From an uncultured virus (IMG/VR IMGVR_UViG_3300027608_000025) (lineage: Duplodnaviria > Heunggongvirae > Uroviricota > Caudoviricetes), in IMG/VR virus record IMGVR_UViG_3300027608_000025: a stretch of DNA of 64,000 nucleotides. One strand, given 5' to 3'. Positions within the stretch are counted from its first letter, which is position 1, and the number at the start of each line of letters is the position of its first letter. A program made the position numbers and the translations under genes. The notes beneath the pieces were generated by a model. That model was not told the origin of the DNA and did no database searches. It saw only the letters and a list, made by a program, of their open reading frames with translations. Positions 1 through 64,000 of the stretch are shown here, piece by piece.

Positions 1-1372
1 AAAGTTCAATCTGAGCATCTAATTTAAACCACTTGATATATCCTTCTGGAGTTACTTTATCATTAATAGCACTATAGGCATATTTAGAACTTAAAACAAC
101 CTGATTAATAATGGCGGTCAGTGATTGTCCTTGACCGAACTGAAATGCACGAAGCTTGGGATCTATGGTCATTCCTTCTCGCTTAACTAGGCCTGTTTTT
201 TCATCTATACTATCGCCGGCACGTTTAAAAATATTTGCTCCACCTTTGAGTTGATCAAATCCAAGACTAGAAGCACCGATTTCATTTATTGGCAAATTTT
301 TCACATCTACTACTTTGCTGACTCCAGAACCGAACAATGCGATATCCCCTTCATTTTCTTCATCTAAATTAATAGTGGCTTGATTTTTCTGTACTACTGT
401 TCCGCCAGACGAATACCAATCGCTACTGGTTTTCGGAAACTGCACAACATACACATCGGTTTCGGTAATTTTTTCTTCAGTTTTTAATTTTTCTTCATTT
501 CTGTTTAGTACTGCTGTGAGGCCATCTGCACTGGTTTGCAAAACTTCTGAAACTATTCCAAGACTGTTAGCATCGCCTGCAATTTTTAAATCGTTGTATG
601 TGACGTTTATAGCATCTGAAAATGCCTGATGATTGTATGGAATGCCCTCTACTTTATAATTAGAGCCAGCTTCAGTTACTGTGAATTTCATCGACACCAG
701 TTTCAACACAAAAAACTTAGGTTTAATTGAACTTATAGCAACTCCTAACTCATCAAATCCCTGTATGTCCATTCTCAGCACATACGGACAGTTGTCCAAA
801 TAGCTGAGATATCCTGCGTTTATAGCGGCGGCCTGCATGCTCTGCAGCAACAGGCCCATGGACTGAGGTTCTACTATATCAAAACTAAATTTTATAGCAT
901 TACTGTTACCGGTTTTTTCGTTAGCTCCAATAATGCTATTCATAACAAAATTATTGATAAAATATTCTGGAGCTCCAAATAGAGTATTCACCCGTTGGTC
1001 GTCAAATCTGCCACCAGAACTAAACACAATATTTTTTAGGTCGCCAGGACTGTTTCTATATGATTGGGGATTATTAAATTGCTTTGGAGTTAAGGCCGCT
1101 AATGTCCATAGGATCGTGCTGGTAGCAAAGTCTTCCATGGGATTGCTAACCAGTGCTGGTAATTTTTTTACCGCTGCCGAAGACACTTTTTTAGGATCAA
1201 CCGCTATTTTGCTCTCACCGTCTTCGATAGGATCAGTGGCTCTAGCAACTTCTGATTCGGTGGTGCGAAAGGCCACTCCAACATTATATCCTGCAGCAGT
1301 GTCAAATGGAATTATTGGTGTGCCGTCAGGCTTTTTAAGTTCTAATATTCTACCTAGTTCTCTGAAAGCCAT
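1..1372 (-). CDS. Large putative baseplate hub/tail protein, truncated by the window start
   Basis: ATG at 1372, just after the TGA of the upstream gene, with GGAG upstream. The frame reads MAFRELGRILELKKPDG...FDIVEPQSMGLLLQSM...YKVEGIPYNH and appears open to base 1. Not in the ORF track because it has no stop in the window. Baseplate context. Confidence 0.6.
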   Translation of the reverse strand, partial: MAFRELGRILELKKPDGTPIIPFDTAAGYNVGVAFRTTESEVARATDPIEDGESKIAVDPKKVSSAAVKKLPALVSNPMEDFATSTILWTLAALTPKQFNNPQSYRNSPGDLKNIVFSSGGRFDDQRVNTLFGAPEYFINNFVMNSIIGANEKTGNSNAIKFSFDIVEPQSMGLLLQSMQAAAINAGYLSYLDNCPYVLRMDIQGFDELGVAISSIKPKFFVLKLVSMKFTVTEAGSNYKVEGIPYNHQAFSDAINVTYNDLKIAGDANSLGIVSEVLQTSADGLTAVLNRNEEKLKTEEKITETDVYVVQFPKTSSDWYSSGGTVVQKNQATINLDEENEGDIALFGSGVSKVVDVKNLPINEIGASSLGFDQLKGGANIFKRAGDSIDEKTGLVKREGMTIDPKLRAFQFGQGQSLTAIINQVVLSSKYAYSAINDKVTPEGYIKWFKLDAQIEL

Positions 1373-1373
1373 G

Positions 1374-1673
1374 TCACACTCCTAGAAACTTTGACAGGTT
1401 ACGTTGTTTGGGAAGATATATGGCCGTACCTGGTCTAAAATCATAGATAGGATCTTTTATCACTGACATATTTCTCTGTACGAAGACCCACCAAAGTTTA
1501 GGATTGCCGTAGAGGTCAAAGGCCAATAGATCCGGTCTGTGACGATATTGATTTTCAATAATGTATCTTACGTCATCCGCTTCGGCCGGCACAGGTCGGA
1601 TGTCTAATAGTTCTAGATAAAAATTATTTTGTTGAGTATTAGCCCAAGGACTCGACTTAGAATATTTTGCCAT
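1374..1673 (-). CDS. Baseplate wedge protein, gp53/LysM-like
   Basis: 99 aa with YRHRPDLLAFDLYGNPKLWWVF, the RPD..A..LYG....WW pattern of T4 gp53-like proteins. Confidence 0.75.
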   Translation of the reverse strand: MAKYSKSSPWANTQQNNFYLELLDIRPVPAEADDVRYIIENQYRHRPDLLAFDLYGNPKLWWVFVQRNMSVIKDPIYDFRPGTAIYLPKQRNLSKFLGV

Positions 1674-3031
1674 TAGATGTATCCCACTTGACCTTTTTCT
1701 CCTGCCAACTGGCCTCGACTATAATCTTGAAGACTGAATTTGCGCATTCTAGCTCTGGTATATACCGGAGATACGGTAACTGAAATTGTACTGAGTACTG
1801 GCACCCATGTAGTAGATCCAAATTCTTCACATTTCACATAATTAACATCGTCTTTGAGATCTACTGAAAAACTTTTTATAATTATCGGTGTGTTGTTAAA
1901 CACGTTAGCACCATAGCCTTTGAGAATACAGATTATTGGAGGGTTACCGGCTAACTCTCCTTGACCAAAAAACATCTTAGTGGCTGTTTTAAAAAAAGTA
2001 GTAGCAGATATCCAGTATGCTGCATCTTCTGCGGTTTCGCAACTGAACTCTCCTGAAATCTGTATGTCGTCCACTGAGCTGCTTTTGTAAGCATAATTGG
2101 TGTAGTTGTTATGCACTGTGCTAATTGAAGTATATTCTGCTTTGGTAGCCACTGTGATATTTGGTAAATATGGCCACACCACTCCTCCAGTAAGTTCTAG
2201 TCTTTCAAACATAGGACTGTCAAATATGCCCCACTCGCAGGTTATACGTACACGCCAATCATTTTTGGAACTAACGTCAAGTTTTATTGGCTCTCCATCT
2301 TTGCTGAACGCCTCCGCTCCCTTTGGCAGATTTGCAGCACGTTTACGACTAAGTATGTTGTTAAGCATACCGGCGGCTGAGCTTACCTGTCCTGCAACTT
2401 TCATTAACCCGCCAGCAAGGCTGCCGCCTGCGACTTTGTTTATGGTACCGGAGATATCTGCTGCAATGTTACTGGTCGATCCTGCTACTGATCTTAGTGA
2501 ATCCACCGCCCCGCTGAATTTACTTTTAGCAGCTTCAGCAAATCCTCCCATACCAGTGATAGCTGTGTTAGCTCCATACGCTGCTTGTTGTGTTGATCCT
2601 CGCTTGGCATTGTTAAACGCACCACCGCCAAAAGGACTAACTGTTAAGTTTCCAGTAGATCCATTATGTCCTGACCCTATTTCTCCAGACAGTTTAGAAA
2701 TTTTGTCATCTAATAGAGACTTGACCTGTGTAAAATCTCCGGGCAGTGTAACTGCATCGGCTTCTTGTGTTGTTGTTATTCTGTCTGAAACGCCTGCTAC
2801 TAGGCTAGCAAAGGGATTAACTGGAGGACCACTGGAACTATTGCTAAATCCACTAGTTGTATTAAGTGTGGAGCCAGGCAGTTGCGGTATGCCCAGCCTA
2901 GCACGTATAAAGGGATCAGTAGGGTCCGCAGCACCAAGAGATTTCCTTTGTGTTGGCGTGAGCCCTTCGTAGGGATCTCCGTTGTAAGCAGCAGCTTCTG
3001 CAGGAGTATTAGGATAGGTTTTTCTCGCCAT
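1673..3031 (-). CDS. Baseplate/tail-tube-associated protein with a low-complexity N-terminal half
   Basis: 452 aa. The C-terminal domain (VVWPYLPNI...DDIQISGEF...GNPPIIC.L.GYG...PIIIKSFS) resembles tube-initiator-like folds. Preceded by a TAAATA motif on the minus strand and an AGAGG SD. Confidence 0.5.
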   Translation of the reverse strand: MARKTYPNTPAEAAAYNGDPYEGLTPTQRKSLGAADPTDPFIRARLGIPQLPGSTLNTTSGFSNSSSGPPVNPFASLVAGVSDRITTTQEADAVTLPGDFTQVKSLLDDKISKLSGEIGSGHNGSTGNLTVSPFGGGAFNNAKRGSTQQAAYGANTAITGMGGFAEAAKSKFSGAVDSLRSVAGSTSNIAADISGTINKVAGGSLAGGLMKVAGQVSSAAGMLNNILSRKRAANLPKGAEAFSKDGEPIKLDVSSKNDWRVRITCEWGIFDSPMFERLELTGGVVWPYLPNITVATKAEYTSISTVHNNYTNYAYKSSSVDDIQISGEFSCETAEDAAYWISATTFFKTATKMFFGQGELAGNPPIICILKGYGANVFNNTPIIIKSFSVDLKDDVNYVKCEEFGSTTWVPVLSTISVTVSPVYTRARMRKFSLQDYSRGQLAGEKGQVGYI

Positions 3032-3057
3032 TTTGAACAGATTTCCTCTTTATAGAC

Positions 3058-3063
3058 TATTTA
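3058..3063 (-). promoter_or_regulatory. T4-type late promoter core (TAAATA)
   Basis: ATAAATA on the minus strand upstream of the baseplate operon. Confidence 0.6.
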
Positions 3064-3077
3064 TTATTAGAAAAATG

Positions 3078-3086
3078 TGCTATTAT
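3078..3086 (+). promoter_or_regulatory. Extended -10 promoter (TGnTATTAT) for the late sigma gene
   Basis: TGCTATTAT about 27 nt upstream of ATG 3114, followed by a GGAG SD. Confidence 0.45.
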
Positions 3087-3113
3087 ATTACTAACCACGG
3101 AGAATTATAATCA

Positions 3114-3968
3114 ATGACAGTGCCCAAGATCAAGTACTTGACCAACAAAGACCTACTCAAAGAAATACACCTCAGCAAAAACACCTATTGCAGTTATACT
3201 AAACCAGAATACGGATTCTATGATCTCATAGTGCCTAACCTAGCTAAAATCAACATAAGAACCATAGCAGAAGCCAAACGAAACTGCGCTGCAAGGCTCA
3301 GCAAACAGGCGCACGAAGCAGCGGTTATATCCGGGGGTAAAAAACTGCCTGCTAAAGAATTTGAAGTAGATTACAAAAAAATGCGCAAGGAAGATCTCAT
3401 ATTCCGCGTGATGACTTTTGAACACATACCATTGGCTCCGGGTCGCAAAAAAACACTGAAGAACACCGCAGACAGCCACGACAAAGTTAATTTTCCTCCA
3501 TTCCAACATTGGAAGTTCGATGACAAAGGCAACATCAGTTGTGTGGGCAAGAGCCATTGGAAAGGTGATCTCGAGCGTGGAGAATTCTCTAAAGATCACG
3601 GACAAATGACCAACGATCTAGCTCGCATGTTTATCAAGCTCTGTGAAAGATATGCTACTAGAGGCAATGTCCGTGGCTATACCTACAATGACGAAATGCG
3701 TGGGCAGGCCATCTTACAATTAACACAGATAGGACTTCAATTCGATGAATCCAAATCCGATAATCCTTTTGCTTATTATACCGCTGCTGTTACTAACTCA
3801 TTCGTGCGCATCATCAATATCGAAAAACGAAACCAAAACATCCGAGATGATATCCTGGAGATGAACGGCATGAACCCATCATGGACCAGACAGAACGCAG
3901 GCGGCAGTGTGCCTGGTCCTGCTATAGTCACTACCACTGTGGATAACACAGGCAGTGATTGGGATTGA
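3114..3968 (+). CDS. gp55: Late-transcription sigma factor, T4 gp55-like
   Basis: N-terminal YLTNKDLL; C-terminal RGYTYNDEM...QFDESKSDNPFAYYT....NSF.RII..EK. Lies next to gp47/gp46 as in T4-like phages. Confidence 0.8.
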   Translation: MTVPKIKYLTNKDLLKEIHLSKNTYCSYTKPEYGFYDLIVPNLAKINIRTIAEAKRNCAARLSKQAHEAAVISGGKKLPAKEFEVDYKKMRKEDLIFRVMTFEHIPLAPGRKKTLKNTADSHDKVNFPPFQHWKFDDKGNISCVGKSHWKGDLERGEFSKDHGQMTNDLARMFIKLCERYATRGNVRGYTYNDEMRGQAILQLTQIGLQFDESKSDNPFAYYTAAVTNSFVRIINIEKRNQNIRDDILEMNGMNPSWTRQNAGGSVPGPAIVTTTVDNTGSDWD

Positions 3969-3993
3969 TCTTTCATCATAAAGGCGGTATAAT
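3965..3993 (+). promoter_or_regulatory. Sigma70-type promoter TTGATC-17-TATAAT
   Basis: TTGATC 3965-3970, 17-nt spacer, TATAAT 3988-3993. The gp47 ATG follows after 6 nt. Confidence 0.7.
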
Positions 3994-3999
3994 AAGTCT

Positions 4000-5010
4000 A
4001 TGAGTCTATTTAAAAAAGTCGCTTGTTTCACGGACATACACTTTGGTCTCAAGGGTGGTTCAAGAACACACAACACTGACTGCGAACAGTTTGTGGATTG
4101 GTTCTGCGACACTGCTCAGGCCAACGGCTGTGAAACTGCTGTATTCCTCGGAGATTGGCATCACAATCGCAGCACCACTGATGTCAGTACCATGAACTAT
4201 ACTGTGAGCAATCTTGAAAGATTAAATGCTTCGTTTGAAAAGGTATTTTTTATACTAGGCAATCACGATTTGTTCTACAAAGACAAACGTGAAATCAACA
4301 GCATAGAATTCATGAGGCTGTTTCCTAATATCATTGCTATCAAAGATCCACTGACCATGGAAGATGTGACCATACTGCCTTGGCTGGTAGGTGATGAATG
4401 GCGGGACATTCCCAAGATCAAGAGCCGATACATTTTTGGTCATTTCGAATTACCTAGTTTTTACATGAATGCCATGGTGCAGATGCCAGATCACGGACAG
4501 TTGCAGCGCAGTCATTTCCAACATCAGGACTATGTGTTCTCGGGACACTTCCACAAACGTCAGCAGAACAACAACATCGTTTATATAGGTAATGCATTTC
4601 CTCACAACTATGCAGATGCTGGTGATGATGATCGTGGCATGATGATCTTAGAATGGGGCGGAAAACCCGAGTACATAACTTGGCCGGATCAACCGATATA
4701 TAGAACCTACAAGCTGAGTCAGATCATCGACACCCCGGAAAAGCTCTTGCGTCCCAAGATGCACTGTCGCGTGACCATCGATTTACCTATCACCTTTGAA
4801 GAAGCCAACTTCATCAAAGAAAAGTTCATGCCCGAATATGAGCTCAGAGAACTGATGCTGATACCTGAGAAAGTGGAGGTGGATTCAAATGCCACTCCTA
4901 TAGACATCAACTTCGAATCAGTGGATACCATAGTGATGAATCAGATCAACAGCATTGACAGCGACAGCTTTGACAAAAGCCTGCTGTTGGAGATATACAA
5001 CGACCTATGA
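4000..5010 (+). CDS. gp47: Recombination endonuclease subunit, Mre11/SbcD-like
   Basis: Metallophosphoesterase motifs DIH, GD, GNHD, GHFH. Confidence 0.92.
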   Translation: MSLFKKVACFTDIHFGLKGGSRTHNTDCEQFVDWFCDTAQANGCETAVFLGDWHHNRSTTDVSTMNYTVSNLERLNASFEKVFFILGNHDLFYKDKREINSIEFMRLFPNIIAIKDPLTMEDVTILPWLVGDEWRDIPKIKSRYIFGHFELPSFYMNAMVQMPDHGQLQRSHFQHQDYVFSGHFHKRQQNNNIVYIGNAFPHNYADAGDDDRGMMILEWGGKPEYITWPDQPIYRTYKLSQIIDTPEKLLRPKMHCRVTIDLPITFEEANFIKEKFMPEYELRELMLIPEKVEVDSNATPIDINFESVDTIVMNQINSIDSDSFDKSLLLEIYNDL

Positions 5011-6785
5011 TCAAGATTAAAAATTTAACTGTGCGTAACTTCATGAGCGTGGGCGCACAGACCCAGGCCATCGACTTTGATCGCGGACAGCTCACACTGG
5101 TCTTAGGTGAAAACTTGGACCTAGGCGGGGATGACTCGGGTGCTAGAAACGGCACAGGCAAGACCACTATCATCAATGGTCTCAGCTACGGCATCTATGG
5201 ACAGGCCTTGACCAATATCAAACGTGATAATCTAATCAATAAGATCAACGGCAAGGGCATGCTGGTCACTGTGACCTTTGATGTAGACGGTGTTGAATAT
5301 CACATCGAACGGGGTCGCAAACCCAACATACTGAAATTCAGTGTCAATGGTGAAGAACAGCAGCTCACAGATCTAGACGAATCGCAAGGCGACAGCAGAG
5401 AAACACAGAAAAGCATCGAAGAACGATTCTGCATGAGCCACGACATGTTCAAGCATCTAGTGGCCTTAAACACCTACACAGAACCGTTCTTGGCACAGAA
5501 GGCAGCAGAACAACGTGCTATCATCGAACAGTTGTTAGGTATCACACTGTTAAGTGAAAAAGCAGATGCTCTCAAGGAACAGATCAAGCTGACCAAAGAC
5601 AGTATCAGCACTGAAACTACTCGTGTAGAAACTGTTAAAGCCAGCAACGAGCGCATACAGCAGAGCATTACTGCCCTAGAGCGTAAGCAGAACATGTGGG
5701 AAGAAGCCAAGGAAAAAAATCTCGAAAATATTCTCAAGAGCATCGATCATCTAAGTCACATCGACATCGAACAAGAAGTAGCTGCACACAAGGCTCTGGC
5801 TGTTTATAATCAACTGCGCAAAGACATTAACGAAGTCACTGCTCAATTAAATCGAGCTAGGCTAGATCAGAGCAGAGAAGAAAAACTGCGTGATCGATTA
5901 GCAGCAGAAATCTCTACTCTAGAACGGCATCTCTGTCATGCCTGTGGTCAGGAGTTCCACGATGCCAAGCACGAAGAAGTCATGGCAGCTAAACGCAAGG
6001 ATCATGCCGCTGCCTGTGCGGAATATGATCTACAGACTGCGAACATCTCGGCCTATGAATCAGCACTCACAGAATTAGGAGCTCTAGGCGATTGTCCAAC
6101 GGTGCAGTATGATACCTTGGAAGAGGCATTGAATCACAAGAACACATTAACCAGTTTAGAAAAAGATCTCGAGATCAAAGCCGCAGACGAAAATCCCTAT
6201 GACGAGCAGATCATCGAGCTCAAGGCCACTGCGGTGCAGGAGATCGATTGGAACTACATGAATGAACTGGTGCGTGTCAAAGACCATCAGGAGTTTCTGT
6301 ACAAATTGCTGACAAACAAAGATTCTTTCGTGCGCAAACGCATCATTGATCAGAATCTCGCATTCCTCAATCAACGCCTTACCTATTATCTGGACAAGAT
6401 TGGCTTACCGCACACGGTGGAATTCCAAAATGATCTCACTGTGATCATCACCCAGCTGGGGCAGGATCTAGATTTTGACAATCTGAGCCGCGGAGAACGC
6501 AATAGATTAATACTTTCTCTGAGTTGGGCTTTCCGTGATGTATGGGAGAATCTCTATCACAGCATCAATCTCTTGTTCATCGACGAATTAGTAGATTCAG
6601 GCATGGATGCTTCAGGTGTAGAATCCAGTATCGCTGTGCTAAAACGCATGACTCGAGAACGTGACAAGAATGTATTCTTAATTTCGCACAGAGATGATCT
6701 AACCAGTCGTGTGAATCATGTGCTGAAAGTGATCAAAGAAAATGGATTTACAAGTTATTCCAACGATGTGGAGATCATTGAGTGA
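5007..6785 (+). CDS. gp46: Recombination ATPase subunit, Rad50/SbcC-like
   Basis: Walker A NGTGKT, coiled coil with CHAC zinc hook, signature LSRGE, Walker B LLFIDE, H-loop ISH. Confidence 0.93.
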   Translation: MIKIKNLTVRNFMSVGAQTQAIDFDRGQLTLVLGENLDLGGDDSGARNGTGKTTIINGLSYGIYGQALTNIKRDNLINKINGKGMLVTVTFDVDGVEYHIERGRKPNILKFSVNGEEQQLTDLDESQGDSRETQKSIEERFCMSHDMFKHLVALNTYTEPFLAQKAAEQRAIIEQLLGITLLSEKADALKEQIKLTKDSISTETTRVETVKASNERIQQSITALERKQNMWEEAKEKNLENILKSIDHLSHIDIEQEVAAHKALAVYNQLRKDINEVTAQLNRARLDQSREEKLRDRLAAEISTLERHLCHACGQEFHDAKHEEVMAAKRKDHAAACAEYDLQTANISAYESALTELGALGDCPTVQYDTLEEALNHKNTLTSLEKDLEIKAADENPYDEQIIELKATAVQEIDWNYMNELVRVKDHQEFLYKLLTNKDSFVRKRIIDQNLAFLNQRLTYYLDKIGLPHTVEFQNDLTVIITQLGQDLDFDNLSRGERNRLILSLSWAFRDVWENLYHSINLLFIDELVDSGMDASGVESSIAVLKRMTRERDKNVFLISHRDDLTSRVNHVLKVIKENGFTSYSNDVEIIE

Positions 6786-7012
6786 GCACAGACAGTCACG
6801 ATTCAATGATCGCTGCTTTCCAAGAATATTTTAAATGGCAGGATCGTTTTGAGTACAAGAATTCAGACGAAGCAGGCATCAAGGCACGATATTGGCTATC
6901 AGAAATACGCAATTACGCATCAACTAGGCGCATGGAAATACAGGCAAAAAGACTAGAACGCAAAAAATCCAGAAAAGGACAACTAGGCAGGCCCCCGAAA
7001 CTAACTAAATGA
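6782..7012 (+). CDS. Hypothetical small basic protein
   Basis: 76 aa, GTGA overlap with gp46, basic C-terminus. Confidence 0.6.
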   Translation: MSTDSHDSMIAAFQEYFKWQDRFEYKNSDEAGIKARYWLSEIRNYASTRRMEIQAKRLERKKSRKGQLGRPPKLTK

Positions 7013-7447
7013 GTGCAATGGACTTATCAAAATCAACCAGTAGAAGAAATACCTGAAGGCTACATTGGCTTTGTTTATATCATCACGAACCTCAAGACCG
7101 GACAGAAATACATAGGCAAGAAACTTGCTCAATTTAAGAAGACCAAACCCCCACTCAAAGGCAAACGACTTAAAAGAAGATCAGTAGTAGAAAGCGATTG
7201 GCGCGAATATTACGGTTCGTCGGATAGGTTAAACGCAGACGTCCAAGCACAGGGTCCGGAAAACTTCACAAGAGAAATACTTTATCTTTGCAAATCCAAG
7301 GCAGAAATGTCATATCTAGAGGCACGAGAACAGTTTGAACGCAGAGTTTTAGAGTCAGATGACTATTATAATGGCATTATAAACGTCAGAGTTGGCGGTT
7401 CAAACATACTTAGGCAGCGTCTTTTAGAACAATCTCAGGCAAAATAA
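7013..7447 (+). CDS. GIY-YIG family endonuclease (catalytic domain only)
   Basis: GFVY...KYIGKK, YYGSS, LEARE, YYN motifs. 144 aa with no recognisable C-terminal DNA-binding extension. Confidence 0.8.
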   Translation: MQWTYQNQPVEEIPEGYIGFVYIITNLKTGQKYIGKKLAQFKKTKPPLKGKRLKRRSVVESDWREYYGSSDRLNADVQAQGPENFTREILYLCKSKAEMSYLEAREQFERRVLESDDYYNGIINVRVGGSNILRQRLLEQSQAK

Positions 7448-7448
7448 A

Positions 7449-7902
7449 GCGGTTTTAGAGCTCGCGCAGGCTGATTTCTTGCGCCCTTATACCTGGATCA
7501 CGGATCGCAGGGACGGAATTCCATGCCGCAATGGTACTCAGCAACTATCCTTGACCGGACGTTGATCGCGAAGCGCCGCGGTTTTGCTGTTTCAAAAATT
7601 TCAAAGGCCAAAATGAGGGGAGAAAAACCCCACGTGTGTGAGTTTGTTAGCGTAGATTCACACATCGCCGTCATATAAAGACTGAGCTCGAGGTACCGGA
7701 TGACCGCCTCTGTAATGCTCTAACGCTAAGGTGTACTGTGCAACTCGCATAATGCTCTTATCTTTGCCCTGCTCTGGGCAAAGTGTGACTGAACAATCTG
7801 CATAATACTTGAATTGCTTCGCAATATCATTGTAAAAACAATTCTAAGAAGAAGAAAATGCGTTGAGCGATCAGCGAAAACGCAAACGAGCGTAAGCTCG
7901 TT
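7449..7902 (+). ncRNA. Candidate large structured RNA or structured cis element
   Basis: About ten hairpins plus long-range pairings: 7455-7461/7717-7723, 7512-7516/7668-7672, 7539-7544/7584-7589, and loop 7647-7652/7724-7729. No credible ORF. Not assigned to a known family. Confidence 0.6.
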
Positions 7903-7909
7903 ATTCAAA

Positions 7910-7915
7910 TAAATA
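7910..7915 (+). promoter_or_regulatory. Late promoter core TAAATA
   Basis: ATAAATA upstream of ORF 7964. Confidence 0.55.
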
Positions 7916-7963
7916 AACAATAGATCTGAATATTAAAATCAGCAATTATCAGGGACAGCACAT

Positions 7964-9082
7964 ATGAGAATAACAGAAATATTAACTGAATCGCAACTAG
8001 AACAGCTAGATGAAGGACCTATAGGATCAACTCTAGGTGCTGTGGGTCGAGGCATAGGCAAAGCTGTAGGCGGCGTAGCCAAAGGCGTTGGAGCTGTCGC
8101 CGGCGGAGTAGTTGGTGCTGGTAGAGCACTAAAGAAAGGATATCAAACTGGAAAAGCTATTGTAGGAGATGATCCAGATCCCAACGCAGGAGCTCCTGGA
8201 TACACTGCACCAGCATCGGGACGTGCAGCACCTGCAGCAGCCCCACAGGGCAACAACACCTTGAGCACCAGAATTGAACCCACGTTTGCACCTGCAGCGG
8301 CAGCAGCACCTGCAGCGGCACCTGCAGCGGGTGGCGCAGAGCCTCCACCGACCGCACAAGATATTAACGCTGCTGGTCCTAAAGGCACAGCGGCTGCTAA
8401 ACCTCAGACAGGGCAAGCTGCTACAGCGTTAGCGAGAACTGATGCCGTCACAGACAAACAAACTGCAACCAAAGCTGGAGAAACTGTTTATGCACAGATT
8501 AAAGCCAATATTAACAAATTAGATCAATCTGGAAAAAAACGTATTCTCAACTTGATAAACAAAAGTATCCAACAGTCACCAGCAAAACCAACAGCCAAAC
8601 CCGCAGCAGGTGCCGGAGCATTTGGACAGATGGCACAGCAGTTGGCAGGTGGCAAACCTCCAAATACTATGGCTAATGCACCAGTAAGTGCTTCAAATAC
8701 AGCGAAACCTGGCAATCCAAATGCTGCCTTCTCAGACAAACCTTTAGAAGTTCCGGGTAAACGTGCCCGAAGCACTAACCCTAAGGCAAGTGGAACATCA
8801 GCAGGACAGGGTGCGTTTGCTAATGTAGCTCAACAGTTGGCAAAACCCGCAGGCAGAGCGCAAGGTGGCGGCAAGGTGGCGGGTGCGCTGAGTCAAACGG
8901 CTAACGCAGTGAAAAAACGTGCAGCTAGGCTAGCCGGCAGGCAACCAGCCGCAGTCACTGCCAGTCTAGTGCATTACGGTAAGAGTCTAAATGAAGTTCT
9001 AGCTCAGAGATTAGAAATACACAAGCGCAGAATGTTTGAATCTTCATTGTCCAACGGCACCGCCAGCGTATTCGTAAAATGA
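7964..9082 (+). CDS. Ala/Gly/Pro-rich protein, possible internal head protein
   Basis: 372 aa, N-terminus MRITEILTE, internal repeat GAF..(M/V)AQQLA, repeated APAAA units. Confidence 0.6.
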   Translation: MRITEILTESQLEQLDEGPIGSTLGAVGRGIGKAVGGVAKGVGAVAGGVVGAGRALKKGYQTGKAIVGDDPDPNAGAPGYTAPASGRAAPAAAPQGNNTLSTRIEPTFAPAAAAAPAAAPAAGGAEPPPTAQDINAAGPKGTAAAKPQTGQAATALARTDAVTDKQTATKAGETVYAQIKANINKLDQSGKKRILNLINKSIQQSPAKPTAKPAAGAGAFGQMAQQLAGGKPPNTMANAPVSASNTAKPGNPNAAFSDKPLEVPGKRARSTNPKASGTSAGQGAFANVAQQLAKPAGRAQGGGKVAGALSQTANAVKKRAARLAGRQPAAVTASLVHYGKSLNEVLAQRLEIHKRRMFESSLSNGTASVFVK

Positions 9083-9528
9083 AAATTTTTGAAATAGTTT
9101 CTGAGGCAGAAGGTGATTTTGCAAAATATCGACAGTTAGGACAAAATCCTTTAAACCTAGCAGGGCATCTAGCCAAAGAAGTTCCTGATTCTGCTGTATC
9201 AGCAGTTGATAAAACTAGTAAGTTAGGAAAAAAACTTCTAGGTATTGACTATGATGAGCCCGCAGCAAAAACTTCTAGTAAATCAACATCATCGACCGCC
9301 AAGAAATCTGTGTCAACTGCCGCAGTTGATGTAACCAAAACTAAAGATATTCTAGATAGGTTACTTAAAGGCGAAGCTGTATCACGCGACGACACACAGC
9401 ATCTTATGCGATTGAAAAATCAAATTGATGATCCACAATTACAAAGGGTATTTGATAAAGTACAGCGCGGCAGCGCACTTGAATTCACTGATCAACGCAG
9501 CCTACAGATATATAGAAATTCACTTTAG
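9079..9528 (+). CDS. Hypothetical protein, possible internal head protein
   Basis: 149 aa, ATGA-coupled to the upstream gene, N-terminus MKIFEIVSE. Confidence 0.6.
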   Translation: MKIFEIVSEAEGDFAKYRQLGQNPLNLAGHLAKEVPDSAVSAVDKTSKLGKKLLGIDYDEPAAKTSSKSTSSTAKKSVSTAAVDVTKTKDILDRLLKGEAVSRDDTQHLMRLKNQIDDPQLQRVFDKVQRGSALEFTDQRSLQIYRNSL

Positions 9529-9740
9529 AAAAACGGCAGTCCTGATTTTTTAGTGGTCTCAAGATTTTCTGCAACAATTTCGCCAATGATTGCTCTCTCT
9601 TCCCAACTCATGTGTATGACTTCAGTGTAACTGAGTCCTCGCATATACCAACACAGTTTCATGCAATCTTTTTTCAGTGCCTTGCCTTCTTTGTCTAGTA
9701 ATTCACTTTCTCGTAAAATCTCTGGCAAGGACAGGGTCAA
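9525..9740 (-). CDS. gp51-like small baseplate/tail assembly protein, probably made as a -1 frameshift extension of the upstream gene
   Basis: CWYMRGLSYTE..MSWEER motif. The only start is TTG without an SD. It lies in the -1 frame of 9737..10588. Confidence 0.65.
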   Translation of the reverse strand: MTLSLPEILRESELLDKEGKALKKDCMKLCWYMRGLSYTEVIHMSWEERAIIGEIVAENLETTKKSGLPFF

Positions 9741-10588
9741 GATTTTACGGCGAAAAAATTTGATTGATCCATAGTGATCGGCAGACTGAATTGCTGATCA
9801 CATTCCCCACAGGTTACGCTCTGGGCTTTGAATTCAATACGTTCTTTCATCTGCACCACATGATCTTGGATGCGTTGGAAAACATCTTTAGAACAGTTGG
9901 CAATAAAATCTTTGATCATGTCTTTGTCTGTGACAGACCCATCCGGAGCATCTATGGATGTGATACAGTCTGCTATGATATCTACAGTGAGCTCGGTGAG
10001 TTTTAAAAAACTAGCACCAAATTTTTCTAATTTTTGTTCATCGCTGAGAGAATCATCATTGATGACCTGGAAGATACGCTGTTGTTCCATGGACTTCAGC
10101 GCAGTTTTAGTAACTTCTTTGTAGGTATAAGGCCTTACATGAACCGTAAGTTGGTCAATAGGAATATCTTTTTCATATACAAATTGATTGAAAACATTAA
10201 ACCAGGCAGTGAGATCCATGTCGTAGCTGTTGTCAGCATTGCAATGGGGACAGTTGGCACCAACTTCCATTTTGTCTCCATATGTGGCTATGCGAATAGC
10301 TATCAAGGCAAAATCTAAATCTATGTTAGGCATAACCCAAGGATTTAGAATAGCAGGAATGCAGCTTTTAATTAATTCTACTGTGCTGGTTCCGTTCAAC
10401 AAAGCATCAGGTGTCTTAAACAACAGTTCATCTTTGGCAGTCATAGCATACACAGGATATTCACCGTTTTCACTGACATCTAGACTACCGGGCGTATAAA
10501 ATTCTCCCTTAGATGGCAGACGCACATAGATTTTTGGCTGCCTGTAAAAGCTGGCTAAAGGATTCTTTTTAGGTTGAGTTTGGTTCAT
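9737..10588 (-). CDS. gp26: Baseplate hub assembly protein, T4 gp26-like
   Basis: LPSKG.FY, MTAKDELL, DLDFALIAIRIATYG, two CxxC motifs (CPHC, CGEC), ending SNFF. Confidence 0.75.
   Translation of the reverse strand: MNQTQPKKNPLASFYRQPKIYVRLPSKGEFYTPGSLDVSENGEYPVYAMTAKDELLFKTPDALLNGTSTVELIKSCIPAILNPWVMPNIDLDFALIAIRIATYGDKMEVGANCPHCNADNSYDMDLTAWFNVFNQFVYEKDIPIDQLTVHVRPYTYKEVTKTALKSMEQQRIFQVINDDSLSDEQKLEKFGASFLKLTELTVDIIADCITSIDAPDGSVTDKDMIKDFIANCSKDVFQRIQDHVVQMKERIEFKAQSVTCGECDQQFSLPITMDQSNFFAVKS
9752..9758 (-). promoter_or_regulatory. Putative -1 ribosomal frameshift heptamer T-TTT-TTC
   Basis: The minus strand reads AAT TTT TTC GCC GTA AAA TCT TGA. The -1 frame reads TTT TTT CGC CGT AAA ATC TTG ACC, continuing into ORF 9525..9740. 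Confidence 0.7.
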
Positions 10589-10599
10589 TTTATCTCCGG

Positions 10600-10628
10600 T
10601 AAATATATAATGCTCACGAGTATTTATA
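10600..10628. promoter_or_regulatory. Pair of late promoters: TAAATA (+, 10600-10605) and TATAAATA (-, 10628-10621)
   Basis: The perfect T4 late consensus on the minus strand serves gp26-like. The plus-strand core serves the tape measure gene. Confidence 0.7.
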
Positions 10629-10657
10629 TGCGCATTTTACCAGGAAAAAAATAAGCT

Positions 10658-13462
10658 ATGGCAGGTGTATTCATCAACATCCCCGGAGTCGGCAATGTAG
10701 AAGCTCAAGGAGCAGCTTCTGAAGCTACACTGCGAGAACTGCTGGCTGCTATGCGTGGTGGCGGTGGTGGAAGGGGTGGAGCAGGTGGTGTTATTATTGG
10801 TGGTGGAGCTGGCGGAGGCGGTGGCGGCGGCGGGCTGTTAGGATCTGCAGCTGGTATGATAGGCAAATCATTTAATAAACTAGGAATAGTTGCAGGCTTT
10901 GCCACCGGAGTCGTAGGAAAATTAGCTGGCGGTGCAATGAAAGCCACAGCCGCTACTATTGGAATGGGCGAAGCTATAACCGGTGCAGTACAAGCGTTAT
11001 CACAGCTGGATGGTAGTGCTAGCGGTGTAGCCAACATTTTTAAAAATATTCCTCTGATCGGACCTGTGTTTGCTGCTGTAGCAGGAGCAGCAGATGATGT
11101 GGTCAAATCGTATCAAGCCGTATCACAATCAGGCGCAACGTTTGGCGGAAGTATCAGCAAATTTGCTGCTGCTAGCTCACAGGCCGGCATGACTATGGCA
11201 GAATTTAGCGGACTAATCGCAAAAAATAGTCAGGCTATGGGAGCATTTGGAACCACCACAGAAGGTGGTGCTGCTAACTTTGCTAGAGTTTCTAAACAGT
11301 TAAGAGCTACTGGCAGTGACTTGTACGCCTTGGGATTTTCTACAGCAGAAATAAATCAAGGATTGGCCAGTTATGGTAATTTGATGAAACTGCAAGGTCA
11401 GCAAGGCAAAAAATCCAATGCAGAACTAGCTGCTGGTGCAAGAAGTTATATGAAAGAACTGGATCTGTTGGCCAAGGCCACTGGTCAAAGTCGTCAGCAA
11501 GTCGAAGATCAAATGGCTGCTATGGCCAAAGATGCACAATTCCAAGCATCTATGGCTGGGTTAGGACCTCAGGTTAGAGATAGTTTTCTTGCAGTGACTA
11601 CAGGATTACCTGCTGGCTTAAATGATTTTGCCAAAGATATCATGGCAACCGGAACAGCCACCACTGAAGAAAATCAAAAGCTCATGGCTATGATGCCTCA
11701 ATCAGCGGCTATGTTGCAGAGAATGAATGCAAAAATGCAGCGTGGCGAAGCAGTTACCTTAGAAGAAAGAAACGCCTTAAACAATCTCATGAAGCAGGAA
11801 GGCGGAAAACAATTACAGAATATGAAATATGCAGGAGCAGCCAACGCTGAACTTGCAGGTACCGTGAATAAATTAGCTGCAACTCAACAGATCAATGCGA
11901 ATGCACTAGTTGAAGCCACAGAAGAACAGAAAAAAGCCGCTGCTGAAACTGATAAAATGAACAAAAAAATGTCAGAGTTTCAGCAGGCTATTGCACAAGT
12001 CAGCAACGATTTTAAGATGCTGCTGGCCAACAGTGGTATCTTAGATGTAATGATACAGGCATTCCACGGACTGGTAGGATTAGCCAATCAATATCTTGTG
12101 CCTGCATTTAACATAGTGGCGTCGGCGGTAATGAAAGTGGCTAATGGTATAAGCATACTGTTGCAACCTGCACTGGATTATCTAGGAGAAAAATTTGGTG
12201 TAGATGGACTAGCAGGCACAGCGCAATTCCTGGACGATGTGTTAAATGCGGTCTTTCCGATATTAGCAGGAGCCATGCGAGGAGCAATTATCGCCTTTGA
12301 CGGATTGTGGAATGGAATCACAGCTGTTTTCAACCCATTGAAAGAATTATATATCAAAATATTTGGAGTCTCAGACAGTACCAGCAAGTTCAGTGATATC
12401 CTTATTGAAGCGGGAGCGTATATTGGAGATGTATTTGAGATCTTAGGCAAGGCACTTGGATTTGTTATAGATCTTATTACCCCTATACTGGTTCCTGCAA
12501 TTAAAGGCCTAATCGAGGGATTTAAATTTCTCTGGTCGGGTGTAAGAACAATTATGTATAAACTATTAAATTTTGGAGATGTGATCCAAGACGTAGGCAT
12601 GTTTTTTGACAGTATGTTTGACATGATTCTTCTAGGAATAAACAAGTTTACCTTTGGGCTTAAGGGTATCTCAGAAGAAGAATACAAGGCCCGTGAAGCA
12701 CAAAGGAAAAAACAGCAGGAAGCTAATGATAAAGACCGGAAAGCTAGAGATGCTGCTAGGCTAGGAAGCCAAGAAAATGTTGAGAAGCAAAAGCAGTTGG
12801 CCAAGGAAGATGCCAAGAAATTCGGACAACGGACAATAACACATAATCAACTTACTGCTTCGGCCCAACGCGAAGCCGCAGCCAAAGAAGCTGCGGTAAA
12901 AGCTCAAGAAAAACTCTTAGACTACACAGCTGGTCCAGAAGAACTATTGAAGCAGTTCAGTTCTAAACAAGGTGGCGCAGTTGAAATAGGCATCAAGAAA
13001 GGAGAAATCAGCAAGGAAAAAGAAGCAGCAGACAAAGAACTGGCAGCAGCAAAAACTGGTGCTGAAAAGAAAGCTGCCGCAGAAAAAATTGAAGCTGCTG
13101 AAGCCAAACTGAAAGCTTTAAGCGAGGCAGAAGCATTGGCCAAACAACGAGCTAGTACCGCACCTGCTTCAGCTAATGCAGACGCTACAAAAAAATCTAT
13201 TGAAGCAGAAGCGGAAAAGAAAAAAGCAGAAGAAGAAAAGAAAAAAGCAGAAGAAGCCAGAGCCGCAGCTGCTCAATCAGATCCAAGAAGACTTGACCAA
13301 CAGGCTCCTCCTAAAACTCAAGAAAACACAGAAACCTTGCTTGCGGAGTTAAATACGAAGATGGGCACACTTTTGAAATATACCTGGACAGTAGCAAACA
13401 ATACCAATGAAACGGTTAATGCTACAAGAGGTCTTACCAAAGATCTATTCAAGTCGCTGTAA
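10658..13462 (+). CDS. Tape measure / tail length determinant protein
   Basis: 934 aa, Ala/Gly-rich and helical, with a hydrophobic central segment and a charged coiled-coil C-terminus. Adjacent to the chaperone-like pair. Confidence 0.7.
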   Translation: MAGVFINIPGVGNVEAQGAASEATLRELLAAMRGGGGGRGGAGGVIIGGGAGGGGGGGGLLGSAAGMIGKSFNKLGIVAGFATGVVGKLAGGAMKATAATIGMGEAITGAVQALSQLDGSASGVANIFKNIPLIGPVFAAVAGAADDVVKSYQAVSQSGATFGGSISKFAAASSQAGMTMAEFSGLIAKNSQAMGAFGTTTEGGAANFARVSKQLRATGSDLYALGFSTAEINQGLASYGNLMKLQGQQGKKSNAELAAGARSYMKELDLLAKATGQSRQQVEDQMAAMAKDAQFQASMAGLGPQVRDSFLAVTTGLPAGLNDFAKDIMATGTATTEENQKLMAMMPQSAAMLQRMNAKMQRGEAVTLEERNALNNLMKQEGGKQLQNMKYAGAANAELAGTVNKLAATQQINANALVEATEEQKKAAAETDKMNKKMSEFQQAIAQVSNDFKMLLANSGILDVMIQAFHGLVGLANQYLVPAFNIVASAVMKVANGISILLQPALDYLGEKFGVDGLAGTAQFLDDVLNAVFPILAGAMRGAIIAFDGLWNGITAVFNPLKELYIKIFGVSDSTSKFSDILIEAGAYIGDVFEILGKALGFVIDLITPILVPAIKGLIEGFKFLWSGVRTIMYKLLNFGDVIQDVGMFFDSMFDMILLGINKFTFGLKGISEEEYKAREAQRKKQQEANDKDRKARDAARLGSQENVEKQKQLAKEDAKKFGQRTITHNQLTASAQREAAAKEAAVKAQEKLLDYTAGPEELLKQFSSKQGGAVEIGIKKGEISKEKEAADKELAAAKTGAEKKAAAEKIEAAEAKLKALSEAEALAKQRASTAPASANADATKKSIEAEAEKKKAEEEKKKAEEARAAAAQSDPRRLDQQAPPKTQENTETLLAELNTKMGTLLKYTWTVANNTNETVNATRGLTKDLFKSL

Positions 13463-13470
13463 GGAAAACA

Positions 13471-15177
13471 ATGAGCTGGAAAAGACATTTTACCCCTGTA
13501 AAAATTGATAACTCTAGTGGCTCTATGAGTCCAATCAGCGGCCGCGGCCGTCCTGGTCCAGCTAGAGCAAACTACTCTAGTTTCCTACCAGATGTATACG
13601 CAGGTGCACCCAATCGTGTAGAACGGTATATGCAGTATGATACCATGGACATGGATTCAGAAGTCAATGCTGCCTTGGACATCCTCACTGAATTCTGCAC
13701 ACAAAAAGAAAAAGAAAATCGCACACCATTCAACACATTTTTCAAAGGCAGTCCCACTGCCACTGAAGTAAAACTGTTGAAAGACAGTCTGCAGAAATGG
13801 AGTAAGCAGCAGCAGTTCGAAACTCGCATATTCCGTATTTTCCGCAACGCTCTAAAATACGGTGACTGTTTCTTTGTGAGAGATCCAGAAACCAAAAAGT
13901 GGCTGTTTGTTGATGCTGCCAAAGTAACTAAGATCATAGTCAACGAATCTGAAGGCAAGATACCCGAGCAGTATGTGATCCGTGACATCAACTTTAACTT
14001 CAAAGATATGGTGGCTGTGACTCCGCATGGTACCACAAACACAGCACCCAGCGGAACTAGTTCGTATACCACCGGCGGTGGATTTGGTCGCGGTATGGTC
14101 GGCGCAGCAGCACAACCCCCCGGCACTAGATTCAGCAACCAGACCAATGAAGTTACTATAGATGCCAAACATGTGGTGCATATTAGTATGAGCGAAGGAC
14201 TGGATAACAATTATCCTTTTGGCAATTCAATTCTAGAATCAGTGTTCAAAGTCTACAAGCAGAAAGAATTATTAGAAGACGCGATCATCATTTATCGTAT
14301 ACAACGTGCTCCTGAAAGACGTATTTTCTATGTAGACGTAGGTAACATGCCAGCACACATGGCTATGAGCTTTGTTGAGCGTGTTAAAAACGAAATCCAA
14401 CAGCGCCGTATTCCTTCATCCACAGGAGGTGGCGCGAATGTCATAGACGCTTCATACAATCCATTGAGCGTCAACGAAGACTACTTCTTCCCACAGACCG
14501 CAGAAGGTCGAGGAAGTAAAGTTGAAACATTACCAGGAGGCACTAACCTTGGAGAAATTACAGATCTGCGTTATTTTACTAACAAATTGTTTAGGGCTTT
14601 ACGCATACCTAGTTCATATCTTCCTACGGCCATAGATGAACAGCCCAACACCATGGCAGATGGCAAGGTTGGTACTGCCTACATACAAGAACTGAGATTC
14701 AACGAATACTGTAAACGTTTACAGTCAATGATCGTAGAAACTTTTGATCTAGAATTCAAACTATGGTTAAACGCACAGGGCATCAACATAGACAATGGTC
14801 TATTTGAATTGAAATTTAACTCACCGCAGAACTTTGCTGCTTACCGTCAATCAGAACTGGACACAGCTAGAGCCGCAACATTCAGCCAGGTCATAGCTAT
14901 TCCGCATCTCAGCAAGAGATTCGCCATGAAACGTTTCCTAGGACTCAGCGAAGAAGAAATCAAAGAAAACGAAAAGCTATGGAGAGAAGAAAACGGCACA
15001 GTTCTTAAACCAGATATGGATGCGCAGAGCCAGTTGAGAAGTGTAGGAGTCTCAGCGGGTGGAATGGCCGCAGACGCAGCAGCACAGACCGCAGAAGCAC
15101 CCCCAGACATGGCAGCCGCCGCAGAAGCAGATGCAGAAGGCACAGAAGCAGCAACACCAGAAGCACCAGTTCAATAA
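13471..15177 (+). CDS. gp20: Portal vertex protein
   Basis: LLEDAIIIYRIQRAPERRIFYVDVGNMP, EDYFFP, VETLPGG, ELRF motifs. Confidence 0.95.
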   Translation: MSWKRHFTPVKIDNSSGSMSPISGRGRPGPARANYSSFLPDVYAGAPNRVERYMQYDTMDMDSEVNAALDILTEFCTQKEKENRTPFNTFFKGSPTATEVKLLKDSLQKWSKQQQFETRIFRIFRNALKYGDCFFVRDPETKKWLFVDAAKVTKIIVNESEGKIPEQYVIRDINFNFKDMVAVTPHGTTNTAPSGTSSYTTGGGFGRGMVGAAAQPPGTRFSNQTNEVTIDAKHVVHISMSEGLDNNYPFGNSILESVFKVYKQKELLEDAIIIYRIQRAPERRIFYVDVGNMPAHMAMSFVERVKNEIQQRRIPSSTGGGANVIDASYNPLSVNEDYFFPQTAEGRGSKVETLPGGTNLGEITDLRYFTNKLFRALRIPSSYLPTAIDEQPNTMADGKVGTAYIQELRFNEYCKRLQSMIVETFDLEFKLWLNAQGINIDNGLFELKFNSPQNFAAYRQSELDTARAATFSQVIAIPHLSKRFAMKRFLGLSEEEIKENEKLWREENGTVLKPDMDAQSQLRSVGVSAGGMAADAAAQTAEAPPDMAAAAEADAEGTEAATPEAPVQ

Positions 15178-15187
15178 TAAATACATT

Positions 15188-15430
15188 ATGCTTCTAAACG
15201 AATTTTTTTATTTTAACGAAAAAAACAACGACTTTGCCAATGATCGTAGATATGATGCTGGCAGAGATTCATCAGTTGTGAAGAAAAGTGACACTAGAAA
15301 AATACGTTTGACCCTACGGCAGATCAATCAATTGAGACTACAGGCAGAAGCACATCAAGTAGAATCAGAGTCAGAACTGGGATTTATCAGGCAAATGTAT
15401 GCAACCCCAGCAGAAGCACCTGCAGCATAA
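15188..15430 (+). CDS. Small conserved head-region protein
   Basis: Probable start ATG 15188 (MLLNEFF), 4 nt after TAAATA 15178-15183. Contains DTRKIRLTLRQINQLR. Confidence 0.65.
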   Translation: MLLNEFFYFNEKNNDFANDRRYDAGRDSSVVKKSDTRKIRLTLRQINQLRLQAEAHQVESESELGFIRQMYATPAEAPAA

Positions 15431-16046
15431 TCCTGCATTCGTCATAGGCAACGGCACTAGCAGACTGAAATTAAATCATCTCAGTGCAATGGATCGTGGC
15501 ATAGTATATGGCTGTAATGCACAGTACAGAGAATATGCTCCACACTATTTGATAGCGGTGGATGTGAAAATGGTGAACGAAATCATAGGTGCAGGCTATC
15601 ACAAAAAGCATCAGGTCTGGACTAATCCCAACAAAGGTATCAGCACCAAACACAATATCAACTTCTTTTCGCCTCACAAAGGTTGGAGTTCAGGACCCAC
15701 AGCTCTGTGGTTCGCTGCTACACAAGGTCACAAAGATATCTATATATTTGGCTTTGATTATCAAGGCGACAACGGCAAATTCAACAATGTGTATGCCAAC
15801 ACTCACAACTATAAAAAAAGTTCGGACAGCGCCACTTACTATGGCAATTGGCTGAGCCAAACTGAAAAAACCATCAAAGAATTTAGGCACGTGAAATTTT
15901 TTAGAGTGGCAGATCCTGGTGCATTCATACCAGACAAACTAGGCCCAACACTGTCAAACCTTAGTCACATCACCTTTGAGGATTTTGACAGAACGTTTCC
16001 GGGCACTATATATTCCAATCAAATCAATCAAAAAACTACCATTTAA
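15399..16046 (+). CDS. Maf/GT42 sialyltransferase-like nucleotide-binding protein
   Basis: AFVIGNGTS, YGCN, YLIAVD, SSGPTAL, IYIFGFDY motifs. Confidence 0.5.
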   Translation: MQPQQKHLQHNPAFVIGNGTSRLKLNHLSAMDRGIVYGCNAQYREYAPHYLIAVDVKMVNEIIGAGYHKKHQVWTNPNKGISTKHNINFFSPHKGWSSGPTALWFAATQGHKDIYIFGFDYQGDNGKFNNVYANTHNYKKSSDSATYYGNWLSQTEKTIKEFRHVKFFRVADPGAFIPDKLGPTLSNLSHITFEDFDRTFPGTIYSNQINQKTTI

Positions 16047-16109
16047 CCCTAGTTTGTAATCTTAGTGTTAAATAACTTACAGCCTTGACTATATAAAGGA
16101 GAACATAAC

Positions 16110-16934
16110 ATGGCAGACAAACAACTGTTGCAACAGATGCTTGAGCATCTTGTGAACGACGATCAAGCGAAAGCTGAAGAATTATTCCACGAGTACGTGG
16201 TACAACAATCCCGTGAAATCTACGAATCTTTAATTGACAGTGAAATCGCTGAAGAAAAAGATGCAGATGACGAGGATGTAGATGAAGCTGCAAAAGATGA
16301 TGATGCAGAAGACGAAAAAGTAGACGAAGAATTTGAAGACATTGCTATCGAAGCTGATGACGAGGATCCAGATATGATGGGCGGTGACCCTACAGATGAC
16401 CTAGAAGGTGATCTAGAAATGGGCGACGACGACATGGAAGAAAAGTCCGAAGAAGAACTATTCCAAGACCTAGACAGCATTGTTGATGAACTACAGGCTA
16501 AATTTGATGAACTCAAAGGTGGTGATGACATGAGCGACATGGGCGGCGATGACATGGGCGGCATGGACGATAAAATGAAAGATGATTTCGATCTTGAAAC
16601 CGTGCGTGAATACGTGGAAAAAGTTGCTCCTGCAAAAATGGGCGACAACGGTGTCAATAACAAATCAATCGTAGCTGGTAAGAATGACATGGGCGGTACA
16701 ACTGCCAACATTCTCAGCGGCAAAAATGGCACGCCTGGATCAGAAACAGGCGAACTTAAAGGTTCCGGACTGTTGAAAGGCAAGCCCACTGAAGATAATG
16801 CTGGTAACATCAATGTCCCAGGTGCTAAGAACGGGAATGCTTTCTCTAAGAAAGAACCTGGACATGGTGCTGAGAAAGCTGGTTCTAAAGAATCCGCTGA
16901 CAACAAGCAAAGCCTTTTCCGTGGTCGTAGATAA
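16110..16934 (+). CDS. Acidic prohead core protein (gp67/gp68-like position)
   Basis: Very D/E-rich, located between portal and protease, with AGGAG SD and TAAATA at 16069-16074. Confidence 0.6.
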   Translation: MADKQLLQQMLEHLVNDDQAKAEELFHEYVVQQSREIYESLIDSEIAEEKDADDEDVDEAAKDDDAEDEKVDEEFEDIAIEADDEDPDMMGGDPTDDLEGDLEMGDDDMEEKSEEELFQDLDSIVDELQAKFDELKGGDDMSDMGGDDMGGMDDKMKDDFDLETVREYVEKVAPAKMGDNGVNNKSIVAGKNDMGGTTANILSGKNGTPGSETGELKGSGLLKGKPTEDNAGNINVPGAKNGNAFSKKEPGHGAEKAGSKESADNKQSLFRGRR

Positions 16935-16946
16935 TAGGATCAAACG

Positions 16947-17579
16947 GTGAAGAAACTTACGCTAGCAGAACATTTGAGTTACGATCAGGCTAAGATTGTC
17001 TTGGAGAGCGAAGAAGGCAGCGACGGTAAAAAGTCGCTGCATTTAAACGGTATTTGCATTCAGGGAGACATCCGCAATGCAAACCAACGTGTTTATTCTT
17101 CTCAAGAAATTGGCAAGGCTGTCAAAACGCTCAACGAGCAGATCGCTGGTGGTTACTCTGTGCTGGGAGAAGTTGATCACCCACAGGATTTGAAAATCAA
17201 TCTAGATCGTGTTAGTCATATGATTACCAAGATGTGGATGGACGGTCCTAACGGCTACGGAAAACTTAAAATACTTCCAACTCCCATGGGTCAGTTGATT
17301 CAGACCATGTTGGAGTCGGGAGTTAAACTCGGCGTCAGCTCCAGAGGCAGTGGCGAAGTTGACAGCGACGGCAAAGTACAAGGATTTGAGATCATCACAG
17401 TAGATGTAGTGGCTCAACCCAGCGCACCTGGCGCTTATCCTACACCAGTGTATGAACACCTAATGAATAACACAGGCGGTTATCAGGCCTACCAAATGGC
17501 ACAACAAGTCCAAGGCGACCCACAGGCACAAAAATACCTAGCAGAGAGTCTGAAACGCATAATTTCAGGTCTCAAATAA
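16947..17579 (+). CDS. gp21: Prohead maturation protease
   Basis: NANQRVY, LGEVDHP, RVSH, GVSSRG.G, DVVAQPSAPGA. Confidence 0.93.
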   Translation: MKKLTLAEHLSYDQAKIVLESEEGSDGKKSLHLNGICIQGDIRNANQRVYSSQEIGKAVKTLNEQIAGGYSVLGEVDHPQDLKINLDRVSHMITKMWMDGPNGYGKLKILPTPMGQLIQTMLESGVKLGVSSRGSGEVDSDGKVQGFEIITVDVVAQPSAPGAYPTPVYEHLMNNTGGYQAYQMAQQVQGDPQAQKYLAESLKRIISGLK

Positions 17580-17592
17580 CAAGGAGAATCAC

Positions 17593-18687
17593 ATGTTAGA
17601 TATCGTAAAACAGTTGTTCGAAAACAATGTGATTTCCGAGGAAATCAAATCGGAAATTGAATCCGCTTGGAATAGCAGAATTCAAGAAAACCGTGATGAA
17701 GTCACTGCTACACTACGTGAAGAATTTGCACAGAAATACGAACACGACAAAGGCGCTATGGTAGAAGCTGTTGAAGCTATGCTAACAGATCGCCTACAAG
17801 CAGAACTAGGCGAGCTTGCAGAAGACCGTCAGGGCCTGATTGAAGCTCGTGCCAAGTATCACAAGAAAATGAAGGACGATGCCAAAGCAATGGAATCATT
17901 CGTGCTTCAAAATCTCAAGAAAGAACTTGCAGAACTACACGAAGATCGCAAAGCAGTAGCTGGCAATGTTGAAAAGTTAGAATCTTTTATCGTGGATGCA
18001 CTAGCGAAAGAAATCGCAGAATTCCACACTGACAAGAAAGATTTGGCCGAAACCAAAGTAAAATTGGTTCGTGAAAGCAAGGCCAAGTTTGAACAGATCA
18101 AGAAAGATTTCGTAGCACGTTCAGCTAAAATCATTGAAGAAACAGTCGCAAAAGGACTGCGTTCCGAAATGACTCAGCTGCGTGAAGACATTGAAGCTGC
18201 TCGCAGAAATGACTTTGGTCGCAGAATTTTTGAAAGCTTCGCCAGCGAATACGCTGCAAGTCATCTAAATGAGAAATCCGAAACAGCTAAACTATTGAAA
18301 GTAGTTGCGGTCAAGGAATCAGAATTAGAAGAAGCAGCTAAAGTTGTTGCAGAAACACAATCACTAGTAGAAAACAAAGAACGTGAACTACGCATCATTA
18401 AAGAAAGCAGCCAACGCAAGGAAGTTATGAGCGAATTGCTAGGCCCGTTGACCGGTGACAAGCGTGAAGTAATGGGCAGTCTACTAGAATCAGTACAGAC
18501 AGAAAAGCTACGTACAGCTTTCGACAAGTATATCAGTTCAGTGATGAACGGTGCTACCCCGGCGAAGAAAGTACTATCTGAAGGCAAAGAAATCACAGGC
18601 GACAAAGCACAGGCACAACAATTCAGCAGTGAAGAAAAAACCGCTGAAATATTTGACATCCGCAGGCTTGCGGGACTAAAAGTTTAA
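17593..18687 (+). CDS. gp22: Prohead scaffold/core protein
   Basis: Coiled-coil E/K-rich protein with GRRIFESF, located between protease and capsid. Confidence 0.8.
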   Translation: MLDIVKQLFENNVISEEIKSEIESAWNSRIQENRDEVTATLREEFAQKYEHDKGAMVEAVEAMLTDRLQAELGELAEDRQGLIEARAKYHKKMKDDAKAMESFVLQNLKKELAELHEDRKAVAGNVEKLESFIVDALAKEIAEFHTDKKDLAETKVKLVRESKAKFEQIKKDFVARSAKIIEETVAKGLRSEMTQLREDIEAARRNDFGRRIFESFASEYAASHLNEKSETAKLLKVVAVKESELEEAAKVVAETQSLVENKERELRIIKESSQRKEVMSELLGPLTGDKREVMGSLLESVQTEKLRTAFDKYISSVMNGATPAKKVLSEGKEITGDKAQAQQFSSEEKTAEIFDIRRLAGLKV

Positions 18688-18698
18688 GGAGAACTATA

Positions 18699-19871
18699 AT
18701 GTCACAATTACTCGAGTCACGCTGGTCGGAAACCAAAGAGGCACTGTTAGAAGGTCTTCAAGGTAACAAGCGTTCAGTAATGGCAACTACTCTAGAAAAT
18801 ACCCGCAAGTATTTGTCAGAGAGTGCTACTGCTGGAGCTACATCCGCCGGTAACGTTGCAACCCTAAATCGTGTGATCCTACCAGTGATCAGACGTGTGA
18901 TGCCTACGGTCATCGCTAATGAACTAGTTGGTGTACAACCACTAACTGGACCAGTTGGACAGATCCACACCCTACGTGTTCGTTATTCTGATACATTCTC
19001 AGGCGGCGCAGGCGGATCTACTACAGCCGGTGAAGAGGCATTAAGCCCATTCAAGATCGCTGAAGGCTATTCTGGAGCATCTCCAGGTAAGCCAGCTAGC
19101 ACTGCTGCACTAGAAGGTGTTGCTGGCAACAAACTAAGCATTCAGATCTTGAAACAAACAGTTGAAGCCAAGACACGTAAGTTGTCAGCTCGCTGGACTT
19201 TTGAAGCTGCTCAAGATGCACAAGCCCAACAAGGCATTGACATCGAAGCAGAAATCATGGCTGCTCTTGCACAAGAGATCACAGCTGAGATCGATCAAGA
19301 AGTTCTACGTAGCCTATCAACACTAGCTGGTACTGCTGCATTAACATACGACCAAGCTGCTGTTTCTGGTACAGCTACATTTGTTGGTGACGAACATGCT
19401 GCACTAGCTGTTCAGATCAATCGTGTTGCTAACTTGATCGCTCAGCGTACACGTCGTGGTGCTGGTAACTACGCTGTAGTTTCCCCAACAACATTGACAC
19501 TGCTGCAGTCTGCAACTACCAGTGCATTTGCTCGTACAACAGAAGGTACATTCGAAGCACCTACAAACACCAAGTTTGTTGGTACATTGAATTCAGCAAT
19601 GAAAGTATATGTTAACTCATATGCAGAAAATGATGATGTGTTGATTGGTTACAAAGGCGGATCAGAAAGTGATGCACCTGCATTCTATTGCCCATACATT
19701 CCATTGATGAGCAGTGGTGTTGTTCTTGACCCAGCAACTTTTGAACCAGTAGTTTCTTTCATGACACGTTATGGTTATGTTGAGCTAACAAACACAGCTT
19801 CTTCTCTAGGTAACGCAGCTGATTACCTAGGTAAAGTTGGTGTAACAAGCGCAAATCTACGTTTCGCCTAA
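18699..19871 (+). CDS. gp23: Major capsid protein
   Basis: VIRRVMP, VGVQPLTGPVGQI, KTRKL.ARWT.E.AQD, RTRRGAGN, FYCPYIPL, MTRYG. Confidence 0.96.
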   Translation: MSQLLESRWSETKEALLEGLQGNKRSVMATTLENTRKYLSESATAGATSAGNVATLNRVILPVIRRVMPTVIANELVGVQPLTGPVGQIHTLRVRYSDTFSGGAGGSTTAGEEALSPFKIAEGYSGASPGKPASTAALEGVAGNKLSIQILKQTVEAKTRKLSARWTFEAAQDAQAQQGIDIEAEIMAALAQEITAEIDQEVLRSLSTLAGTAALTYDQAAVSGTATFVGDEHAALAVQINRVANLIAQRTRRGAGNYAVVSPTTLTLLQSATTSAFARTTEGTFEAPTNTKFVGTLNSAMKVYVNSYAENDDVLIGYKGGSESDAPAFYCPYIPLMSSGVVLDPATFEPVVSFMTRYGYVELTNTASSLGNAADYLGKVGVTSANLRFA

Positions 19872-19893
19872 TCCGCAAAACGTTTGCAAACTT

Positions 19894-19922
19894 CAAAAAG
19901 GCTCTTCGGAGCCTTTTTGTTT
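19894..19922 (+). terminator. Rho-independent terminator after the major capsid gene
   Basis: CAAAAAGGCTC-TTCG-GAGCCTTTTTG, with a C(UUCG)G tetraloop and a U tract. Confidence 0.9.
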
Positions 19923-19937
19923 GACGTAAATAACTTA

Positions 19938-20207
19938 ATGCAGGTAACCAGCGATCAAGATTTCTCCCAGTTGCGCAGACATATTAATCAATGGCGCACA
20001 AGATTTCCTATGTTTGCTACCGATGTTCAACAGATTGAACGCATGGTAGAACAGCACATCGTAGAGTTCAGCAACGCTGGTATACGCTACAGACAAACGC
20101 ACAGGCGCAGCCATCTAGAACAGGCACAGCGAGAACTAGATGAAATAAACCGAATCGTTGCTACTGTGGAAAAAATGGAACTGATGAGTCTGCTGAGCCG
20201 CGGATAA
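19938..20207 (+). CDS. Hypothetical protein
   Basis: ATG 19938 (MQVTSDQDF) lies 5 nt after TAAATA 19927-19932. Confidence 0.6.
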   Translation: MQVTSDQDFSQLRRHINQWRTRFPMFATDVQQIERMVEQHIVEFSNAGIRYRQTHRRSHLEQAQRELDEINRIVATVEKMELMSLLSRG

Positions 20208-20277
20208 ATAAAGTATCTAGAAGAATTATGCGGTACCCGCCGCGTAGACCTAGAACGTCAAACACAAGGAGAAACAA

Positions 20278-20661
20278 ATGGGACGTCCAGTAAAAAAAGA
20301 TAAAAACGGTACGGTTGTATTTGGAGATTATACCACCACCGACGTTGGTATTAAATGTGAAGCCTATATAGGCGGAAGTAATCAAACAGATGTTTTCATT
20401 GTCCAACAAAGAGGATCAAGCAGATATCTAGTACAAGATAAATCTGCCGGTACAAAAGTAATTGCAAAACTAGTTGCAGGTACACCAGCAGCTGTTGGAG
20501 AAATGAGGATCACTGCTTTTACAGCAGGTGGCCCTGATGCATCAGCAACATACATACGAAAACTTACTAAGAAAATTGCTATAGATTTCAGCGGAAACAG
20601 ATATTCGTGGTTCTTAGATAACGACTCATCTGGTGATCAGTTGATTATTGCTCCATTTTAA
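20278..20661 (+). CDS. Hypothetical virion protein
   Basis: 127 aa, strong AAGGAG SD, late promoter at 20205-20210. Confidence 0.65.
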   Translation: MGRPVKKDKNGTVVFGDYTTTDVGIKCEAYIGGSNQTDVFIVQQRGSSRYLVQDKSAGTKVIAKLVAGTPAAVGEMRITAFTAGGPDASATYIRKLTKKIAIDFSGNRYSWFLDNDSSGDQLIIAPF

Positions 20662-20674
20662 TATAGGATCGTAA

Positions 20675-21727
20675 ATGGGACAGTTTCTCAGAGTCAACGG
20701 TGACTATAATATAAAAACAGCAGAAGGTGCCAAGATTGTTCTTGACACTGGTCCTGCTGCTTCTGGTGGATCAGTAAGGGTTACCGGAGACCTAGTCATC
20801 GAAGGAGAGACACTGTTTGTTGCTACAGAAAATCTAACTATAACCGACAACATCATCACGCTAAATGACGGTGAAACTGGCGAGGGAGTCACACTGATCT
20901 ATTCAGGAATTGAAATAGATCGAGGATTCCAAGGTGATTCCAGTGCTGCCCCTGCCGCAAGTTTTTTGTATGAAGAAACCAATACCACATGGCTGATAGC
21001 TAATAACTCTGCACCGGGACCTTTCAACTACGACGACAGCAATCTTAGACTGCGTAGAATCTATACCAACCCTACCACAGACGACGGCGACCTTACGCTA
21101 ATAGGCACAGGTACAGGAGTAGTCAAGGTACTTGGTACCATCAATTATGAAACACAGGTCTCACATGATGACGATTTGCCAAACAAAAAGTATGTTGATG
21201 ATTCAATCCTTAACAACCCTACATTTCAGATTCTATCGCCGCAGGGTCAAGATACTCGTGTTATAATTGCAGATAAAGAGATTACCCCCGATGTTTCGGC
21301 TACAGCCGGATCGTTGTCATATTATACTGCTCAAACTGGATTTCCTAGCCCAGGTGAAAGTGCAGTGTCTGTGATTGTCGACAACACACTAATAGGTCAG
21401 TTCTATAATAATCGTTTAGAAATTTCAGATCTTGAGATCGGCGGAGGTATAGACAGCAACGAGATTACCACTAAGCATGGTATTACCAACCTCAACATCT
21501 ATGTAAGAACACAGGGTACAGGCAAGTTACAGACCAACTATGCCATACAGCTAGAAAAAACAGGTGTGGCACCTACATATGTCTCAGACAACATACTGCT
21601 CTATGGCGACACTCCTGGTACAGGCACATCGGGCATATGGTTTGTCAACGATTCAGCAGAAGCTGCCAAACAGAACGGAGAATTAATCAGCAAAAACCGC
21701 GCATTGGTTTTTAGCATGTTATTTTAA
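20675..21727 (+). CDS. Virion structural protein
   Basis: 350 aa, beta-rich fibre-like motifs (DNIITLN.GE, GIEIDRG, DLPNKKYVD). Confidence 0.6.
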   Translation: MGQFLRVNGDYNIKTAEGAKIVLDTGPAASGGSVRVTGDLVIEGETLFVATENLTITDNIITLNDGETGEGVTLIYSGIEIDRGFQGDSSAAPAASFLYEETNTTWLIANNSAPGPFNYDDSNLRLRRIYTNPTTDDGDLTLIGTGTGVVKVLGTINYETQVSHDDDLPNKKYVDDSILNNPTFQILSPQGQDTRVIIADKEITPDVSATAGSLSYYTAQTGFPSPGESAVSVIVDNTLIGQFYNNRLEISDLEIGGGIDSNEITTKHGITNLNIYVRTQGTGKLQTNYAIQLEKTGVAPTYVSDNILLYGDTPGTGTSGIWFVNDSAEAAKQNGELISKNRALVFSMLF

Positions 21728-21736
21728 GAGACCCAT

Positions 21737-22138
21737 ATGATACGTAATTATGAAAACCCAGAAAACACAATTTTACTGATAGATTCCACCAGTGTGACGG
21801 TGCCTGTGAAAGTATTCACCAGTTCAACCACAGGCGGTCCTATTGTCGGAGGTGTCATAGGCAGACAAAATGCAGTAACAACCATAGCACTGTGTAACAC
21901 AGCTGCCCCAAGTACAGCTGATGAAACAACCAATGCAGTCACAGTGAATATCTATGTGGTACGCAGCGGCAAGACCGCAGGTAGCGGCAATTTAATCGTC
22001 AGCAATCTCACAGTTCCTGCTGGAGAAACTGTGTTTTTCTCAGAAGAAAGACTGGTGTTTGACAGTGGAGATGAACTGTGGGTTGGAACATCTGCTGCGG
22101 CAAGATTAAGTGTAACTGTGAGCGCACTAGCAGTATGA
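21737..22138 (+). CDS. Small virion beta-sandwich protein (paralogue of 25148 and 38818)
   Basis: 133 aa with a shared pattern (.CN...V.I....VP..ET.....LV...GD.L.V). Confidence 0.6.
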   Translation: MIRNYENPENTILLIDSTSVTVPVKVFTSSTTGGPIVGGVIGRQNAVTTIALCNTAAPSTADETTNAVTVNIYVVRSGKTAGSGNLIVSNLTVPAGETVFFSEERLVFDSGDELWVGTSAAARLSVTVSALAV

Positions 22139-22860
22139 AGTTCTTAAAGACCAAAGGTATTTCAAAATTCAGTATCAATGATCGCGCATTGATATACTAT
22201 CCCGATGGTGTGGGGCCCGGTAACAGAATCGTGGTCAACGCCAAAGGCGGTATTATGCTGCCCAAAGGAACTACAGCTCAGCGTCCTCAACTAACCAGTG
22301 TGCGACAACCCACAGATGCTAACGGCACTATAAGATACAACACTTCTACCACTAGCATAGAAGCTTATGTAGGTGGTGCATGGGTTATTGTGGCCAGTGC
22401 ATTTGCCGCAGCTATAACCAAACAGACACTAGGACCAGGAGACGGAACTTCTACCATCTTTGGTCCTTTGAACACAACATTTGCTGCTAGTTATGCTGCC
22501 AGCGCAGACAATATTATAGTGTTGGTAGAAAATGTTATGCAGATTTCTACCACTAACTTTACCATTAATCAAAATCCCACCAGTTCAGGCACAGGTGCGG
22601 AAATCAATGCTAGTACATTAACATCGGCCAATAACGGCACTGAGTATATTATTACTGCTGTCGGTTCTACAACATTCACATCATTTGGTGCGGCTGCTAA
22701 TACTGTAGGCACAGTTTTTACTAAATCCGGTGGTACGATCACGGGCTCTGGTAAGGTGCGTGAAACAGGATATTACCTTTCTTTTACATCAGCTGTGCCA
22801 GCATCAGGAGGAGGCGGTAATCCAGTTTACGTAACTGTGTACTACGGATACGCCAACTAA
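22135..22860 (+). CDS. Virion structural protein
   Basis: Probable start ATG 22135 (ATGA overlap, MKFLKTK). Contains the PKGTTAQRP...GTIRYN...EAY motif common in fibre proteins. Confidence 0.65.
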   Translation: MKFLKTKGISKFSINDRALIYYPDGVGPGNRIVVNAKGGIMLPKGTTAQRPQLTSVRQPTDANGTIRYNTSTTSIEAYVGGAWVIVASAFAAAITKQTLGPGDGTSTIFGPLNTTFAASYAASADNIIVLVENVMQISTTNFTINQNPTSSGTGAEINASTLTSANNGTEYIITAVGSTTFTSFGAAANTVGTVFTKSGGTITGSGKVRETGYYLSFTSAVPASGGGGNPVYVTVYYGYAN

Positions 22861-22862
22861 CT

Positions 22863-23957
22863 ATGAGTCAACTGGGACGCATTAGTGGACAGGTACTCAC
22901 AGACAACCTGTTACGTGCAGGTATTAACCTTGCGTTTGAAACTGACCTACTTTATCTAGACGTTACTAATAACAGAATTGGTATCAAAGATTCTACTCCT
23001 ATCTATGATCTAGATATAAATTCAAACATACTTACCAACGAACTAACAGTGACAACTCAAGCTGCACTGGGTAATTTACGTATTAATGCTCCTAACACAT
23101 TTTCTACCAGTGTAGGCGGCATAGACGTTTTTATCAATGGTGGCGGAGACATATTCCATGACAGAGTTATCACAAACAATCTAGTCGTTAATGATAATCA
23201 GATATCTAGTATAGCTAATTCAAACATAGTTATAGATCCCAACGGCTCAGGCACAGCGGAGCTGAGATCCAACACAGATATCACTGGCGACCTCGCAGTT
23301 ACTGGCAACATCAATGTGTCTGGAAATCTAACTGGACTTGATACTCTGACTCTAGGCGACCAAACCATAGATACAGTTACAATAAACACTGATTTTACAC
23401 AGAGTATTATTCTAGGGGATGATGTTACTTATGCCTTGGGTGCAGATGCAGGAGATTCAAGCCCTCGACGATGGGCTGAATTACATGTACCTCAATGGCA
23501 GAACATTTCTACTGGTGCATGGCCCGGTAGCGGGCTAGTAACACAAACGGTGACAGTCAGTGGTCAAATGACCCTGGATGGAACCATAAACAAAATATCT
23601 GCCATACAATCAAATGAAGATATATTTCTTAACCCTTACACTGGTATTACTGATATAGAAAATATACGCTGGCAGATCAATGACATTACTAATCTCAACA
23701 GCACTGCACTCACAATAGCAGGCACAGGCATAGGGTACTATCAGTTCACAGGTACCAACGGTATGGTGATACCGGCTGGGGACAACTCTCAACGTCGAGC
23801 GAGCCCCGAAGTAGGTGAAACTCGCTGGAACACAGATGAGGGATATCTCGAATGCTATGATGGCACAGTATGGGTTGTGAGCACAGGTGGCGGTATCGAG
23901 GTAACAGTGGAAATCATGGAAGATCTCGGCCACGTCTATACCCTAATGCTGGGATAA
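22863..23957 (+). CDS. Virion fibre-like protein (paralogue of 24091)
   Basis: GRISG..L..NLLRAG.NLAFETDLLYLDV N-terminus; P.G....R....G..R.N...LE..DG..W C-terminus. Confidence 0.65.
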   Translation: MSQLGRISGQVLTDNLLRAGINLAFETDLLYLDVTNNRIGIKDSTPIYDLDINSNILTNELTVTTQAALGNLRINAPNTFSTSVGGIDVFINGGGDIFHDRVITNNLVVNDNQISSIANSNIVIDPNGSGTAELRSNTDITGDLAVTGNINVSGNLTGLDTLTLGDQTIDTVTINTDFTQSIILGDDVTYALGADAGDSSPRRWAELHVPQWQNISTGAWPGSGLVTQTVTVSGQMTLDGTINKISAIQSNEDIFLNPYTGITDIENIRWQINDITNLNSTALTIAGTGIGYYQFTGTNGMVIPAGDNSQRRASPEVGETRWNTDEGYLECYDGTVWVVSTGGGIEVTVEIMEDLGHVYTLMLG

Positions 23958-24090
23958 TTTCCAAAACAACTAAATACTTTAATTGCTGTAGTTGACCAAA
24001 TTACTGCAGGATCCGACTGTGGTAAACCGGCAAAGAGCGTGAGCTGAAAATCTGGTTAACGGTGAAACACCGGGTTATTTTGGAGAGCTA

Positions 24091-25143
24091 ATGGCTATTG
24101 GTCGTATTTCCGGTCAGCTCTTGAAATCCAACTTGCTTCGTGCAGGCGAGAATTTGGCTTTCGAGACAGACTTACTCTATTTGGATGTTGTTAACTCTCG
24201 CATCGGGATAAAAACAGCAGCCCCTAGCACAGACCTCGATGTCAACGGTCACACTCGTTCAACTAATCTCACTGTAGATACACAACTAAATGTAGGCGAT
24301 CTACACTTCACTGGTAATACCATAACCAGTGATTCTTCAACCATAAACTTTGCAGCGGCCGCAGGTGAAGCCACCGTTTATCATTCGAGACTGCAGATAG
24401 ATGATCTGCAACTGCAGGGCAACACCATATCAACCACTGTGAGCAACAGCAGCATAGAAATAGACCCCAACGGCACAGGTACTGTTAATATTATTGCTAA
24501 TACCAATATCACCGGTAACCTAGGAGTCACAGGCAACATCTCTGCCACAGGCAATGTGGTTATAGGCGGTAACATACAGATTGGTGATGCACTTACAGAT
24601 AATATTATATTCAATGCCAGCATCCGCAGCGATCTTGTGCCAGAAACTGACAACACCTATGATCTAGGTTCTGTTGCATTCCGTTGGAGAGCTGTTTACG
24701 CTGCTAATCTGTACACAGATATTATCACTGTACCTGCACTAGATGTAGGTAACTTGATGTTCCGTGATAATGAAATCACTACCACAACAGGACAAGACCT
24801 ATACATTGACGGCAATGGTGCAGGAGGTGTGAGATTAGGCAATTTCCGTATAGTAGATAATGTGATCACTAACATAACCTCCGGAGCGGTATCACAGATA
24901 GCACAGACAGGTATTGGATATTTTAAAATACAAGGCACCAACGGTTTTGTGCCTCCTGTAGGAGCATCCGGAAATAGACCAACTGCATATGCTGTGTTAG
25001 GTATGACAAGATTCAACACTGATTCCGCTGCTTTGGAGATATGGGACGGCGCAGACTGGGCATCACCAGCAGGTGCATCAGGTGCTGTTTCTGTTGCAGA
25101 AGCCAACGACATCGCTGCTCAATTAGCATTGACACTAGGATAA
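24091..25143 (+). CDS. Virion fibre-like protein (paralogue of 22863)
   Basis: Same N- and C-terminal motifs as 22863. Has its own TAAATA at 23971-23976. Confidence 0.65.
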   Translation: MAIGRISGQLLKSNLLRAGENLAFETDLLYLDVVNSRIGIKTAAPSTDLDVNGHTRSTNLTVDTQLNVGDLHFTGNTITSDSSTINFAAAAGEATVYHSRLQIDDLQLQGNTISTTVSNSSIEIDPNGTGTVNIIANTNITGNLGVTGNISATGNVVIGGNIQIGDALTDNIIFNASIRSDLVPETDNTYDLGSVAFRWRAVYAANLYTDIITVPALDVGNLMFRDNEITTTTGQDLYIDGNGAGGVRLGNFRIVDNVITNITSGAVSQIAQTGIGYFKIQGTNGFVPPVGASGNRPTAYAVLGMTRFNTDSAALEIWDGADWASPAGASGAVSVAEANDIAAQLALTLG

Positions 25144-25147
25144 ACAT

Positions 25148-25480
25148 ATGCCAACAGTATTTAAACACGCACTGGTTACACAAATAGGCACTAACCCCAC
25201 CGATGTAGTAGAGATTGGCGCAGGAGTCCGAGCCACAGTTATAGGCTGTAATCTAGCTAACGTGACAGAGTACGACACTGTGGTAGTGGACATACAGGTA
25301 GTGGGTGTAGATACCACAGTGGCATACTATGTCAAGGGATTAATAATCCCACCAAACACATCTGTGAAAGTGATCACACAGGGCGAAAAATTAATACTGC
25401 CCGCAGAAACAGAACTGCGAATGGTCAGCGACACCGCAGACAGTGTCGATGCCACAGTAAGTTACGTTGAAATATCATAA
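25148..25480 (+). CDS. Small virion protein
   Basis: 110 aa, paralogue of 21737 and 38818. Confidence 0.6.
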   Translation: MPTVFKHALVTQIGTNPTDVVEIGAGVRATVIGCNLANVTEYDTVVVDIQVVGVDTTVAYYVKGLIIPPNTSVKVITQGEKLILPAETELRMVSDTADSVDATVSYVEIS

Positions 25481-25489
25481 GGATCGATC

Positions 25490-25855
25490 ATGCCAAGCAC
25501 ATATTATCTAGGAACCAGTCCAGACGAAGCACTAGGAGATAGCCCTCGATACTGGTATGCTTTGCGTAGAAATGAAGACGGTGAATTATTTTTGCTACGC
25601 AGTGATCAACTCAAAGACAAAGACAGCATTGAATTAAATCTTCCTGGGGCCCCCGAAGAAAATTTTGAGGATCTTGAACCTGGAGTAGATTATTTTGACG
25701 GTATCACCGAGGACCATGAGGTAGAATACGATAATTTAGTATATACACAATATCGTTGGGATAATCGTAACATGCTCTACTACGTAGACAGTAACGGTAG
25801 GCTAACACAGCGGATAAATCAAGGTTACACATACCCTACAGGACATTCAAGTTAA
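25490..25855 (+). CDS. Hypothetical virion protein
   Basis: 121 aa in the late operon, AAGGA SD. Confidence 0.6.
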   Translation: MPSTYYLGTSPDEALGDSPRYWYALRRNEDGELFLLRSDQLKDKDSIELNLPGAPEENFEDLEPGVDYFDGITEDHEVEYDNLVYTQYRWDNRNMLYYVDSNGRLTQRINQGYTYPTGHSS

Positions 25856-25867
25856 ACGGAATAAATT

Positions 25868-28800
25868 ATGGCAGAATTTAAAATCAGTAGAATTAGATAT
25901 ACATGGCGCAATGCGTGGTCTAACACTACGGCGTACAATCGTGACGATGTAGTTAGATACGGTGGAAGCACATGGATCTGTCAAAGGCAACACACAGCTT
26001 CCACGTTCGCTGCTGATCAGGCATATCTTGCTAATGCGGGAGATTCACAACCATCTCCTGCATGGTTGAAGATGACCGACGGCTATGCCTGGAGAGGTGC
26101 ATGGACACAGTCAACTTTATATAATCCTGGCGATATCGCTCTATATGGCGGAGTGATTTATCTATGCGTGACCAGCCATCCATCGCAATCAACATTTGAT
26201 GCTAACATAGCAAATTGGGCTGTGTATCTCAGTGCTGATAATTGGCGCACAGCCTGGTTACCAAATATCAGATACGGTATAGGTGATGTTGTAAGATACA
26301 ACGGCACCGTATATAGGTGCGTAGTAGGGCACACATCATCATCCACAGCACTGGGACTAGAGATAGGTAATAACGATAATCAAGACGACAGCACCGGAGA
26401 ACTTTGGCAAGTGGTCTATGAAGGTATACAGTATGTAGGAGCATGGACCGCTGCTACGAGATACAGAGAAAACGATCTAGTAAAATACGGTGGCAGTATA
26501 TTACGTTGCATAATAGGGCATGTAGCAGATGCAAATATAACCAACGCTAATTTTGTCACAGAATTTCCAGGATTTAATTTTTATCAAGAATGGAGCAACT
26601 CGGTCTATTATGCTATCGGTGATGTTGTTCGCCATGGCGGATATTTATACATTTCTAACAATAATAACACAGCCAGTACCTCTCCGGTGTTGGATTCTAC
26701 AAATTGGCAAGTGTTGTCTAAACAAATTAATTTCCAAGGCGATTGGTCGGCTAGTGTAGATTATAAAATAGGTGATTTAGTAAGACGTGGTGGAGATCTA
26801 TATGTTGCAGTTACTGATGTAATCGACGATGGTAGTTCTCTCGATTATCTCGACGATGGAGATTGGGAAAAAATTACCGTAGGACAAAATTGGAGAGCTT
26901 CATGGGTAATAAATCAACAATATAGTGTTAACGATCTAGTAATTTATCTAGGGAATACCTATAAATGCAATTTTGAACACATAGCCACAAATCAAAATTT
27001 TCCTGGAGATAACGGATCTGGATTTTTCTATTGGGATTTATTAATACAGGCAGGACAAGACGCTGGTATGACTACCAGAGGCGATTTGCTAACCTATGAT
27101 CTTAGCAGATCACTGCAAGGTGACGGCAGCACTTTTGGTCCAGCAAGAGTACCTGTAGGTGAAAGCGATCAGTTGCTGATAGTCAATAATGAAAACAGTG
27201 TAGATTACGCCTATTGGGGAGACATTGCCAGAGTACGCTATGTCAGCCTAGACGGAGTAGACGATGACACAGATCCAGAACGTGGAACCAGCCAATTCCT
27301 TCCTTGGAGAACCATAAGATATGCCTGTGAAAAAGTAGACGACGGATTTTCAGGAACGACTACGATCAGAGTCAGCGTGGGCGAGTTTGAAGAAATTATT
27401 CCGATTATCGTGCCAGCACGAACTGTGATACTAGGAGCAGAACTTAGAAGCACCACAATCAAAGCAGCTGGACCAATCGCAGCATTGGCTCTAGACCGTA
27501 CATACCACATCGCGGTGTTGAATAGAATTTCAGGAATAATACAGGCTATTGTTGCAGGAACTGCTATTAGTCCCCCAAAATCTGCAGGTAATATATTAAA
27601 TCCTGTAATTGTAACTGAAACAGTATCTATTTCGTTTAGCCCACCACAGTTCGATGAATTCGGTAGTGAAATTTTTGACACATCCACTCAACCTCGACCT
27701 ACTAGTAATACTGCTGCAATAGCTATACAGACTAAAATTGCAAATATTATTGCTTATATTAATTTTAATATAAATTCTACCGGCAGCAATCCTACACTGG
27801 TCGGAACTAACACCGCAGTAACAGATGTTGAATATACTAACACTGTGTTACAACTTGAAGCTAACAAAGAATTTCTAGCTGCAGAAGCTGTGGCATTTAT
27901 GCAGGTAACATATCCTATATACGCATTTGATACCATCCGATTAAGCACTGACATACGTAGGTACATAGACGCTTTTAAGTATGATATAATTTATACTGGT
28001 AATTATAAATCATTACTAGCAGCTAGGTATTATAGAAATGCTGTGCTAGGATGTAATGAAAGCGAAGATATGTTCTATGTGCGAAATTCCACAGGTATTA
28101 GAAACTGTACTCTCAAAGGACTTGAATCAACGTTAAATCCACCCGCAGCTTTTGATCTGTATCAGAAACCCCTAGGCGGTGCATATGTATCCTTGGATCC
28201 AGGTTGGGGTCCAGCTGACAATCGCACCTGGATCACCACCCGATCACCGTACATCCAAGGAGTTACTACCATAGGTACTGGTTGTGTTGGACAAAAGATT
28301 GATGGAGCACTACACAACGGTGGTAACAGATCTATCGTCAGCAATGATTTCACACAGGTTCTCTCAGATGGCATAGGTGCTTGGGTGTTGAACAACGGTC
28401 GTGCTGAATTGGTATCAGTGTTCTCATACTATGCGCACATCGGTTACCTAGCTGAAGACGGTGGAGTTATTAGAGCCACGAATGGTAACTGTTCCTACGG
28501 TGCCTATGGTGCTATATCCGACGGTGTGGATGCTTCGGAAACCCCAGCCACGGCCGCGGTCTATACCAGAGCACAACAGGCCAGCATAGCAGCGGCATTT
28601 GCTGGAGATTTCGTAGATGAAATACAGATCTTAGAATTCGCCAACTGCGGAAATGATTATACCTCAGCTACTGCAACTTTTGCAGGTGCCGGCGTAGATG
28701 CTGCTGTGGTATTTGAAGATTTCCGTGATGATGCTGTTTTTGAAGCCAGGCTGCTTGATGCCAACGCTGGAACAGCAACCATTGCCACAGCCATTGGAGG

Positions 28801-31480
28801 CACCGGATATGTACTAGTACAAAATAATGCCCAATCCGGAGATGCTACTACAATCACCATTGCCAGTAATGATGCTAATTCAATTACAGAATATCTTGGT
28901 ATGAGAATTGTGATCACCAGCGGTGCAGGCACAGGACAGTACGGCTATATCACTGCCTACAACAATGTTTCCAAAGTAGTAAGTGTAACAAGAGAATCAG
29001 ACGATCAGCCAGGCTGGGACCATGTGGTGCCGGGAAAATTACCAACAGTTCCGTTATTAACTAACACCACATATAGAATAGAACCTCGAGTTATATTCTC
29101 TGCACCTGCATATTCAGCCACACAGATCACAGTGCCTGTGAATACTTCATGGTCAGAAATCGTCTATGGTGAAACCACCGAAACATATACCAACGTAGCG
29201 GTTAATGAAGCAGGAACAGGAACTACAATAGGAGTTGGCGCCGCAAATGCTACCTTTAATGTTGTAAAACAGGGCAGAGATTACACTCTCACAATTAATA
29301 ATGGCGGTGCAGGATACGAAGTTGATCAACTATTAACTATTTCCGGAACACTATTAGGAGGAACAACACCAACTAATGATCTATTCATATTGGTCACAGC
29401 TGTCAGCGATGACAGCACAAATTCTATACTCGCAGCACAACAAAAAACCTACGGTACTGGAGAAGACAACGAAGCAGCCAGCGGTAGATTTGTAGCAGTA
29501 TCTACCGGAGGCAGCGCCGCTCTGTATAGTGAAGACGGTACTACCTGGACTGATTTCAACATGCCGACTTCGGGAGACTGGAAGTGTTTAGCCGCAGGTA
29601 GAGTCACATATCCTGCATTAGGCAACCATATATTTGTAGCTATACGCACAGGCAGCGCAGTGGCAGCTAGTTCCTTAGACGGAATCACATGGACCACAAG
29701 AGCAATGCCAGCATCAAGGGTCTGGAAATCATGTATCTATGGGGGAGGTATATTCCTTGCCATAGCTTCAGATTCAAATTCAGCAGCCTACAGCCTAAAT
29801 GGCATTGGTTGGACTACAACTGTATTACCGGGGTTTGGTGATTCTACTCTTAACGAATGGGTAGATGTAGCCTACGGAAAAAACACCTACGTGGTGTTGG
29901 CCAATAGTGGAAATAATGTAATGGTAGGTGCATATAATTCTACCTTGAACACATGGTCGTGGACCGGCCACATCATGGATGTGATCGCAGACTCCTCGGC
30001 CAAAGACTGGGTCAGTATAGCCTACGGTAATGATAGATTTGTGGCCATATCCAGCACAGGTGAAGTGGCATATAGTTTTGATGGGGTTGTATGGCTAGCA
30101 GCCACAATGCCTTCGCAGGACGGAAGCACAGCCCATAACTGGAAAAAGATTCGCTATGCACAAGGAGTATTCTTTGCGGTTGGAGATACCGGCGGTAGAG
30201 ATATCGCAGGCGATCCAGTAGCTGTGCCAACAAACTACGCAGCCACATCATTCGACGGCATAGTATGGACGTCTAGAACATTGGCATCTTCCAAAGAATG
30301 GGTATCGATAGCGTTTGGTAATCCTTATGTGGATGCCAGAGACTCTACTACCGGTAAAAGAACCCCTATGTGGATAGCCATAGATAACACTGAAATATTC
30401 AACAAAATACAAACAGGAGCAAGAGCACTAGGTCGTGTGACCATAAGCAGCGGTATCATCAGAAGCATCAAGATGTGGGATCCAGGATCCGGCTATACAG
30501 AAGGACCGTTATGCACACTAGTTGATCCTAATAACAATACAGATGCTAGAATAGAATCCAGAACCGGAGATGGAGTTTTAGCCCAGCCTGGTTGGTTGAA
30601 CAGAGGACTGGGTTATAGAACAACCAGTACCACAGTTACAATCAGTGGCAACGGATATGCAGATGTTACTCCCTCAGGAAAATTCTTTGTAATGAATGAC
30701 CTAGATGCTTACCCCGGACCAGGCGCCAGTTTGACTATTGGTAACTTGCCAGATTTTTATACGCTGGTAGCCATAGAAGAAATTGGTCAAACTGACAGAG
30801 GACTAGCTGCGAGAATACGAGTTAGTCCCGAAATCAAGGTCAGAGATAATCTACAGCATCTTACACCTATCACTATCAGAACGCAGTTCAGCCAATGCCG
30901 TATCACTGGACATGATTTCTTAGACATAGGCACAGGCAACTTTGAAGAAACCAATTACCCAGAATTATACAGTGGATTCTATACTCCCTCACCAGAAAAC
31001 GAAGTAGTTGAACTGAATCGTGGCCGTGTATTCTATACCTCTACCGATCAAAGCGGTAACTTCCGTGCAGGAGAATTATTTGCGGTAGAACAGGCCACAG
31101 GTGTTGTAACGATCTCTGCGGACTTTTTTGATCTCGGTGGATTATCTGAACTGAGACTAGGTGGTATCAGAGTAGGCGGCACTGGAGCAGTGATTCGTGA
31201 GTTTTCAACTGATCCGTTATTCACCGCAGATTCTAATAACATCGTACCCACAGAACGAGCTATCAAAAGCTATCTAGCCAGTAGATTGTCAGTGGGCGGA
31301 TCTGAAATTGCAGTGGGTAGTTTCATAGCCGGTACCATATTGGTAGGACCAGATAGAATTAATAACACAGCTGGACTGAGAATCATAGTGCCGGTAAGAG
31401 CAGAATTCGATCAAGCGAGTTCGGGAATCAGCGGAAGCATGCTGGCACAGACGATGTTTTATAGGTCGTTTCGCAATTAA
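25868..31480 (+). CDS. Giant virion fibre/baseplate-associated protein
   Basis: 1870 aa. N-terminal W..Y..GD.V.YGG..Y.C...H repeats resemble carbohydrate-binding modules, followed by a beta-helix-like core and S.DG..W propeller-like repeats. C-terminal RVFYTSTDQ.GNFR.G. Confidence 0.75.
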   Translation: MAEFKISRIRYTWRNAWSNTTAYNRDDVVRYGGSTWICQRQHTASTFAADQAYLANAGDSQPSPAWLKMTDGYAWRGAWTQSTLYNPGDIALYGGVIYLCVTSHPSQSTFDANIANWAVYLSADNWRTAWLPNIRYGIGDVVRYNGTVYRCVVGHTSSSTALGLEIGNNDNQDDSTGELWQVVYEGIQYVGAWTAATRYRENDLVKYGGSILRCIIGHVADANITNANFVTEFPGFNFYQEWSNSVYYAIGDVVRHGGYLYISNNNNTASTSPVLDSTNWQVLSKQINFQGDWSASVDYKIGDLVRRGGDLYVAVTDVIDDGSSLDYLDDGDWEKITVGQNWRASWVINQQYSVNDLVIYLGNTYKCNFEHIATNQNFPGDNGSGFFYWDLLIQAGQDAGMTTRGDLLTYDLSRSLQGDGSTFGPARVPVGESDQLLIVNNENSVDYAYWGDIARVRYVSLDGVDDDTDPERGTSQFLPWRTIRYACEKVDDGFSGTTTIRVSVGEFEEIIPIIVPARTVILGAELRSTTIKAAGPIAALALDRTYHIAVLNRISGIIQAIVAGTAISPPKSAGNILNPVIVTETVSISFSPPQFDEFGSEIFDTSTQPRPTSNTAAIAIQTKIANIIAYINFNINSTGSNPTLVGTNTAVTDVEYTNTVLQLEANKEFLAAEAVAFMQVTYPIYAFDTIRLSTDIRRYIDAFKYDIIYTGNYKSLLAARYYRNAVLGCNESEDMFYVRNSTGIRNCTLKGLESTLNPPAAFDLYQKPLGGAYVSLDPGWGPADNRTWITTRSPYIQGVTTIGTGCVGQKIDGALHNGGNRSIVSNDFTQVLSDGIGAWVLNNGRAELVSVFSYYAHIGYLAEDGGVIRATNGNCSYGAYGAISDGVDASETPATAAVYTRAQQASIAAAFAGDFVDEIQILEFANCGNDYTSATATFAGAGVDAAVVFEDFRDDAVFEARLLDANAGTATIATAIGGTGYVLVQNNAQSGDATTITIASNDANSITEYLGMRIVITSGAGTGQYGYITAYNNVSKVVSVTRESDDQPGWDHVVPGKLPTVPLLTNTTYRIEPRVIFSAPAYSATQITVPVNTSWSEIVYGETTETYTNVAVNEAGTGTTIGVGAANATFNVVKQGRDYTLTINNGGAGYEVDQLLTISGTLLGGTTPTNDLFILVTAVSDDSTNSILAAQQKTYGTGEDNEAASGRFVAVSTGGSAALYSEDGTTWTDFNMPTSGDWKCLAAGRVTYPALGNHIFVAIRTGSAVAASSLDGITWTTRAMPASRVWKSCIYGGGIFLAIASDSNSAAYSLNGIGWTTTVLPGFGDSTLNEWVDVAYGKNTYVVLANSGNNVMVGAYNSTLNTWSWTGHIMDVIADSSAKDWVSIAYGNDRFVAISSTGEVAYSFDGVVWLAATMPSQDGSTAHNWKKIRYAQGVFFAVGDTGGRDIAGDPVAVPTNYAATSFDGIVWTSRTLASSKEWVSIAFGNPYVDARDSTTGKRTPMWIAIDNTEIFNKIQTGARALGRVTISSGIIRSIKMWDPGSGYTEGPLCTLVDPNNNTDARIESRTGDGVLAQPGWLNRGLGYRTTSTTVTISGNGYADVTPSGKFFVMNDLDAYPGPGASLTIGNLPDFYTLVAIEEIGQTDRGLAARIRVSPEIKVRDNLQHLTPITIRTQFSQCRITGHDFLDIGTGNFEETNYPELYSGFYTPSPENEVVELNRGRVFYTSTDQSGNFRAGELFAVEQATGVVTISADFFDLGGLSELRLGGIRVGGTGAVIREFSTDPLFTADSNNIVPTERAIKSYLASRLSVGGSEIAVGSFIAGTILVGPDRINNTAGLRIIVPVRAEFDQASSGISGSMLAQTMFYRSFRN
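28391..28443 (+). repeat. 53-nt perfect repeat, copy 1 (copy 2 at 35853-35905)
   Basis: AACAACGGTCGTGCTGAATTGGTATCAGTGTTCTCATACTATGCGCACATCGG occurs in both giant genes. Confidence 0.9.
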
Positions 31481-31514
31481 TTTTTATTAATAAATATAGG
31501 ATACGGAGTAGAAA

Positions 31515-34500
31515 ATGGCAGAATTCAAACTAGGTAGAATTAGATTTGTATGGAAAAATGACTGGAACCCTTCCACCGTCTATTACATAGACGATGTGAT
31601 AAGATACGGTGCCCGCACCTATATCTGTGCTGTAGGTCATACCTCCGCAGCGGATTTTAACACAGATCTAGAATACAGTCCTACCAAATGGAATCAAATG
31701 AGCGACGGCCAATCATGGACCGGCGATTGGAATACTTCTACATTCTACAAACTTAATGATGTGGTGAAATATGGCGGATTGTTATATATCTGCAATGACA
31801 GTCACACATCTACAGCCACAACAGCATCAGGTCTAGAAGCTGATCAAGCCAAATGGACATTATATGCCGAAGGATTTGATTGGAAAAATTCTTGGTCAGT
31901 CAGCACACGATACAAGGTAAATGATCTAGTTAGATACGGCGGTTACACTTATGTATGTAATACCTATCATACATCTGCAGCCACAGCCGCATCGGGACTA
32001 GAAGCTGATCAAGCTAAATGGGACAGTTTCAACCAAGGCATAGAATACAAAGGTACCTGGGTCACCGCTACCAGATATAAACTCAATGATGTTATAAAAT
32101 ATGGTGCAGGACTTTGGATCTGTACCACACAGCACACTGCTGATGCCGCATTCTTAACAGACAGCACTGCAGGTCGTTGGGCACAATTTGCAGAAGGTAT
32201 TGAATTTGAAGATACATGGAGTTCTGGAACTCTATACCAACCAGGAGACATAGTTCGATACGGTGGTAATCAATACGTAGCAAAAAATATTCACTCAGCG
32301 ATTGTTCCATCGACAGGCACATCAAATTGGGATTTATACAGCGAAGGATTCAAATTTCAATCAGACTGGAATGATAGTACTTCTTACAAAATCGGTGAAG
32401 TTGTTAGACTTCGCGGATATACCTATCTAGCCACAGCAGACAATACTAATCAAGAGCCACCTAATGTCACATATTGGCAAAGACTTACTTCTGGTATTGC
32501 TTGGCAAGGAGAATGGACTGACGATATAAATTATAAATTAGGCGATGCAGTGAGATTTGGCGCAAATGCCTATATCTGTCTTCTGGCACACAGATCAGAA
32601 GGTGACGATGGATCAACTATAGGACCAGAAGGCGGAGGTGCTGCTAATAGTAGACCAGATCAAGACAGCACAGGTACCTATTGGAGCTTACTAAACATCG
32701 GTTCTGAAACTGATATCTTATCAGTTCGTGGAGATTTAGTTTACTACAGCGGTTCGGGCCCTACAAGATTACCTATCGGACGTGAAGGTCAAGTTCTACG
32801 GTCCGACGGTGTAGACCCAGAATGGGCCACACTAGGCGAAATTGATCACAATTATTTTGTAGCACCACACGGCACAGATCTTCCTGCACCTATACATGGC
32901 AAGACCTGGGATAAGCCATGGAAGACTATTCGATATGCCTGTGAACAGGTAGAACGTGGCCCTAGAAATCCCGATGCCACATATCTATTAGAACTTAATC
33001 GTGTGTTCATACAACGAGAAACCACAGAATTCATACAGAATCAGATCACTAACAACATAGCACCGTTCACATCGGCATTTGTCTACGACGATTTCAAATG
33101 TGAAAGAGATGTGGGATTTGTTGTAGATGCATTGATCTATGATCTTAGACATGGCGGCAACGTCAAAACTAGAGGAGCAGCTAATGCTCTCATAGGTGGA
33201 CTCAGCGCAGAAGAAACAGAAGCATATCCTGGTCTAGCTGCAGAATCAGACGAATCCATAGCGGCCTATAATTACATGGTCACTGTAGTCGAGGATGTAC
33301 TAGCACAGACAGCTCCAGCAGTGAACTATCAGACCTTGAACGGTGACAATTCAACTGCCACAGTATCGCAGTATTTCAATGCTGACCTCACAGCAGAACC
33401 AGGAGCATATACCACAGCAGCTGGTTTAGTTGAAGTAATCACTGATGCTATCACTGCCCGTGCAGCAGCAGTAACCGCTCCACAGATCGCAGCAGCATTG
33501 GCCAGTGTGCCTGCTCGTAGAAGTCCTAACAATCTTATCAGCATTGCTACTGGGCAATACAGAGAAACGTTGCCTATCATTGTTCCAGAACAGACCTGCG
33601 TGATTGGAGACGAATTAAGATCCACAAACGCTGGTCCTGCTGGTAGCTTGACGAATCTTGCAGATTCTTACTATTCTATGGGTGCGCTGTCAAGACTAGA
33701 AACAGTAGTCAGTCAAATTATCACTGGCTCTAACGTCACAGAAAGCTCAGGAAACACTGCTACACAGAGTGCAGCATTTCCGTATGCCAGCGCAGATGAA
33801 CAGGCAGATATCACACAGCTGGTAAGAGTAATACAGCATCAGATCGATTATCGAATCAGCACCACTCACATGGTTACCAACACAGATCCTACAGGTTACG
33901 ATACTGCTTATCTCACAGGCTACGGTGATGCTAGAACACTGATAAAAGAAAACAAAGAATTTATCAAAGCTGAAATCATCGCCTTTATCACTGAAAACTA
34001 CCCTTCAGTGAAATATTCTAGAACCATATGCAAACGAGACACAGGTTTTATTGTCGATGCTATGGTCTATGACTTGACCTATGGCGGTTTTACGCAGACA
34101 CTGAATGCAGGATTAGCCTATTTTGACGGCACCACAGGGCTGGAAATTGACGCATCAGAAGTCACTGCTACTGTGGCTGCTTATGGTAGATTAAAAACTG
34201 TGATGCAAGAAATCGCTGCTAACACCACAGTGACCAAATCCACAGGTAATGCTGCTACACAATGGACCGATGCGACTAATCTCACAGGTGGGTCTGCAGC
34301 CAGCGCATTCATCGGCGCTAACATTGACAACATCACTAACCTATTAGCAGGCGATTCCACCGCAGCTACTCCTCCTATCGTTACAGTGACTTCGATAACT
34401 GGCACAGACACCTTTGTTACTGCTGGTCACAGTCTACAAGCAGGCGACCTAGTGGTTCCTATTGAAACACAGAACGGACTCACTGTAGGCACACGTTATT

Positions 34501-37500
34501 ACGTAATTGCATCAGGACTTACAGCTACTGATTTCAAGGTATCAACAAGTTATGCGGGTGCAGCAGCCACAGGATTTACTAACGGTTCTGGTTTAACCTT
34601 GGTAATGACCTACGAGGATCGTCCGATTGCCACCAACGCTGTAACTTCTACCACAGCACTAATTACTGCATTTACAACTCTAAGTGCGGCGGCTCAGACT
34701 ATTGTATCAAACATGACAGTTTATATTGATGCAAACTTTCCATCATTAACCTATGATCCTAATAAGTGTGAAAGAGATGCTAGAATTATCTTAGATGCAG
34801 TAGGCTATGACTTCATGTTTAACGCCAACGGACAAACTAGAAATGCAGCTTACGCTTATCTAAGAGCCAGTGCCAGCGATGTTTATAGTCTAGGACAGAA
34901 AGCAGCCACCCGAGCAGCATTTAGTTATGTGAAAACACAAGCCAAGGCCAACGTAGGCGGTGATGCTACTGCACAGGCTCGCATTGAAACACTGATGACT
35001 CTGTTAGATGATATCATTTATGGCGCCACCAACGAAGGTAGTCGCTGTGCTTCTGGTAACAGGATGGTGGATTACGCAGTTCTGCAGTTAGAAAGAAACA
35101 GAGATTATGTTGTTACAGAGATCGATGCGTACATAGACTCAACATATACAACCACAGTAACGAATGCCACAGCGGCCACAGATGTGTTTACCTGCACCAG
35201 CACAGCTTGGATGCAGCGTAATGCAGCAGTGAGATTCTCAGGAACTGTATTTGGCGGTATTAGCACAGGTACAACATATTACATACAGAATGTTGTAAGC
35301 TCAACAACCTTTAAAATCTCAACTACAAGAGATTCAAACACAGCACTAGACATTGCATCTAATGCATCTGGATCTATGACTGTGAGCTTGTATTACAGCA
35401 GTGAAGCATGCCTGCGAGACGTTGGTACATATATTGACGCACTAAAATATGATTTGAAATATCCAGGCAACTACAAATCTCGATATGCCGCTAGATACTA
35501 TGGTAACAGCGTGGTTGGCAGCCTAGAAGAAGACATGTATTATCTACGTGATGGTACAGGTGTTAGAGATCAGACACTGCAGGGACTCACAGGCGATCTT
35601 TTAGCACCTAATGAGTACGGTACATCAAGAGTTTCGGCCGGAGCCTACTGTTCCTTGGATCCAGGTTGGGGTCCAGAAGATTACCGTACCTGGATCAACA
35701 CTCGCTCACCATACGTACAAGGGGTGACCACACTGGGTACAGCCGCCGTGGGACAGAAGATCGACGGCTCGCTGCACAATGGTGGTAATGATTCCATCGT
35801 TTCCAACGACTTCACACAGGTTATATCAGACGGTATTGGTGCTTGGATCACCAACAACGGTCGTGCTGAATTGGTATCAGTGTTCTCATACTATGCGCAC
35901 ATCGGATATCTAGCAGAAAATGGTGGTAGGATCCGTGGCACCAACGGTAACTGTTCATACGGAGATTTTGGAGCTGTGGCAGAAGGATTTGATGCCAGTG
36001 AAACACCTGGCACAGCCGTAGTAGATAATAGACTGCAATTTGAAGCAGTTATTGATCGCATTGTCACAGACGGATCGGCACTGACACAATTTGAATTTAC
36101 CAATGCTGGTATTGATTACACTGAAGTCACATATGTCATTACAGGTGGCGGCACTGGAGGATCAGTTCAGCAGGATGAATTCCGTGATGACGCTGTGTTC
36201 GAAGTACGCATGTTGGATCTAGTTGAAGACAGTACCGACGCTGAAGAAGCTGTAGGTAATTTTGGTGGATTTGGTTATATTACAAATTCCAACACCTGCC
36301 AGGGCGGCACATCAACTTCAGTGACTATTGCTGCCACAGATAGTGAGACCAGCACAGCCTATATAGGTATGAAAATCGTGCTCACAGGCGGTGCAGGTGT
36401 AGGACAGTTTGGTATTATCGACACATATAATTCAGGCACTAAAGTAGCAGGCTTGGTCAAAGAATCCGATGGCACAGCAGGATTTGATCATTTGATAGCA
36501 GGCACAGCAATAGTATCACCAGATGCTTCTAGCACCTATATCATCGAACCAAGAGTAACATTCTCAGCACCCGGCTACACATCCACAGCAGCTACACTGC
36601 CAACCTCAGGCACATGGACCGCTGTCAAATACGGAGAAACCGCAGCGGTATACGCATCAGTCACCGGCACCTACAGTGGTGCCGGTGTTGGTGCTACATT
36701 TACTGTGATACGCAACGGATGGAAATACACACCGTCCTTACAGACCGCTGGTACAGGATATGTGAGATTACAAACCATTACCATACTGGGAACCAGTCTC
36801 GGTGGGTTGAGCACAGCCAACGACCTAGTGATAACCATCACCGCGGTTAATGCTGCAACTGGAGCTATCTTAAACTTTGATCATGCAGGATATGGCATAG
36901 GTGGCAGATATGTAGCTCTAAGAGGTGGCAGCACAGTGGGCGCAACATCTGAAGATGGTATTGCATGGGATACTCGAGCCAGCTTAATGCCGAGTGCGGC
37001 AAACTGGTCAGCTATGACTGCTGGCTTGTTTGATGACGGATCCACAGTGGGCAAAGTCAGCAAATTCGTAGCAGTTGCTGGAACCTCAGCCAACACCACA
37101 GGTGCATATTCAGATGACGGCATTACTTGGTCAGCCGCCAGTATGCAGACATCAGCAACATGGGTAGATGTGGCATTTGGTGGTTTCAGCGCACAGAAAT
37201 TTGTAGCAATAGCCAGCGATGTAACCACTGTGCGGATCAGCAATGATGGTGAAAACTGGGATCAAACTGGCACACTTACCACCACTGGTTTCACAGCTAT
37301 TGCATACGGTAAAAACAGATTCGTAGCCATCAAGAGTGGAACCGCAGTTACAAATTATGCTACCACATCAGGAGTCACGGGCACATGGACTGCAGGCACA
37401 CTGCCAAGTTCATCGAACTGGAACAGTATAGCCTACGGTAATAACAGATTCGTAGCTGTGTCTAACACCAGTGGTACTGTAGCTGCCTACAGTCTAGATG

Positions 37501-38795
37501 GTATTACGTGGACTGCCAGCACACTGCCATCAACAGCACAATGGACCAAGGTCACATACGGTCAAGGAGTATTCCTTGCTGTGAGTACAACCACAGCAGC
37601 AGCAACTTCTCCAGACGGTATCACATGGACTCTAAGAGCTACATCTACAGCAGCCAGTGGATTCTCAGCTGTCACTTTTGGTAACAGAAATCGTTATGGT
37701 CAATTTGTAGGTGTTGGCGCTAGCACAGGCACAGTAGCCACATACATTAGAACTGGAGCCACTGCTAGAGCTCGTGCGTTGGTGGCATCTAACAAGATAT
37801 TCCAGATTAACATCACAGAGCCTGGTTCTGGATATACTACTGAACCAACTATAACATTCACGGATCCTAACAACACCTTTGAAGCACCAGTAACCGTGAG
37901 ACGAGGATCGGGAGTATTGGCCAATCCATCGTTTGTTAACCGAGGCACGCAGTATGTCACCAGCAGCTGTGAAGTAGACATCGGCGACGGTTACGCCAAC
38001 GTGTTCCAACCAGGCGCATTTGTAGCAGTGAGACAGATCACTGAACAACCAACTCCGGGATCTAATGTGGTGTTTGGACATCTACCAGATCGCACATTTA
38101 AATTAGTGAATGTTATCACGTTCTTGGGCGTCAACGATGGAGCCTACACCGCATTCTTACAGATCAGTCCTAATTTAACCATCGGCGAAGCACCTGAAGA
38201 TGCTGTAACGGTCACCACCAGACTGCGTTATAGCCAGTGTCGTTTAACTGGGCATGACTTCTTGGACATAGGTACTGGTAGTTTTATTGAAACTAACTAT
38301 CCTAACTCTCCGTTGCAGCCGCCTATTCCAGCCAACGAAGCAGTTGATTCCAACGGTGGCCGTGTGTTCTTTACAAGCACAGACCAGGACGGTAACTTCC
38401 GAGTTGGCGACCTGTTTAACATTGAACAATCAACTGGTATTGCTACATTAAATGCTGATGCTTTTAATATTTCGGGCCTGCAAGAACTTAATTTAGGCAA
38501 CGTGACACTAGGTGGCGGTTCGGCTACGATCACTGAATTCTCTACAGACCCGTTCTTTACTGCGGATTCAGACAATATCGTACCTACACAGAGAGCGATC
38601 AAAGCCTATATTGGCAGCCAAATTGGTGGTGGTGGTGCTAGCTTGAACGTTAACTCAGTGACAGCAGGATCAGTGTTTATCAGCTCAAATATCATAACTA
38701 CTACCACAGGCGGTGCGATTAAAATGAATGCTACCTTTGATTTCAGAGGGGGAGTAACTGGCCTTCCGTTGGCATTCAACTACTTTTTAAACTAA
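31515..38795 (+). CDS. Giant virion fibre/baseplate-associated protein (paralogue of 25868)
   Basis: 2426 aa with the same architecture plus helical KC.RD...DA..YD repeats. TAAATA at 31491-31496. Confidence 0.75.
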   Translation: MAEFKLGRIRFVWKNDWNPSTVYYIDDVIRYGARTYICAVGHTSAADFNTDLEYSPTKWNQMSDGQSWTGDWNTSTFYKLNDVVKYGGLLYICNDSHTSTATTASGLEADQAKWTLYAEGFDWKNSWSVSTRYKVNDLVRYGGYTYVCNTYHTSAATAASGLEADQAKWDSFNQGIEYKGTWVTATRYKLNDVIKYGAGLWICTTQHTADAAFLTDSTAGRWAQFAEGIEFEDTWSSGTLYQPGDIVRYGGNQYVAKNIHSAIVPSTGTSNWDLYSEGFKFQSDWNDSTSYKIGEVVRLRGYTYLATADNTNQEPPNVTYWQRLTSGIAWQGEWTDDINYKLGDAVRFGANAYICLLAHRSEGDDGSTIGPEGGGAANSRPDQDSTGTYWSLLNIGSETDILSVRGDLVYYSGSGPTRLPIGREGQVLRSDGVDPEWATLGEIDHNYFVAPHGTDLPAPIHGKTWDKPWKTIRYACEQVERGPRNPDATYLLELNRVFIQRETTEFIQNQITNNIAPFTSAFVYDDFKCERDVGFVVDALIYDLRHGGNVKTRGAANALIGGLSAEETEAYPGLAAESDESIAAYNYMVTVVEDVLAQTAPAVNYQTLNGDNSTATVSQYFNADLTAEPGAYTTAAGLVEVITDAITARAAAVTAPQIAAALASVPARRSPNNLISIATGQYRETLPIIVPEQTCVIGDELRSTNAGPAGSLTNLADSYYSMGALSRLETVVSQIITGSNVTESSGNTATQSAAFPYASADEQADITQLVRVIQHQIDYRISTTHMVTNTDPTGYDTAYLTGYGDARTLIKENKEFIKAEIIAFITENYPSVKYSRTICKRDTGFIVDAMVYDLTYGGFTQTLNAGLAYFDGTTGLEIDASEVTATVAAYGRLKTVMQEIAANTTVTKSTGNAATQWTDATNLTGGSAASAFIGANIDNITNLLAGDSTAATPPIVTVTSITGTDTFVTAGHSLQAGDLVVPIETQNGLTVGTRYYVIASGLTATDFKVSTSYAGAAATGFTNGSGLTLVMTYEDRPIATNAVTSTTALITAFTTLSAAAQTIVSNMTVYIDANFPSLTYDPNKCERDARIILDAVGYDFMFNANGQTRNAAYAYLRASASDVYSLGQKAATRAAFSYVKTQAKANVGGDATAQARIETLMTLLDDIIYGATNEGSRCASGNRMVDYAVLQLERNRDYVVTEIDAYIDSTYTTTVTNATAATDVFTCTSTAWMQRNAAVRFSGTVFGGISTGTTYYIQNVVSSTTFKISTTRDSNTALDIASNASGSMTVSLYYSSEACLRDVGTYIDALKYDLKYPGNYKSRYAARYYGNSVVGSLEEDMYYLRDGTGVRDQTLQGLTGDLLAPNEYGTSRVSAGAYCSLDPGWGPEDYRTWINTRSPYVQGVTTLGTAAVGQKIDGSLHNGGNDSIVSNDFTQVISDGIGAWITNNGRAELVSVFSYYAHIGYLAENGGRIRGTNGNCSYGDFGAVAEGFDASETPGTAVVDNRLQFEAVIDRIVTDGSALTQFEFTNAGIDYTEVTYVITGGGTGGSVQQDEFRDDAVFEVRMLDLVEDSTDAEEAVGNFGGFGYITNSNTCQGGTSTSVTIAATDSETSTAYIGMKIVLTGGAGVGQFGIIDTYNSGTKVAGLVKESDGTAGFDHLIAGTAIVSPDASSTYIIEPRVTFSAPGYTSTAATLPTSGTWTAVKYGETAAVYASVTGTYSGAGVGATFTVIRNGWKYTPSLQTAGTGYVRLQTITILGTSLGGLSTANDLVITITAVNAATGAILNFDHAGYGIGGRYVALRGGSTVGATSEDGIAWDTRASLMPSAANWSAMTAGLFDDGSTVGKVSKFVAVAGTSANTTGAYSDDGITWSAASMQTSATWVDVAFGGFSAQKFVAIASDVTTVRISNDGENWDQTGTLTTTGFTAIAYGKNRFVAIKSGTAVTNYATTSGVTGTWTAGTLPSSSNWNSIAYGNNRFVAVSNTSGTVAAYSLDGITWTASTLPSTAQWTKVTYGQGVFLAVSTTTAAATSPDGITWTLRATSTAASGFSAVTFGNRNRYGQFVGVGASTGTVATYIRTGATARARALVASNKIFQINITEPGSGYTTEPTITFTDPNNTFEAPVTVRRGSGVLANPSFVNRGTQYVTSSCEVDIGDGYANVFQPGAFVAVRQITEQPTPGSNVVFGHLPDRTFKLVNVITFLGVNDGAYTAFLQISPNLTIGEAPEDAVTVTTRLRYSQCRLTGHDFLDIGTGSFIETNYPNSPLQPPIPANEAVDSNGGRVFFTSTDQDGNFRVGDLFNIEQSTGIATLNADAFNISGLQELNLGNVTLGGGSATITEFSTDPFFTADSDNIVPTQRAIKAYIGSQIGGGGASLNVNSVTAGSVFISSNIITTTTGGAIKMNATFDFRGGVTGLPLAFNYFLN
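35853..35905 (+). repeat. 53-nt perfect repeat, copy 2
   Basis: Identical to 28391-28443. Confidence 0.9.
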
Positions 38796-38817
38796 ATATA
38801 TACATGGAGAACAAATT

Positions 38818-39138
38818 ATGGCAACAGGAAGACTAGGAGTAGCAGATCTCTCAGCAGCTACTAATACCACATTATACACAGTGCCTGCAAGTACATTCGC
38901 AGTTGTAACTGTAAATGTGGTAAACAGGGGTGCATCAGCGGCTGCTGTAAGAATAGCAGTGGCTTCTACAGCATCTCCAGCAGATTCAGAATATATCGAA
39001 TATGACGTTAGCCTAGCTGCAAAAGGTGTGGTAGAACGCACAGGTATTGTTATGGATGCAGGAAAGCTCTTGGTAGTACGATCAAGTGCAGTAAGTGTAA
39101 ATGCTGTGGTTTACGGCATCGAAACTTCAACTGCGTAA
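38818..39138 (+). CDS. Small virion protein
   Basis: 106 aa, paralogue of 21737 and 25148. TAAATA at 38793-38798 and GGAG SD. Confidence 0.65.
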   Translation: MATGRLGVADLSAATNTTLYTVPASTFAVVTVNVVNRGASAAAVRIAVASTASPADSEYIEYDVSLAAKGVVERTGIVMDAGKLLVVRSSAVSVNAVVYGIETSTA

Positions 39139-39151
39139 CTAGGAGAATCAA

Positions 39152-39829
39152 ATGGGTAGAAAACATACAGCAGGATCGGTTGGTAATCAAGGTGTTGGCG
39201 GTGTTCAAGTTGATAACACCACGTTGTCTGCTGCTGACAATCAAAACATCACCATTGATGCATCCGGAACCGGTTTATTTGTAATCGCAAGTGATACACT
39301 GATACAGGCTCAAGGCGACTTGAGATTTGGTGATGCTGACAGTTCTAATTATGTTGGGTTCCAGGCTCCAGGAACAGTTTCAGCTAATGTGTTATGGACA
39401 CTGCCCGCAACTGACGGATCTAACACACAGGCGTTGACTACCAACGGATCAGGTACATTGTCTTGGGCCACGAATTCCGTAGTCATATCTGACGAAGCCG
39501 CAGACGCTGCTTCCAACTATGTGGCGTTTACAACAGCCACTACAGGACAAATTACCACAGCTAGAGTCAGCAGTACTAAACTTACCTTTCAGCCAAGTTC
39601 TGGAACACTGACATCTACCGTTGTGACTTCAACAGGAAACACCACTGTTGGTGCAAATCTAAACATAACTGGAATTCCCAGTATCACTGGAAGCTTTCCG
39701 GTGTACCAAAATCAAACCAGTATAAACACTTATACAATACCTGCAGGAACCAACGCTATGAGTGCAGGACCAATAACTATTGCTGCTGGACAAACGGTGA
39801 CAGTTAATGGAGATTGGAGCATAGTCTAA
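39152..39829 (+). CDS. Short tail-fibre-like protein
   Basis: DSSNYVGFQAP..V..N..WTLP..DG...Q.L.TNGSG.LSW fibre motif; C-terminal NAMSAGPITI...VTV...W.IV. Confidence 0.65.
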   Translation: MGRKHTAGSVGNQGVGGVQVDNTTLSAADNQNITIDASGTGLFVIASDTLIQAQGDLRFGDADSSNYVGFQAPGTVSANVLWTLPATDGSNTQALTTNGSGTLSWATNSVVISDEAADAASNYVAFTTATTGQITTARVSSTKLTFQPSSGTLTSTVVTSTGNTTVGANLNITGIPSITGSFPVYQNQTSINTYTIPAGTNAMSAGPITIAAGQTVTVNGDWSIV

Positions 39830-40395
39830 TGAGCACACTGGTCACTGACGAATTACAAGGACCACATGAGGCCAACCATCTCATAGCAATGCCAAACAAC
39901 ACTACCTTGTACGCTGCTGGGCAGACAATACAAACTGTTTGGAGAAAATTTCAAGGTGTGCAGACCTATAACAGCTATAATGATAACACCAGTAGACCAA
40001 TCAGTGGATTGGATGTTAATATCACACTTAAGAGAGCCAACAGTAAAGTTATCCTAAAATGGTGGATTTTTTATGAAGCCCATCATGATATAACATTTCA
40101 GGCAATCCGTGGGGGCACAGTAATTGGATTCAACTCAGAAGTTGGTAATGTTAGATACAGCGGTATGGGTGGTGCTGACTATGAACATTCACATGATCAA
40201 AATAGTACCCCAACATACCAGCATCATTGCTGGATTGACTCCCCAGGCACAGTTGGTCCGCACACTTATCAAATAGGTTCAAGATCATCTTCAAGTGCAA
40301 ACTATGATATTCGTATGAATCGTTCTTGGAATGGTCCAACTGATGACCACGAAGTGGGTATAAGCTGGTGTGTGGTAGAGGAGATAGCTGTATGA
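39829..40395 (+). CDS. Fibre-tip/receptor-binding-like protein, array subfamily A
   Basis: Probable ATG 39829 (TAATG overlap). Motifs YEAHHD, STP, W.D.PGT, DHEVG.S. Confidence 0.6.
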   Translation: MSTLVTDELQGPHEANHLIAMPNNTTLYAAGQTIQTVWRKFQGVQTYNSYNDNTSRPISGLDVNITLKRANSKVILKWWIFYEAHHDITFQAIRGGTVIGFNSEVGNVRYSGMGGADYEHSHDQNSTPTYQHHCWIDSPGTVGPHTYQIGSRSSSSANYDIRMNRSWNGPTDDHEVGISWCVVEEIAV

Positions 40396-40946
40396 GCGTG
40401 ACTCTTAACAATCTCCAACCACAATCAGGCACAGAAATCGTATTCAATGCCGCACATCAGATGCAGCACCAAGGTAAAGTTGTGCAGACTCAGACAGTAA
40501 CTACTCATGTGCGAACCACTTATTCAGCAACCAACAGCGGAAATGGCAATGTGATCACTCAGCTAAATTTACTCATCACACCATATCGTGCGGACAGTTA
40601 CATTTGGTTGCGATGGACAGTGGCCTATGAAATGCATCATGACACATCGTTTGTTGTACAACGCGATGGTACTTTAATTGGATACAATTTAGATATAGGT
40701 AATACTAGATGGAGTAATATACTTACTCCGCAATATGATAATGATTACTCATCAACACCCCAGGTTAGTACTATAAATTGGTTTGATCTTGCGGGATCAA
40801 CTGCTGCGAGAACCTATCAATTAGCTGTAAGAAGCAGTGGCGGCAGCAACCATACATTTGCTCTTAATAGAACTCTTGGTTCCACAGGCACAGACGGTCA
40901 CGAGATTGGGGTTAGTCATGGTATAGCAAGGGAGATCAGTGGATGA
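40392..40946 (+). CDS. Fibre-tip/receptor-binding-like protein, subfamily A
   Basis: ATG 40392 (ATGA overlap). Motifs YEMHHD, RDG..IG, SSTP, GHEIGVS. Confidence 0.6.
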   Translation: MSVTLNNLQPQSGTEIVFNAAHQMQHQGKVVQTQTVTTHVRTTYSATNSGNGNVITQLNLLITPYRADSYIWLRWTVAYEMHHDTSFVVQRDGTLIGYNLDIGNTRWSNILTPQYDNDYSSTPQVSTINWFDLAGSTAARTYQLAVRSSGGSNHTFALNRTLGSTGTDGHEIGVSHGIAREISG

Positions 40947-41557
40947 CCTTAAAAGTAAACAATATTTCAGGAACCAGCGGCGTTGTTCGCGTGGCACATC
41001 CCAACGCCATATATCAACCAGGACAGATCATACAGGTCAAATGGAGCCGTGCCATGCAGCGTCTACGTTACAATATCCCTAACAACGACGGTGGAAGCCG
41101 AGGCGATGTTTTTGCCACGGGTATCTCAGAAGGTGGCACCATCATACGTCCCTTGGATGTTACAATCACTCCAAAAAGTCTAGACAGTTATATCTTTGTG
41201 GAATTTTGTGTGGCCTATGAAGCCACAAACAATATTGTGTTTAACATAGTCAGAGACGGAATGTTAGTCGGTGCGTCATTTGCCAACGTCAACGATCAAA
41301 CATACAATAGTAGATGGACTGGTGCAGGTGTTAGTCGCTATGACAATAACGATTCATCAACACCGGGTCATATCTGCTTGCCTTGGGTAGACAGACCGGG
41401 AACCACAGATCCAGTAACCTACGGATTTGCTGCACGTAGTAGTGGCGGCAGCAACCATGAGTTCATGTTAAATACCACCTACGGCAGTTACCTAAACGGT
41501 CAAGACGATCATGAAGTTGGCGTGAGCTTTGGAATCGCACAAGAAATAGCATTTTAA
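40943..41557 (+). CDS. Fibre-tip/receptor-binding-like protein, subfamily A
   Basis: ATGA overlap. Motifs ITPKS, YEA, RDG, SSTP, WVDRPGT, DHEVGVS. Confidence 0.6.
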   Translation: MTLKVNNISGTSGVVRVAHPNAIYQPGQIIQVKWSRAMQRLRYNIPNNDGGSRGDVFATGISEGGTIIRPLDVTITPKSLDSYIFVEFCVAYEATNNIVFNIVRDGMLVGASFANVNDQTYNSRWTGAGVSRYDNNDSSTPGHICLPWVDRPGTTDPVTYGFAARSSGGSNHEFMLNTTYGSYLNGQDDHEVGVSFGIAQEIAF

Positions 41558-41579
41558 AGAATAATAAGGATCTAATACA

Positions 41580-42014
41580 ATGGCAGACGAACAAACTAAA
41601 ATTTTACCTGTGGCAACAGCACTGGGCGTGCTGTGTCCTAATAATAAATGGAGCATCGAAGCTGATGACCTAGCTACTCTAGTTTGGGATGACGATCCAG
41701 AAGCTAGACCCACAGATGAAGAGATTACTGCAAAAGCTCAAGAATTACTAGCGGCAGCTCCATTACGAAGACTGCGTCAAATGCGCGATGAACGCATGCG
41801 TGAAGTAGATTGGGTTACATTACGAGCAGCTAGAACTGGGGAACCTGTTCCCCAAGAATGGCGGGACTACATGCAGGCTCTAGCTGATATCACCGATCAA
41901 GTAGGCAATGCTACACTCAGTGGGAGAGAAATCTTTGGTGTAACATGGCCTGAGCGTCCAGACGGGAAGCCAGCAGGTAATCAGAGAGCCCAACGAGGAT
42001 TATTCGGTCTATGA
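41580..42014 (+). CDS. Tail fibre assembly chaperone-like protein
   Basis: LRQMRDERM.E.DW...W.DY.QALADIT...WPERP, a pattern typical of phage tail fibre assembly chaperones. Confidence 0.7.
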   Translation: MADEQTKILPVATALGVLCPNNKWSIEADDLATLVWDDDPEARPTDEEITAKAQELLAAAPLRRLRQMRDERMREVDWVTLRAARTGEPVPQEWRDYMQALADITDQVGNATLSGREIFGVTWPERPDGKPAGNQRAQRGLFGL

Positions 42015-42514
42015 CAACACTAAGGGTAGATAATCTACAACATCAAAATCAAGAATATCTTTTACCACTGACTCAACTACGTCAGCGTACTATTAAAGAA
42101 TATCGTCAAACCTATCAAAATGGTAGTTGGGAACCCAGCGACTCTTACGCATGGGCTCCAGGATTATGGGTTGATTATCAGCCAGCTTCGGCATCAAGTA
42201 GAATTAGAGCCACTTGGTGTTTTAATTTCGCACACACCGACGGTCATGCAATTTCCAGCTGTGTATTTTACAGCAACGGCAGCACCGAACAAGGCCGGCA
42301 CAGCATAGCAGGTCAGAGCCCAGAATATCGACACACCTATGTATGGGAATTTGACAGCTGGGGTACTAGTCGTGCTCGTATCGGATATCAAATAAGACGG
42401 CACGGCGGCAGCAACCGACCTAGATTTTTTGGTACGCACCATTGGGATGGTGTTGGATCAAATCAAACTGGAACCAGCCAACTGTTTGTAGAGGAATATT
42501 TGCCAATAACATGA
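42011..42514 (+). CDS. Fibre-tip-like protein, array subfamily B
   Basis: W.P...Y.W.PG...D..P, HAIS, SWG...RIGYQ.R, WDG.GS.Q. Confidence 0.6.
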   Translation: MTTLRVDNLQHQNQEYLLPLTQLRQRTIKEYRQTYQNGSWEPSDSYAWAPGLWVDYQPASASSRIRATWCFNFAHTDGHAISSCVFYSNGSTEQGRHSIAGQSPEYRHTYVWEFDSWGTSRARIGYQIRRHGGSNRPRFFGTHHWDGVGSNQTGTSQLFVEEYLPIT

Positions 42515-43020
42515 GCACACTTATCACAAATTCTCTTAGTTTTGATCCTAATTCAACTCCTATACCTTTAACAGAGTTAGGACATCGTGTGGTCAAAGAA
42601 GCAAGAGCCACCTATGATGGTGGTCAATGGAATCCTGATACCACCTATGCATGGATTCCTGGTATGTTCAACGACTACACTCCATTGCTGGCAACATCTA
42701 GAATACGCATGACCTGCATGATTCCTTATGCAAGAAATTCTGGCTCAGCACACGCTATCAGTCACTGGATATTTTATGCCAACGGTGCTGAGCAAGGACG
42801 ACATGGAGTATCTGGAGAACATCACGAAGATATGCGTACCTATGTATGGGATGTGGCCAGCTGGGGCACAGCTTCAGGACGTATCGGCTACCAAATGCGG
42901 GCCTATGCCAACGATAACAACGAAGTTAGACCTTATTGTACGCAATACTGGGATGGTGGCGGCTCAGTACAAAACTGTCGCGGCCAATACGTGATTCAAG
43001 AATATCTTCCAGGAGTGTAA
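42511..43020 (+). CDS. Fibre-tip-like protein, subfamily B
   Basis: Probable ATG 42511 (ATGA overlap). WNPD..Y.WIPG, HAISHW, SWG..SGRIGYQ, YWDG. Confidence 0.6.
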   Translation: MSTLITNSLSFDPNSTPIPLTELGHRVVKEARATYDGGQWNPDTTYAWIPGMFNDYTPLLATSRIRMTCMIPYARNSGSAHAISHWIFYANGAEQGRHGVSGEHHEDMRTYVWDVASWGTASGRIGYQMRAYANDNNEVRPYCTQYWDGGGSVQNCRGQYVIQEYLPGV

Positions 43021-43023
43021 TAG

Positions 43024-43530
43024 ATGCCTAATAATGTACAGATTTCAACCTTACAAGATGTCTCTGGATCTGTGACTATTCCTGTGGTAGAATTAACCAC
43101 ACGAGTCATACAATATATTAGACAGGATTATACCGCCGGGGTATGGAATCCAGATAATTCATACAACTGGGTGCCAGGCGCTTTTTACGATTTCACTCCA
43201 AAACGAGCAGACAGCGTTATTAGTTATACTATGAGGCTACCAATAGCAAGAGCCGGTGGATCAACACATGCTATTGGAAACTGGTATTTTTACGCCAACA
43301 ACATAATTTATTATCGCTGGGAAGACAGCCTACAGCACGGAGAAAACGGCAACATATGGCAATTTCAAATTCCAAGCTGGGGTACCAGCACCGGTCGTAT
43401 CGGTCTTCAACATCGCGCCCATAGTAATGACAGCAACGAATTTAGAATGTATACCACAGAATACTGGGATGGTGTTGGATCAAATCAGAATTGTCGCGGA
43501 CAGCTGTTCATCGAGGAGATCGTGTTATAA
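43024..43530 (+). CDS. Fibre-tip-like protein, subfamily B
   Basis: WNPDNSYNWVPG..DFTP, HAIGNW, PSWG..GRIG, YWDGVGSNQ. Confidence 0.6.
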   Translation: MPNNVQISTLQDVSGSVTIPVVELTTRVIQYIRQDYTAGVWNPDNSYNWVPGAFYDFTPKRADSVISYTMRLPIARAGGSTHAIGNWYFYANNIIYYRWEDSLQHGENGNIWQFQIPSWGTSTGRIGLQHRAHSNDSNEFRMYTTEYWDGVGSNQNCRGQLFIEEIVL

Positions 43531-44081
43531 TGGGTACTTTAACCACCAGCTATATAGCCAGCAGCACTGGATCACTGGTAATTCCTATCAGAGAACTGGC
43601 TACTAGATGCATACAAAGATATCATAGTCAATATACCTCAGGAGAATGGAATCCGGACACTACCAGCAACTGGGCACCAGGAGGATTTGTAGATTTTACT
43701 CCCCAACGTGCAGACAGCAGGATTGTGTTTATTTGGCGTGTGCCAACAGCTTGGTCAAACGCCGCCCACAGTATCAGCCATTGGAGATTTTATGTTAATG
43801 GTGTTCTTTATTATAGACATGGTATGGGCGGCACACATGTGGAAGATGGAAATACACTGAAGTGGGATGTACCAAGTTGGGGTACATCATCTGGACGTAT
43901 TGGATATCAAGTACGATCTCATACCAACGACAACCACGAAACTAGACTGTATAGAACATACTATTGGAACGGCACTACATCAACTCAAAACGCCTACGGA
44001 CAGTTAATAGTTGAAGAATGGGCACAATCAGGATTACCAGCCGGTGCTGATAATACCGAAGGCATAGTTACTGCCCGCTAA
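43530..44081 (+). CDS. Fibre-tip-like protein, subfamily B
   Basis: Probable ATG 43530 (TAATG overlap). WNPD, DFTP, HSISHW, PSWG..GRIGYQ. Confidence 0.6.
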   Translation: MGTLTTSYIASSTGSLVIPIRELATRCIQRYHSQYTSGEWNPDTTSNWAPGGFVDFTPQRADSRIVFIWRVPTAWSNAAHSISHWRFYVNGVLYYRHGMGGTHVEDGNTLKWDVPSWGTSSGRIGYQVRSHTNDNHETRLYRTYYWNGTTSTQNAYGQLIVEEWAQSGLPAGADNTEGIVTAR

Positions 44082-44125
44082 ATAACATTATGGTATTATA
44101 CAACCAAAAGATTAGGAGATAAAAC

Positions 44126-44455
44126 ATGTCAAGTGAAATAGATTTCGGTGAAGTTATGCATAGATTCTATGCAGGTCGCCAGTACGGTGTAAGAGGCCCC
44201 AACTATGAAGATATTTCGTGGATGGAACCAAGCGAACCAATGCCCAGCAGAGAAGCATTAGCTGCTAAATGGGAAACAATCAAAGAAGAAATTAGATTGA
44301 TGAAAATTGCCCAGAAAAGATCAACACCTGGTGAATACCCCGGTAAAGATGAAATTCTAGTTGCACTATGGGAAATGGTAGTTGAAAATCGTCCCGAAAA
44401 AGCTGAGGCATTACAAGCACGTAGATTAGAAATCAAAGCCAAGTATCCTAAATAA
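44126..44455 (+). CDS. Small fibre chaperone/adaptor-like protein
   Basis: Y.DI.W...P.....R....EYP...E...ALW........IKAKYPK pattern. TAAATA at 44079-44084 and AGGAG SD. Confidence 0.55.
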   Translation: MSSEIDFGEVMHRFYAGRQYGVRGPNYEDISWMEPSEPMPSREALAAKWETIKEEIRLMKIAQKRSTPGEYPGKDEILVALWEMVVENRPEKAEALQARRLEIKAKYPK

Positions 44456-44457
44456 TT

Positions 44458-44997
44458 ATGACTGCAACTTTAAGAGTTAATACCATTACTAACTCAACTG
44501 CCAGTGTCAGTTTAGCCACCACTTATTTTCAAAGAAGATTGGTGCAGAGAATTTACAAGCGATTCCACGGTGGTGGAAATCCAGAGCAAGGCGGTGGAGG
44601 ACTTTGGAATCCAGGAAACGAATACAGACCAATTCCAGGAAATTCTTTGAGTATTACTCCCATGTATAGCAACAGTATATTGGTATATACCTGCAATGCT
44701 CCTGTGGGGCATCGTCAAAATAGCCACAGTATCACTCATTGGAAATTTTATGCAGGTGGTCAAGAATATGCTCGTCACAGTAAATCAGGAACGCACATGA
44801 GTCATGCACATGTTCATAGATGGGAAGTTCCTAGTTGGGGTGCGGGGCGAGCAGGTATGATGGGATATCAAGTTAGACAATACGGTGACGGAACGCACTC
44901 AACACATTTCAACGGCCGTCGTTGGCTTGACGGCAGCGACACTAGTAGATCAGTACCAAGTTACGTAATGGTAGAGGAGTATGTGACAGCACCATGA
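44458..44997 (+). CDS. Fibre-tip-like protein, subfamily B
   Basis: WNPG, HSITHWKFY, PSWG...GYQVR, VEEY. Confidence 0.6.
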   Translation: MTATLRVNTITNSTASVSLATTYFQRRLVQRIYKRFHGGGNPEQGGGGLWNPGNEYRPIPGNSLSITPMYSNSILVYTCNAPVGHRQNSHSITHWKFYAGGQEYARHSKSGTHMSHAHVHRWEVPSWGAGRAGMMGYQVRQYGDGTHSTHFNGRRWLDGSDTSRSVPSYVMVEEYVTAP

Positions 44998-45989
44998 CCG
45001 CCCAATTAAACGTTTCAACCATTCAAAGTGAAGATGGATCAATATCCAGAAACATACAAGATTTCGCTCACAGGGTAGTTCAACGAGTAAGTTACACACA
45101 CCGAAACGGCTGGATTCGTGGTGATAACACCTATTATTGGATGCCTGGAGGCTATGCCGATTTTACTCCAGTAAGATCAGACAGTAGAATAAGATCCACA
45201 TGGTGCATTCACACCAGAGACTATGGTTCCAGCCACATGATAATGCACTATATTTTTTACAGAGATGACATAGAGTATGGCCGCTTTACTAGAGGCGGAC
45301 ACGAAATAGAAAATACCAACGCCATAGAATGGGATATTCCAAGCTGGGGCGCTGGACAAAAAGCTCGTATGGGGCACAGATATCGAGCATACGTAGACGG
45401 TAATCACAATGCGCATCTATTCCACACTGAGTGGTGGGACGGTAGTGGCAGCGGCCAAAGTGTGCCGGGACAATATACAATTTTAGAATACGTTCCTAAA
45501 CTTCCTCTTAATACTGCTGACATGCCACATAGTCAACAGAATATGCAAAACGCTGCTGTAAGAAATAACGGTGCAGGCGGTGCTGGATCAGCGGCCAGCG
45601 ATGGCCTGGGAGATGATCGTACGCGAAGTCTAAGCTACGGTTGGCATTCTAGTCCAGCTGTTTTTAACGGAATTTGTGCAGTTTACATGGGTAACAAATA
45701 TCCTAACGGAGTTGTTGTAAATCAACTACGTCTAATTGCTCACACTAACCATTTACAAGCATTTACTATTCAAGGTAGTAACGATAGTGGTCAAGGTGCA
45801 AACTTCCATAATGCTGGAAACTGGACCACAATTATTACAGGTGACGGTGGCGGCCCAGGCTCAGCATTTGACCGCCAAGCACTGGATTACCAATCAACCA
45901 ATACTACACCATACCTAGCATACCGCATAGTTGTTACAAGCGGTGGTAGCGGTTGGGCCAGCTACGGTTGGGAACTATACGGGTATTAA
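44994..45989 (+). CDS. Subfamily B domain fused to a discoidin/F5-8-like C-terminal domain
   Basis: N-terminal half is subfamily B (WMPGG..DFTP, PSWG, WWDG). C-terminal half has FTIQGSND...WTTI...Y.AYRI...ELYG. Confidence 0.6.
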   Translation: MTAQLNVSTIQSEDGSISRNIQDFAHRVVQRVSYTHRNGWIRGDNTYYWMPGGYADFTPVRSDSRIRSTWCIHTRDYGSSHMIMHYIFYRDDIEYGRFTRGGHEIENTNAIEWDIPSWGAGQKARMGHRYRAYVDGNHNAHLFHTEWWDGSGSGQSVPGQYTILEYVPKLPLNTADMPHSQQNMQNAAVRNNGAGGAGSAASDGLGDDRTRSLSYGWHSSPAVFNGICAVYMGNKYPNGVVVNQLRLIAHTNHLQAFTIQGSNDSGQGANFHNAGNWTTIITGDGGGPGSAFDRQALDYQSTNTTPYLAYRIVVTSGGSGWASYGWELYGY

Positions 45990-46047
45990 TTCATATTTGA
46001 TCTCATATCTTATTACTGTAAAATAAGTAGTTGCATAGGAGATAGAC

Positions 46048-46521
46048 ATGCATCATGACGAAATAATTTCTCAGTTTATCGGAAAAGACGGAAAGGTCCT
46101 CTACATCGGAAACCCCACGGATGCTATAAAAAAACCAACAACACCGTCGGTTTTCCACGCCATTGATCCTTCAACAACACTCATTGATGCATCTAATTTA
46201 CCAAAAGATTTTGATACTGTGATATTTGCAACAGCGTTAGAACTAGTAAATGACCCGCGAGGATTGATAAATCAATTCAAATGGCAGGCCAAATGTACAA
46301 TTGTCTATGAATTCAAATACGATCACATGGACGACATTGATCCGTCATGGAAACTAACCTGGAAAAATATCGGATTAGAAAATATACTCACTTGGGAATT
46401 TGATTATGTTAGAAGCATATACCTAGGATATGCTACAATATATTTCTGCGAAGGTCCCAACAAATATACTCCTGACGAAATCGGAGAGGGTGTCTCAGTT
46501 GAACACAAAAACACAATTTAA
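46048..46521 (+). CDS. Hypothetical protein, weakly methyltransferase-like
   Basis: 157 aa with KVLYIG and FDTVIF...LELV.DP. TAAGTA at 46024-46029 and AGGAG SD. Confidence 0.45.
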   Translation: MHHDEIISQFIGKDGKVLYIGNPTDAIKKPTTPSVFHAIDPSTTLIDASNLPKDFDTVIFATALELVNDPRGLINQFKWQAKCTIVYEFKYDHMDDIDPSWKLTWKNIGLENILTWEFDYVRSIYLGYATIYFCEGPNKYTPDEIGEGVSVEHKNTI

Positions 46522-46541
46522 AACTTAAAAGGTAACTGACA

Positions 46542-48014
46542 TTGATTAATAACATAGCTATAGTAGGTGGGGGCACAGCCGGAGTAACTACCGCTTTGAT
46601 TTTAAAAAAAACATATCCTAATCTACAGATTGATTTGATAGAATCAGATCAGATAGGAATCGTAGGGGTAGGAGAAGGCAGCACTGAACATTGGGCTACC
46701 TTCATGCAGCACTGTGATATCAGTACCACTGAGCTGGTCAAACATACTGATTGTACTTTTAAATACGGTATTAATTTTGATAACTGGAATGGCGATGGTA
46801 CAAATTATATTCACACAATTAGCAGTGCTTTTAACATGGAGAGTCAAAGCAACAGTAAATTTGTATACTCATATCTGATAGCCAACGGAGCAGGCCCCAA
46901 GGATCTCATTCACAAATATATAGAACCTAGTCTGCATAGAATGCCGTTCTTTACTATAAACCAATTTCATTTTAACACAACCAAATTAAATAAATTCCTA
47001 CACGATCTCTGCGATCAAAGAAAAATAAACACCATAAAAGCAGAAATCAAAGAAGTTAAATTGGATGAGCAGGGCGCAATCAAAGAGTTAATTACCACAA
47101 CTGATAAACACCTTAGTTATGACTTATATGTCGATTGTACCGGATTTCATCGTTTGCTTTTGCACAAAACTATGGGGGTCAAATGGCGCAGTTACCAAAA
47201 ATATCTTCCAATGAACAGTGCTATCGCATTCCCTACAGAAACCACAGAAAAAATTCCCAGTTGGACACTAGCAAAGGCAATGAACAATGGATGGTTATGG
47301 AGAATTCCAACTCAACAACGATACGGCAATGGTTACGTGTTCAATGATAGTTTTATAGATTTCGACAAGGCCGTTGACGAAGTTGAAAAGCTCTATGGAC
47401 ATAAAATACAAGTAGCAAAAAAAATAAAATTTGATGCAGGATGTTTAGAAAAATCATGGGTAAAAAACTGTGTAGCTATTGGTTTATCTAGCAGTTTTAT
47501 TGAACCTCTAGAAGCCAGCTCAATAGGATGCAGTATACAACAGGCATTCAAGTTAAATCATTTATTACCTGCTTATATACCGGAAATTAAAACTACTCGG
47601 GTGATCGACGAATTCAATCAAGAATGTGATGAACTTCTTGAAAATATTTTAGATTATGTAGCATTACATTATATCACTAAGAGAACTGACACAGATTTTT
47701 GGAAATCTGCTAAGACTCTTCCAAAACCTTCGGGGTTAGAAGACAAATTAGAATTATACAAATACAAATTTCCTAGTAAGTCAGAATTTTCAAATAGAAA
47801 AGTCATGTTTAAAGAAGCCAACTGGATATTAGTAATGCATGGTCTAGGATTAATCAGCAAAGAATTAGCACAGAAAGATGTGGACATGCAGGCTAAACAT
47901 CTAATGGAATCAATACCGTATAATCTTCCTAAAGAGGATATCGATTCTGGAGAATTTGTTGATCATAGGCAGGCGTTACAATGGCTAATTGACAATCCAG
48001 AGCAGATAAATTGA
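46542..48014 (+). CDS. Flavin-dependent (tryptophan-type) halogenase
   Basis: GGGTAG FAD motif, GVGEGS, catalytic Lys in TFKYGI, DCTGF, WLWRIP (WxWxIP), FIEPLEA. TTG start. Confidence 0.9.
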   Translation: MINNIAIVGGGTAGVTTALILKKTYPNLQIDLIESDQIGIVGVGEGSTEHWATFMQHCDISTTELVKHTDCTFKYGINFDNWNGDGTNYIHTISSAFNMESQSNSKFVYSYLIANGAGPKDLIHKYIEPSLHRMPFFTINQFHFNTTKLNKFLHDLCDQRKINTIKAEIKEVKLDEQGAIKELITTTDKHLSYDLYVDCTGFHRLLLHKTMGVKWRSYQKYLPMNSAIAFPTETTEKIPSWTLAKAMNNGWLWRIPTQQRYGNGYVFNDSFIDFDKAVDEVEKLYGHKIQVAKKIKFDAGCLEKSWVKNCVAIGLSSSFIEPLEASSIGCSIQQAFKLNHLLPAYIPEIKTTRVIDEFNQECDELLENILDYVALHYITKRTDTDFWKSAKTLPKPSGLEDKLELYKYKFPSKSEFSNRKVMFKEANWILVMHGLGLISKELAQKDVDMQAKHLMESIPYNLPKEDIDSGEFVDHRQALQWLIDNPEQIN

Positions 48015-48655
48015 TAATTAGTCAAGGATTAAATTGGCTGATCACTGATCACATTGCTGATTTAGGTACTATTAAAAAAGTAGTCAGTGATGTAACGTCG
48101 GAAGATTGGTCATCATATACCACAGCTAAAGGCCCATTATCTAGACAGCACTACTTAATAAACCCGTCATGGATGCCATCCCAAGTTCATGAAGAACCAC
48201 AAGGATGGGCTGAACTTAAATTGTGGTATGAAAACACCGTACAAAAGTTATTGGTACATCACGGTCTTATGCCAGGTCAATGGCAAGGAATTTCAGCAAA
48301 CAGATCGTGGACTGTGATCGGCGAAGAAGGCAGTTATCATACGATACACGATCATGGACCAAATTCTGTATGCTCTGTGACCTATCTCGAAGTACCGGAA
48401 CAAAATAAAAACGACGATAAAGCGGGTCAAATTTATTTTGTATTACAGTCCGATCCCTATCATCCATTAACTCCGGTAAAACATAAAGTAGTTCATATAT
48501 CTCCAAAACCGGGAATGATCGTAATTTTTCCTAGCTGGTTACTACATGGCGTTTATCCTCAAGGTCCAGGAATACGCCAAACACTCAATGTTGATTTTGT
48601 CGGAAACGTGTGTCCAGGGCCAGAAGATTCTGCTGGATATATTAGTATTTTATAA
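48011..48655 (+). CDS. 2OG-Fe(II) oxygenase family protein
   Basis: H.H metal site in HTIHDH, S.V.YL, P.PG..VIFPSWL.H.V.P, distal R in RQTL. Confidence 0.75.
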   Translation: MIISQGLNWLITDHIADLGTIKKVVSDVTSEDWSSYTTAKGPLSRQHYLINPSWMPSQVHEEPQGWAELKLWYENTVQKLLVHHGLMPGQWQGISANRSWTVIGEEGSYHTIHDHGPNSVCSVTYLEVPEQNKNDDKAGQIYFVLQSDPYHPLTPVKHKVVHISPKPGMIVIFPSWLLHGVYPQGPGIRQTLNVDFVGNVCPGPEDSAGYISIL

Positions 48656-48749
48656 AGTTATTTTGTCTAGACGATATCTTTGATATTTTAACTTAATTGT
48701 AATATAGTTATTTGGCGAAAACCTAAATCATTTTTCGATAAATACTATT

Positions 48750-50792
48750 ATGACCAGAGAAACCCTCAATATTTTAAGAATCATACCTAGAGATGCTGAT
48801 TTTCTAGATAGAAAAACTGGATCTCGCGGAGAAATATTCTACGATAAAGATACAAATACACTTCGTTTGTATGACGGACAATATCAGGGAGGTTATACAC
48901 TAGCTAAGGCAGACTTAACAAATATCACTAACTCAGATTTCCTTGCCAAAGCTAATTCAGCAGGATTTAGTGGTGGGGTACAGGCAGGTGTAGCTGGTAG
49001 AATAGCCTACTATCCTAGTACAGGCAGTCAGGTCAACGATCTTGCTGAAGTTTATTGGCATACACACGATAGCGCCAGTATGTTGCACATCAACGGACTG
49101 TTGGAAGTATCTGGCCAAAAAAATAAGATACGTTTCCACTGGGACACACTGGCTGATTTAACCAGTGAAGTTCCTGCTGTAGATTGGCACGGTATGGTAG
49201 CCCACGCACACGATACGGGGAAATTGTATTACGCTCATGCCAGTGCTTGGGTGCCAGTAGCCAGCGAATCTAGTCTGCCCAATTCATTTAGCACTGTGGT
49301 TGTTGCAGGACAGAGCTCTGTGATAGCCGATTCTACTGCTGACACACTAACCCTAGTCGCCGGCTCTAATATTACTATTACTACCAATGCTGGCACAGAC
49401 ACCGTAACCATAAGTTCAACTACCAGCACAGGTTCTATTACTTTTGTAGGAACCACAATAGATTCAGCAGACAGTTCCACCATCACATTTACGCCTACGG
49501 TGGCATTTGATTCAGATGTTGTGGTAGGCAATGAAATTGTATTCGCGGACGGGACAAGGCAATCGACCACCGCCGTAGGAGTTCCCGGACCACAAGGACC
49601 ACCAGGCCCCACAGGAGCGTCAGGCGCGGGAACAGGGGATGTATTAAGCGCAGGCGGCGGGTATGTGGATAATGCTATCATACGCTACGATGGTACCACA
49701 GGTACAATCATTCAAAACAGTTCTGCGACTATATCAGACGCTGGATTATTGACAGCTACCAGCTTCAGTGGTATCGGCAGTTCTCTGACTGCGTTAAATG
49801 CTACACAACTGACTGCTGGAACTATACCAGATGCACGTTTTCCAGCTACACTGCCTGCACTAAGCGGAGCAAATCTCACAGCATTGCCTGCGACCCTGCC
49901 AGCCGCCAGCGGTGCAAATCTTACTGCATTGAACGCCACTGAACTTACCAGCGGGACAGTACCTGTGCTTAGACTAGGTGCGTCTGGCACTAGAGACGCT
50001 ACTACCTATCTCAGAGGAGATAATACATGGGCTACAGTAGCAGGCGGCGGCGGAGCAGCATCCGACAGTTTCGCTACTATCGCAGTAGCTGGACAAAGTT
50101 CTGTTGTAGCTGATTCTGCCACAGACACATTAACACTGGTAGCTGGTAGTGGTATAACTATTACCACAGATGCCGGTACAGATACGATAACTATAACCAA
50201 TAGCAGTGCTGCTCAAAATACATTTTCCACTGTGGCAGTCACCGGACAGAGCAACATCGTAGCAGATTCTAGCACAGATACACTGACAATAGCAGCCGGT
50301 ACAGGTATTTCTATTACCACAGATGCAGGCACAGACACAGTAACTATAACCAGCACAGTCGCCGCTGGCGCTACTGCATTCACTGGTCTTAGCGATGCAG
50401 GAAGTCTCACCGTGGATAGATTTTATCTTCCTGCGATCACTATGTTGGATGTCACTGCCAACGGCACATCAGCCTATAGATTTGATCAGTACGGTACCAC
50501 AGATGATCCTACCATATATGCCATCAATGCTACGACTATCGCATTCAATTTGGCCGGCGCTACTAGCCATCCGTTCCTAATACAGGACAACACCGGTACC
50601 AATTACAACACTGGATTGGTGCATGTAACCACCAGCGGAGTTGTGACCACAGGGGCAGCAGCACAGGGCAAGTCATCGGGTACTTTGTATTGGAAGATTC
50701 CTGATTCTATATCAGGCAACTATAGATATCAGTGTCAATCTCATGCTGGTATGATAGGGACTATAACCATCAAGAACTTTGGCAGCATCTAA
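48750..50792 (+). CDS. Fibre-like virion protein with a collagen stretch, internal repeats and a C-terminal cupredoxin-like domain
   Basis: GEIFYD..T.TLRLYDG N-terminus, GVPGPQGPPGPTG, three F.T..V.GQS.V.ADS..DTLT..AG repeats, C-terminal HPF...YQCQSHAGMIG. Confidence 0.7.
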   Translation: MTRETLNILRIIPRDADFLDRKTGSRGEIFYDKDTNTLRLYDGQYQGGYTLAKADLTNITNSDFLAKANSAGFSGGVQAGVAGRIAYYPSTGSQVNDLAEVYWHTHDSASMLHINGLLEVSGQKNKIRFHWDTLADLTSEVPAVDWHGMVAHAHDTGKLYYAHASAWVPVASESSLPNSFSTVVVAGQSSVIADSTADTLTLVAGSNITITTNAGTDTVTISSTTSTGSITFVGTTIDSADSSTITFTPTVAFDSDVVVGNEIVFADGTRQSTTAVGVPGPQGPPGPTGASGAGTGDVLSAGGGYVDNAIIRYDGTTGTIIQNSSATISDAGLLTATSFSGIGSSLTALNATQLTAGTIPDARFPATLPALSGANLTALPATLPAASGANLTALNATELTSGTVPVLRLGASGTRDATTYLRGDNTWATVAGGGGAASDSFATIAVAGQSSVVADSATDTLTLVAGSGITITTDAGTDTITITNSSAAQNTFSTVAVTGQSNIVADSSTDTLTIAAGTGISITTDAGTDTVTITSTVAAGATAFTGLSDAGSLTVDRFYLPAITMLDVTANGTSAYRFDQYGTTDDPTIYAINATTIAFNLAGATSHPFLIQDNTGTNYNTGLVHVTTSGVVTTGAAAQGKSSGTLYWKIPDSISGNYRYQCQSHAGMIGTITIKNFGSI

Positions 50793-50803
50793 TTAGAGTG
50801 AAA

Positions 50804-51067
50804 CTAGTCTAGATTTTTTAATTTGTTATCTAGTTTTTTACGAATAGCTACTATATTCTGTTTCATATCGGAACCCATAGACGGCATCTGTTTGGTATAG
50901 ATCATTTCCATGTGCATGGTGTCTAGTTTTCTAACTTCAGAGATCAATTTGTTCAGCAGTTCTTTGACTTCTTGTTTGAACTCACCTTCTGGAATCTGTT
51001 CAATCTTGGCTAGATACCGTTCGTGGTCTTGTTGAAATCTACTAGATTTCTGTAGTAGGCTTGACAT
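50804..51067 (-). CDS. Hypothetical protein
   Basis: 87-aa helical ORF overlapping the end of the upstream gene. Confidence 0.55.
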   Translation of the reverse strand: MSSLLQKSSRFQQDHERYLAKIEQIPEGEFKQEVKELLNKLISEVRKLDTMHMEMIYTKQMPSMGSDMKQNIVAIRKKLDNKLKNLD

Positions 51068-51437
51068 TTTCTAACTCCATGATAGTTTCAATTTTAATTC
51101 TGATCACTTGATTATTCAGCGTGGTTTTCAAACCCAGATGCAGTTGTTTAGGAAGATCATCTAGATCGGCCCAGCACACAGTCCGCACCGCAGAGTTTAG
51201 AAATTCTTGATCAACCACACACACATAGGTGCCGTATTCAAATCCTCGATCCTCTGACAGATACAACTCAATAGGCAGTATTCTGCCTGTGGCATAATCT
51301 TTGAGCAGCGGAGCACTGTCTTCCAACAAAGGTCCTGTTCTCACGAAAGTAGGTACAGTCCATCGTTGATCCTCGAGGATCAACAGTATTCTACCTGTGG
51401 TTTTGGCTAAAAATAGCAGTCCGGCACGCTGTTGCAT
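51042..51437 (-). CDS. Degenerate NUDIX-fold protein
   Basis: Probable start ATG 51437, 5 nt after TAAGTA. AGLLFLAK.TGRILL...W and W...DDLP..LH.G flanks are present, but the catalytic Nudix box (REx2EE) is absent. Confidence 0.5.
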   Translation of the reverse strand: MQQRAGLLFLAKTTGRILLILEDQRWTVPTFVRTGPLLEDSAPLLKDYATGRILPIELYLSEDRGFEYGTYVCVVDQEFLNSAVRTVCWADLDDLPKQLHLGLKTTLNNQVIRIKIETIMELENVKPTTEI

Positions 51438-51451
51438 GTGAGTACTTAGCG

Positions 51452-53014
51452 TCAGACCATCCTGAAGTTCCAACGTCCTGGCGCATACTCGCCCTCAAAG
51501 GCCTTGAGCCATTGCGAGCCGTCCCATTTGTATTTGATACCTGTGCGGATGTTTTGGATATAGGTGGCTTCGAAATCTTGATCAATAACGGCATCATCTT
51601 GTAAGGTGTTATCATCGGGATCCCAGATAGTGTTCCACTTGGTTCCGGACCATTCTATGATGGAGTTAGCTGTGATTACAGGATCAGTGCCGTCCTGGTT
51701 TTCCCATGACGAATCGTCGTTGCCGGGCTCACGCCAAGCCTGTGGTCCGCGATAAGGCACATTGGTGCTGTCTGCGGGATTACTAGGGTATTCGATGAAT
51801 CCTCCGCGATTCGCACTGTTGTTGACATCCTCCAACATGAGGAATCTCAAACCTATAGGAATACCAGCATGATTACCATACACTTCTAGAGGATTGTATT
51901 TGTAAGGATCGATGATAGCATCCACGGTGCCACGAGTTTCTATAGCACTTGCTATATCTGAGTTAGCAGGATAGGTATCTGGATCTAGAGTCACAGTCAA
52001 TACTGTTCTATCTAAAGGATTGATCACAAATGTGCCAACAATTTCACTGTCACTATCTTTGAGAAAAAACACATCGCTGCCTGGTACATATCCGCCCTGT
52101 ACTTCTAGGATACGATCCCATTCTACGGGCTCACCATTTTTATATTCTTGTGCATCTAGTCCCAGTGATAAGACTGCTGCGTCAGGATTGACCAGCGTGA
52201 GGTCATACTGATTGTCTGTGAGGTTGCCTGTGTTAGACTTAAACAGCAGCACACGATATCTGTTACTAGAATTAGTTACTATAGATACTGTTGGTTTTTC
52301 ACGATTGTAAATTAACTGTTCGAGATCAGCAACATCTCCAGTTTCTGTGAACACATTTGAAATAATAGTCTGTACGATACCTAATTTTTTAACTTTCGCA
52401 GGGGCAGTGATATAGATTGGTATTTCAAAGTCAAGGCTACAGACATCTATTTCGCTTTCCGCACCAGCAGGAATAGTCCTTGAGGTAAAGTTTGTGCTGG
52501 TAAGATACAGTGTGCTGAGACTGGTCCAATCTAGATAGTTGTCTGTGGTCTGTAGTTCTAGACTAGGGTTAAACAGCACAAGGATCTGTTCCAGCAGTTG
52601 CAGCTTTTGATCTGTGTTAGAAGTCCATATGTCTGCTTTCATGGTCATCTTGAAAGGAGTTGGCATTAGTCTTTCTACGGTATAGTTGCCACCCTGCGCA
52701 TTTTGATATTCTCTAGTTCCCGCAGCATCTGTGAATCTGCGTTCCCTCACATGCACTTTAGAAACAAACGTAGGATCACTGAGCCGCGACGTATCCATTT
52801 CTAGGGCACTGATATAACAGCTGATCTTGGGCACAGACGGCATTTTATTTTCTGAATTTTCTTTGATGATAGCAGCTACCTGGCGTGCCTGGTCACCATA
52901 GCTTACAGGCACACTGATCTCATCACCATTGCCAGCTTTGTATTTGAAGCCTATGAACACACGCATGAACTGTGTTACATAGCGTCTTATTTGTCCGTCA
53001 TAGAAAAAATCCAT
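51452..53014 (-). CDS. gp15: Tail terminator/sheath stabiliser, T4 gp15-like, with a C-terminal extension
   Basis: FFYDGQIRRY, VPVSYG, P.IS, P.PF.M, QLLEQILVLFNP. Confidence 0.8.
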   Translation of the reverse strand: MDFFYDGQIRRYVTQFMRVFIGFKYKAGNGDEISVPVSYGDQARQVAAIIKENSENKMPSVPKISCYISALEMDTSRLSDPTFVSKVHVRERRFTDAAGTREYQNAQGGNYTVERLMPTPFKMTMKADIWTSNTDQKLQLLEQILVLFNPSLELQTTDNYLDWTSLSTLYLTSTNFTSRTIPAGAESEIDVCSLDFEIPIYITAPAKVKKLGIVQTIISNVFTETGDVADLEQLIYNREKPTVSIVTNSSNRYRVLLFKSNTGNLTDNQYDLTLVNPDAAVLSLGLDAQEYKNGEPVEWDRILEVQGGYVPGSDVFFLKDSDSEIVGTFVINPLDRTVLTVTLDPDTYPANSDIASAIETRGTVDAIIDPYKYNPLEVYGNHAGIPIGLRFLMLEDVNNSANRGGFIEYPSNPADSTNVPYRGPQAWREPGNDDSSWENQDGTDPVITANSIIEWSGTKWNTIWDPDDNTLQDDAVIDQDFEATYIQNIRTGIKYKWDGSQWLKAFEGEYAPGRWNFRMV

Positions 53015-54405
53015 TATTCATCCGCCTGTGGTCTTAGAGCCTTGGTAAGGCTCTGCTTTTCTTTGGTCTCATGACCATCTATGGTAGTCACTGTGGTGTT
53101 GTTGACAAACGTGGCCTTTTGTGTCTGACGAATATCTTTGCCAGCATAGGTACCACCTGCAGCCACATCACTGGCTCCGAGATTGTTCATGGTCATGCGC
53201 ACATTGTCCTCAAATTTAGTCCAACGTCTGCCATCAAATCTAAACAGTCTGTTGGGTAGATAATCAGTCCTAAGAGCAAACTGCCCCACAGTGGGATTGA
53301 TAGGAAATGCGATACCAGCAGTAAATGGAGCGCCGTTAGGCGGCAGGCCATCTCTGGTCAGATACCCGTTATAGCCGTCGCCGTCTGCAGACATAAGCAT
53401 CGAGCTTGCAGTCTGTCCTACGTAGACAGGATTGCCGTCTGCATCAAACAACGGTGTGCCATCTATGTCAGTGGCCTGTGTCTCAGCATCTACAGTCACA
53501 GCAGTGGCATCTACCGAAGCAAGTTCCGCTGTGCCATCCTCTGCTCTCTGCAAGGTGTAGAACTTGCTGTTATCATATCCACTCTTAGGAGCATCAGCTT
53601 CTGCTTGATTTAATACAGCTGACGTGATCTGCATTTCTTTGTTGTAGGTAGAGATGATATCTTTCAGCGTGTCAGCGATCACATAGTAGGTACCATTGGG
53701 AGGTGCAACTCCTGTTACTTCTTGGGTGACCTGATATTTCTTGCCATCTGCGCCTGTGACAATGTCTCCAGGATAGTAAGTGATATCAGCATTGTAGGAG
53801 CCTCGGTCGGAGTCTGTGTTGGCTATGCCGTCTAAGATCTGTTTATATTCTTGGCTGTCTACCAATGGTTTGCATTTGGCTCTGTACAGATGCGGATACC
53901 ATGTCACAGAAAATCCTTCTGCTGCTCTGCTTACTTCTTCGATGACATAAAATCTTTTCAGCGCATACTGAAGATCGTTCAACGCATATTCATCTGTGAG
54001 GTGCGGCAGTTCTATCACATCACCTGCGATGATTTTACGACCTATCTTTTCCACAGTGTCGTTGATGTGGAACGTAATAAAAATAGTATCGTTCTGTAGA
54101 AACAGTCCAAATTGGCTGAGATTGAAATCTATGTCTGAGAGATTATACACCCCCCTAAGCAGATAAATGTCGGGATCATATTTGCGATCTCGATTTTCTA
54201 AGAACAATAGATCCTGTATGTTAAAGGGATCGTCTGTGTTGTACGTGGGCGTCGAAGGAGTGTTGCCCTGCACAGCGGTATCGGGCCCAAGATATTTGTG
54301 CACCAGCACATCCGTGCCGCCAACCTGGAACATTTCCCAGATGGTTTTATCTATAAATCGGTAATCATTGCCCTTTTGGGGCCGGTAGAGACTGAGTCTT
54401 GGCAT
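53014..54405 (-). CDS. gp14: Neck/head closure protein, T4 gp14-like, extended
   Basis: DLLFLENRDRKY, LSQFGLFL..D, GDVIELPH. Lies between gp13 and gp15. Start is 54405 or 54411. Confidence 0.7.
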   Translation of the reverse strand: MPRLSLYRPQKGNDYRFIDKTIWEMFQVGGTDVLVHKYLGPDTAVQGNTPSTPTYNTDDPFNIQDLLFLENRDRKYDPDIYLLRGVYNLSDIDFNLSQFGLFLQNDTIFITFHINDTVEKIGRKIIAGDVIELPHLTDEYALNDLQYALKRFYVIEEVSRAAEGFSVTWYPHLYRAKCKPLVDSQEYKQILDGIANTDSDRGSYNADITYYPGDIVTGADGKKYQVTQEVTGVAPPNGTYYVIADTLKDIISTYNKEMQITSAVLNQAEADAPKSGYDNSKFYTLQRAEDGTAELASVDATAVTVDAETQATDIDGTPLFDADGNPVYVGQTASSMLMSADGDGYNGYLTRDGLPPNGAPFTAGIAFPINPTVGQFALRTDYLPNRLFRFDGRRWTKFEDNVRMTMNNLGASDVAAGGTYAGKDIRQTQKATFVNNTTVTTIDGHETKEKQSLTKALRPQADE

Positions 54406-54438
54406 AGTCATATATTTACCGCTACGATAAATACTATC

Positions 54439-55197
54439 ATGAGCACAACTGATCAAGCAAAACAACAGGTTTTTGACTACTGCAAGGCCATGCTGGGTGA
54501 CGGCATGATCGACATAGAACTAGACCCTATACACTACGAAACCGCACTGAATCGCAGTCTAGCTGTGTTTAGGCAGCGCAGTGATAACGCTGTAGAGGAA
54601 AGTTATTGTTTTCTCACACTAACTGAAAGCAACAACGAATATATCCTTCCTAAAGAAATACAACAGGTTAGACAGATATTCCGTCGTTCAGTGGGATCTA
54701 GAACGGGCAATGGCACAGGTGGAACGGTGTTTGAACCGTTCAATTTAGCCTATTCCAATACCTATCTGTTAAGCTCGACTAACATGGGCGGATTAGCTAC
54801 CTATGAACTGTTTGCACAATATCAGGAACTGGTGGGCAAAATGTTCGGCTCCTTTATCAACTTCACATGGCACCCACAGAGCCATAAGCTGATCATACAT
54901 CAACGTCCTAGAGGCGAAGAGTCTGTGATGCTACAGGTCTATAATACCAAACCCGACTTCGCTATCATAGATGATGTGTATTCTGGGCAGTGGATCAAGG
55001 ACTATACCTTGGCCAACTGCAAGATGATGCTGGGCCAAGCACGTGAAAAATTCGCACAGATCGCAGGACCACAGGGTGGTTCGGGGCTCAACGGTGCTGC
55101 TATGAAAACTGAAGCTGCCGCAGAAATGGAAAAACTAGTGGATGACCTAATGAAGCTAGTGCCCGGCGGTTCAGGGTATTCTTGGATAATTGGCTAA
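54439..55197 (+). CDS. gp13: Neck protein, T4 gp13-like
   Basis: Probable ATG 54439, 5 nt after TAAATA. LG...IDIEL, WIKDYTLA.CK.MLG.AR.KF..I.GP.GG..LNG. Confidence 0.85.
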   Translation: MSTTDQAKQQVFDYCKAMLGDGMIDIELDPIHYETALNRSLAVFRQRSDNAVEESYCFLTLTESNNEYILPKEIQQVRQIFRRSVGSRTGNGTGGTVFEPFNLAYSNTYLLSSTNMGGLATYELFAQYQELVGKMFGSFINFTWHPQSHKLIIHQRPRGEESVMLQVYNTKPDFAIIDDVYSGQWIKDYTLANCKMMLGQAREKFAQIAGPQGGSGLNGAAMKTEAAAEMEKLVDDLMKLVPGGSGYSWIIG

Positions 55198-55203
55198 AAA
55201 TTC

Positions 55204-55232
55204 TTGACTCTTTGATTATTCTATAGTATACT
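55204..55232 (+). promoter_or_regulatory. Sigma70-type promoter TTGACT-17-TATACT
   Basis: Canonical spacing, followed by an AAGGAG SD and the dNMP kinase ATG. Confidence 0.75.
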
Positions 55233-55252
55233 GTCTTTGTAAGGAGACATTT

Positions 55253-55924
55253 ATGATTATAGGAGTATGTGGTTTTATTGGCAGCGGCAAGGACACCGTC
55301 GCAGACTATCTGGTTAACTTCCACGAATTTAGACGAGAATCATTTGCCAGCACACTGAAAGATGCTGTGGCAGCCGTATTTGGTTGGGACAGAACCATGT
55401 TGGAAGGTCGTACTAAAGCAGCTCGTGAGTGGCGCGAACAGGTAGATCCATGGTGGGCCAAACGCTTAGATATGCCTACGCTAACCCCTCGATGGGTCTT
55501 GCAATACTGGGGCACAGAAGTCTGTAGAAAATCCTTCCACGATGATATCTGGATAGCCAGTTTAGAAAACAAACTGCGAAATTCACAGGATCATGTGGTA
55601 ATCTCAGACTGCCGTTTTCCTAATGAAATTGCCAGCATACGCAATGCGGGCGGTAAAATCATTTGGGTGCAACGTGGTGCGTTACCCGAGTGGTATGATA
55701 CCGCAGTGGCAGCTAATCAAGGCTATAATTGGGCTCATCAAGATCTCAAGATGCGAAAGATACACGCTTCAGAGACTGCTTGGGTGGGCACAGAGTTTGA
55801 TCATATCTTGATCAACGATCACAGCATAGACGAGCTCTACGATACTGTGAGATCAATAATCAGCAACGAGATCACCTTGACGCCAAGTGACTCCTTCTTT
55901 GCTCAGAACGCCAGCACAGTTTAG
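55253..55924 (+). CDS. gp1: Deoxynucleoside monophosphate kinase
   Basis: GFIGSGKDT P-loop, FA..LK, TPR.VLQ.WGTE, ISDCRFPNE, HASE. Confidence 0.9.
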   Translation: MIIGVCGFIGSGKDTVADYLVNFHEFRRESFASTLKDAVAAVFGWDRTMLEGRTKAAREWREQVDPWWAKRLDMPTLTPRWVLQYWGTEVCRKSFHDDIWIASLENKLRNSQDHVVISDCRFPNEIASIRNAGGKIIWVQRGALPEWYDTAVAANQGYNWAHQDLKMRKIHASETAWVGTEFDHILINDHSIDELYDTVRSIISNEITLTPSDSFFAQNASTV

Positions 55925-56188
55925 ACATATGGTTTTAAGATTCGCAGCTCGGCAGTTGTCTAAATTGCCGTCCATGTGAAACACTCTAAAAACTTCCGCA
56001 TGCGGAGAACGAAACCCGCATTTTTCACACTGCGATTTCATTCTATAGCCACTGCGCAACCATCGTGGCACTCCTGTGTATAACCCATGAGCCATACAGA
56101 TTTCACAGAGACTTCTATAATAGGTCTTGGAATTTTTCTTATAGTTCACAGCACAGGGTCTTGCACCGCACTTGCATAGTGGTCTCAT
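55853..56188 (-). CDS. Small Zn-finger/HNH-like protein
   Basis: Probable ATG 56188, 5 nt after TAAATA. Several Cys pairs and H.DGN..N....NL...C.NC. Confidence 0.65.
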   Translation of the reverse strand: MRPLCKCGARPCAVNYKKNSKTYYRSLCEICMAHGLYTGVPRWLRSGYRMKSQCEKCGFRSPHAEVFRVFHMDGNLDNCRAANLKTICLNCAGVLSKEGVTWRQGDLVADY

Positions 56189-56301
56189 ACAGATATTTAA
56201 CGCTTCTGTACCTTTTGCGCCCCTTTTGATTGGCACGTAATCATCCATTTTTACTTGATACAGCTAAATATTATGAGCAACTATTACCAGGAGAAAATGG
56301 G

Positions 56302-59300
56302 ATGGCACTACAATCACCAGGCGTACAAGTTACGGTAATCGACGAGAGTTTTTATACACCAGCAGAACCTGGTACCACACCTCTTATCGTAGTAGCAACA
56401 GCGCAAGATAAAACCAATGGTGCAGGCACAGGCACTGCATTAGGTACCACAGCGGCCAATGCTGGCAAGGCCTTTAAGATAACCAGCCAGCGAGAACTTA
56501 CAGAAACATTCGGCGTTCCATTCTTTGAGAAAACAGCCAGTGCTACTCCTGTACATGGTTCAGAGCGCAACGAATACGGACTGCTTACAGCCTACAGTTT
56601 ATTGGGTGTAAGCAATGCTGCTTTTATCGTAAGAGCAGATGTCGACCTAGACGAACTAGAAGCACAGACTGACGCCCCGGGAGCGAATCCCACAAACGGC
56701 CAGTGGTGGATTGATACGCAGGCCACAACCTGGGGTATCCAAGAGTGGAATGGTGCCGCTGCAACAGTAGCAGGCGGCCAGAAATTCACATATAAAGTGC
56801 CAATCGTACTCACAGACGCAGACTATCCTTCAAAAATTGTTCTTAATGGCAACGCCCCAAAAGAAGGAGTAGGCAAGATTGGTGACTATGCTGTGGTTTT
56901 CCGCACAGTGGAAGGTGACACTAGTTTTGGTGCAGAAGAAGAATATGCTAGAATCTATTACAAGAGTCCCGGTGCTCCAGCGTCTGCTGGTGGCAATGTA
57001 GCTGCGGTTGATGCAGGCGAATGGGTTCTAGTTGGATCTAACGAATGGCAGTCTAGCTGGCCTACAGTTAGCGGGACAGCAGTTAATACTTCAGTGACTT
57101 ATGATTTTTATATAAACAACAGTTTGGTCACTGGTACAGGAACTATTACGCAAGTGGCCTCAGCTATTAACTCTGGCAGTATTGAAGGAGTCAGCGCCCA
57201 GGCCATCAGCGGTAGATTGTACATTTACTCCAATGGTGAAACAAGCGCCACCGACGACTCAACCGGAGCAGATGGCAGAATTGTAATAGCGGTTGGAACA
57301 TCTCCTTTAAGTAATGTTGGATTGACAGCAGGAACATATCTCAATCCTCGTCTAGCACAACAACCCCATACATCAATACCTGCGTTCAAACTTGCAGATA
57401 ATGCCGGAACGGTAGGCGGAGCAGCCACTGGCAGTGTGTGGGTCAAAACCACCGAACCCAATAACGGCGCTCGTTTGAGAGCCAAACGTTGGAGCTCAGC
57501 CACACTGTCATGGGTCAGCTATGAAGCACCTATCTATGACACCACCTCAGCAGCTCTGTACTATCTAGATCGCAGCGGAGGCGGTGCAGGTATTGCAGAA
57601 GATGCATTATTCACACAGTCAAATGCCAAAGAAACATCTGGTCTTGACACAACACCTGCTACAGCAACATTTAGATTATGGCGTAGAAATATTGCTGTAG
57701 GTTCAGCTACCAGCATCACCAGCAATATAATTAAAAACGGCACATTGGGATCATCAGGTACCAAAACATTTACCATCAGTGAATCACTGAAAACCACACT
57801 TGCCCTAGACACTGCGAAAACAATTACATTTACAGCAGTCAATACCAGCGCAGATGCAGAACTAATGGCTGCGGCTATTAACGCAGCTGGATTTACCAAC
57901 ATTGTGGCTTCTGTTACAGCAGTCAGCCTTACATCTAACAGATTAATTATCAGTCACACACTAGGTGGAGATTTTAGACTAGTAGATACAGTAAGCACCG
58001 CAGTGGCCAGTATGTTTACTGCTTACAACATAGACACACTAGCAGGCACAGAAAACTTCTACGCTGCAGAATCTGCAGTAGGAGGCTACCTAGCTTCTGG
58101 TTGGAAGCCACTAGCAGCCTCGGATCCAAGATTTGCTGCTTCTCCAGATGCTCCGTTGAACGAGCCACAGGACGGTCAGTTATGGTATAATCCGAACTTC
58201 TCAGAAGTTGATCTAATGGTGCACAATGGTAATACATGGGTTGGATATCGTCATTCGACAGCACCGTACTATGAAGCAGCCACAGCAACATTGAGAAACG
58301 GATATCTGCCTATAGTGTCAGCTTCAAATCCCTACAAGGCCAGCGTAACTGCCAATGGTGATATATGGATCAGCACAGCGGATCTTGAAAATTATCCTAC
58401 CATTTACAGATACAACACCAACTTGAGTGATGTACCTGATCTTGCACAGCGTTGGGAACTGGTAGACAAAGCAGACGATACCACAGAAGAAGGTGTGTTG
58501 TTTGCAGATGCACGTTGGAATACCGCAGGTACTTCAACAGTGGCCAGCACCATAGAAGACCTAATTACCAACAACTTCTTAGATCCAGACGCTCCGGATC
58601 CTGCACTATATCCTAAGGGTATGCTGTTATGGAACCTACGCCGCAGCGGAGGTAACGTCAAACAGTATCAAAACAGCTACATTGATACTACCGCTGATAA
58701 TCCAAGAACCAGTGCAGCTACACTAGCAGGTTCAGCATTTGTCAGCGGCAGCGGTGAAAGCATGGAAACCTATGCCACAGACCGTTGGACCACAGCTTCA
58801 GGCAACAACGAAGATGGCTCAGGATCATTTGGTCGCAAAGCACAGCGCAAGGTTGTAACACAGGCCTTGAAGAGTGTAGTTGATACCAGTCAAGAGATCC
58901 GTGACGAAGAACGCCGCAATTTCAACATCATAGCTGCTCCTGGTTATCCAGAACTGTTGAGCAATCTAGTGAATCTAAACATCGATCGCGGTGTTACAGC
59001 GTTCGTGGTTGGCGACACACCGTTGAGACTACCTTCAGATGCCACAAGTTTAACCACATGGGGTACTAATGCTAACCTAGTCACAGACAACGGTGACGAT
59101 GGTGTTGTTACATATGATGAGTATTTGGCGGTTTATTATCCAAACGGATTCACCACTGATCTCAGCGGTTCGCCTGCAGTGGTTCCAGCTAGCCACATGA
59201 TGCTGAAGACCATCACACTCAGTGACAACGTCAGCTTCCCATGGTTTGCACCAGCAGGAACACGTCGAGGTGGTATTACTAATGCAACAGCAGTGGGTTA

Positions 59301-59766
59301 TATTGACGCTGCCACAGGTGAATTCCAAACTGTAGCTCTAAACGAAGGACAGCGTGATACATTGTATGATCTTAAGATCAATCCAATTCCATTCTTCAAC
59401 GGAATAGGATTAGTAGCACACGGACAAAAGACTCGCGCAAGAAACGCTTCAGCATTGGATCGTATCAATGTAGCACGTTTAGTGGTATATCTACGCAGCC
59501 AGTTGAACAAGCTAGCTCGTCCGTATATCTTTGAACCCAATGATAAAATCACACGTGATGAAATCAAACAAGCTGTAGATAGTCTATTGTTAGAACTAGT
59601 AGGACTAAGAGCACTCTACGACTTTGCGGTTGTCTGTGACGAAAGCAACAACACACCTGCAAGGATAGATCGCAACGAACTGTATGTTGATATTGCAATT
59701 GAACCCGTGAAGGCGATTGAGTTCATTTACATTCCGTTACGTGTCAAGAACACAGGAGAAATTTAA
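56302..59766 (+). CDS. gp18: Tail sheath protein with large insertions
   Basis: MALQSPGVQVTVIDES N-terminus; FPWFAPAG..RG, RDTLY..KINPI, LDRINVARL, FEPND..TR, CDESNNTP. TAAATA at 56265-56270. Confidence 0.93.
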   Translation: MALQSPGVQVTVIDESFYTPAEPGTTPLIVVATAQDKTNGAGTGTALGTTAANAGKAFKITSQRELTETFGVPFFEKTASATPVHGSERNEYGLLTAYSLLGVSNAAFIVRADVDLDELEAQTDAPGANPTNGQWWIDTQATTWGIQEWNGAAATVAGGQKFTYKVPIVLTDADYPSKIVLNGNAPKEGVGKIGDYAVVFRTVEGDTSFGAEEEYARIYYKSPGAPASAGGNVAAVDAGEWVLVGSNEWQSSWPTVSGTAVNTSVTYDFYINNSLVTGTGTITQVASAINSGSIEGVSAQAISGRLYIYSNGETSATDDSTGADGRIVIAVGTSPLSNVGLTAGTYLNPRLAQQPHTSIPAFKLADNAGTVGGAATGSVWVKTTEPNNGARLRAKRWSSATLSWVSYEAPIYDTTSAALYYLDRSGGGAGIAEDALFTQSNAKETSGLDTTPATATFRLWRRNIAVGSATSITSNIIKNGTLGSSGTKTFTISESLKTTLALDTAKTITFTAVNTSADAELMAAAINAAGFTNIVASVTAVSLTSNRLIISHTLGGDFRLVDTVSTAVASMFTAYNIDTLAGTENFYAAESAVGGYLASGWKPLAASDPRFAASPDAPLNEPQDGQLWYNPNFSEVDLMVHNGNTWVGYRHSTAPYYEAATATLRNGYLPIVSASNPYKASVTANGDIWISTADLENYPTIYRYNTNLSDVPDLAQRWELVDKADDTTEEGVLFADARWNTAGTSTVASTIEDLITNNFLDPDAPDPALYPKGMLLWNLRRSGGNVKQYQNSYIDTTADNPRTSAATLAGSAFVSGSGESMETYATDRWTTASGNNEDGSGSFGRKAQRKVVTQALKSVVDTSQEIRDEERRNFNIIAAPGYPELLSNLVNLNIDRGVTAFVVGDTPLRLPSDATSLTTWGTNANLVTDNGDDGVVTYDEYLAVYYPNGFTTDLSGSPAVVPASHMMLKTITLSDNVSFPWFAPAGTRRGGITNATAVGYIDAATGEFQTVALNEGQRDTLYDLKINPIPFFNGIGLVAHGQKTRARNASALDRINVARLVVYLRSQLNKLARPYIFEPNDKITRDEIKQAVDSLLLELVGLRALYDFAVVCDESNNTPARIDRNELYVDIAIEPVKAIEFIYIPLRVKNTGEI

Positions 59767-59768
59767 AA

Positions 59769-60419
59769 ATGGCAATTACATCACTGAATAATTTAGGTAT
59801 TCCAACAACTAACGCAGCTGGCAGCACACAAGTGCTGTTGATGCCTAAATTAAAATATCGCTTTAGGGTTACATTGTTGGGTTTTGGAGTTGCCGCTGCC
59901 ACAGAACTTACCAAGCAGGTACAGGACGTGACTAGACCCAAGGTGTCATTTGAAGAAATGACCTTAGACATCTATAATTCCAAAGTCAAACTGGCCGGAA
60001 GATATACCCTGGAAAATATTACATTGACCTTACGTGATGATGCCAGCGGTCAAGTGCAAAAACTTGTGGGACAACAGATCCAGAAACAATACGATTTCAT
60101 GGAACAGGCATCTGCTCGTTCAGGTATCGACTATAAATTTACCACACGCATTGAAGTCTTAGACGGTGGTAACGGCGCTTTGGTTCCTTCAACTCTAGAA
60201 ACATTCGAACTATATGGATGCTTTGTTCAGAACGCAGACTACGGTGATGCCAACTATTCTACCAATGAACATATGACGGTGGCATTGACGCTCGCCTACG
60301 ATAATTTGGTTCAGTTCGCAGCAGGCGCAGCATCTACTAGCCCGATTGGTGGTATTGGTGCAGCAGTAGGACGCTCTCTTGGTGCAGCCGTAACTGGTGC
60401 ATCAACTACACAGGGTTAA
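59769..60419 (+). CDS. gp19: Tail tube protein
   Basis: Directly after the sheath gene. PKLKYRFRV, V.RP, KLAG, ELYGCF, L.YDN. Confidence 0.85.
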   Translation: MAITSLNNLGIPTTNAAGSTQVLLMPKLKYRFRVTLLGFGVAAATELTKQVQDVTRPKVSFEEMTLDIYNSKVKLAGRYTLENITLTLRDDASGQVQKLVGQQIQKQYDFMEQASARSGIDYKFTTRIEVLDGGNGALVPSTLETFELYGCFVQNADYGDANYSTNEHMTVALTLAYDNLVQFAAGAASTSPIGGIGAAVGRSLGAAVTGASTTQG

Positions 60420-60436
60420 TTGAACCTATAATCAAG

Positions 60437-60463
60437 AAAAGCTCGATTATTCGAGCTTTTTTT
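60437..60463 (+). terminator. Rho-independent terminator after the tail tube gene
   Basis: AAAAGCTCGA-TTAT-TCGAGCTTTTTTT. Confidence 0.88.
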
Positions 60464-60480
60464 GTGACATAAATATTTGT

Positions 60481-61584
60481 ATGGCAAACTATTTTACAAG
60501 ATTTCTCACTGGTGTCGGCGAAGGTTTATTAACTCCTAAAGGTCAGAGCGCAAACTGGCGCCATGCCACCAAGTTGTTCATAGATGGCAACATGCGGCTG
60601 GCTCCTCGCACCAAGTTCAACTACTATGTGAGATTTGATCTAGACAAAAGTGTGGTGCGTGTTCCTGCATTTACACAAAAACATCATGAAGAAATTGGCC
60701 TGCTAGTCAAAACAGTAGAACTACCTAAGTATAATTTTGATAGTGTGGTAAAAAATCAGTATAATAGAAAAAAATTAGTCTATAAGAATTTCAATTACGA
60801 CCCTGTGTCCATAACCATGCACGATGATGCTACGGGAGTTATCAATGCGATGTGGGCTGTATATTATGGATATTATATTGCTGATAGACAATTGCCAGAA
60901 TCGGCCTATTCTGAAACCAAATATCGTGCGGCTGATACTCCTAAAGACAATTTCCGATACGGTATGGACAACGATGTCACTGCTGGATTTTTTAAATCAG
61001 TTAGCATTTATACCATGGCACGCAGAAGATTTTTAGGATACACTTTGATTAATCCAAGAATCAAATCATGGAATCACGGTAACATGGATTATGCAGCTAG
61101 TGAATTTGCAGAAAGTACCATGACTTTGGAATATGAATCAGTTAAATATTCAGCGGGACAGGTATCATTTAATAATCCCAAAGGATTCGCTACACTTCAC
61201 TATGATTCTATGCCAAGCCCTATATCAGTGGCAGGTGGCGGCGTTGCTACACTAACCGGCGAAGGCGGTGTCCTAGACGGGCTAGAGCAGATATTCGGAA
61301 ATATCGGCTCCGGTGCTGCGTTCGACAGCAAAGGAGGGTTTCTCAGCACTGCCATTGCATCAATAAACACCTACAAGAATTTTAAATCTCTAACACCGGC
61401 ACAGTTGAAATCAGAAGCCATCAATATACTCAGCGATCCAGGAAATATCTCATCAGCTATATCTACAGTAGGTGGAGTTATAGGTGCGGCATTTCCAAAG
61501 AGTGCGACACCGACGCCATCTACCACAGCTACTCAACGACCGTTGGTAGGAGACTTCCCCCCAGCACCAGGAAATCAAGCATAA
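60481..61584 (+). CDS. Tail-tube-like baseplate initiator protein (gp54-like)
   Basis: LVK.VELPKY....KNQYNRK.....NYDPVSITMHDD, LINPRI.SW.H..MDY, a tube-fold paralogue. Confidence 0.65.
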   Translation: MANYFTRFLTGVGEGLLTPKGQSANWRHATKLFIDGNMRLAPRTKFNYYVRFDLDKSVVRVPAFTQKHHEEIGLLVKTVELPKYNFDSVVKNQYNRKKLVYKNFNYDPVSITMHDDATGVINAMWAVYYGYYIADRQLPESAYSETKYRAADTPKDNFRYGMDNDVTAGFFKSVSIYTMARRRFLGYTLINPRIKSWNHGNMDYAASEFAESTMTLEYESVKYSAGQVSFNNPKGFATLHYDSMPSPISVAGGGVATLTGEGGVLDGLEQIFGNIGSGAAFDSKGGFLSTAIASINTYKNFKSLTPAQLKSEAINILSDPGNISSAISTVGGVIGAAFPKSATPTPSTTATQRPLVGDFPPAPGNQA

Positions 61585-61585
61585 C

Positions 61586-61951
61586 ATGGCTACCAATCTA
61601 CCCTCATTTGAAATCCAAGACAGTGCCGCAGGTACCAAGCTGTATTTTGACACCTACGGTGAAGCTGCGCTGGAGTTCGCAGCCAACGACGTCACAGCCG
61701 CTGTGAGCTTTTTCACTGCCGCAGGTTTTGACTCAGATGCAGCTGCCACTGTGGCTATGACACTGCTGCGCCAGGCTAAGATTGATGCTACTCCTATCTC
61801 ACAGATCTTAGATACGCTTACCGGGACGAACAAAAACAAACTCAGCCAATTAGTTGGAGAGATACTGAACAATAATCGTGTGCCAACCAGCCTTCTGGGG
61901 TTTAGAACCGCAGATGTCAAACCTGCCCAGATCAGAAACATAGCTGCATAA
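61586..61951 (+). CDS. Hypothetical protein
   Basis: 121 aa in the operon. Confidence 0.6.
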   Translation: MATNLPSFEIQDSAAGTKLYFDTYGEAALEFAANDVTAAVSFFTAAGFDSDAAATVAMTLLRQAKIDATPISQILDTLTGTNKNKLSQLVGEILNNNRVPTSLLGFRTADVKPAQIRNIAA

Positions 61952-62391
61952 TGGGCAAATTCGCACAGGGTAGATTTGAAATGAAAAATCCTGCCAAGTA
62001 CGTAGGATTAAAAACTCCGTTGGCTCGCAGCTCATGGGAATTCGTGTTCATGCGGATGTTGGATGAACACCCAGGCGTACAGAATTGGGCCTCAGAAAGC
62101 ATCAAGATACCCTATAGAGATCCCCTGACTGGTCGCAGTACCATATATGTGCCAGATTTTTTTATCGTGTATCAAGATAAGAATGGTGCTAAACACGCAG
62201 AAGTTGTAGAAGTTAAACCTTCTAATCACACATTTAGAGAAGCTGTGGGCAGAAGCCAATATAATCAACAGCAGTATGTGAAAAACATGGCCAAATGGGA
62301 AGCTGCTAACGCTTGGTGCAAACAGCAGAACATAAAATTTAGGGTGATAAACGAAACAGACATTTTCCATCAAGGCACAAAACGAAGATAA
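61951..62391 (+). CDS. gp4: Head completion nuclease, T4 gp4-like (TnsA-like fold)
   Basis: NPAKY.G, RSSWE, WASE...IPY, YVPDF, VEVKP, N.AKWEAA, F.VI.E. Confidence 0.85.
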   Translation: MGKFAQGRFEMKNPAKYVGLKTPLARSSWEFVFMRMLDEHPGVQNWASESIKIPYRDPLTGRSTIYVPDFFIVYQDKNGAKHAEVVEVKPSNHTFREAVGRSQYNQQQYVKNMAKWEAANAWCKQQNIKFRVINETDIFHQGTKRR

Positions 62392-62398
62392 GTATGAT

Positions 62399-62875
62399 AT
62401 GACCAAAAGACTTGAAGAATTGTTAAATCTAGAAACCACAGAACACACGGCAGCAACGCCAGTTGAAGCACCTACACATGAACAGGTACAGAGCCTGGAT
62501 GACAGCTATCGCAGAGTGGCCGAAATCACTAGAGGACTGCCGCAGATCAAAGAGCTCGATGAGTTAGATGATAGAGAACTAGACGAGCTGGCTAAAAAAG
62601 CAGAAGCTGCATATGATGATCTAATGGATCTTGGTATGAACGTAGAAGTTAGATATGCAGGGCGTATCTTTGAAGTAGCTGCTAGCATGATGGGCAACGC
62701 TATCACTGCTAAAACCAATAAGATAGATAAAAAACTCAAGAGCGTAGATCTACAACTAAAGAAGCTGAAAATAGACAATGACGCAGGTAATGAACAAGAC
62801 GGTGTCATCAACGGTGCTGCCTATGTGATCACAGACCGCAACGAGCTGCTGAAAAAATTAAGCGGAAAAGCATAA
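62399..62875 (+). CDS. Probable small terminase subunit (gp16-like)
   Basis: 158 aa, helical, with RIFEVA..M and a C-terminal DRNELLK.L. Follows gp4. Confidence 0.5.
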   Translation: MTKRLEELLNLETTEHTAATPVEAPTHEQVQSLDDSYRRVAEITRGLPQIKELDELDDRELDELAKKAEAAYDDLMDLGMNVEVRYAGRIFEVAASMMGNAITAKTNKIDKKLKSVDLQLKKLKIDNDAGNEQDGVINGAAYVITDRNELLKKLSGKA

Positions 62876-62883
62876 ATACAAGT

Positions 62884-63450
62884 ATGAAAACTTTTAAAGA
62901 ATATCTCACTGAAAACAAAAAAATCTACAGCTTCAAGGTCAAAGTTGCTGGCGACATTCCTGAGAATTTTCAGGAAAGTCTCAAGACCAAACTAGAACGC
63001 TGCAAGGTCGTGACCTTTGAAAAGATGAGCACAACACCTATACAGAAGTTTCCGCTGGATTTTCCAAACAAAAGCAACATGGAAGTCACTGTGTTTGAAG
63101 TTGTTACAGAATATCCGGTAACTCCTCCAGAAATTGCTGTTATGATCAAGGGCTCCGGAATCACTGAAGACTGTTTTCGTGTACGCGGCAGCGGCGAACC
63201 TACAGAAATGGATCAGCTGCTCATGGACAATGAGCCCACAGGTGATGCACTGTTAGATGAACAGGACATGGACAAAAGCACAGGAAAAATCAAACACAAA
63301 GATTATTTCGGAGATGATTTCAACAAGAGTTTCTTAAAAGATTTAACTAAAGCTGCCAAAGATCGCAAGAAGGATGGCATCAACGTGGAATACAAACTGC
63401 CTAAGGGCAAACAAGACAAAGCAGGTGCTAAAAGCGCCCTAGGGAGTTAA
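62884..63450 (+). CDS. Hypothetical protein with a capsid-targeting-like N-terminus
   Basis: MKTFKEYLTE start, 5 nt after TAAATA 62873-62878. Confidence 0.65.
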   Translation: MKTFKEYLTENKKIYSFKVKVAGDIPENFQESLKTKLERCKVVTFEKMSTTPIQKFPLDFPNKSNMEVTVFEVVTEYPVTPPEIAVMIKGSGITEDCFRVRGSGEPTEMDQLLMDNEPTGDALLDEQDMDKSTGKIKHKDYFGDDFNKSFLKDLTKAAKDRKKDGINVEYKLPKGKQDKAGAKSALGS

Positions 63451-63453
63451 TAC

Positions 63454-64000
63454 ATGGATTTCAATCAATTAATGGCACGCATGCGTGAACTGGATCAACC
63501 CACAAATGAGGGAGGTTGCGGCATGGATTCGCCAATGGCACCGCCTATGTCTCCGCCCATGAGCATGACTCCGCCAAAACCAGACACACCACCACCTACA
63601 ATGAGCATCAATCTAAATGCCCAAGGCATGGACAACATCGAGTCATTGATGAAATTAGTGACGAAAGTGAATCCAAGCATGGATAAACCGATGATGCCAC
63701 CGAGTATCAGTATTGAGCCTATGGACAAACCAGCAGGCATGCCTCCAATGGGCGGTCTTGGAGACCTAGACCGAGGTCCTTTAAAAATGCTGCCAGATCT
63801 AGACGCAGACAACGATGATATGCCAGGCGGTGAAATGGACAGTGACTATGATGACAGCGGAGATCTAGATGCACATGAAAAAGATCACGCTGATGAAAAA
63901 CCATTGATCAAAACTCTAGACCGTGATGACGACGGCGATCATGACATGGACGATCATGACGCAGAGAAAAAAGAAAAAGATGAAGCGTTCGGCAACAGTG
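63454..64000 (+). CDS. Pro/Met/Asp-rich protein, truncated by the window end
   Basis: ATG 63454 after GGGAG. Reads MDFNQLMARMRELDQPTNEGGCGMDSP...LDRDDDGDHDMDDHD and is open to the window end. Confidence 0.65.
   Translation, partial: MDFNQLMARMRELDQPTNEGGCGMDSPMAPPMSPPMSMTPPKPDTPPPTMSINLNAQGMDNIESLMKLVTKVNPSMDKPMMPPSISIEPMDKPAGMPPMGGLGDLDRGPLKMLPDLDADNDDMPGGEMDSDYDDSGDLDAHEKDHADEKPLIKTLDRDDDGDHDMDDHDAEKKEKDEAFGNS

What the first reader, a model, noticed from the sequence alone, without database searches (positions are those of the whole stretch)
7013..7902. Catalytic-domain-only GIY-YIG nuclease immediately followed by a ~450-nt compactly structured RNA candidate with a pseudoknot
Seen in sequence: in an otherwise gene-dense genome, a ~510-nt gap starts at the GIY-YIG stop codon. 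It holds hairpins at 7464-7484, 7492-7511, 7521-7534, 7567-7580, 7617-7631, 7634-7665, 7690-7710, 7762-7783 and 7885-7902 (GUAA tetraloop). Long-range helices are TTAGAGC 7455-7461 with GCTCTAA 7717-7723, GACGG 7512-7516 with CCGTC 7668-7672, and CAGCAA 7539-7544 with TTGCTG 7584-7589. The loop TTAGCG (7647-7652) is complementary to CGCTAA (7724-7729), which directly abuts the closing helix, giving a pseudoknot that could stack coaxially. Several stems need G-U pairs in the + orientation, which favours a + strand RNA over a DNA cruciform. Established: GIY-YIG homing endonucleases usually carry an extra DNA-binding module, and I see none in this 144-aa protein. Nuclease-plus-large-RNA pairs (HEARO/omegaRNA with IscB) exist for HNH/RuvC enzymes. 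Inference: this could be an undescribed RNA-associated, possibly RNA-guided, nuclease or ribozyme beside the gp46/47 recombination genes. Alternatively it is an independent phage ncRNA or a replication-origin element.
Basis: partly seen in the sequence, partly recalled or inferred. Interest (0 to 1): 0.9.

Follow-up and report, generated by a model that had tools for sequence, protein, structure and literature searches.

The report
Large folded phage RNA beside nuclease
The gene-free stretch after a small DNA-cutting enzyme gene in this uncultured lake phage encodes a real, intricately folded RNA of about 450 bases whose first third is a catalogued orphan RNA, and nothing shows that the RNA guides the enzyme.

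Summary
The 516-nt gap (7448-7963) holds a + strand structured RNA, about 7459-7902. Its 5' third (7459-7592) is the known Rfam family Polynucleobacter-1 (RF01718, 98.8 bits against a cut-off of 37). The remaining ~310 nt match no Rfam family. They are conserved in 129 full-length copies from uncultured freshwater T4-like phages, and covariation supports the fold: 94.1% of 2452 cells paired against 78.6% in shuffles, and 45 of 65 pairs with compensatory change. The fold includes two pseudoknots. The TTAGAGC/GCTCTAA and GACGG/CCGTC helices do not. The GIY-YIG protein is catalytic-domain-only (Pfam PF19835, phrog_447). It precedes the RNA in 70 of 70 judgeable RNA-anchored loci, all syntenic. 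Its homologues in 4 of 4 cultured phages examined lack the RNA. Five of five full-length bacterial copies of the RNA lack the nuclease and sit beside a DUF6641 gene; three also have a short tyrosine recombinase. An RNA-guided nuclease is therefore not supported. Two direct repeats vary identically in 91 of 91 sequences, which I cannot explain. This scan has noted the same RNA family before on other genomes. Function remains unknown.

The parts
4000..5010 (+). gp47-like nuclease subunit (context)
   Evidence: Pfam Metallophos, 6.3e-07. The gp47 name is my inference from T4 gene order (recalled).
5007..6785 (+). gp46-like SMC/SbcC-type ATPase (context)
   Evidence: Pfam AAA_23 1.1e-10 and SMC_N 8.7e-10. 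Present upstream in most related loci.
6782..7012 (+). 76-aa ORF with a very basic C-terminus
   Evidence: ORF list. No Pfam or PHROG hit. Found in only part of the related loci.
7013..7447 (+). 144-aa catalytic-domain-only GIY-YIG protein
   Evidence: Pfam PF19835, 2.2e-37, residues 3-123. phrog_447, 1.9e-40. 596 or more relatives in viral contigs. Model pLDDT 85.5; best folds are the I-TevI catalytic domain, E 0.37-0.9.
7459..7592 (+). 5' domain = Polynucleobacter-1 RNA (Rfam RF01718): helices P1, P2, P3, P4, P4a, P4b
   Evidence: cmscan 98.8 bits, cut-off 37, model 1-141 of 141. Helices 80-99% paired in 91 sequences.
7593..7616 (+). A-rich linker of 20-30 nt
   Evidence: Length distribution in 91 sequences.
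7617..7631 (+). Hairpin Ha (7617-7620 / 7628-7631)
   Evidence: 93% of 363 cells paired; all 4 pairs show compensatory change.
7633..7667 (+). 13-bp hairpin Hb with the conserved 8-nt loop GUUAGCGU
   Evidence: 92% of 1183 cells paired; 12 of 13 pairs with compensatory change.
7647..7729 (+). Pseudoknot PK1: Hb loop 7647-7653 pairs with 7723-7729
   Evidence: 99% of 637 cells paired. Examples: 7652-7724 GC 70 / AU 21; 7653-7723 UA 73 / GC 18. 6 of 7 pairs compensatory in A2.
7670..7704 (+). Pseudoknot PK2: 7670-7674 pairs with Hd loop 7700-7704
   Evidence: 7672-7702 UA 46 / CG 45; 7673-7701 GC 49 / AU 36 / GU 6; 7674-7700 UA 69 / GC 15 / AU 3, of 91. First seen in a mutual-information scan.
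7684..7720 (+). Helix He (7684-7687 / 7717-7720) enclosing hairpin Hd (7690-7694 / 7706-7710)
   Evidence: He: 93% paired, five pair types at 7684-7720. Hd: 97% paired.
7737..7756 (+). Direct repeat R1 (..CAACUCGCAUAAUG)
   Evidence: Varies identically with R2: 7747 = 7800 and 7748 = 7801 in 91 of 91; 7742 = 7795 and 7741 = 7794 in 85 of 91.
7762..7783 (+). Hairpin Hg
   Evidence: 98.7% paired in A2. 84% in the 91-sequence MAFFT alignment, where its 5' strand is partly misaligned.
7784..7809 (+). Direct repeat R2 (UGUGACUGAACAAUCUGCAUAAUA), the most conserved stretch
   Evidence: Column conservation 0.86-0.93. Identical covariation with R1.
7813..7825 (+). Hairpin Hh (C-UUC-G apex)
   Evidence: 95% paired; 3 of 4 pairs compensatory.
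7859..7884 (+). Hairpin Hi: outer stem, conserved tandem G-A/A-G, inner GC/CG
   Evidence: 6 of 6 outer pairs show compensatory change, but only 78% of cells pair because of a register shift in one subgroup. G-A 81 of 91 and A-G 87 of 91 are conserved.
7885..7902 (+). Terminal hairpin Hj (GUAA loop), terminator-like
   Evidence: 99-100% paired; 4 of 7 pairs compensatory. The U-tract is weak: 29 of 91 have 4 or more U in the next 8 nt, and the window has AUUCAAAU.
7908..7916 (+). AATAAATAA, late-promoter-like motif 56 nt before the next ORF
   Evidence: An ATAAATA-type motif follows the hairpin in 78 of 91. Four of six [AT]ATAAATA motifs in the window lie 26-56 nt upstream of ORFs. The T4 late consensus TATAAATA is recalled.
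7964..9082 (+). Downstream 372-aa Ala/Gly/Pro-rich ORF (not part of the RNA)
   Evidence: No Pfam or PHROG hit. Other genes take this position in related loci.

Best explanation
Window 7459-7902 (+ strand) is a gene for a large structured non-coding RNA of about 445 nt. It is not a partner evolved for the GIY-YIG nuclease.

Anatomy:
- A 5' domain that is a bona fide Polynucleobacter-1 RNA (RF01718).
- A 20-30 nt A-rich linker.
- A core with two pseudoknots. The Hb loop pairs with 7723-7729, and 7670-7674 pairs with the Hd loop; helix He closes the core.
- A 3' module made of two ~25-nt direct repeats (R1, R2) flanking hairpin Hg, followed by hairpins Hh, Hi and a terminal terminator-like hairpin Hj.
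- A late-promoter-like AATAAATAA then starts the next transcription unit.

The fold, strand, conservation and family membership of the 5' domain are shown. The following steps are inferred. The RNA is probably transcribed with the gp47/gp46/GIY-YIG genes; no + strand promoter was found, and contigs from RNA libraries run from the ORF into the RNA. It probably acts in trans as an RNA or RNA-protein scaffold, with R1 and R2 presenting two sites of the same specificity to one common partner (a dimeric protein or a repeated nucleic acid). The nuclease is a conserved neighbour in one phage clade. A related large RNA sits in bacterial mobile islands next to DUF6641 and a short tyrosine recombinase.
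For: - Rfam: 98.8 bits, full length, the only hit in the window.
- The gap length of about 480-520 nt, with no ORF of 60 aa or more, is kept in related loci.
- 129 full-length copies were found, 101 distinct, giving 91 rows below 95% identity with the window included.
- Structure counts on 38 sequences: 94.1% of 2452 cells paired against 78.6 +/- 0.5 in 500 shuffles (0 of 500 reach it). 45 of 65 pairs show change on both sides. Slid controls give 35-45%.
- Per-helix counts on 91 sequences, including both pseudoknots.
- G-U/U-G cells 604 against A-C/C-A cells 134 favour the + strand.
- The 3' domain is more conserved than the Rfam part.
- Independence from the nuclease. The GIY-YIG family has 478 phage records. 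Four of four cultured examples have at most 148 nt downstream and no Rfam hit. blastn of the RNA against 50,697 phage records finds nothing. Full Polynucleobacter-1 copies occur in bacterial genomes without GIY-YIG.
- The bacterial copies carry about 330 nt or more of conserved sequence downstream. It shows a PK1-like pairing and a colinear nhmmer match of the phage 3' module to L325, E 2.2e-4.
- RNA-library contigs span 7426-7714, 7260-7618 and 7426-7623 without differences.
- The downstream gene is exchangeable, and a late-promoter-like motif follows the RNA.
Against: - No transcript ends, strand or abundance could be read. The metatranscriptome runs are held as contigs and cover the whole 5-kb stretch in X1 (30 of 30 bins), so a discrete RNA is not shown.
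- The terminator's U-tract is weak: 29 of 91 have 4 or more U.
- No covariation links the Polynucleobacter-1 domain to the 3' domain, so they could be two adjacent RNAs. L043 and L054 keep only R1 to Hj, and two bacterial copies (G002a, G006) keep only the 5' domain, which shows the modules are separable.
- My covariance model of the R1-Hg-R2-Hh module found nothing in bacterial loci at E <= 1. Homology of the bacterial extension therefore rests on a weak HMM hit and on motif order seen by eye.
- The trans-acting scaffold role is inference. No partner was identified, and the R1/R2 state does not track the GIY-YIG clade.
- In 70 of 70 judgeable RNA-anchored phage loci the nuclease gene is directly upstream, so a clade-specific functional tie is not excluded.
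Confidence: 0.55

Rival explanations
1. The RNA and the minimal GIY-YIG enzyme form a ribonucleoprotein in which the RNA supplies the missing nucleic-acid recognition, possibly as a guide.
For: - The protein lacks any DNA-binding module.
- The gene directly precedes the RNA in 70 of 70 RNA-anchored loci with enough upstream DNA, with protein identity down to 51%.
- Of 66 GIY-anchored loci with 500 nt or more downstream, 60 carry the full RNA by HMM and L046 and L074 also carry both domains, giving 62.
- RNA-library contigs bridge the ORF and the RNA.
- In bacteria the related RNA also sits beside a catalytic-domain-only enzyme, a 192-218 aa tyrosine recombinase, in 3 of 5 copies.
- R1 and R2 behave like twin specificity elements.
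Against: - All linked loci share the same gp46 synteny, so the linkage may be inherited gene order.
- The same protein family (phrog_447, 478 phage records) exists without the RNA in 4 of 4 cultured phages examined. No phage record matches the RNA.
- The RNA family exists without GIY-YIG in 5 of 5 full-length bacterial copies.
- L043 and L054 keep the nuclease but have lost the Polynucleobacter-1 domain and the core.
- There is no hypervariable segment of 15-20 nt at either end. The only variable stretch (7826-7856) is AU-rich and variable in length.
- The R1/R2 state does not follow the GIY-YIG clade.
Confidence: 0.05
2. A cis-regulatory leader, riboswitch-like, for the downstream gene. This follows the 2010 table entry that rated Polynucleobacter-1 as probably cis-regulatory.
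For: - The Weinberg 2010 table rates it 'RNA y, cis-reg y, switch ?' (supplement table row).
- The RNA lies upstream of a + strand gene.
- Highly conserved unpaired nucleotides in a pseudoknotted core would suit a ligand pocket.
Against: - The RNA ends in a conserved terminal hairpin about 60 nt before the start codon. An ATAAATA-type promoter-like motif lies between them in 78 of 91.
- The gene that follows differs among loci while the RNA stays the same.
- In bacteria the gene downstream is different again: a short recombinase in 3 of 5 copies and none in the other 2.
- No alternative terminator/antiterminator pairing showed up in the covariation scans.
Confidence: 0.1
3. A structured 3' untranslated region of the gp47/gp46/GIY-YIG operon that acts only in cis on that mRNA, for stability, processing or control of nuclease expression, with no trans role.
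For: - No + strand promoter-like site was found between the ORF and the RNA.
- RNA-library contigs are continuous across the stop codon.
- The position right after the stop codon is constant.
Against: - About 445 nt with two pseudoknots is far more than 3'-end protection needs.
- Bacterial relatives are not downstream of any gene on their strand. DUF6641 is divergent from them.
- Earlier notes of this scan report own promoters for relatives in other phages. These notes are unchecked leads.
Confidence: 0.15
4. A ribozyme, self-cleaving or otherwise catalytic, whose conserved pseudoknotted core is an active site.
For: - A double-pseudoknot core with near-invariant unpaired stretches: 7668-7671, 7675-7683, 7695-7699 and 7711-7716.
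- Association with phages and mobile islands, as for many small ribozymes (recalled).
Against: - No match to any Rfam ribozyme family at E <= 1.
- No evidence of a processing site. Contigs run through the region, and one X3 contig joins 7567 to 7776, which looks like a variant.
Confidence: 0.07
5. Mainly a DNA-level element. R1 and R2 would be twin protein-binding sites or activator-dependent promoters, or part of a replication or recombination site, with the hairpins incidental.
For: - R1 and R2 change identically rather than complementarily (91 of 91), as expected for two sites read by one protein.
- GTGTGAC lies 11 bp before an NATAAT element. This geometry resembles T4 middle promoters (recalled).
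Against: - The flanking helices covary as RNA with a strand bias: G-U cells 604 against A-C cells 134.
- R-like motifs are not enriched elsewhere in the 64 kb: 37 matches against 40.6 expected, and 5 regex hits.
- The promoter scan found no + strand site here.
- The same twin-repeat behaviour appears by eye in bacterial copies inside the RNA.
Confidence: 0.06

Closest known systems
Polynucleobacter-1 RNA motif (Rfam RF01718; Weinberg et al. 2010, PMC2864571; I saw the table entry, and supplement passages with the seed alignment)
   Same: Window 7459-7592 matches the full model at 98.8 bits with the same helices and the same conserved GGGAYGGAA and ACUAYCC strands. The setting is freshwater. 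It is an orphan of unknown function.
   Different: The catalogued motif is about 135-170 nt and was rated a probable cis-regulator. Here it is only the first third of a conserved RNA of about 445 nt with two further pseudoknots, twin repeats and a terminal hairpin, carried by T4-like phages.
HEARO / omega-RNA with IscB, and TnpB reRNA (RNA-guided nucleases; recalled)
   Same: A large structured RNA with a pseudoknot sits next to a small nuclease gene in a mobile genetic context.
   Different: The enzyme here is GIY-YIG, not HNH/RuvC. Protein and RNA occur without each other in other lineages. There is no guide-like hypervariable end, no transposon ends were seen, and there is no Rfam match.
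Large ornate bacterial and phage RNAs GOLLD, ROOL and OLE (abstract of PMC12286853 seen in a search listing; the rest recalled)
   Same: Hundreds of nucleotides, many covarying helices and pseudoknots, association with phages and mobile elements, function unknown.
   Different: No sequence or structure match in Rfam. It is smaller. Homo-oligomerisation was not tested.
Free-standing GIY-YIG homing endonucleases of T4 (SegA-G, I-TevI) and T4 endonuclease II (recalled; Pfam PF19835 named)
   Same: GIY-YIG catalytic core. The best, weak, structural neighbours are the I-TevI catalytic domain.
   Different: No C-terminal DNA-binding domain. The gene is conserved at a fixed position in essentially all related phages, not sporadic like a homing gene. 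It belongs to phrog_447 / 'T4-like GC 213', which is widely mislabelled 'NAD synthetase'.
Type III toxin-antitoxin systems such as ToxIN (recalled)
   Same: A nuclease gene adjacent to a pseudoknotted RNA that contains direct repeats.
   Different: Only two imperfect repeats, embedded in a large fold. The RNA is downstream of the enzyme. The enzyme is a GIY-YIG DNA-nuclease type, not a ToxN-like RNase. PADLOC hits are to homing endonuclease models only.

Membership tests
Rfam RF01718 Polynucleobacter-1 RNA | Covariance-model score at or above the curated gathering score (37 bits), over the full model | tested here: met
   98.8 bits, E 4e-20, model 1-141 of 141, window 7459-7592 +.
Rfam RF01718 Polynucleobacter-1 RNA | Model helices kept by compensatory change in relatives | tested here: met
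   P1 98%, P2 80%, P3 85%, P4 90% and P4b 89% of cells paired in 91 sequences, with several pair types.
Rfam RF01718 Polynucleobacter-1 RNA | Stand-alone motif of about 135-170 nt (seed alignment lengths) | tested here: not met
   In 129 full-length phage copies it continues into a conserved 3' domain of about 310 nt. Six bacterial copies are also extended.
GIY-YIG nuclease superfamily (Pfam PF19835 SegE_GIY-YIG) | Profile match above the curated cut-off, and conserved core residues | tested here: met
   128.5 bits against a cut-off of 25. Invariant in 25 homologues: Y22, Y33, G35, R87, E88, E103, R105, E106 and N120. Which of these are catalytic is recalled, not tested.
Seg / I-TevI-type homing endonuclease | Catalytic domain joined to a C-terminal DNA-binding domain | tested here: not met
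   144 aa, with the domain spanning 3-123. Only a lone helix (130-143) follows. phrog_447 profile length is 148.
Seg / I-TevI-type homing endonuclease | Sporadic presence among close relatives (a mobile gene) | tested here: not met
   Present at the same position in 70 of 70 judgeable RNA-anchored loci. It is a widely conserved family in T4-like cyanophages: 478 records, labelled 'T4-LIKE GC: 213'.
RNA-guided nuclease systems (IscB-omegaRNA / TnpB-reRNA kind) | Protein and RNA co-occur across lineages | tested here: not met
   4 of 4 cultured phages with the protein lack the RNA. 5 of 5 full-length bacterial RNA copies lack the protein.
RNA-guided nuclease systems (IscB-omegaRNA / TnpB-reRNA kind) | A hypervariable guide segment at one end of a conserved scaffold | tested here: not met
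   The ends are conserved helices (P1, Hj). The only variable stretch (7826-7856) is internal, AU-rich and of variable length.
RNA-guided nuclease systems (IscB-omegaRNA / TnpB-reRNA kind) | RNA-dependent target cleavage | not testable with these tools
   Needs biochemistry.
Riboswitch / cis-regulatory leader | Directly controls the adjacent downstream gene, with an expression platform overlapping a terminator or ribosome-binding site of that gene | tested here: not met
   A conserved terminal hairpin and a promoter-like motif lie between the RNA and the next gene (78 of 91). The next gene differs among loci.
Large ornate RNAs in Rfam (GOLLD, ROOL, OLE, HEARO, raiA) | Covariance-model match | tested here: not met
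   No hit other than RF01718 at the gathering score in the window, nor at E <= 1 in 7300-8100.

The most novel reading that the evidence does not exclude
The RNA family is a portable specificity module for minimal nucleic-acid enzymes. In phages it would work with the DNA-binding-domain-less GIY-YIG nuclease. In bacterial islands it would work with a catalytic-domain-only tyrosine recombinase of 192-218 aa, perhaps with DUF6641. The twin repeats R1 and R2 always carry the same variable dinucleotides (91 of 91). They would read two identical half-sites of a target, a two-guide logic akin to bridge RNAs.
Probability: 0.05. Interest if true: 0.95.

Novelty: new variant of a known kind. Interest (0 to 1): 0.6.

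Why it matters
Large RNAs with many covarying helices and pseudoknots and no known job are rare, and past examples turned out to be ribozymes, guide RNAs or self-assembling RNA cages. This work shows that an orphan 135-nt Rfam motif from 2010 is only the front end of an RNA of about 445 nt. That RNA is conserved in well over a hundred uncultured freshwater T4-like phages, and a relative sits in bacterial mobile islands. The report gives a testable secondary structure with two pseudoknots. It also gives an odd, sharply defined clue: two repeats that always mutate together to the same letters. For annotation, it corrects the idea that the RNA belongs to the neighbouring nuclease. It also flags that this nuclease family is widely mislabelled 'NAD synthetase'.

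Tried and rejected
- **Own genome.** The assembly is not held. The nearest record, G001, lacks this region.
- **Metatranscriptomes.** Four runs were laid. They are contigs only, and the whole 5-kb stretch is covered in X1, so there is no information on ends, strand or level. The depth peak of 82 in bin 7672-7838 of X1 reflects many relatives' contigs piling on the most conserved part, and I do not read it as expression. A contig join 7567>7776 in X3 was not pursued.
- **Folding energy.** z-scores do not separate the strands.
- **RNAalifold on the raw MAFFT alignment.** It recovered only some helices and proposed a spurious long-range helix of invariant bases.
- **Local hairpin 7668-7684.** Rejected. 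7672 covaries with 7702, not with 7680.
- **R1 hairpin 7737-7751.** Only 77% paired and the register shifts among variants, so I left it out.
- **R1/R2 as a genome-wide promoter motif.** Not enriched.
- **A small ORF from the R1 AUG to the R2 UAA (17 codons).** Rejected. By my reading of the alignment (no frame count was made), the Hg loop length varies by 1-2 nt between relatives, which breaks the frame.
- **CsrA-type GGA sites in R1/R2.** Rejected. 52 of 91 sequences carry AG, GC or GA instead of GG.
- **Covariance model.** The second, with Hg and Hh given, found no bacterial match at E <= 1.
- **Defence systems.** PADLOC gives no hits for DUF6641 or the short recombinase.
- **Protein comparisons.** phmmer against PDB finds no hit for the GIY-YIG protein. 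Foldseek gives only weak I-TevI matches.
- **Literature.** 'Polynucleobacter-1' and 'RF01718' each occur in one paper only, Weinberg 2010. 'DUF6641' occurs in no paper. For the IMG/VR structured-RNA survey (PMC10690425) I saw main-text passages only, and they do not mention this RNA. Its motifs are 29-151 nt and exclude Rfam overlaps. Four motif strings were absent from the searchable supplements, but files 1, 2 and 4 (which hold the alignments) could not be searched, so short pieces of the 3' domain may be listed there.
Full report
**What is at the site.** The window is from a T4-like phage.
- 4000-5010 is a Metallophos protein. 5007-6785 is an SMC/AAA_23 protein. From T4 knowledge I read these as the gp47/gp46 pair.
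- 9737-10588 (minus strand) is a T4_baseplate protein.
- A 76-aa ORF (6782-7012) and a 144-aa GIY-YIG ORF (7013-7447) follow gp46.
- Then come 516 nt without any ORF of 60 aa or more, up to the ATG at 7964. This is the only real ORF-free stretch of 250 nt or more in the 64 kb. The window holds no tRNA.

**The known part.** cmscan against Rfam 15 gives a single hit in the whole window. 7459-7592 (+) is Polynucleobacter-1 RNA (RF01718) at 98.8 bits against a gathering score of 37, covering model positions 1-141 of 141. Nothing else reaches E <= 1 in 7300-8100. Weinberg et al. 2010 (PMC2864571) list this motif as 'RNA y, cis-reg y, switch ?', from Burkholderiales and fresh water or estuary, with 16 representatives and seed sequences of about 135-170 nt. 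I saw the table entry and supplement passages.

**The new part.** Relatives of the GIY-YIG protein are abundant in IMG/VR. At least 596 stretches matched, and the best 80 loci were kept. In those loci the order gp46, (small ORF), GIY-YIG, gap is preserved, and the gap is conserved at 70-80% nucleotide identity up to about 7920. Its length is held at about 480-520 nt. Per-column conservation is higher in 7600-7910 than in the Rfam part. The peaks, at 0.86-0.93, lie at 7685-7714, 7745-7754 and 7775-7804.

Searching IMG/VR with a pattern taken from the 3' part, independently of the protein, gave 120 more loci. Altogether I extracted 129 full-length copies, of which 101 were distinct. With the window added and rows filtered to below 95% identity, 91 rows remained, 57-80% identical to the window.

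On these 91 sequences the following helices are kept by compensatory change:
- Ha: 7617-7620 / 7628-7631.
- Hb: 7633-7667, 13 bp.
- Hd: 7690-7694 / 7706-7710.
- He: 7684-7687 / 7717-7720.
- Hg: 7762-7783.
- Hh: 7813-7825.
- Hi: 7859-7864 / 7879-7884, with a conserved tandem G-A/A-G.
- Hj: 7885-7902.
- PK2, a second pseudoknot: 7670-7674 with the Hd loop 7700-7704. For example 7672-7702 is UA 46 / CG 45.

A formal count on a 38-sequence alignment of 7604-7906 gives 94.1% of 2452 cells paired, against 78.6 +/- 0.5 in 500 shuffles (0 of 500 reach it). It also gives 45 of 65 pairs with change on both sides, and 35-45% paired when partners are slid by 1-3 columns. G-U/U-G cells outnumber A-C/C-A cells 604 to 134, which fixes the + strand. 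Minimum free energy alone does not fix it (z -3.4 and -2.9).

**What fails.**
- TTAGAGC/GCTCTAA has 63% of cells paired, and its outer pairs are mostly broken. Its 3' strand is used by He.
- GACGG/CCGTC has 78% of cells paired, no compensatory change, and 32 of 91 sequences broken at the centre. Its 3' strand is used by PK2.

I found no covariation between the Polynucleobacter-1 domain and the 3' domain. That they form one RNA is therefore an inference from four observations: the constant linker of 20-30 nt, the absence of a convincing terminator between them, their constant co-occurrence, and RNA-library contigs that span the junction.

**Ends.** Hj is a perfectly conserved hairpin, but its U-tract is weak. 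29 of 91 sequences have 4 or more U in the next 8 nt, and the window has AUUCAAAU. An ATAAATA-type motif follows in 78 of 91. In the window, four of six such motifs lie 26-56 nt upstream of ORFs. This resembles the T4 late promoter, whose consensus I recall rather than tested. The gene after the RNA differs among loci, and insertions occur after about 7922. The RNA is therefore not a leader of a particular downstream gene. No + strand promoter-like site was found upstream of the RNA.

**Expression.** 20 of the 24 runs listed hold part of the stretch, 16 of them on record as RNA, from 12 studies in all. In the four runs laid, contigs cover 7426-7714, 7260-7618 and 7426-7623 without differences, bridging the stop codon and the domain junction. 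X1 covers all 30 bins of the 5-kb stretch, however, and contigs cannot show ends, strand or level. A discrete transcript is not shown.

**Linkage to the nuclease.**
- Of the 80 RNA-anchored loci that had flanks, three were chance pattern hits and seven were cut before the gene's position. The other 70 all carry a GIY-YIG gene directly upstream, at 51-94% identity.
- Of the 80 protein-anchored loci, 14 are cut by the contig end. Of the remaining 66, 60 have the full RNA by HMM. L046 and L074 also have both domains. L065 and L079 are divergent and have no Rfam hit. L043 and L054 carry an unknown 86-92 aa ORF plus about 320 nt in place of the Polynucleobacter-1 domain and the core, and keep only R1 to Hj.
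- All these loci share the gp46 synteny, so the linkage may simply be inherited gene order.
- Outside the clade the two separate. The protein family (phrog_447, mislabelled 'NAD synthetase'; 'T4-LIKE GC: 213' in P-HM1) occurs in 478 phage records. In Melnitz-3 (63% identity), ACP17, P-HM1 and phiN3 the next gene follows within 148 nt or less, with no Rfam hit. blastn of the RNA finds nothing in 50,697 phage records.

**Bacterial relatives.** Full-length Polynucleobacter-1 copies (69-99 bits) occur in a Limnohabitans isolate and in several MAGs.
- They are rare. Only 1 of 151 genomes sampled from that isolate's family has one.
- None has a GIY-YIG gene nearby, and no DUF6641 or recombinase homologue occurs in the phage loci.
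- Five of five full-length copies have a DUF6641 gene divergent at the RNA's 5' side. Three of five have a 192-218 aa Phage_integrase-only gene just downstream.
- Six copies share about 330 nt or more of conserved sequence after the motif. RNAalifold pairs a hairpin-loop GGCACUU with a downstream AAGUGCU, as in PK1. nhmmer aligns the phage 3' module colinearly to L325, covering the Hg 3' strand with R2, the A-rich stretch, Hi with GAG.G..CGAAA, and the terminal hairpin, at E 2.2e-4.
- My covariance model of the R1-Hg-R2-Hh module found nothing at E <= 1, so homology of the extension is probable, not proven.
- Two bacterial copies (G002a, G006) break off about 60 nt after the motif.

**The unexplained clue.** R1 (about 7737-7756) and R2 (about 7784-7809) are ~25-nt direct repeats, each following the 3' strand of a helix. 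Their variable positions are always the same in both. 7747 = 7800 and 7748 = 7801 in 91 of 91 sequences, with states GG 39, AG 36, GC 13 and GA 3. 7742 = 7795 and 7741 = 7794 in 85 of 91. On a tree built without these columns the dinucleotide needs at least 22 changes. The repeats are only 53 nt apart, so recombination could inflate that number. No complementary partner was found in the RNA. The state does not follow the GIY-YIG clade, and the motif is not enriched elsewhere in the window. By eye the bacterial copies show the same behaviour: GAACUC-AUCGAA with GAAUCU-AUCGAA, and ..AGCAAA with ..UGCAAA. I read this as two sites read by one common partner. Gene conversion between the repeats is the dull alternative.

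**The protein.** The protein's core residues are invariant in 25 homologues. The model (pLDDT 85.5) is a GIY-YIG core plus one C-terminal helix. Its only recognisable structural neighbours are the I-TevI catalytic domain, weakly (E 0.37-0.9). phmmer finds no PDB relative. Because it is fixed in position and widespread, it does not behave like a mobile homing gene.

**Verdict.** The RNA is real and large. It is partly catalogued: the 5' third is RF01718 and the 3' two-thirds are not in Rfam. I found no paper that describes the extension; supplement files 1, 2 and 4 of PMC10690425 could not be searched. The RNA-guided-nuclease reading is not supported. Earlier notes of this scan describe the same family on at least ten other genomes, including 'swappable nuclease' and 'bacterial island beside a small recombinase' readings that agree with what I found independently.

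Noticed in passing
L332:5392-7450; L333:5367-7913 and 15216-16463; L334:5192-6867; L335:5414-7625: In bacterial genomes the related large RNA sits in a recurring cassette. A DUF6641 gene lies divergent about 200 nt upstream in 5 of 5 full-length copies. A catalytic-domain-only tyrosine recombinase of 192-218 aa lies just downstream on the same strand in 3 of 5. No PADLOC hit, and no paper mentions DUF6641.
   Followed up: partly
L333 (G004 contig 15), RNA 5' ends at locus 6902 and 15783; L334 (G002 contig 28): One MAG carries two copies 9 kb apart on the same strand. One of them is nearly identical to a copy in a Limnohabitans isolate, although only 1 of 151 genomes of that family has the RNA. 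This patchy pattern suggests a mobile element.
   Followed up: partly
L327 (G002 contig 4) and L329 (G006), about 60 nt after the Polynucleobacter-1 motif: Two bacterial copies match the full-length ones up to about 60 nt past the motif and then diverge completely, as at a rearrangement or integration junction. L264/L329 also carries an ALIL pseudoknot (RF01497, an IS3-type frameshift element) about 900 nt away.
   Followed up: no
L043:3436-4100 and L054:3406-4050: Two phage loci replace the Polynucleobacter-1 domain and the pseudoknot core with an 86-92 aa ORF of no known family plus about 320 nt. They keep R1 through the terminal hairpin, so the 3' module can persist alone.
   Followed up: partly
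window 7013-7447 and GenBank phage records (e.g. L321:2441-2857, L323:2480-2902, L324:2420-2905): This short GIY-YIG family (phrog_447; 'T4-LIKE GC: 213') is annotated 'NAD synthetase' in many phage records. The Pfam and fold evidence says GIY-YIG nuclease.
   Followed up: partly
window 7964-9082: The gene after the RNA encodes a 372-aa Ala/Gly/Pro-rich low-complexity protein with no Pfam or PHROG family. Related phages carry other genes in this slot.
   Followed up: no
window 31489-38795: A very long ORF (31515-38795, about 2426 aa) is preceded at 26 nt by AATAAATAT, one of the late-promoter-like motifs counted.
   Followed up: no
window 7567/7776 (run X3): One contig from an RNA library joins 7567 directly to 7776, skipping 208 nt (the 3' end of the Polynucleobacter-1 domain plus the core). 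It may be a natural deletion variant or an assembly artefact.
   Followed up: no
L078 and L080, about 3445-5050: These loci have about 1.6 kb without an ATG-ORF of 60 aa or more after the GIY-YIG gene. The Polynucleobacter-1 match there scores 119 bits. What fills the extra kilobase was not examined.
   Followed up: no
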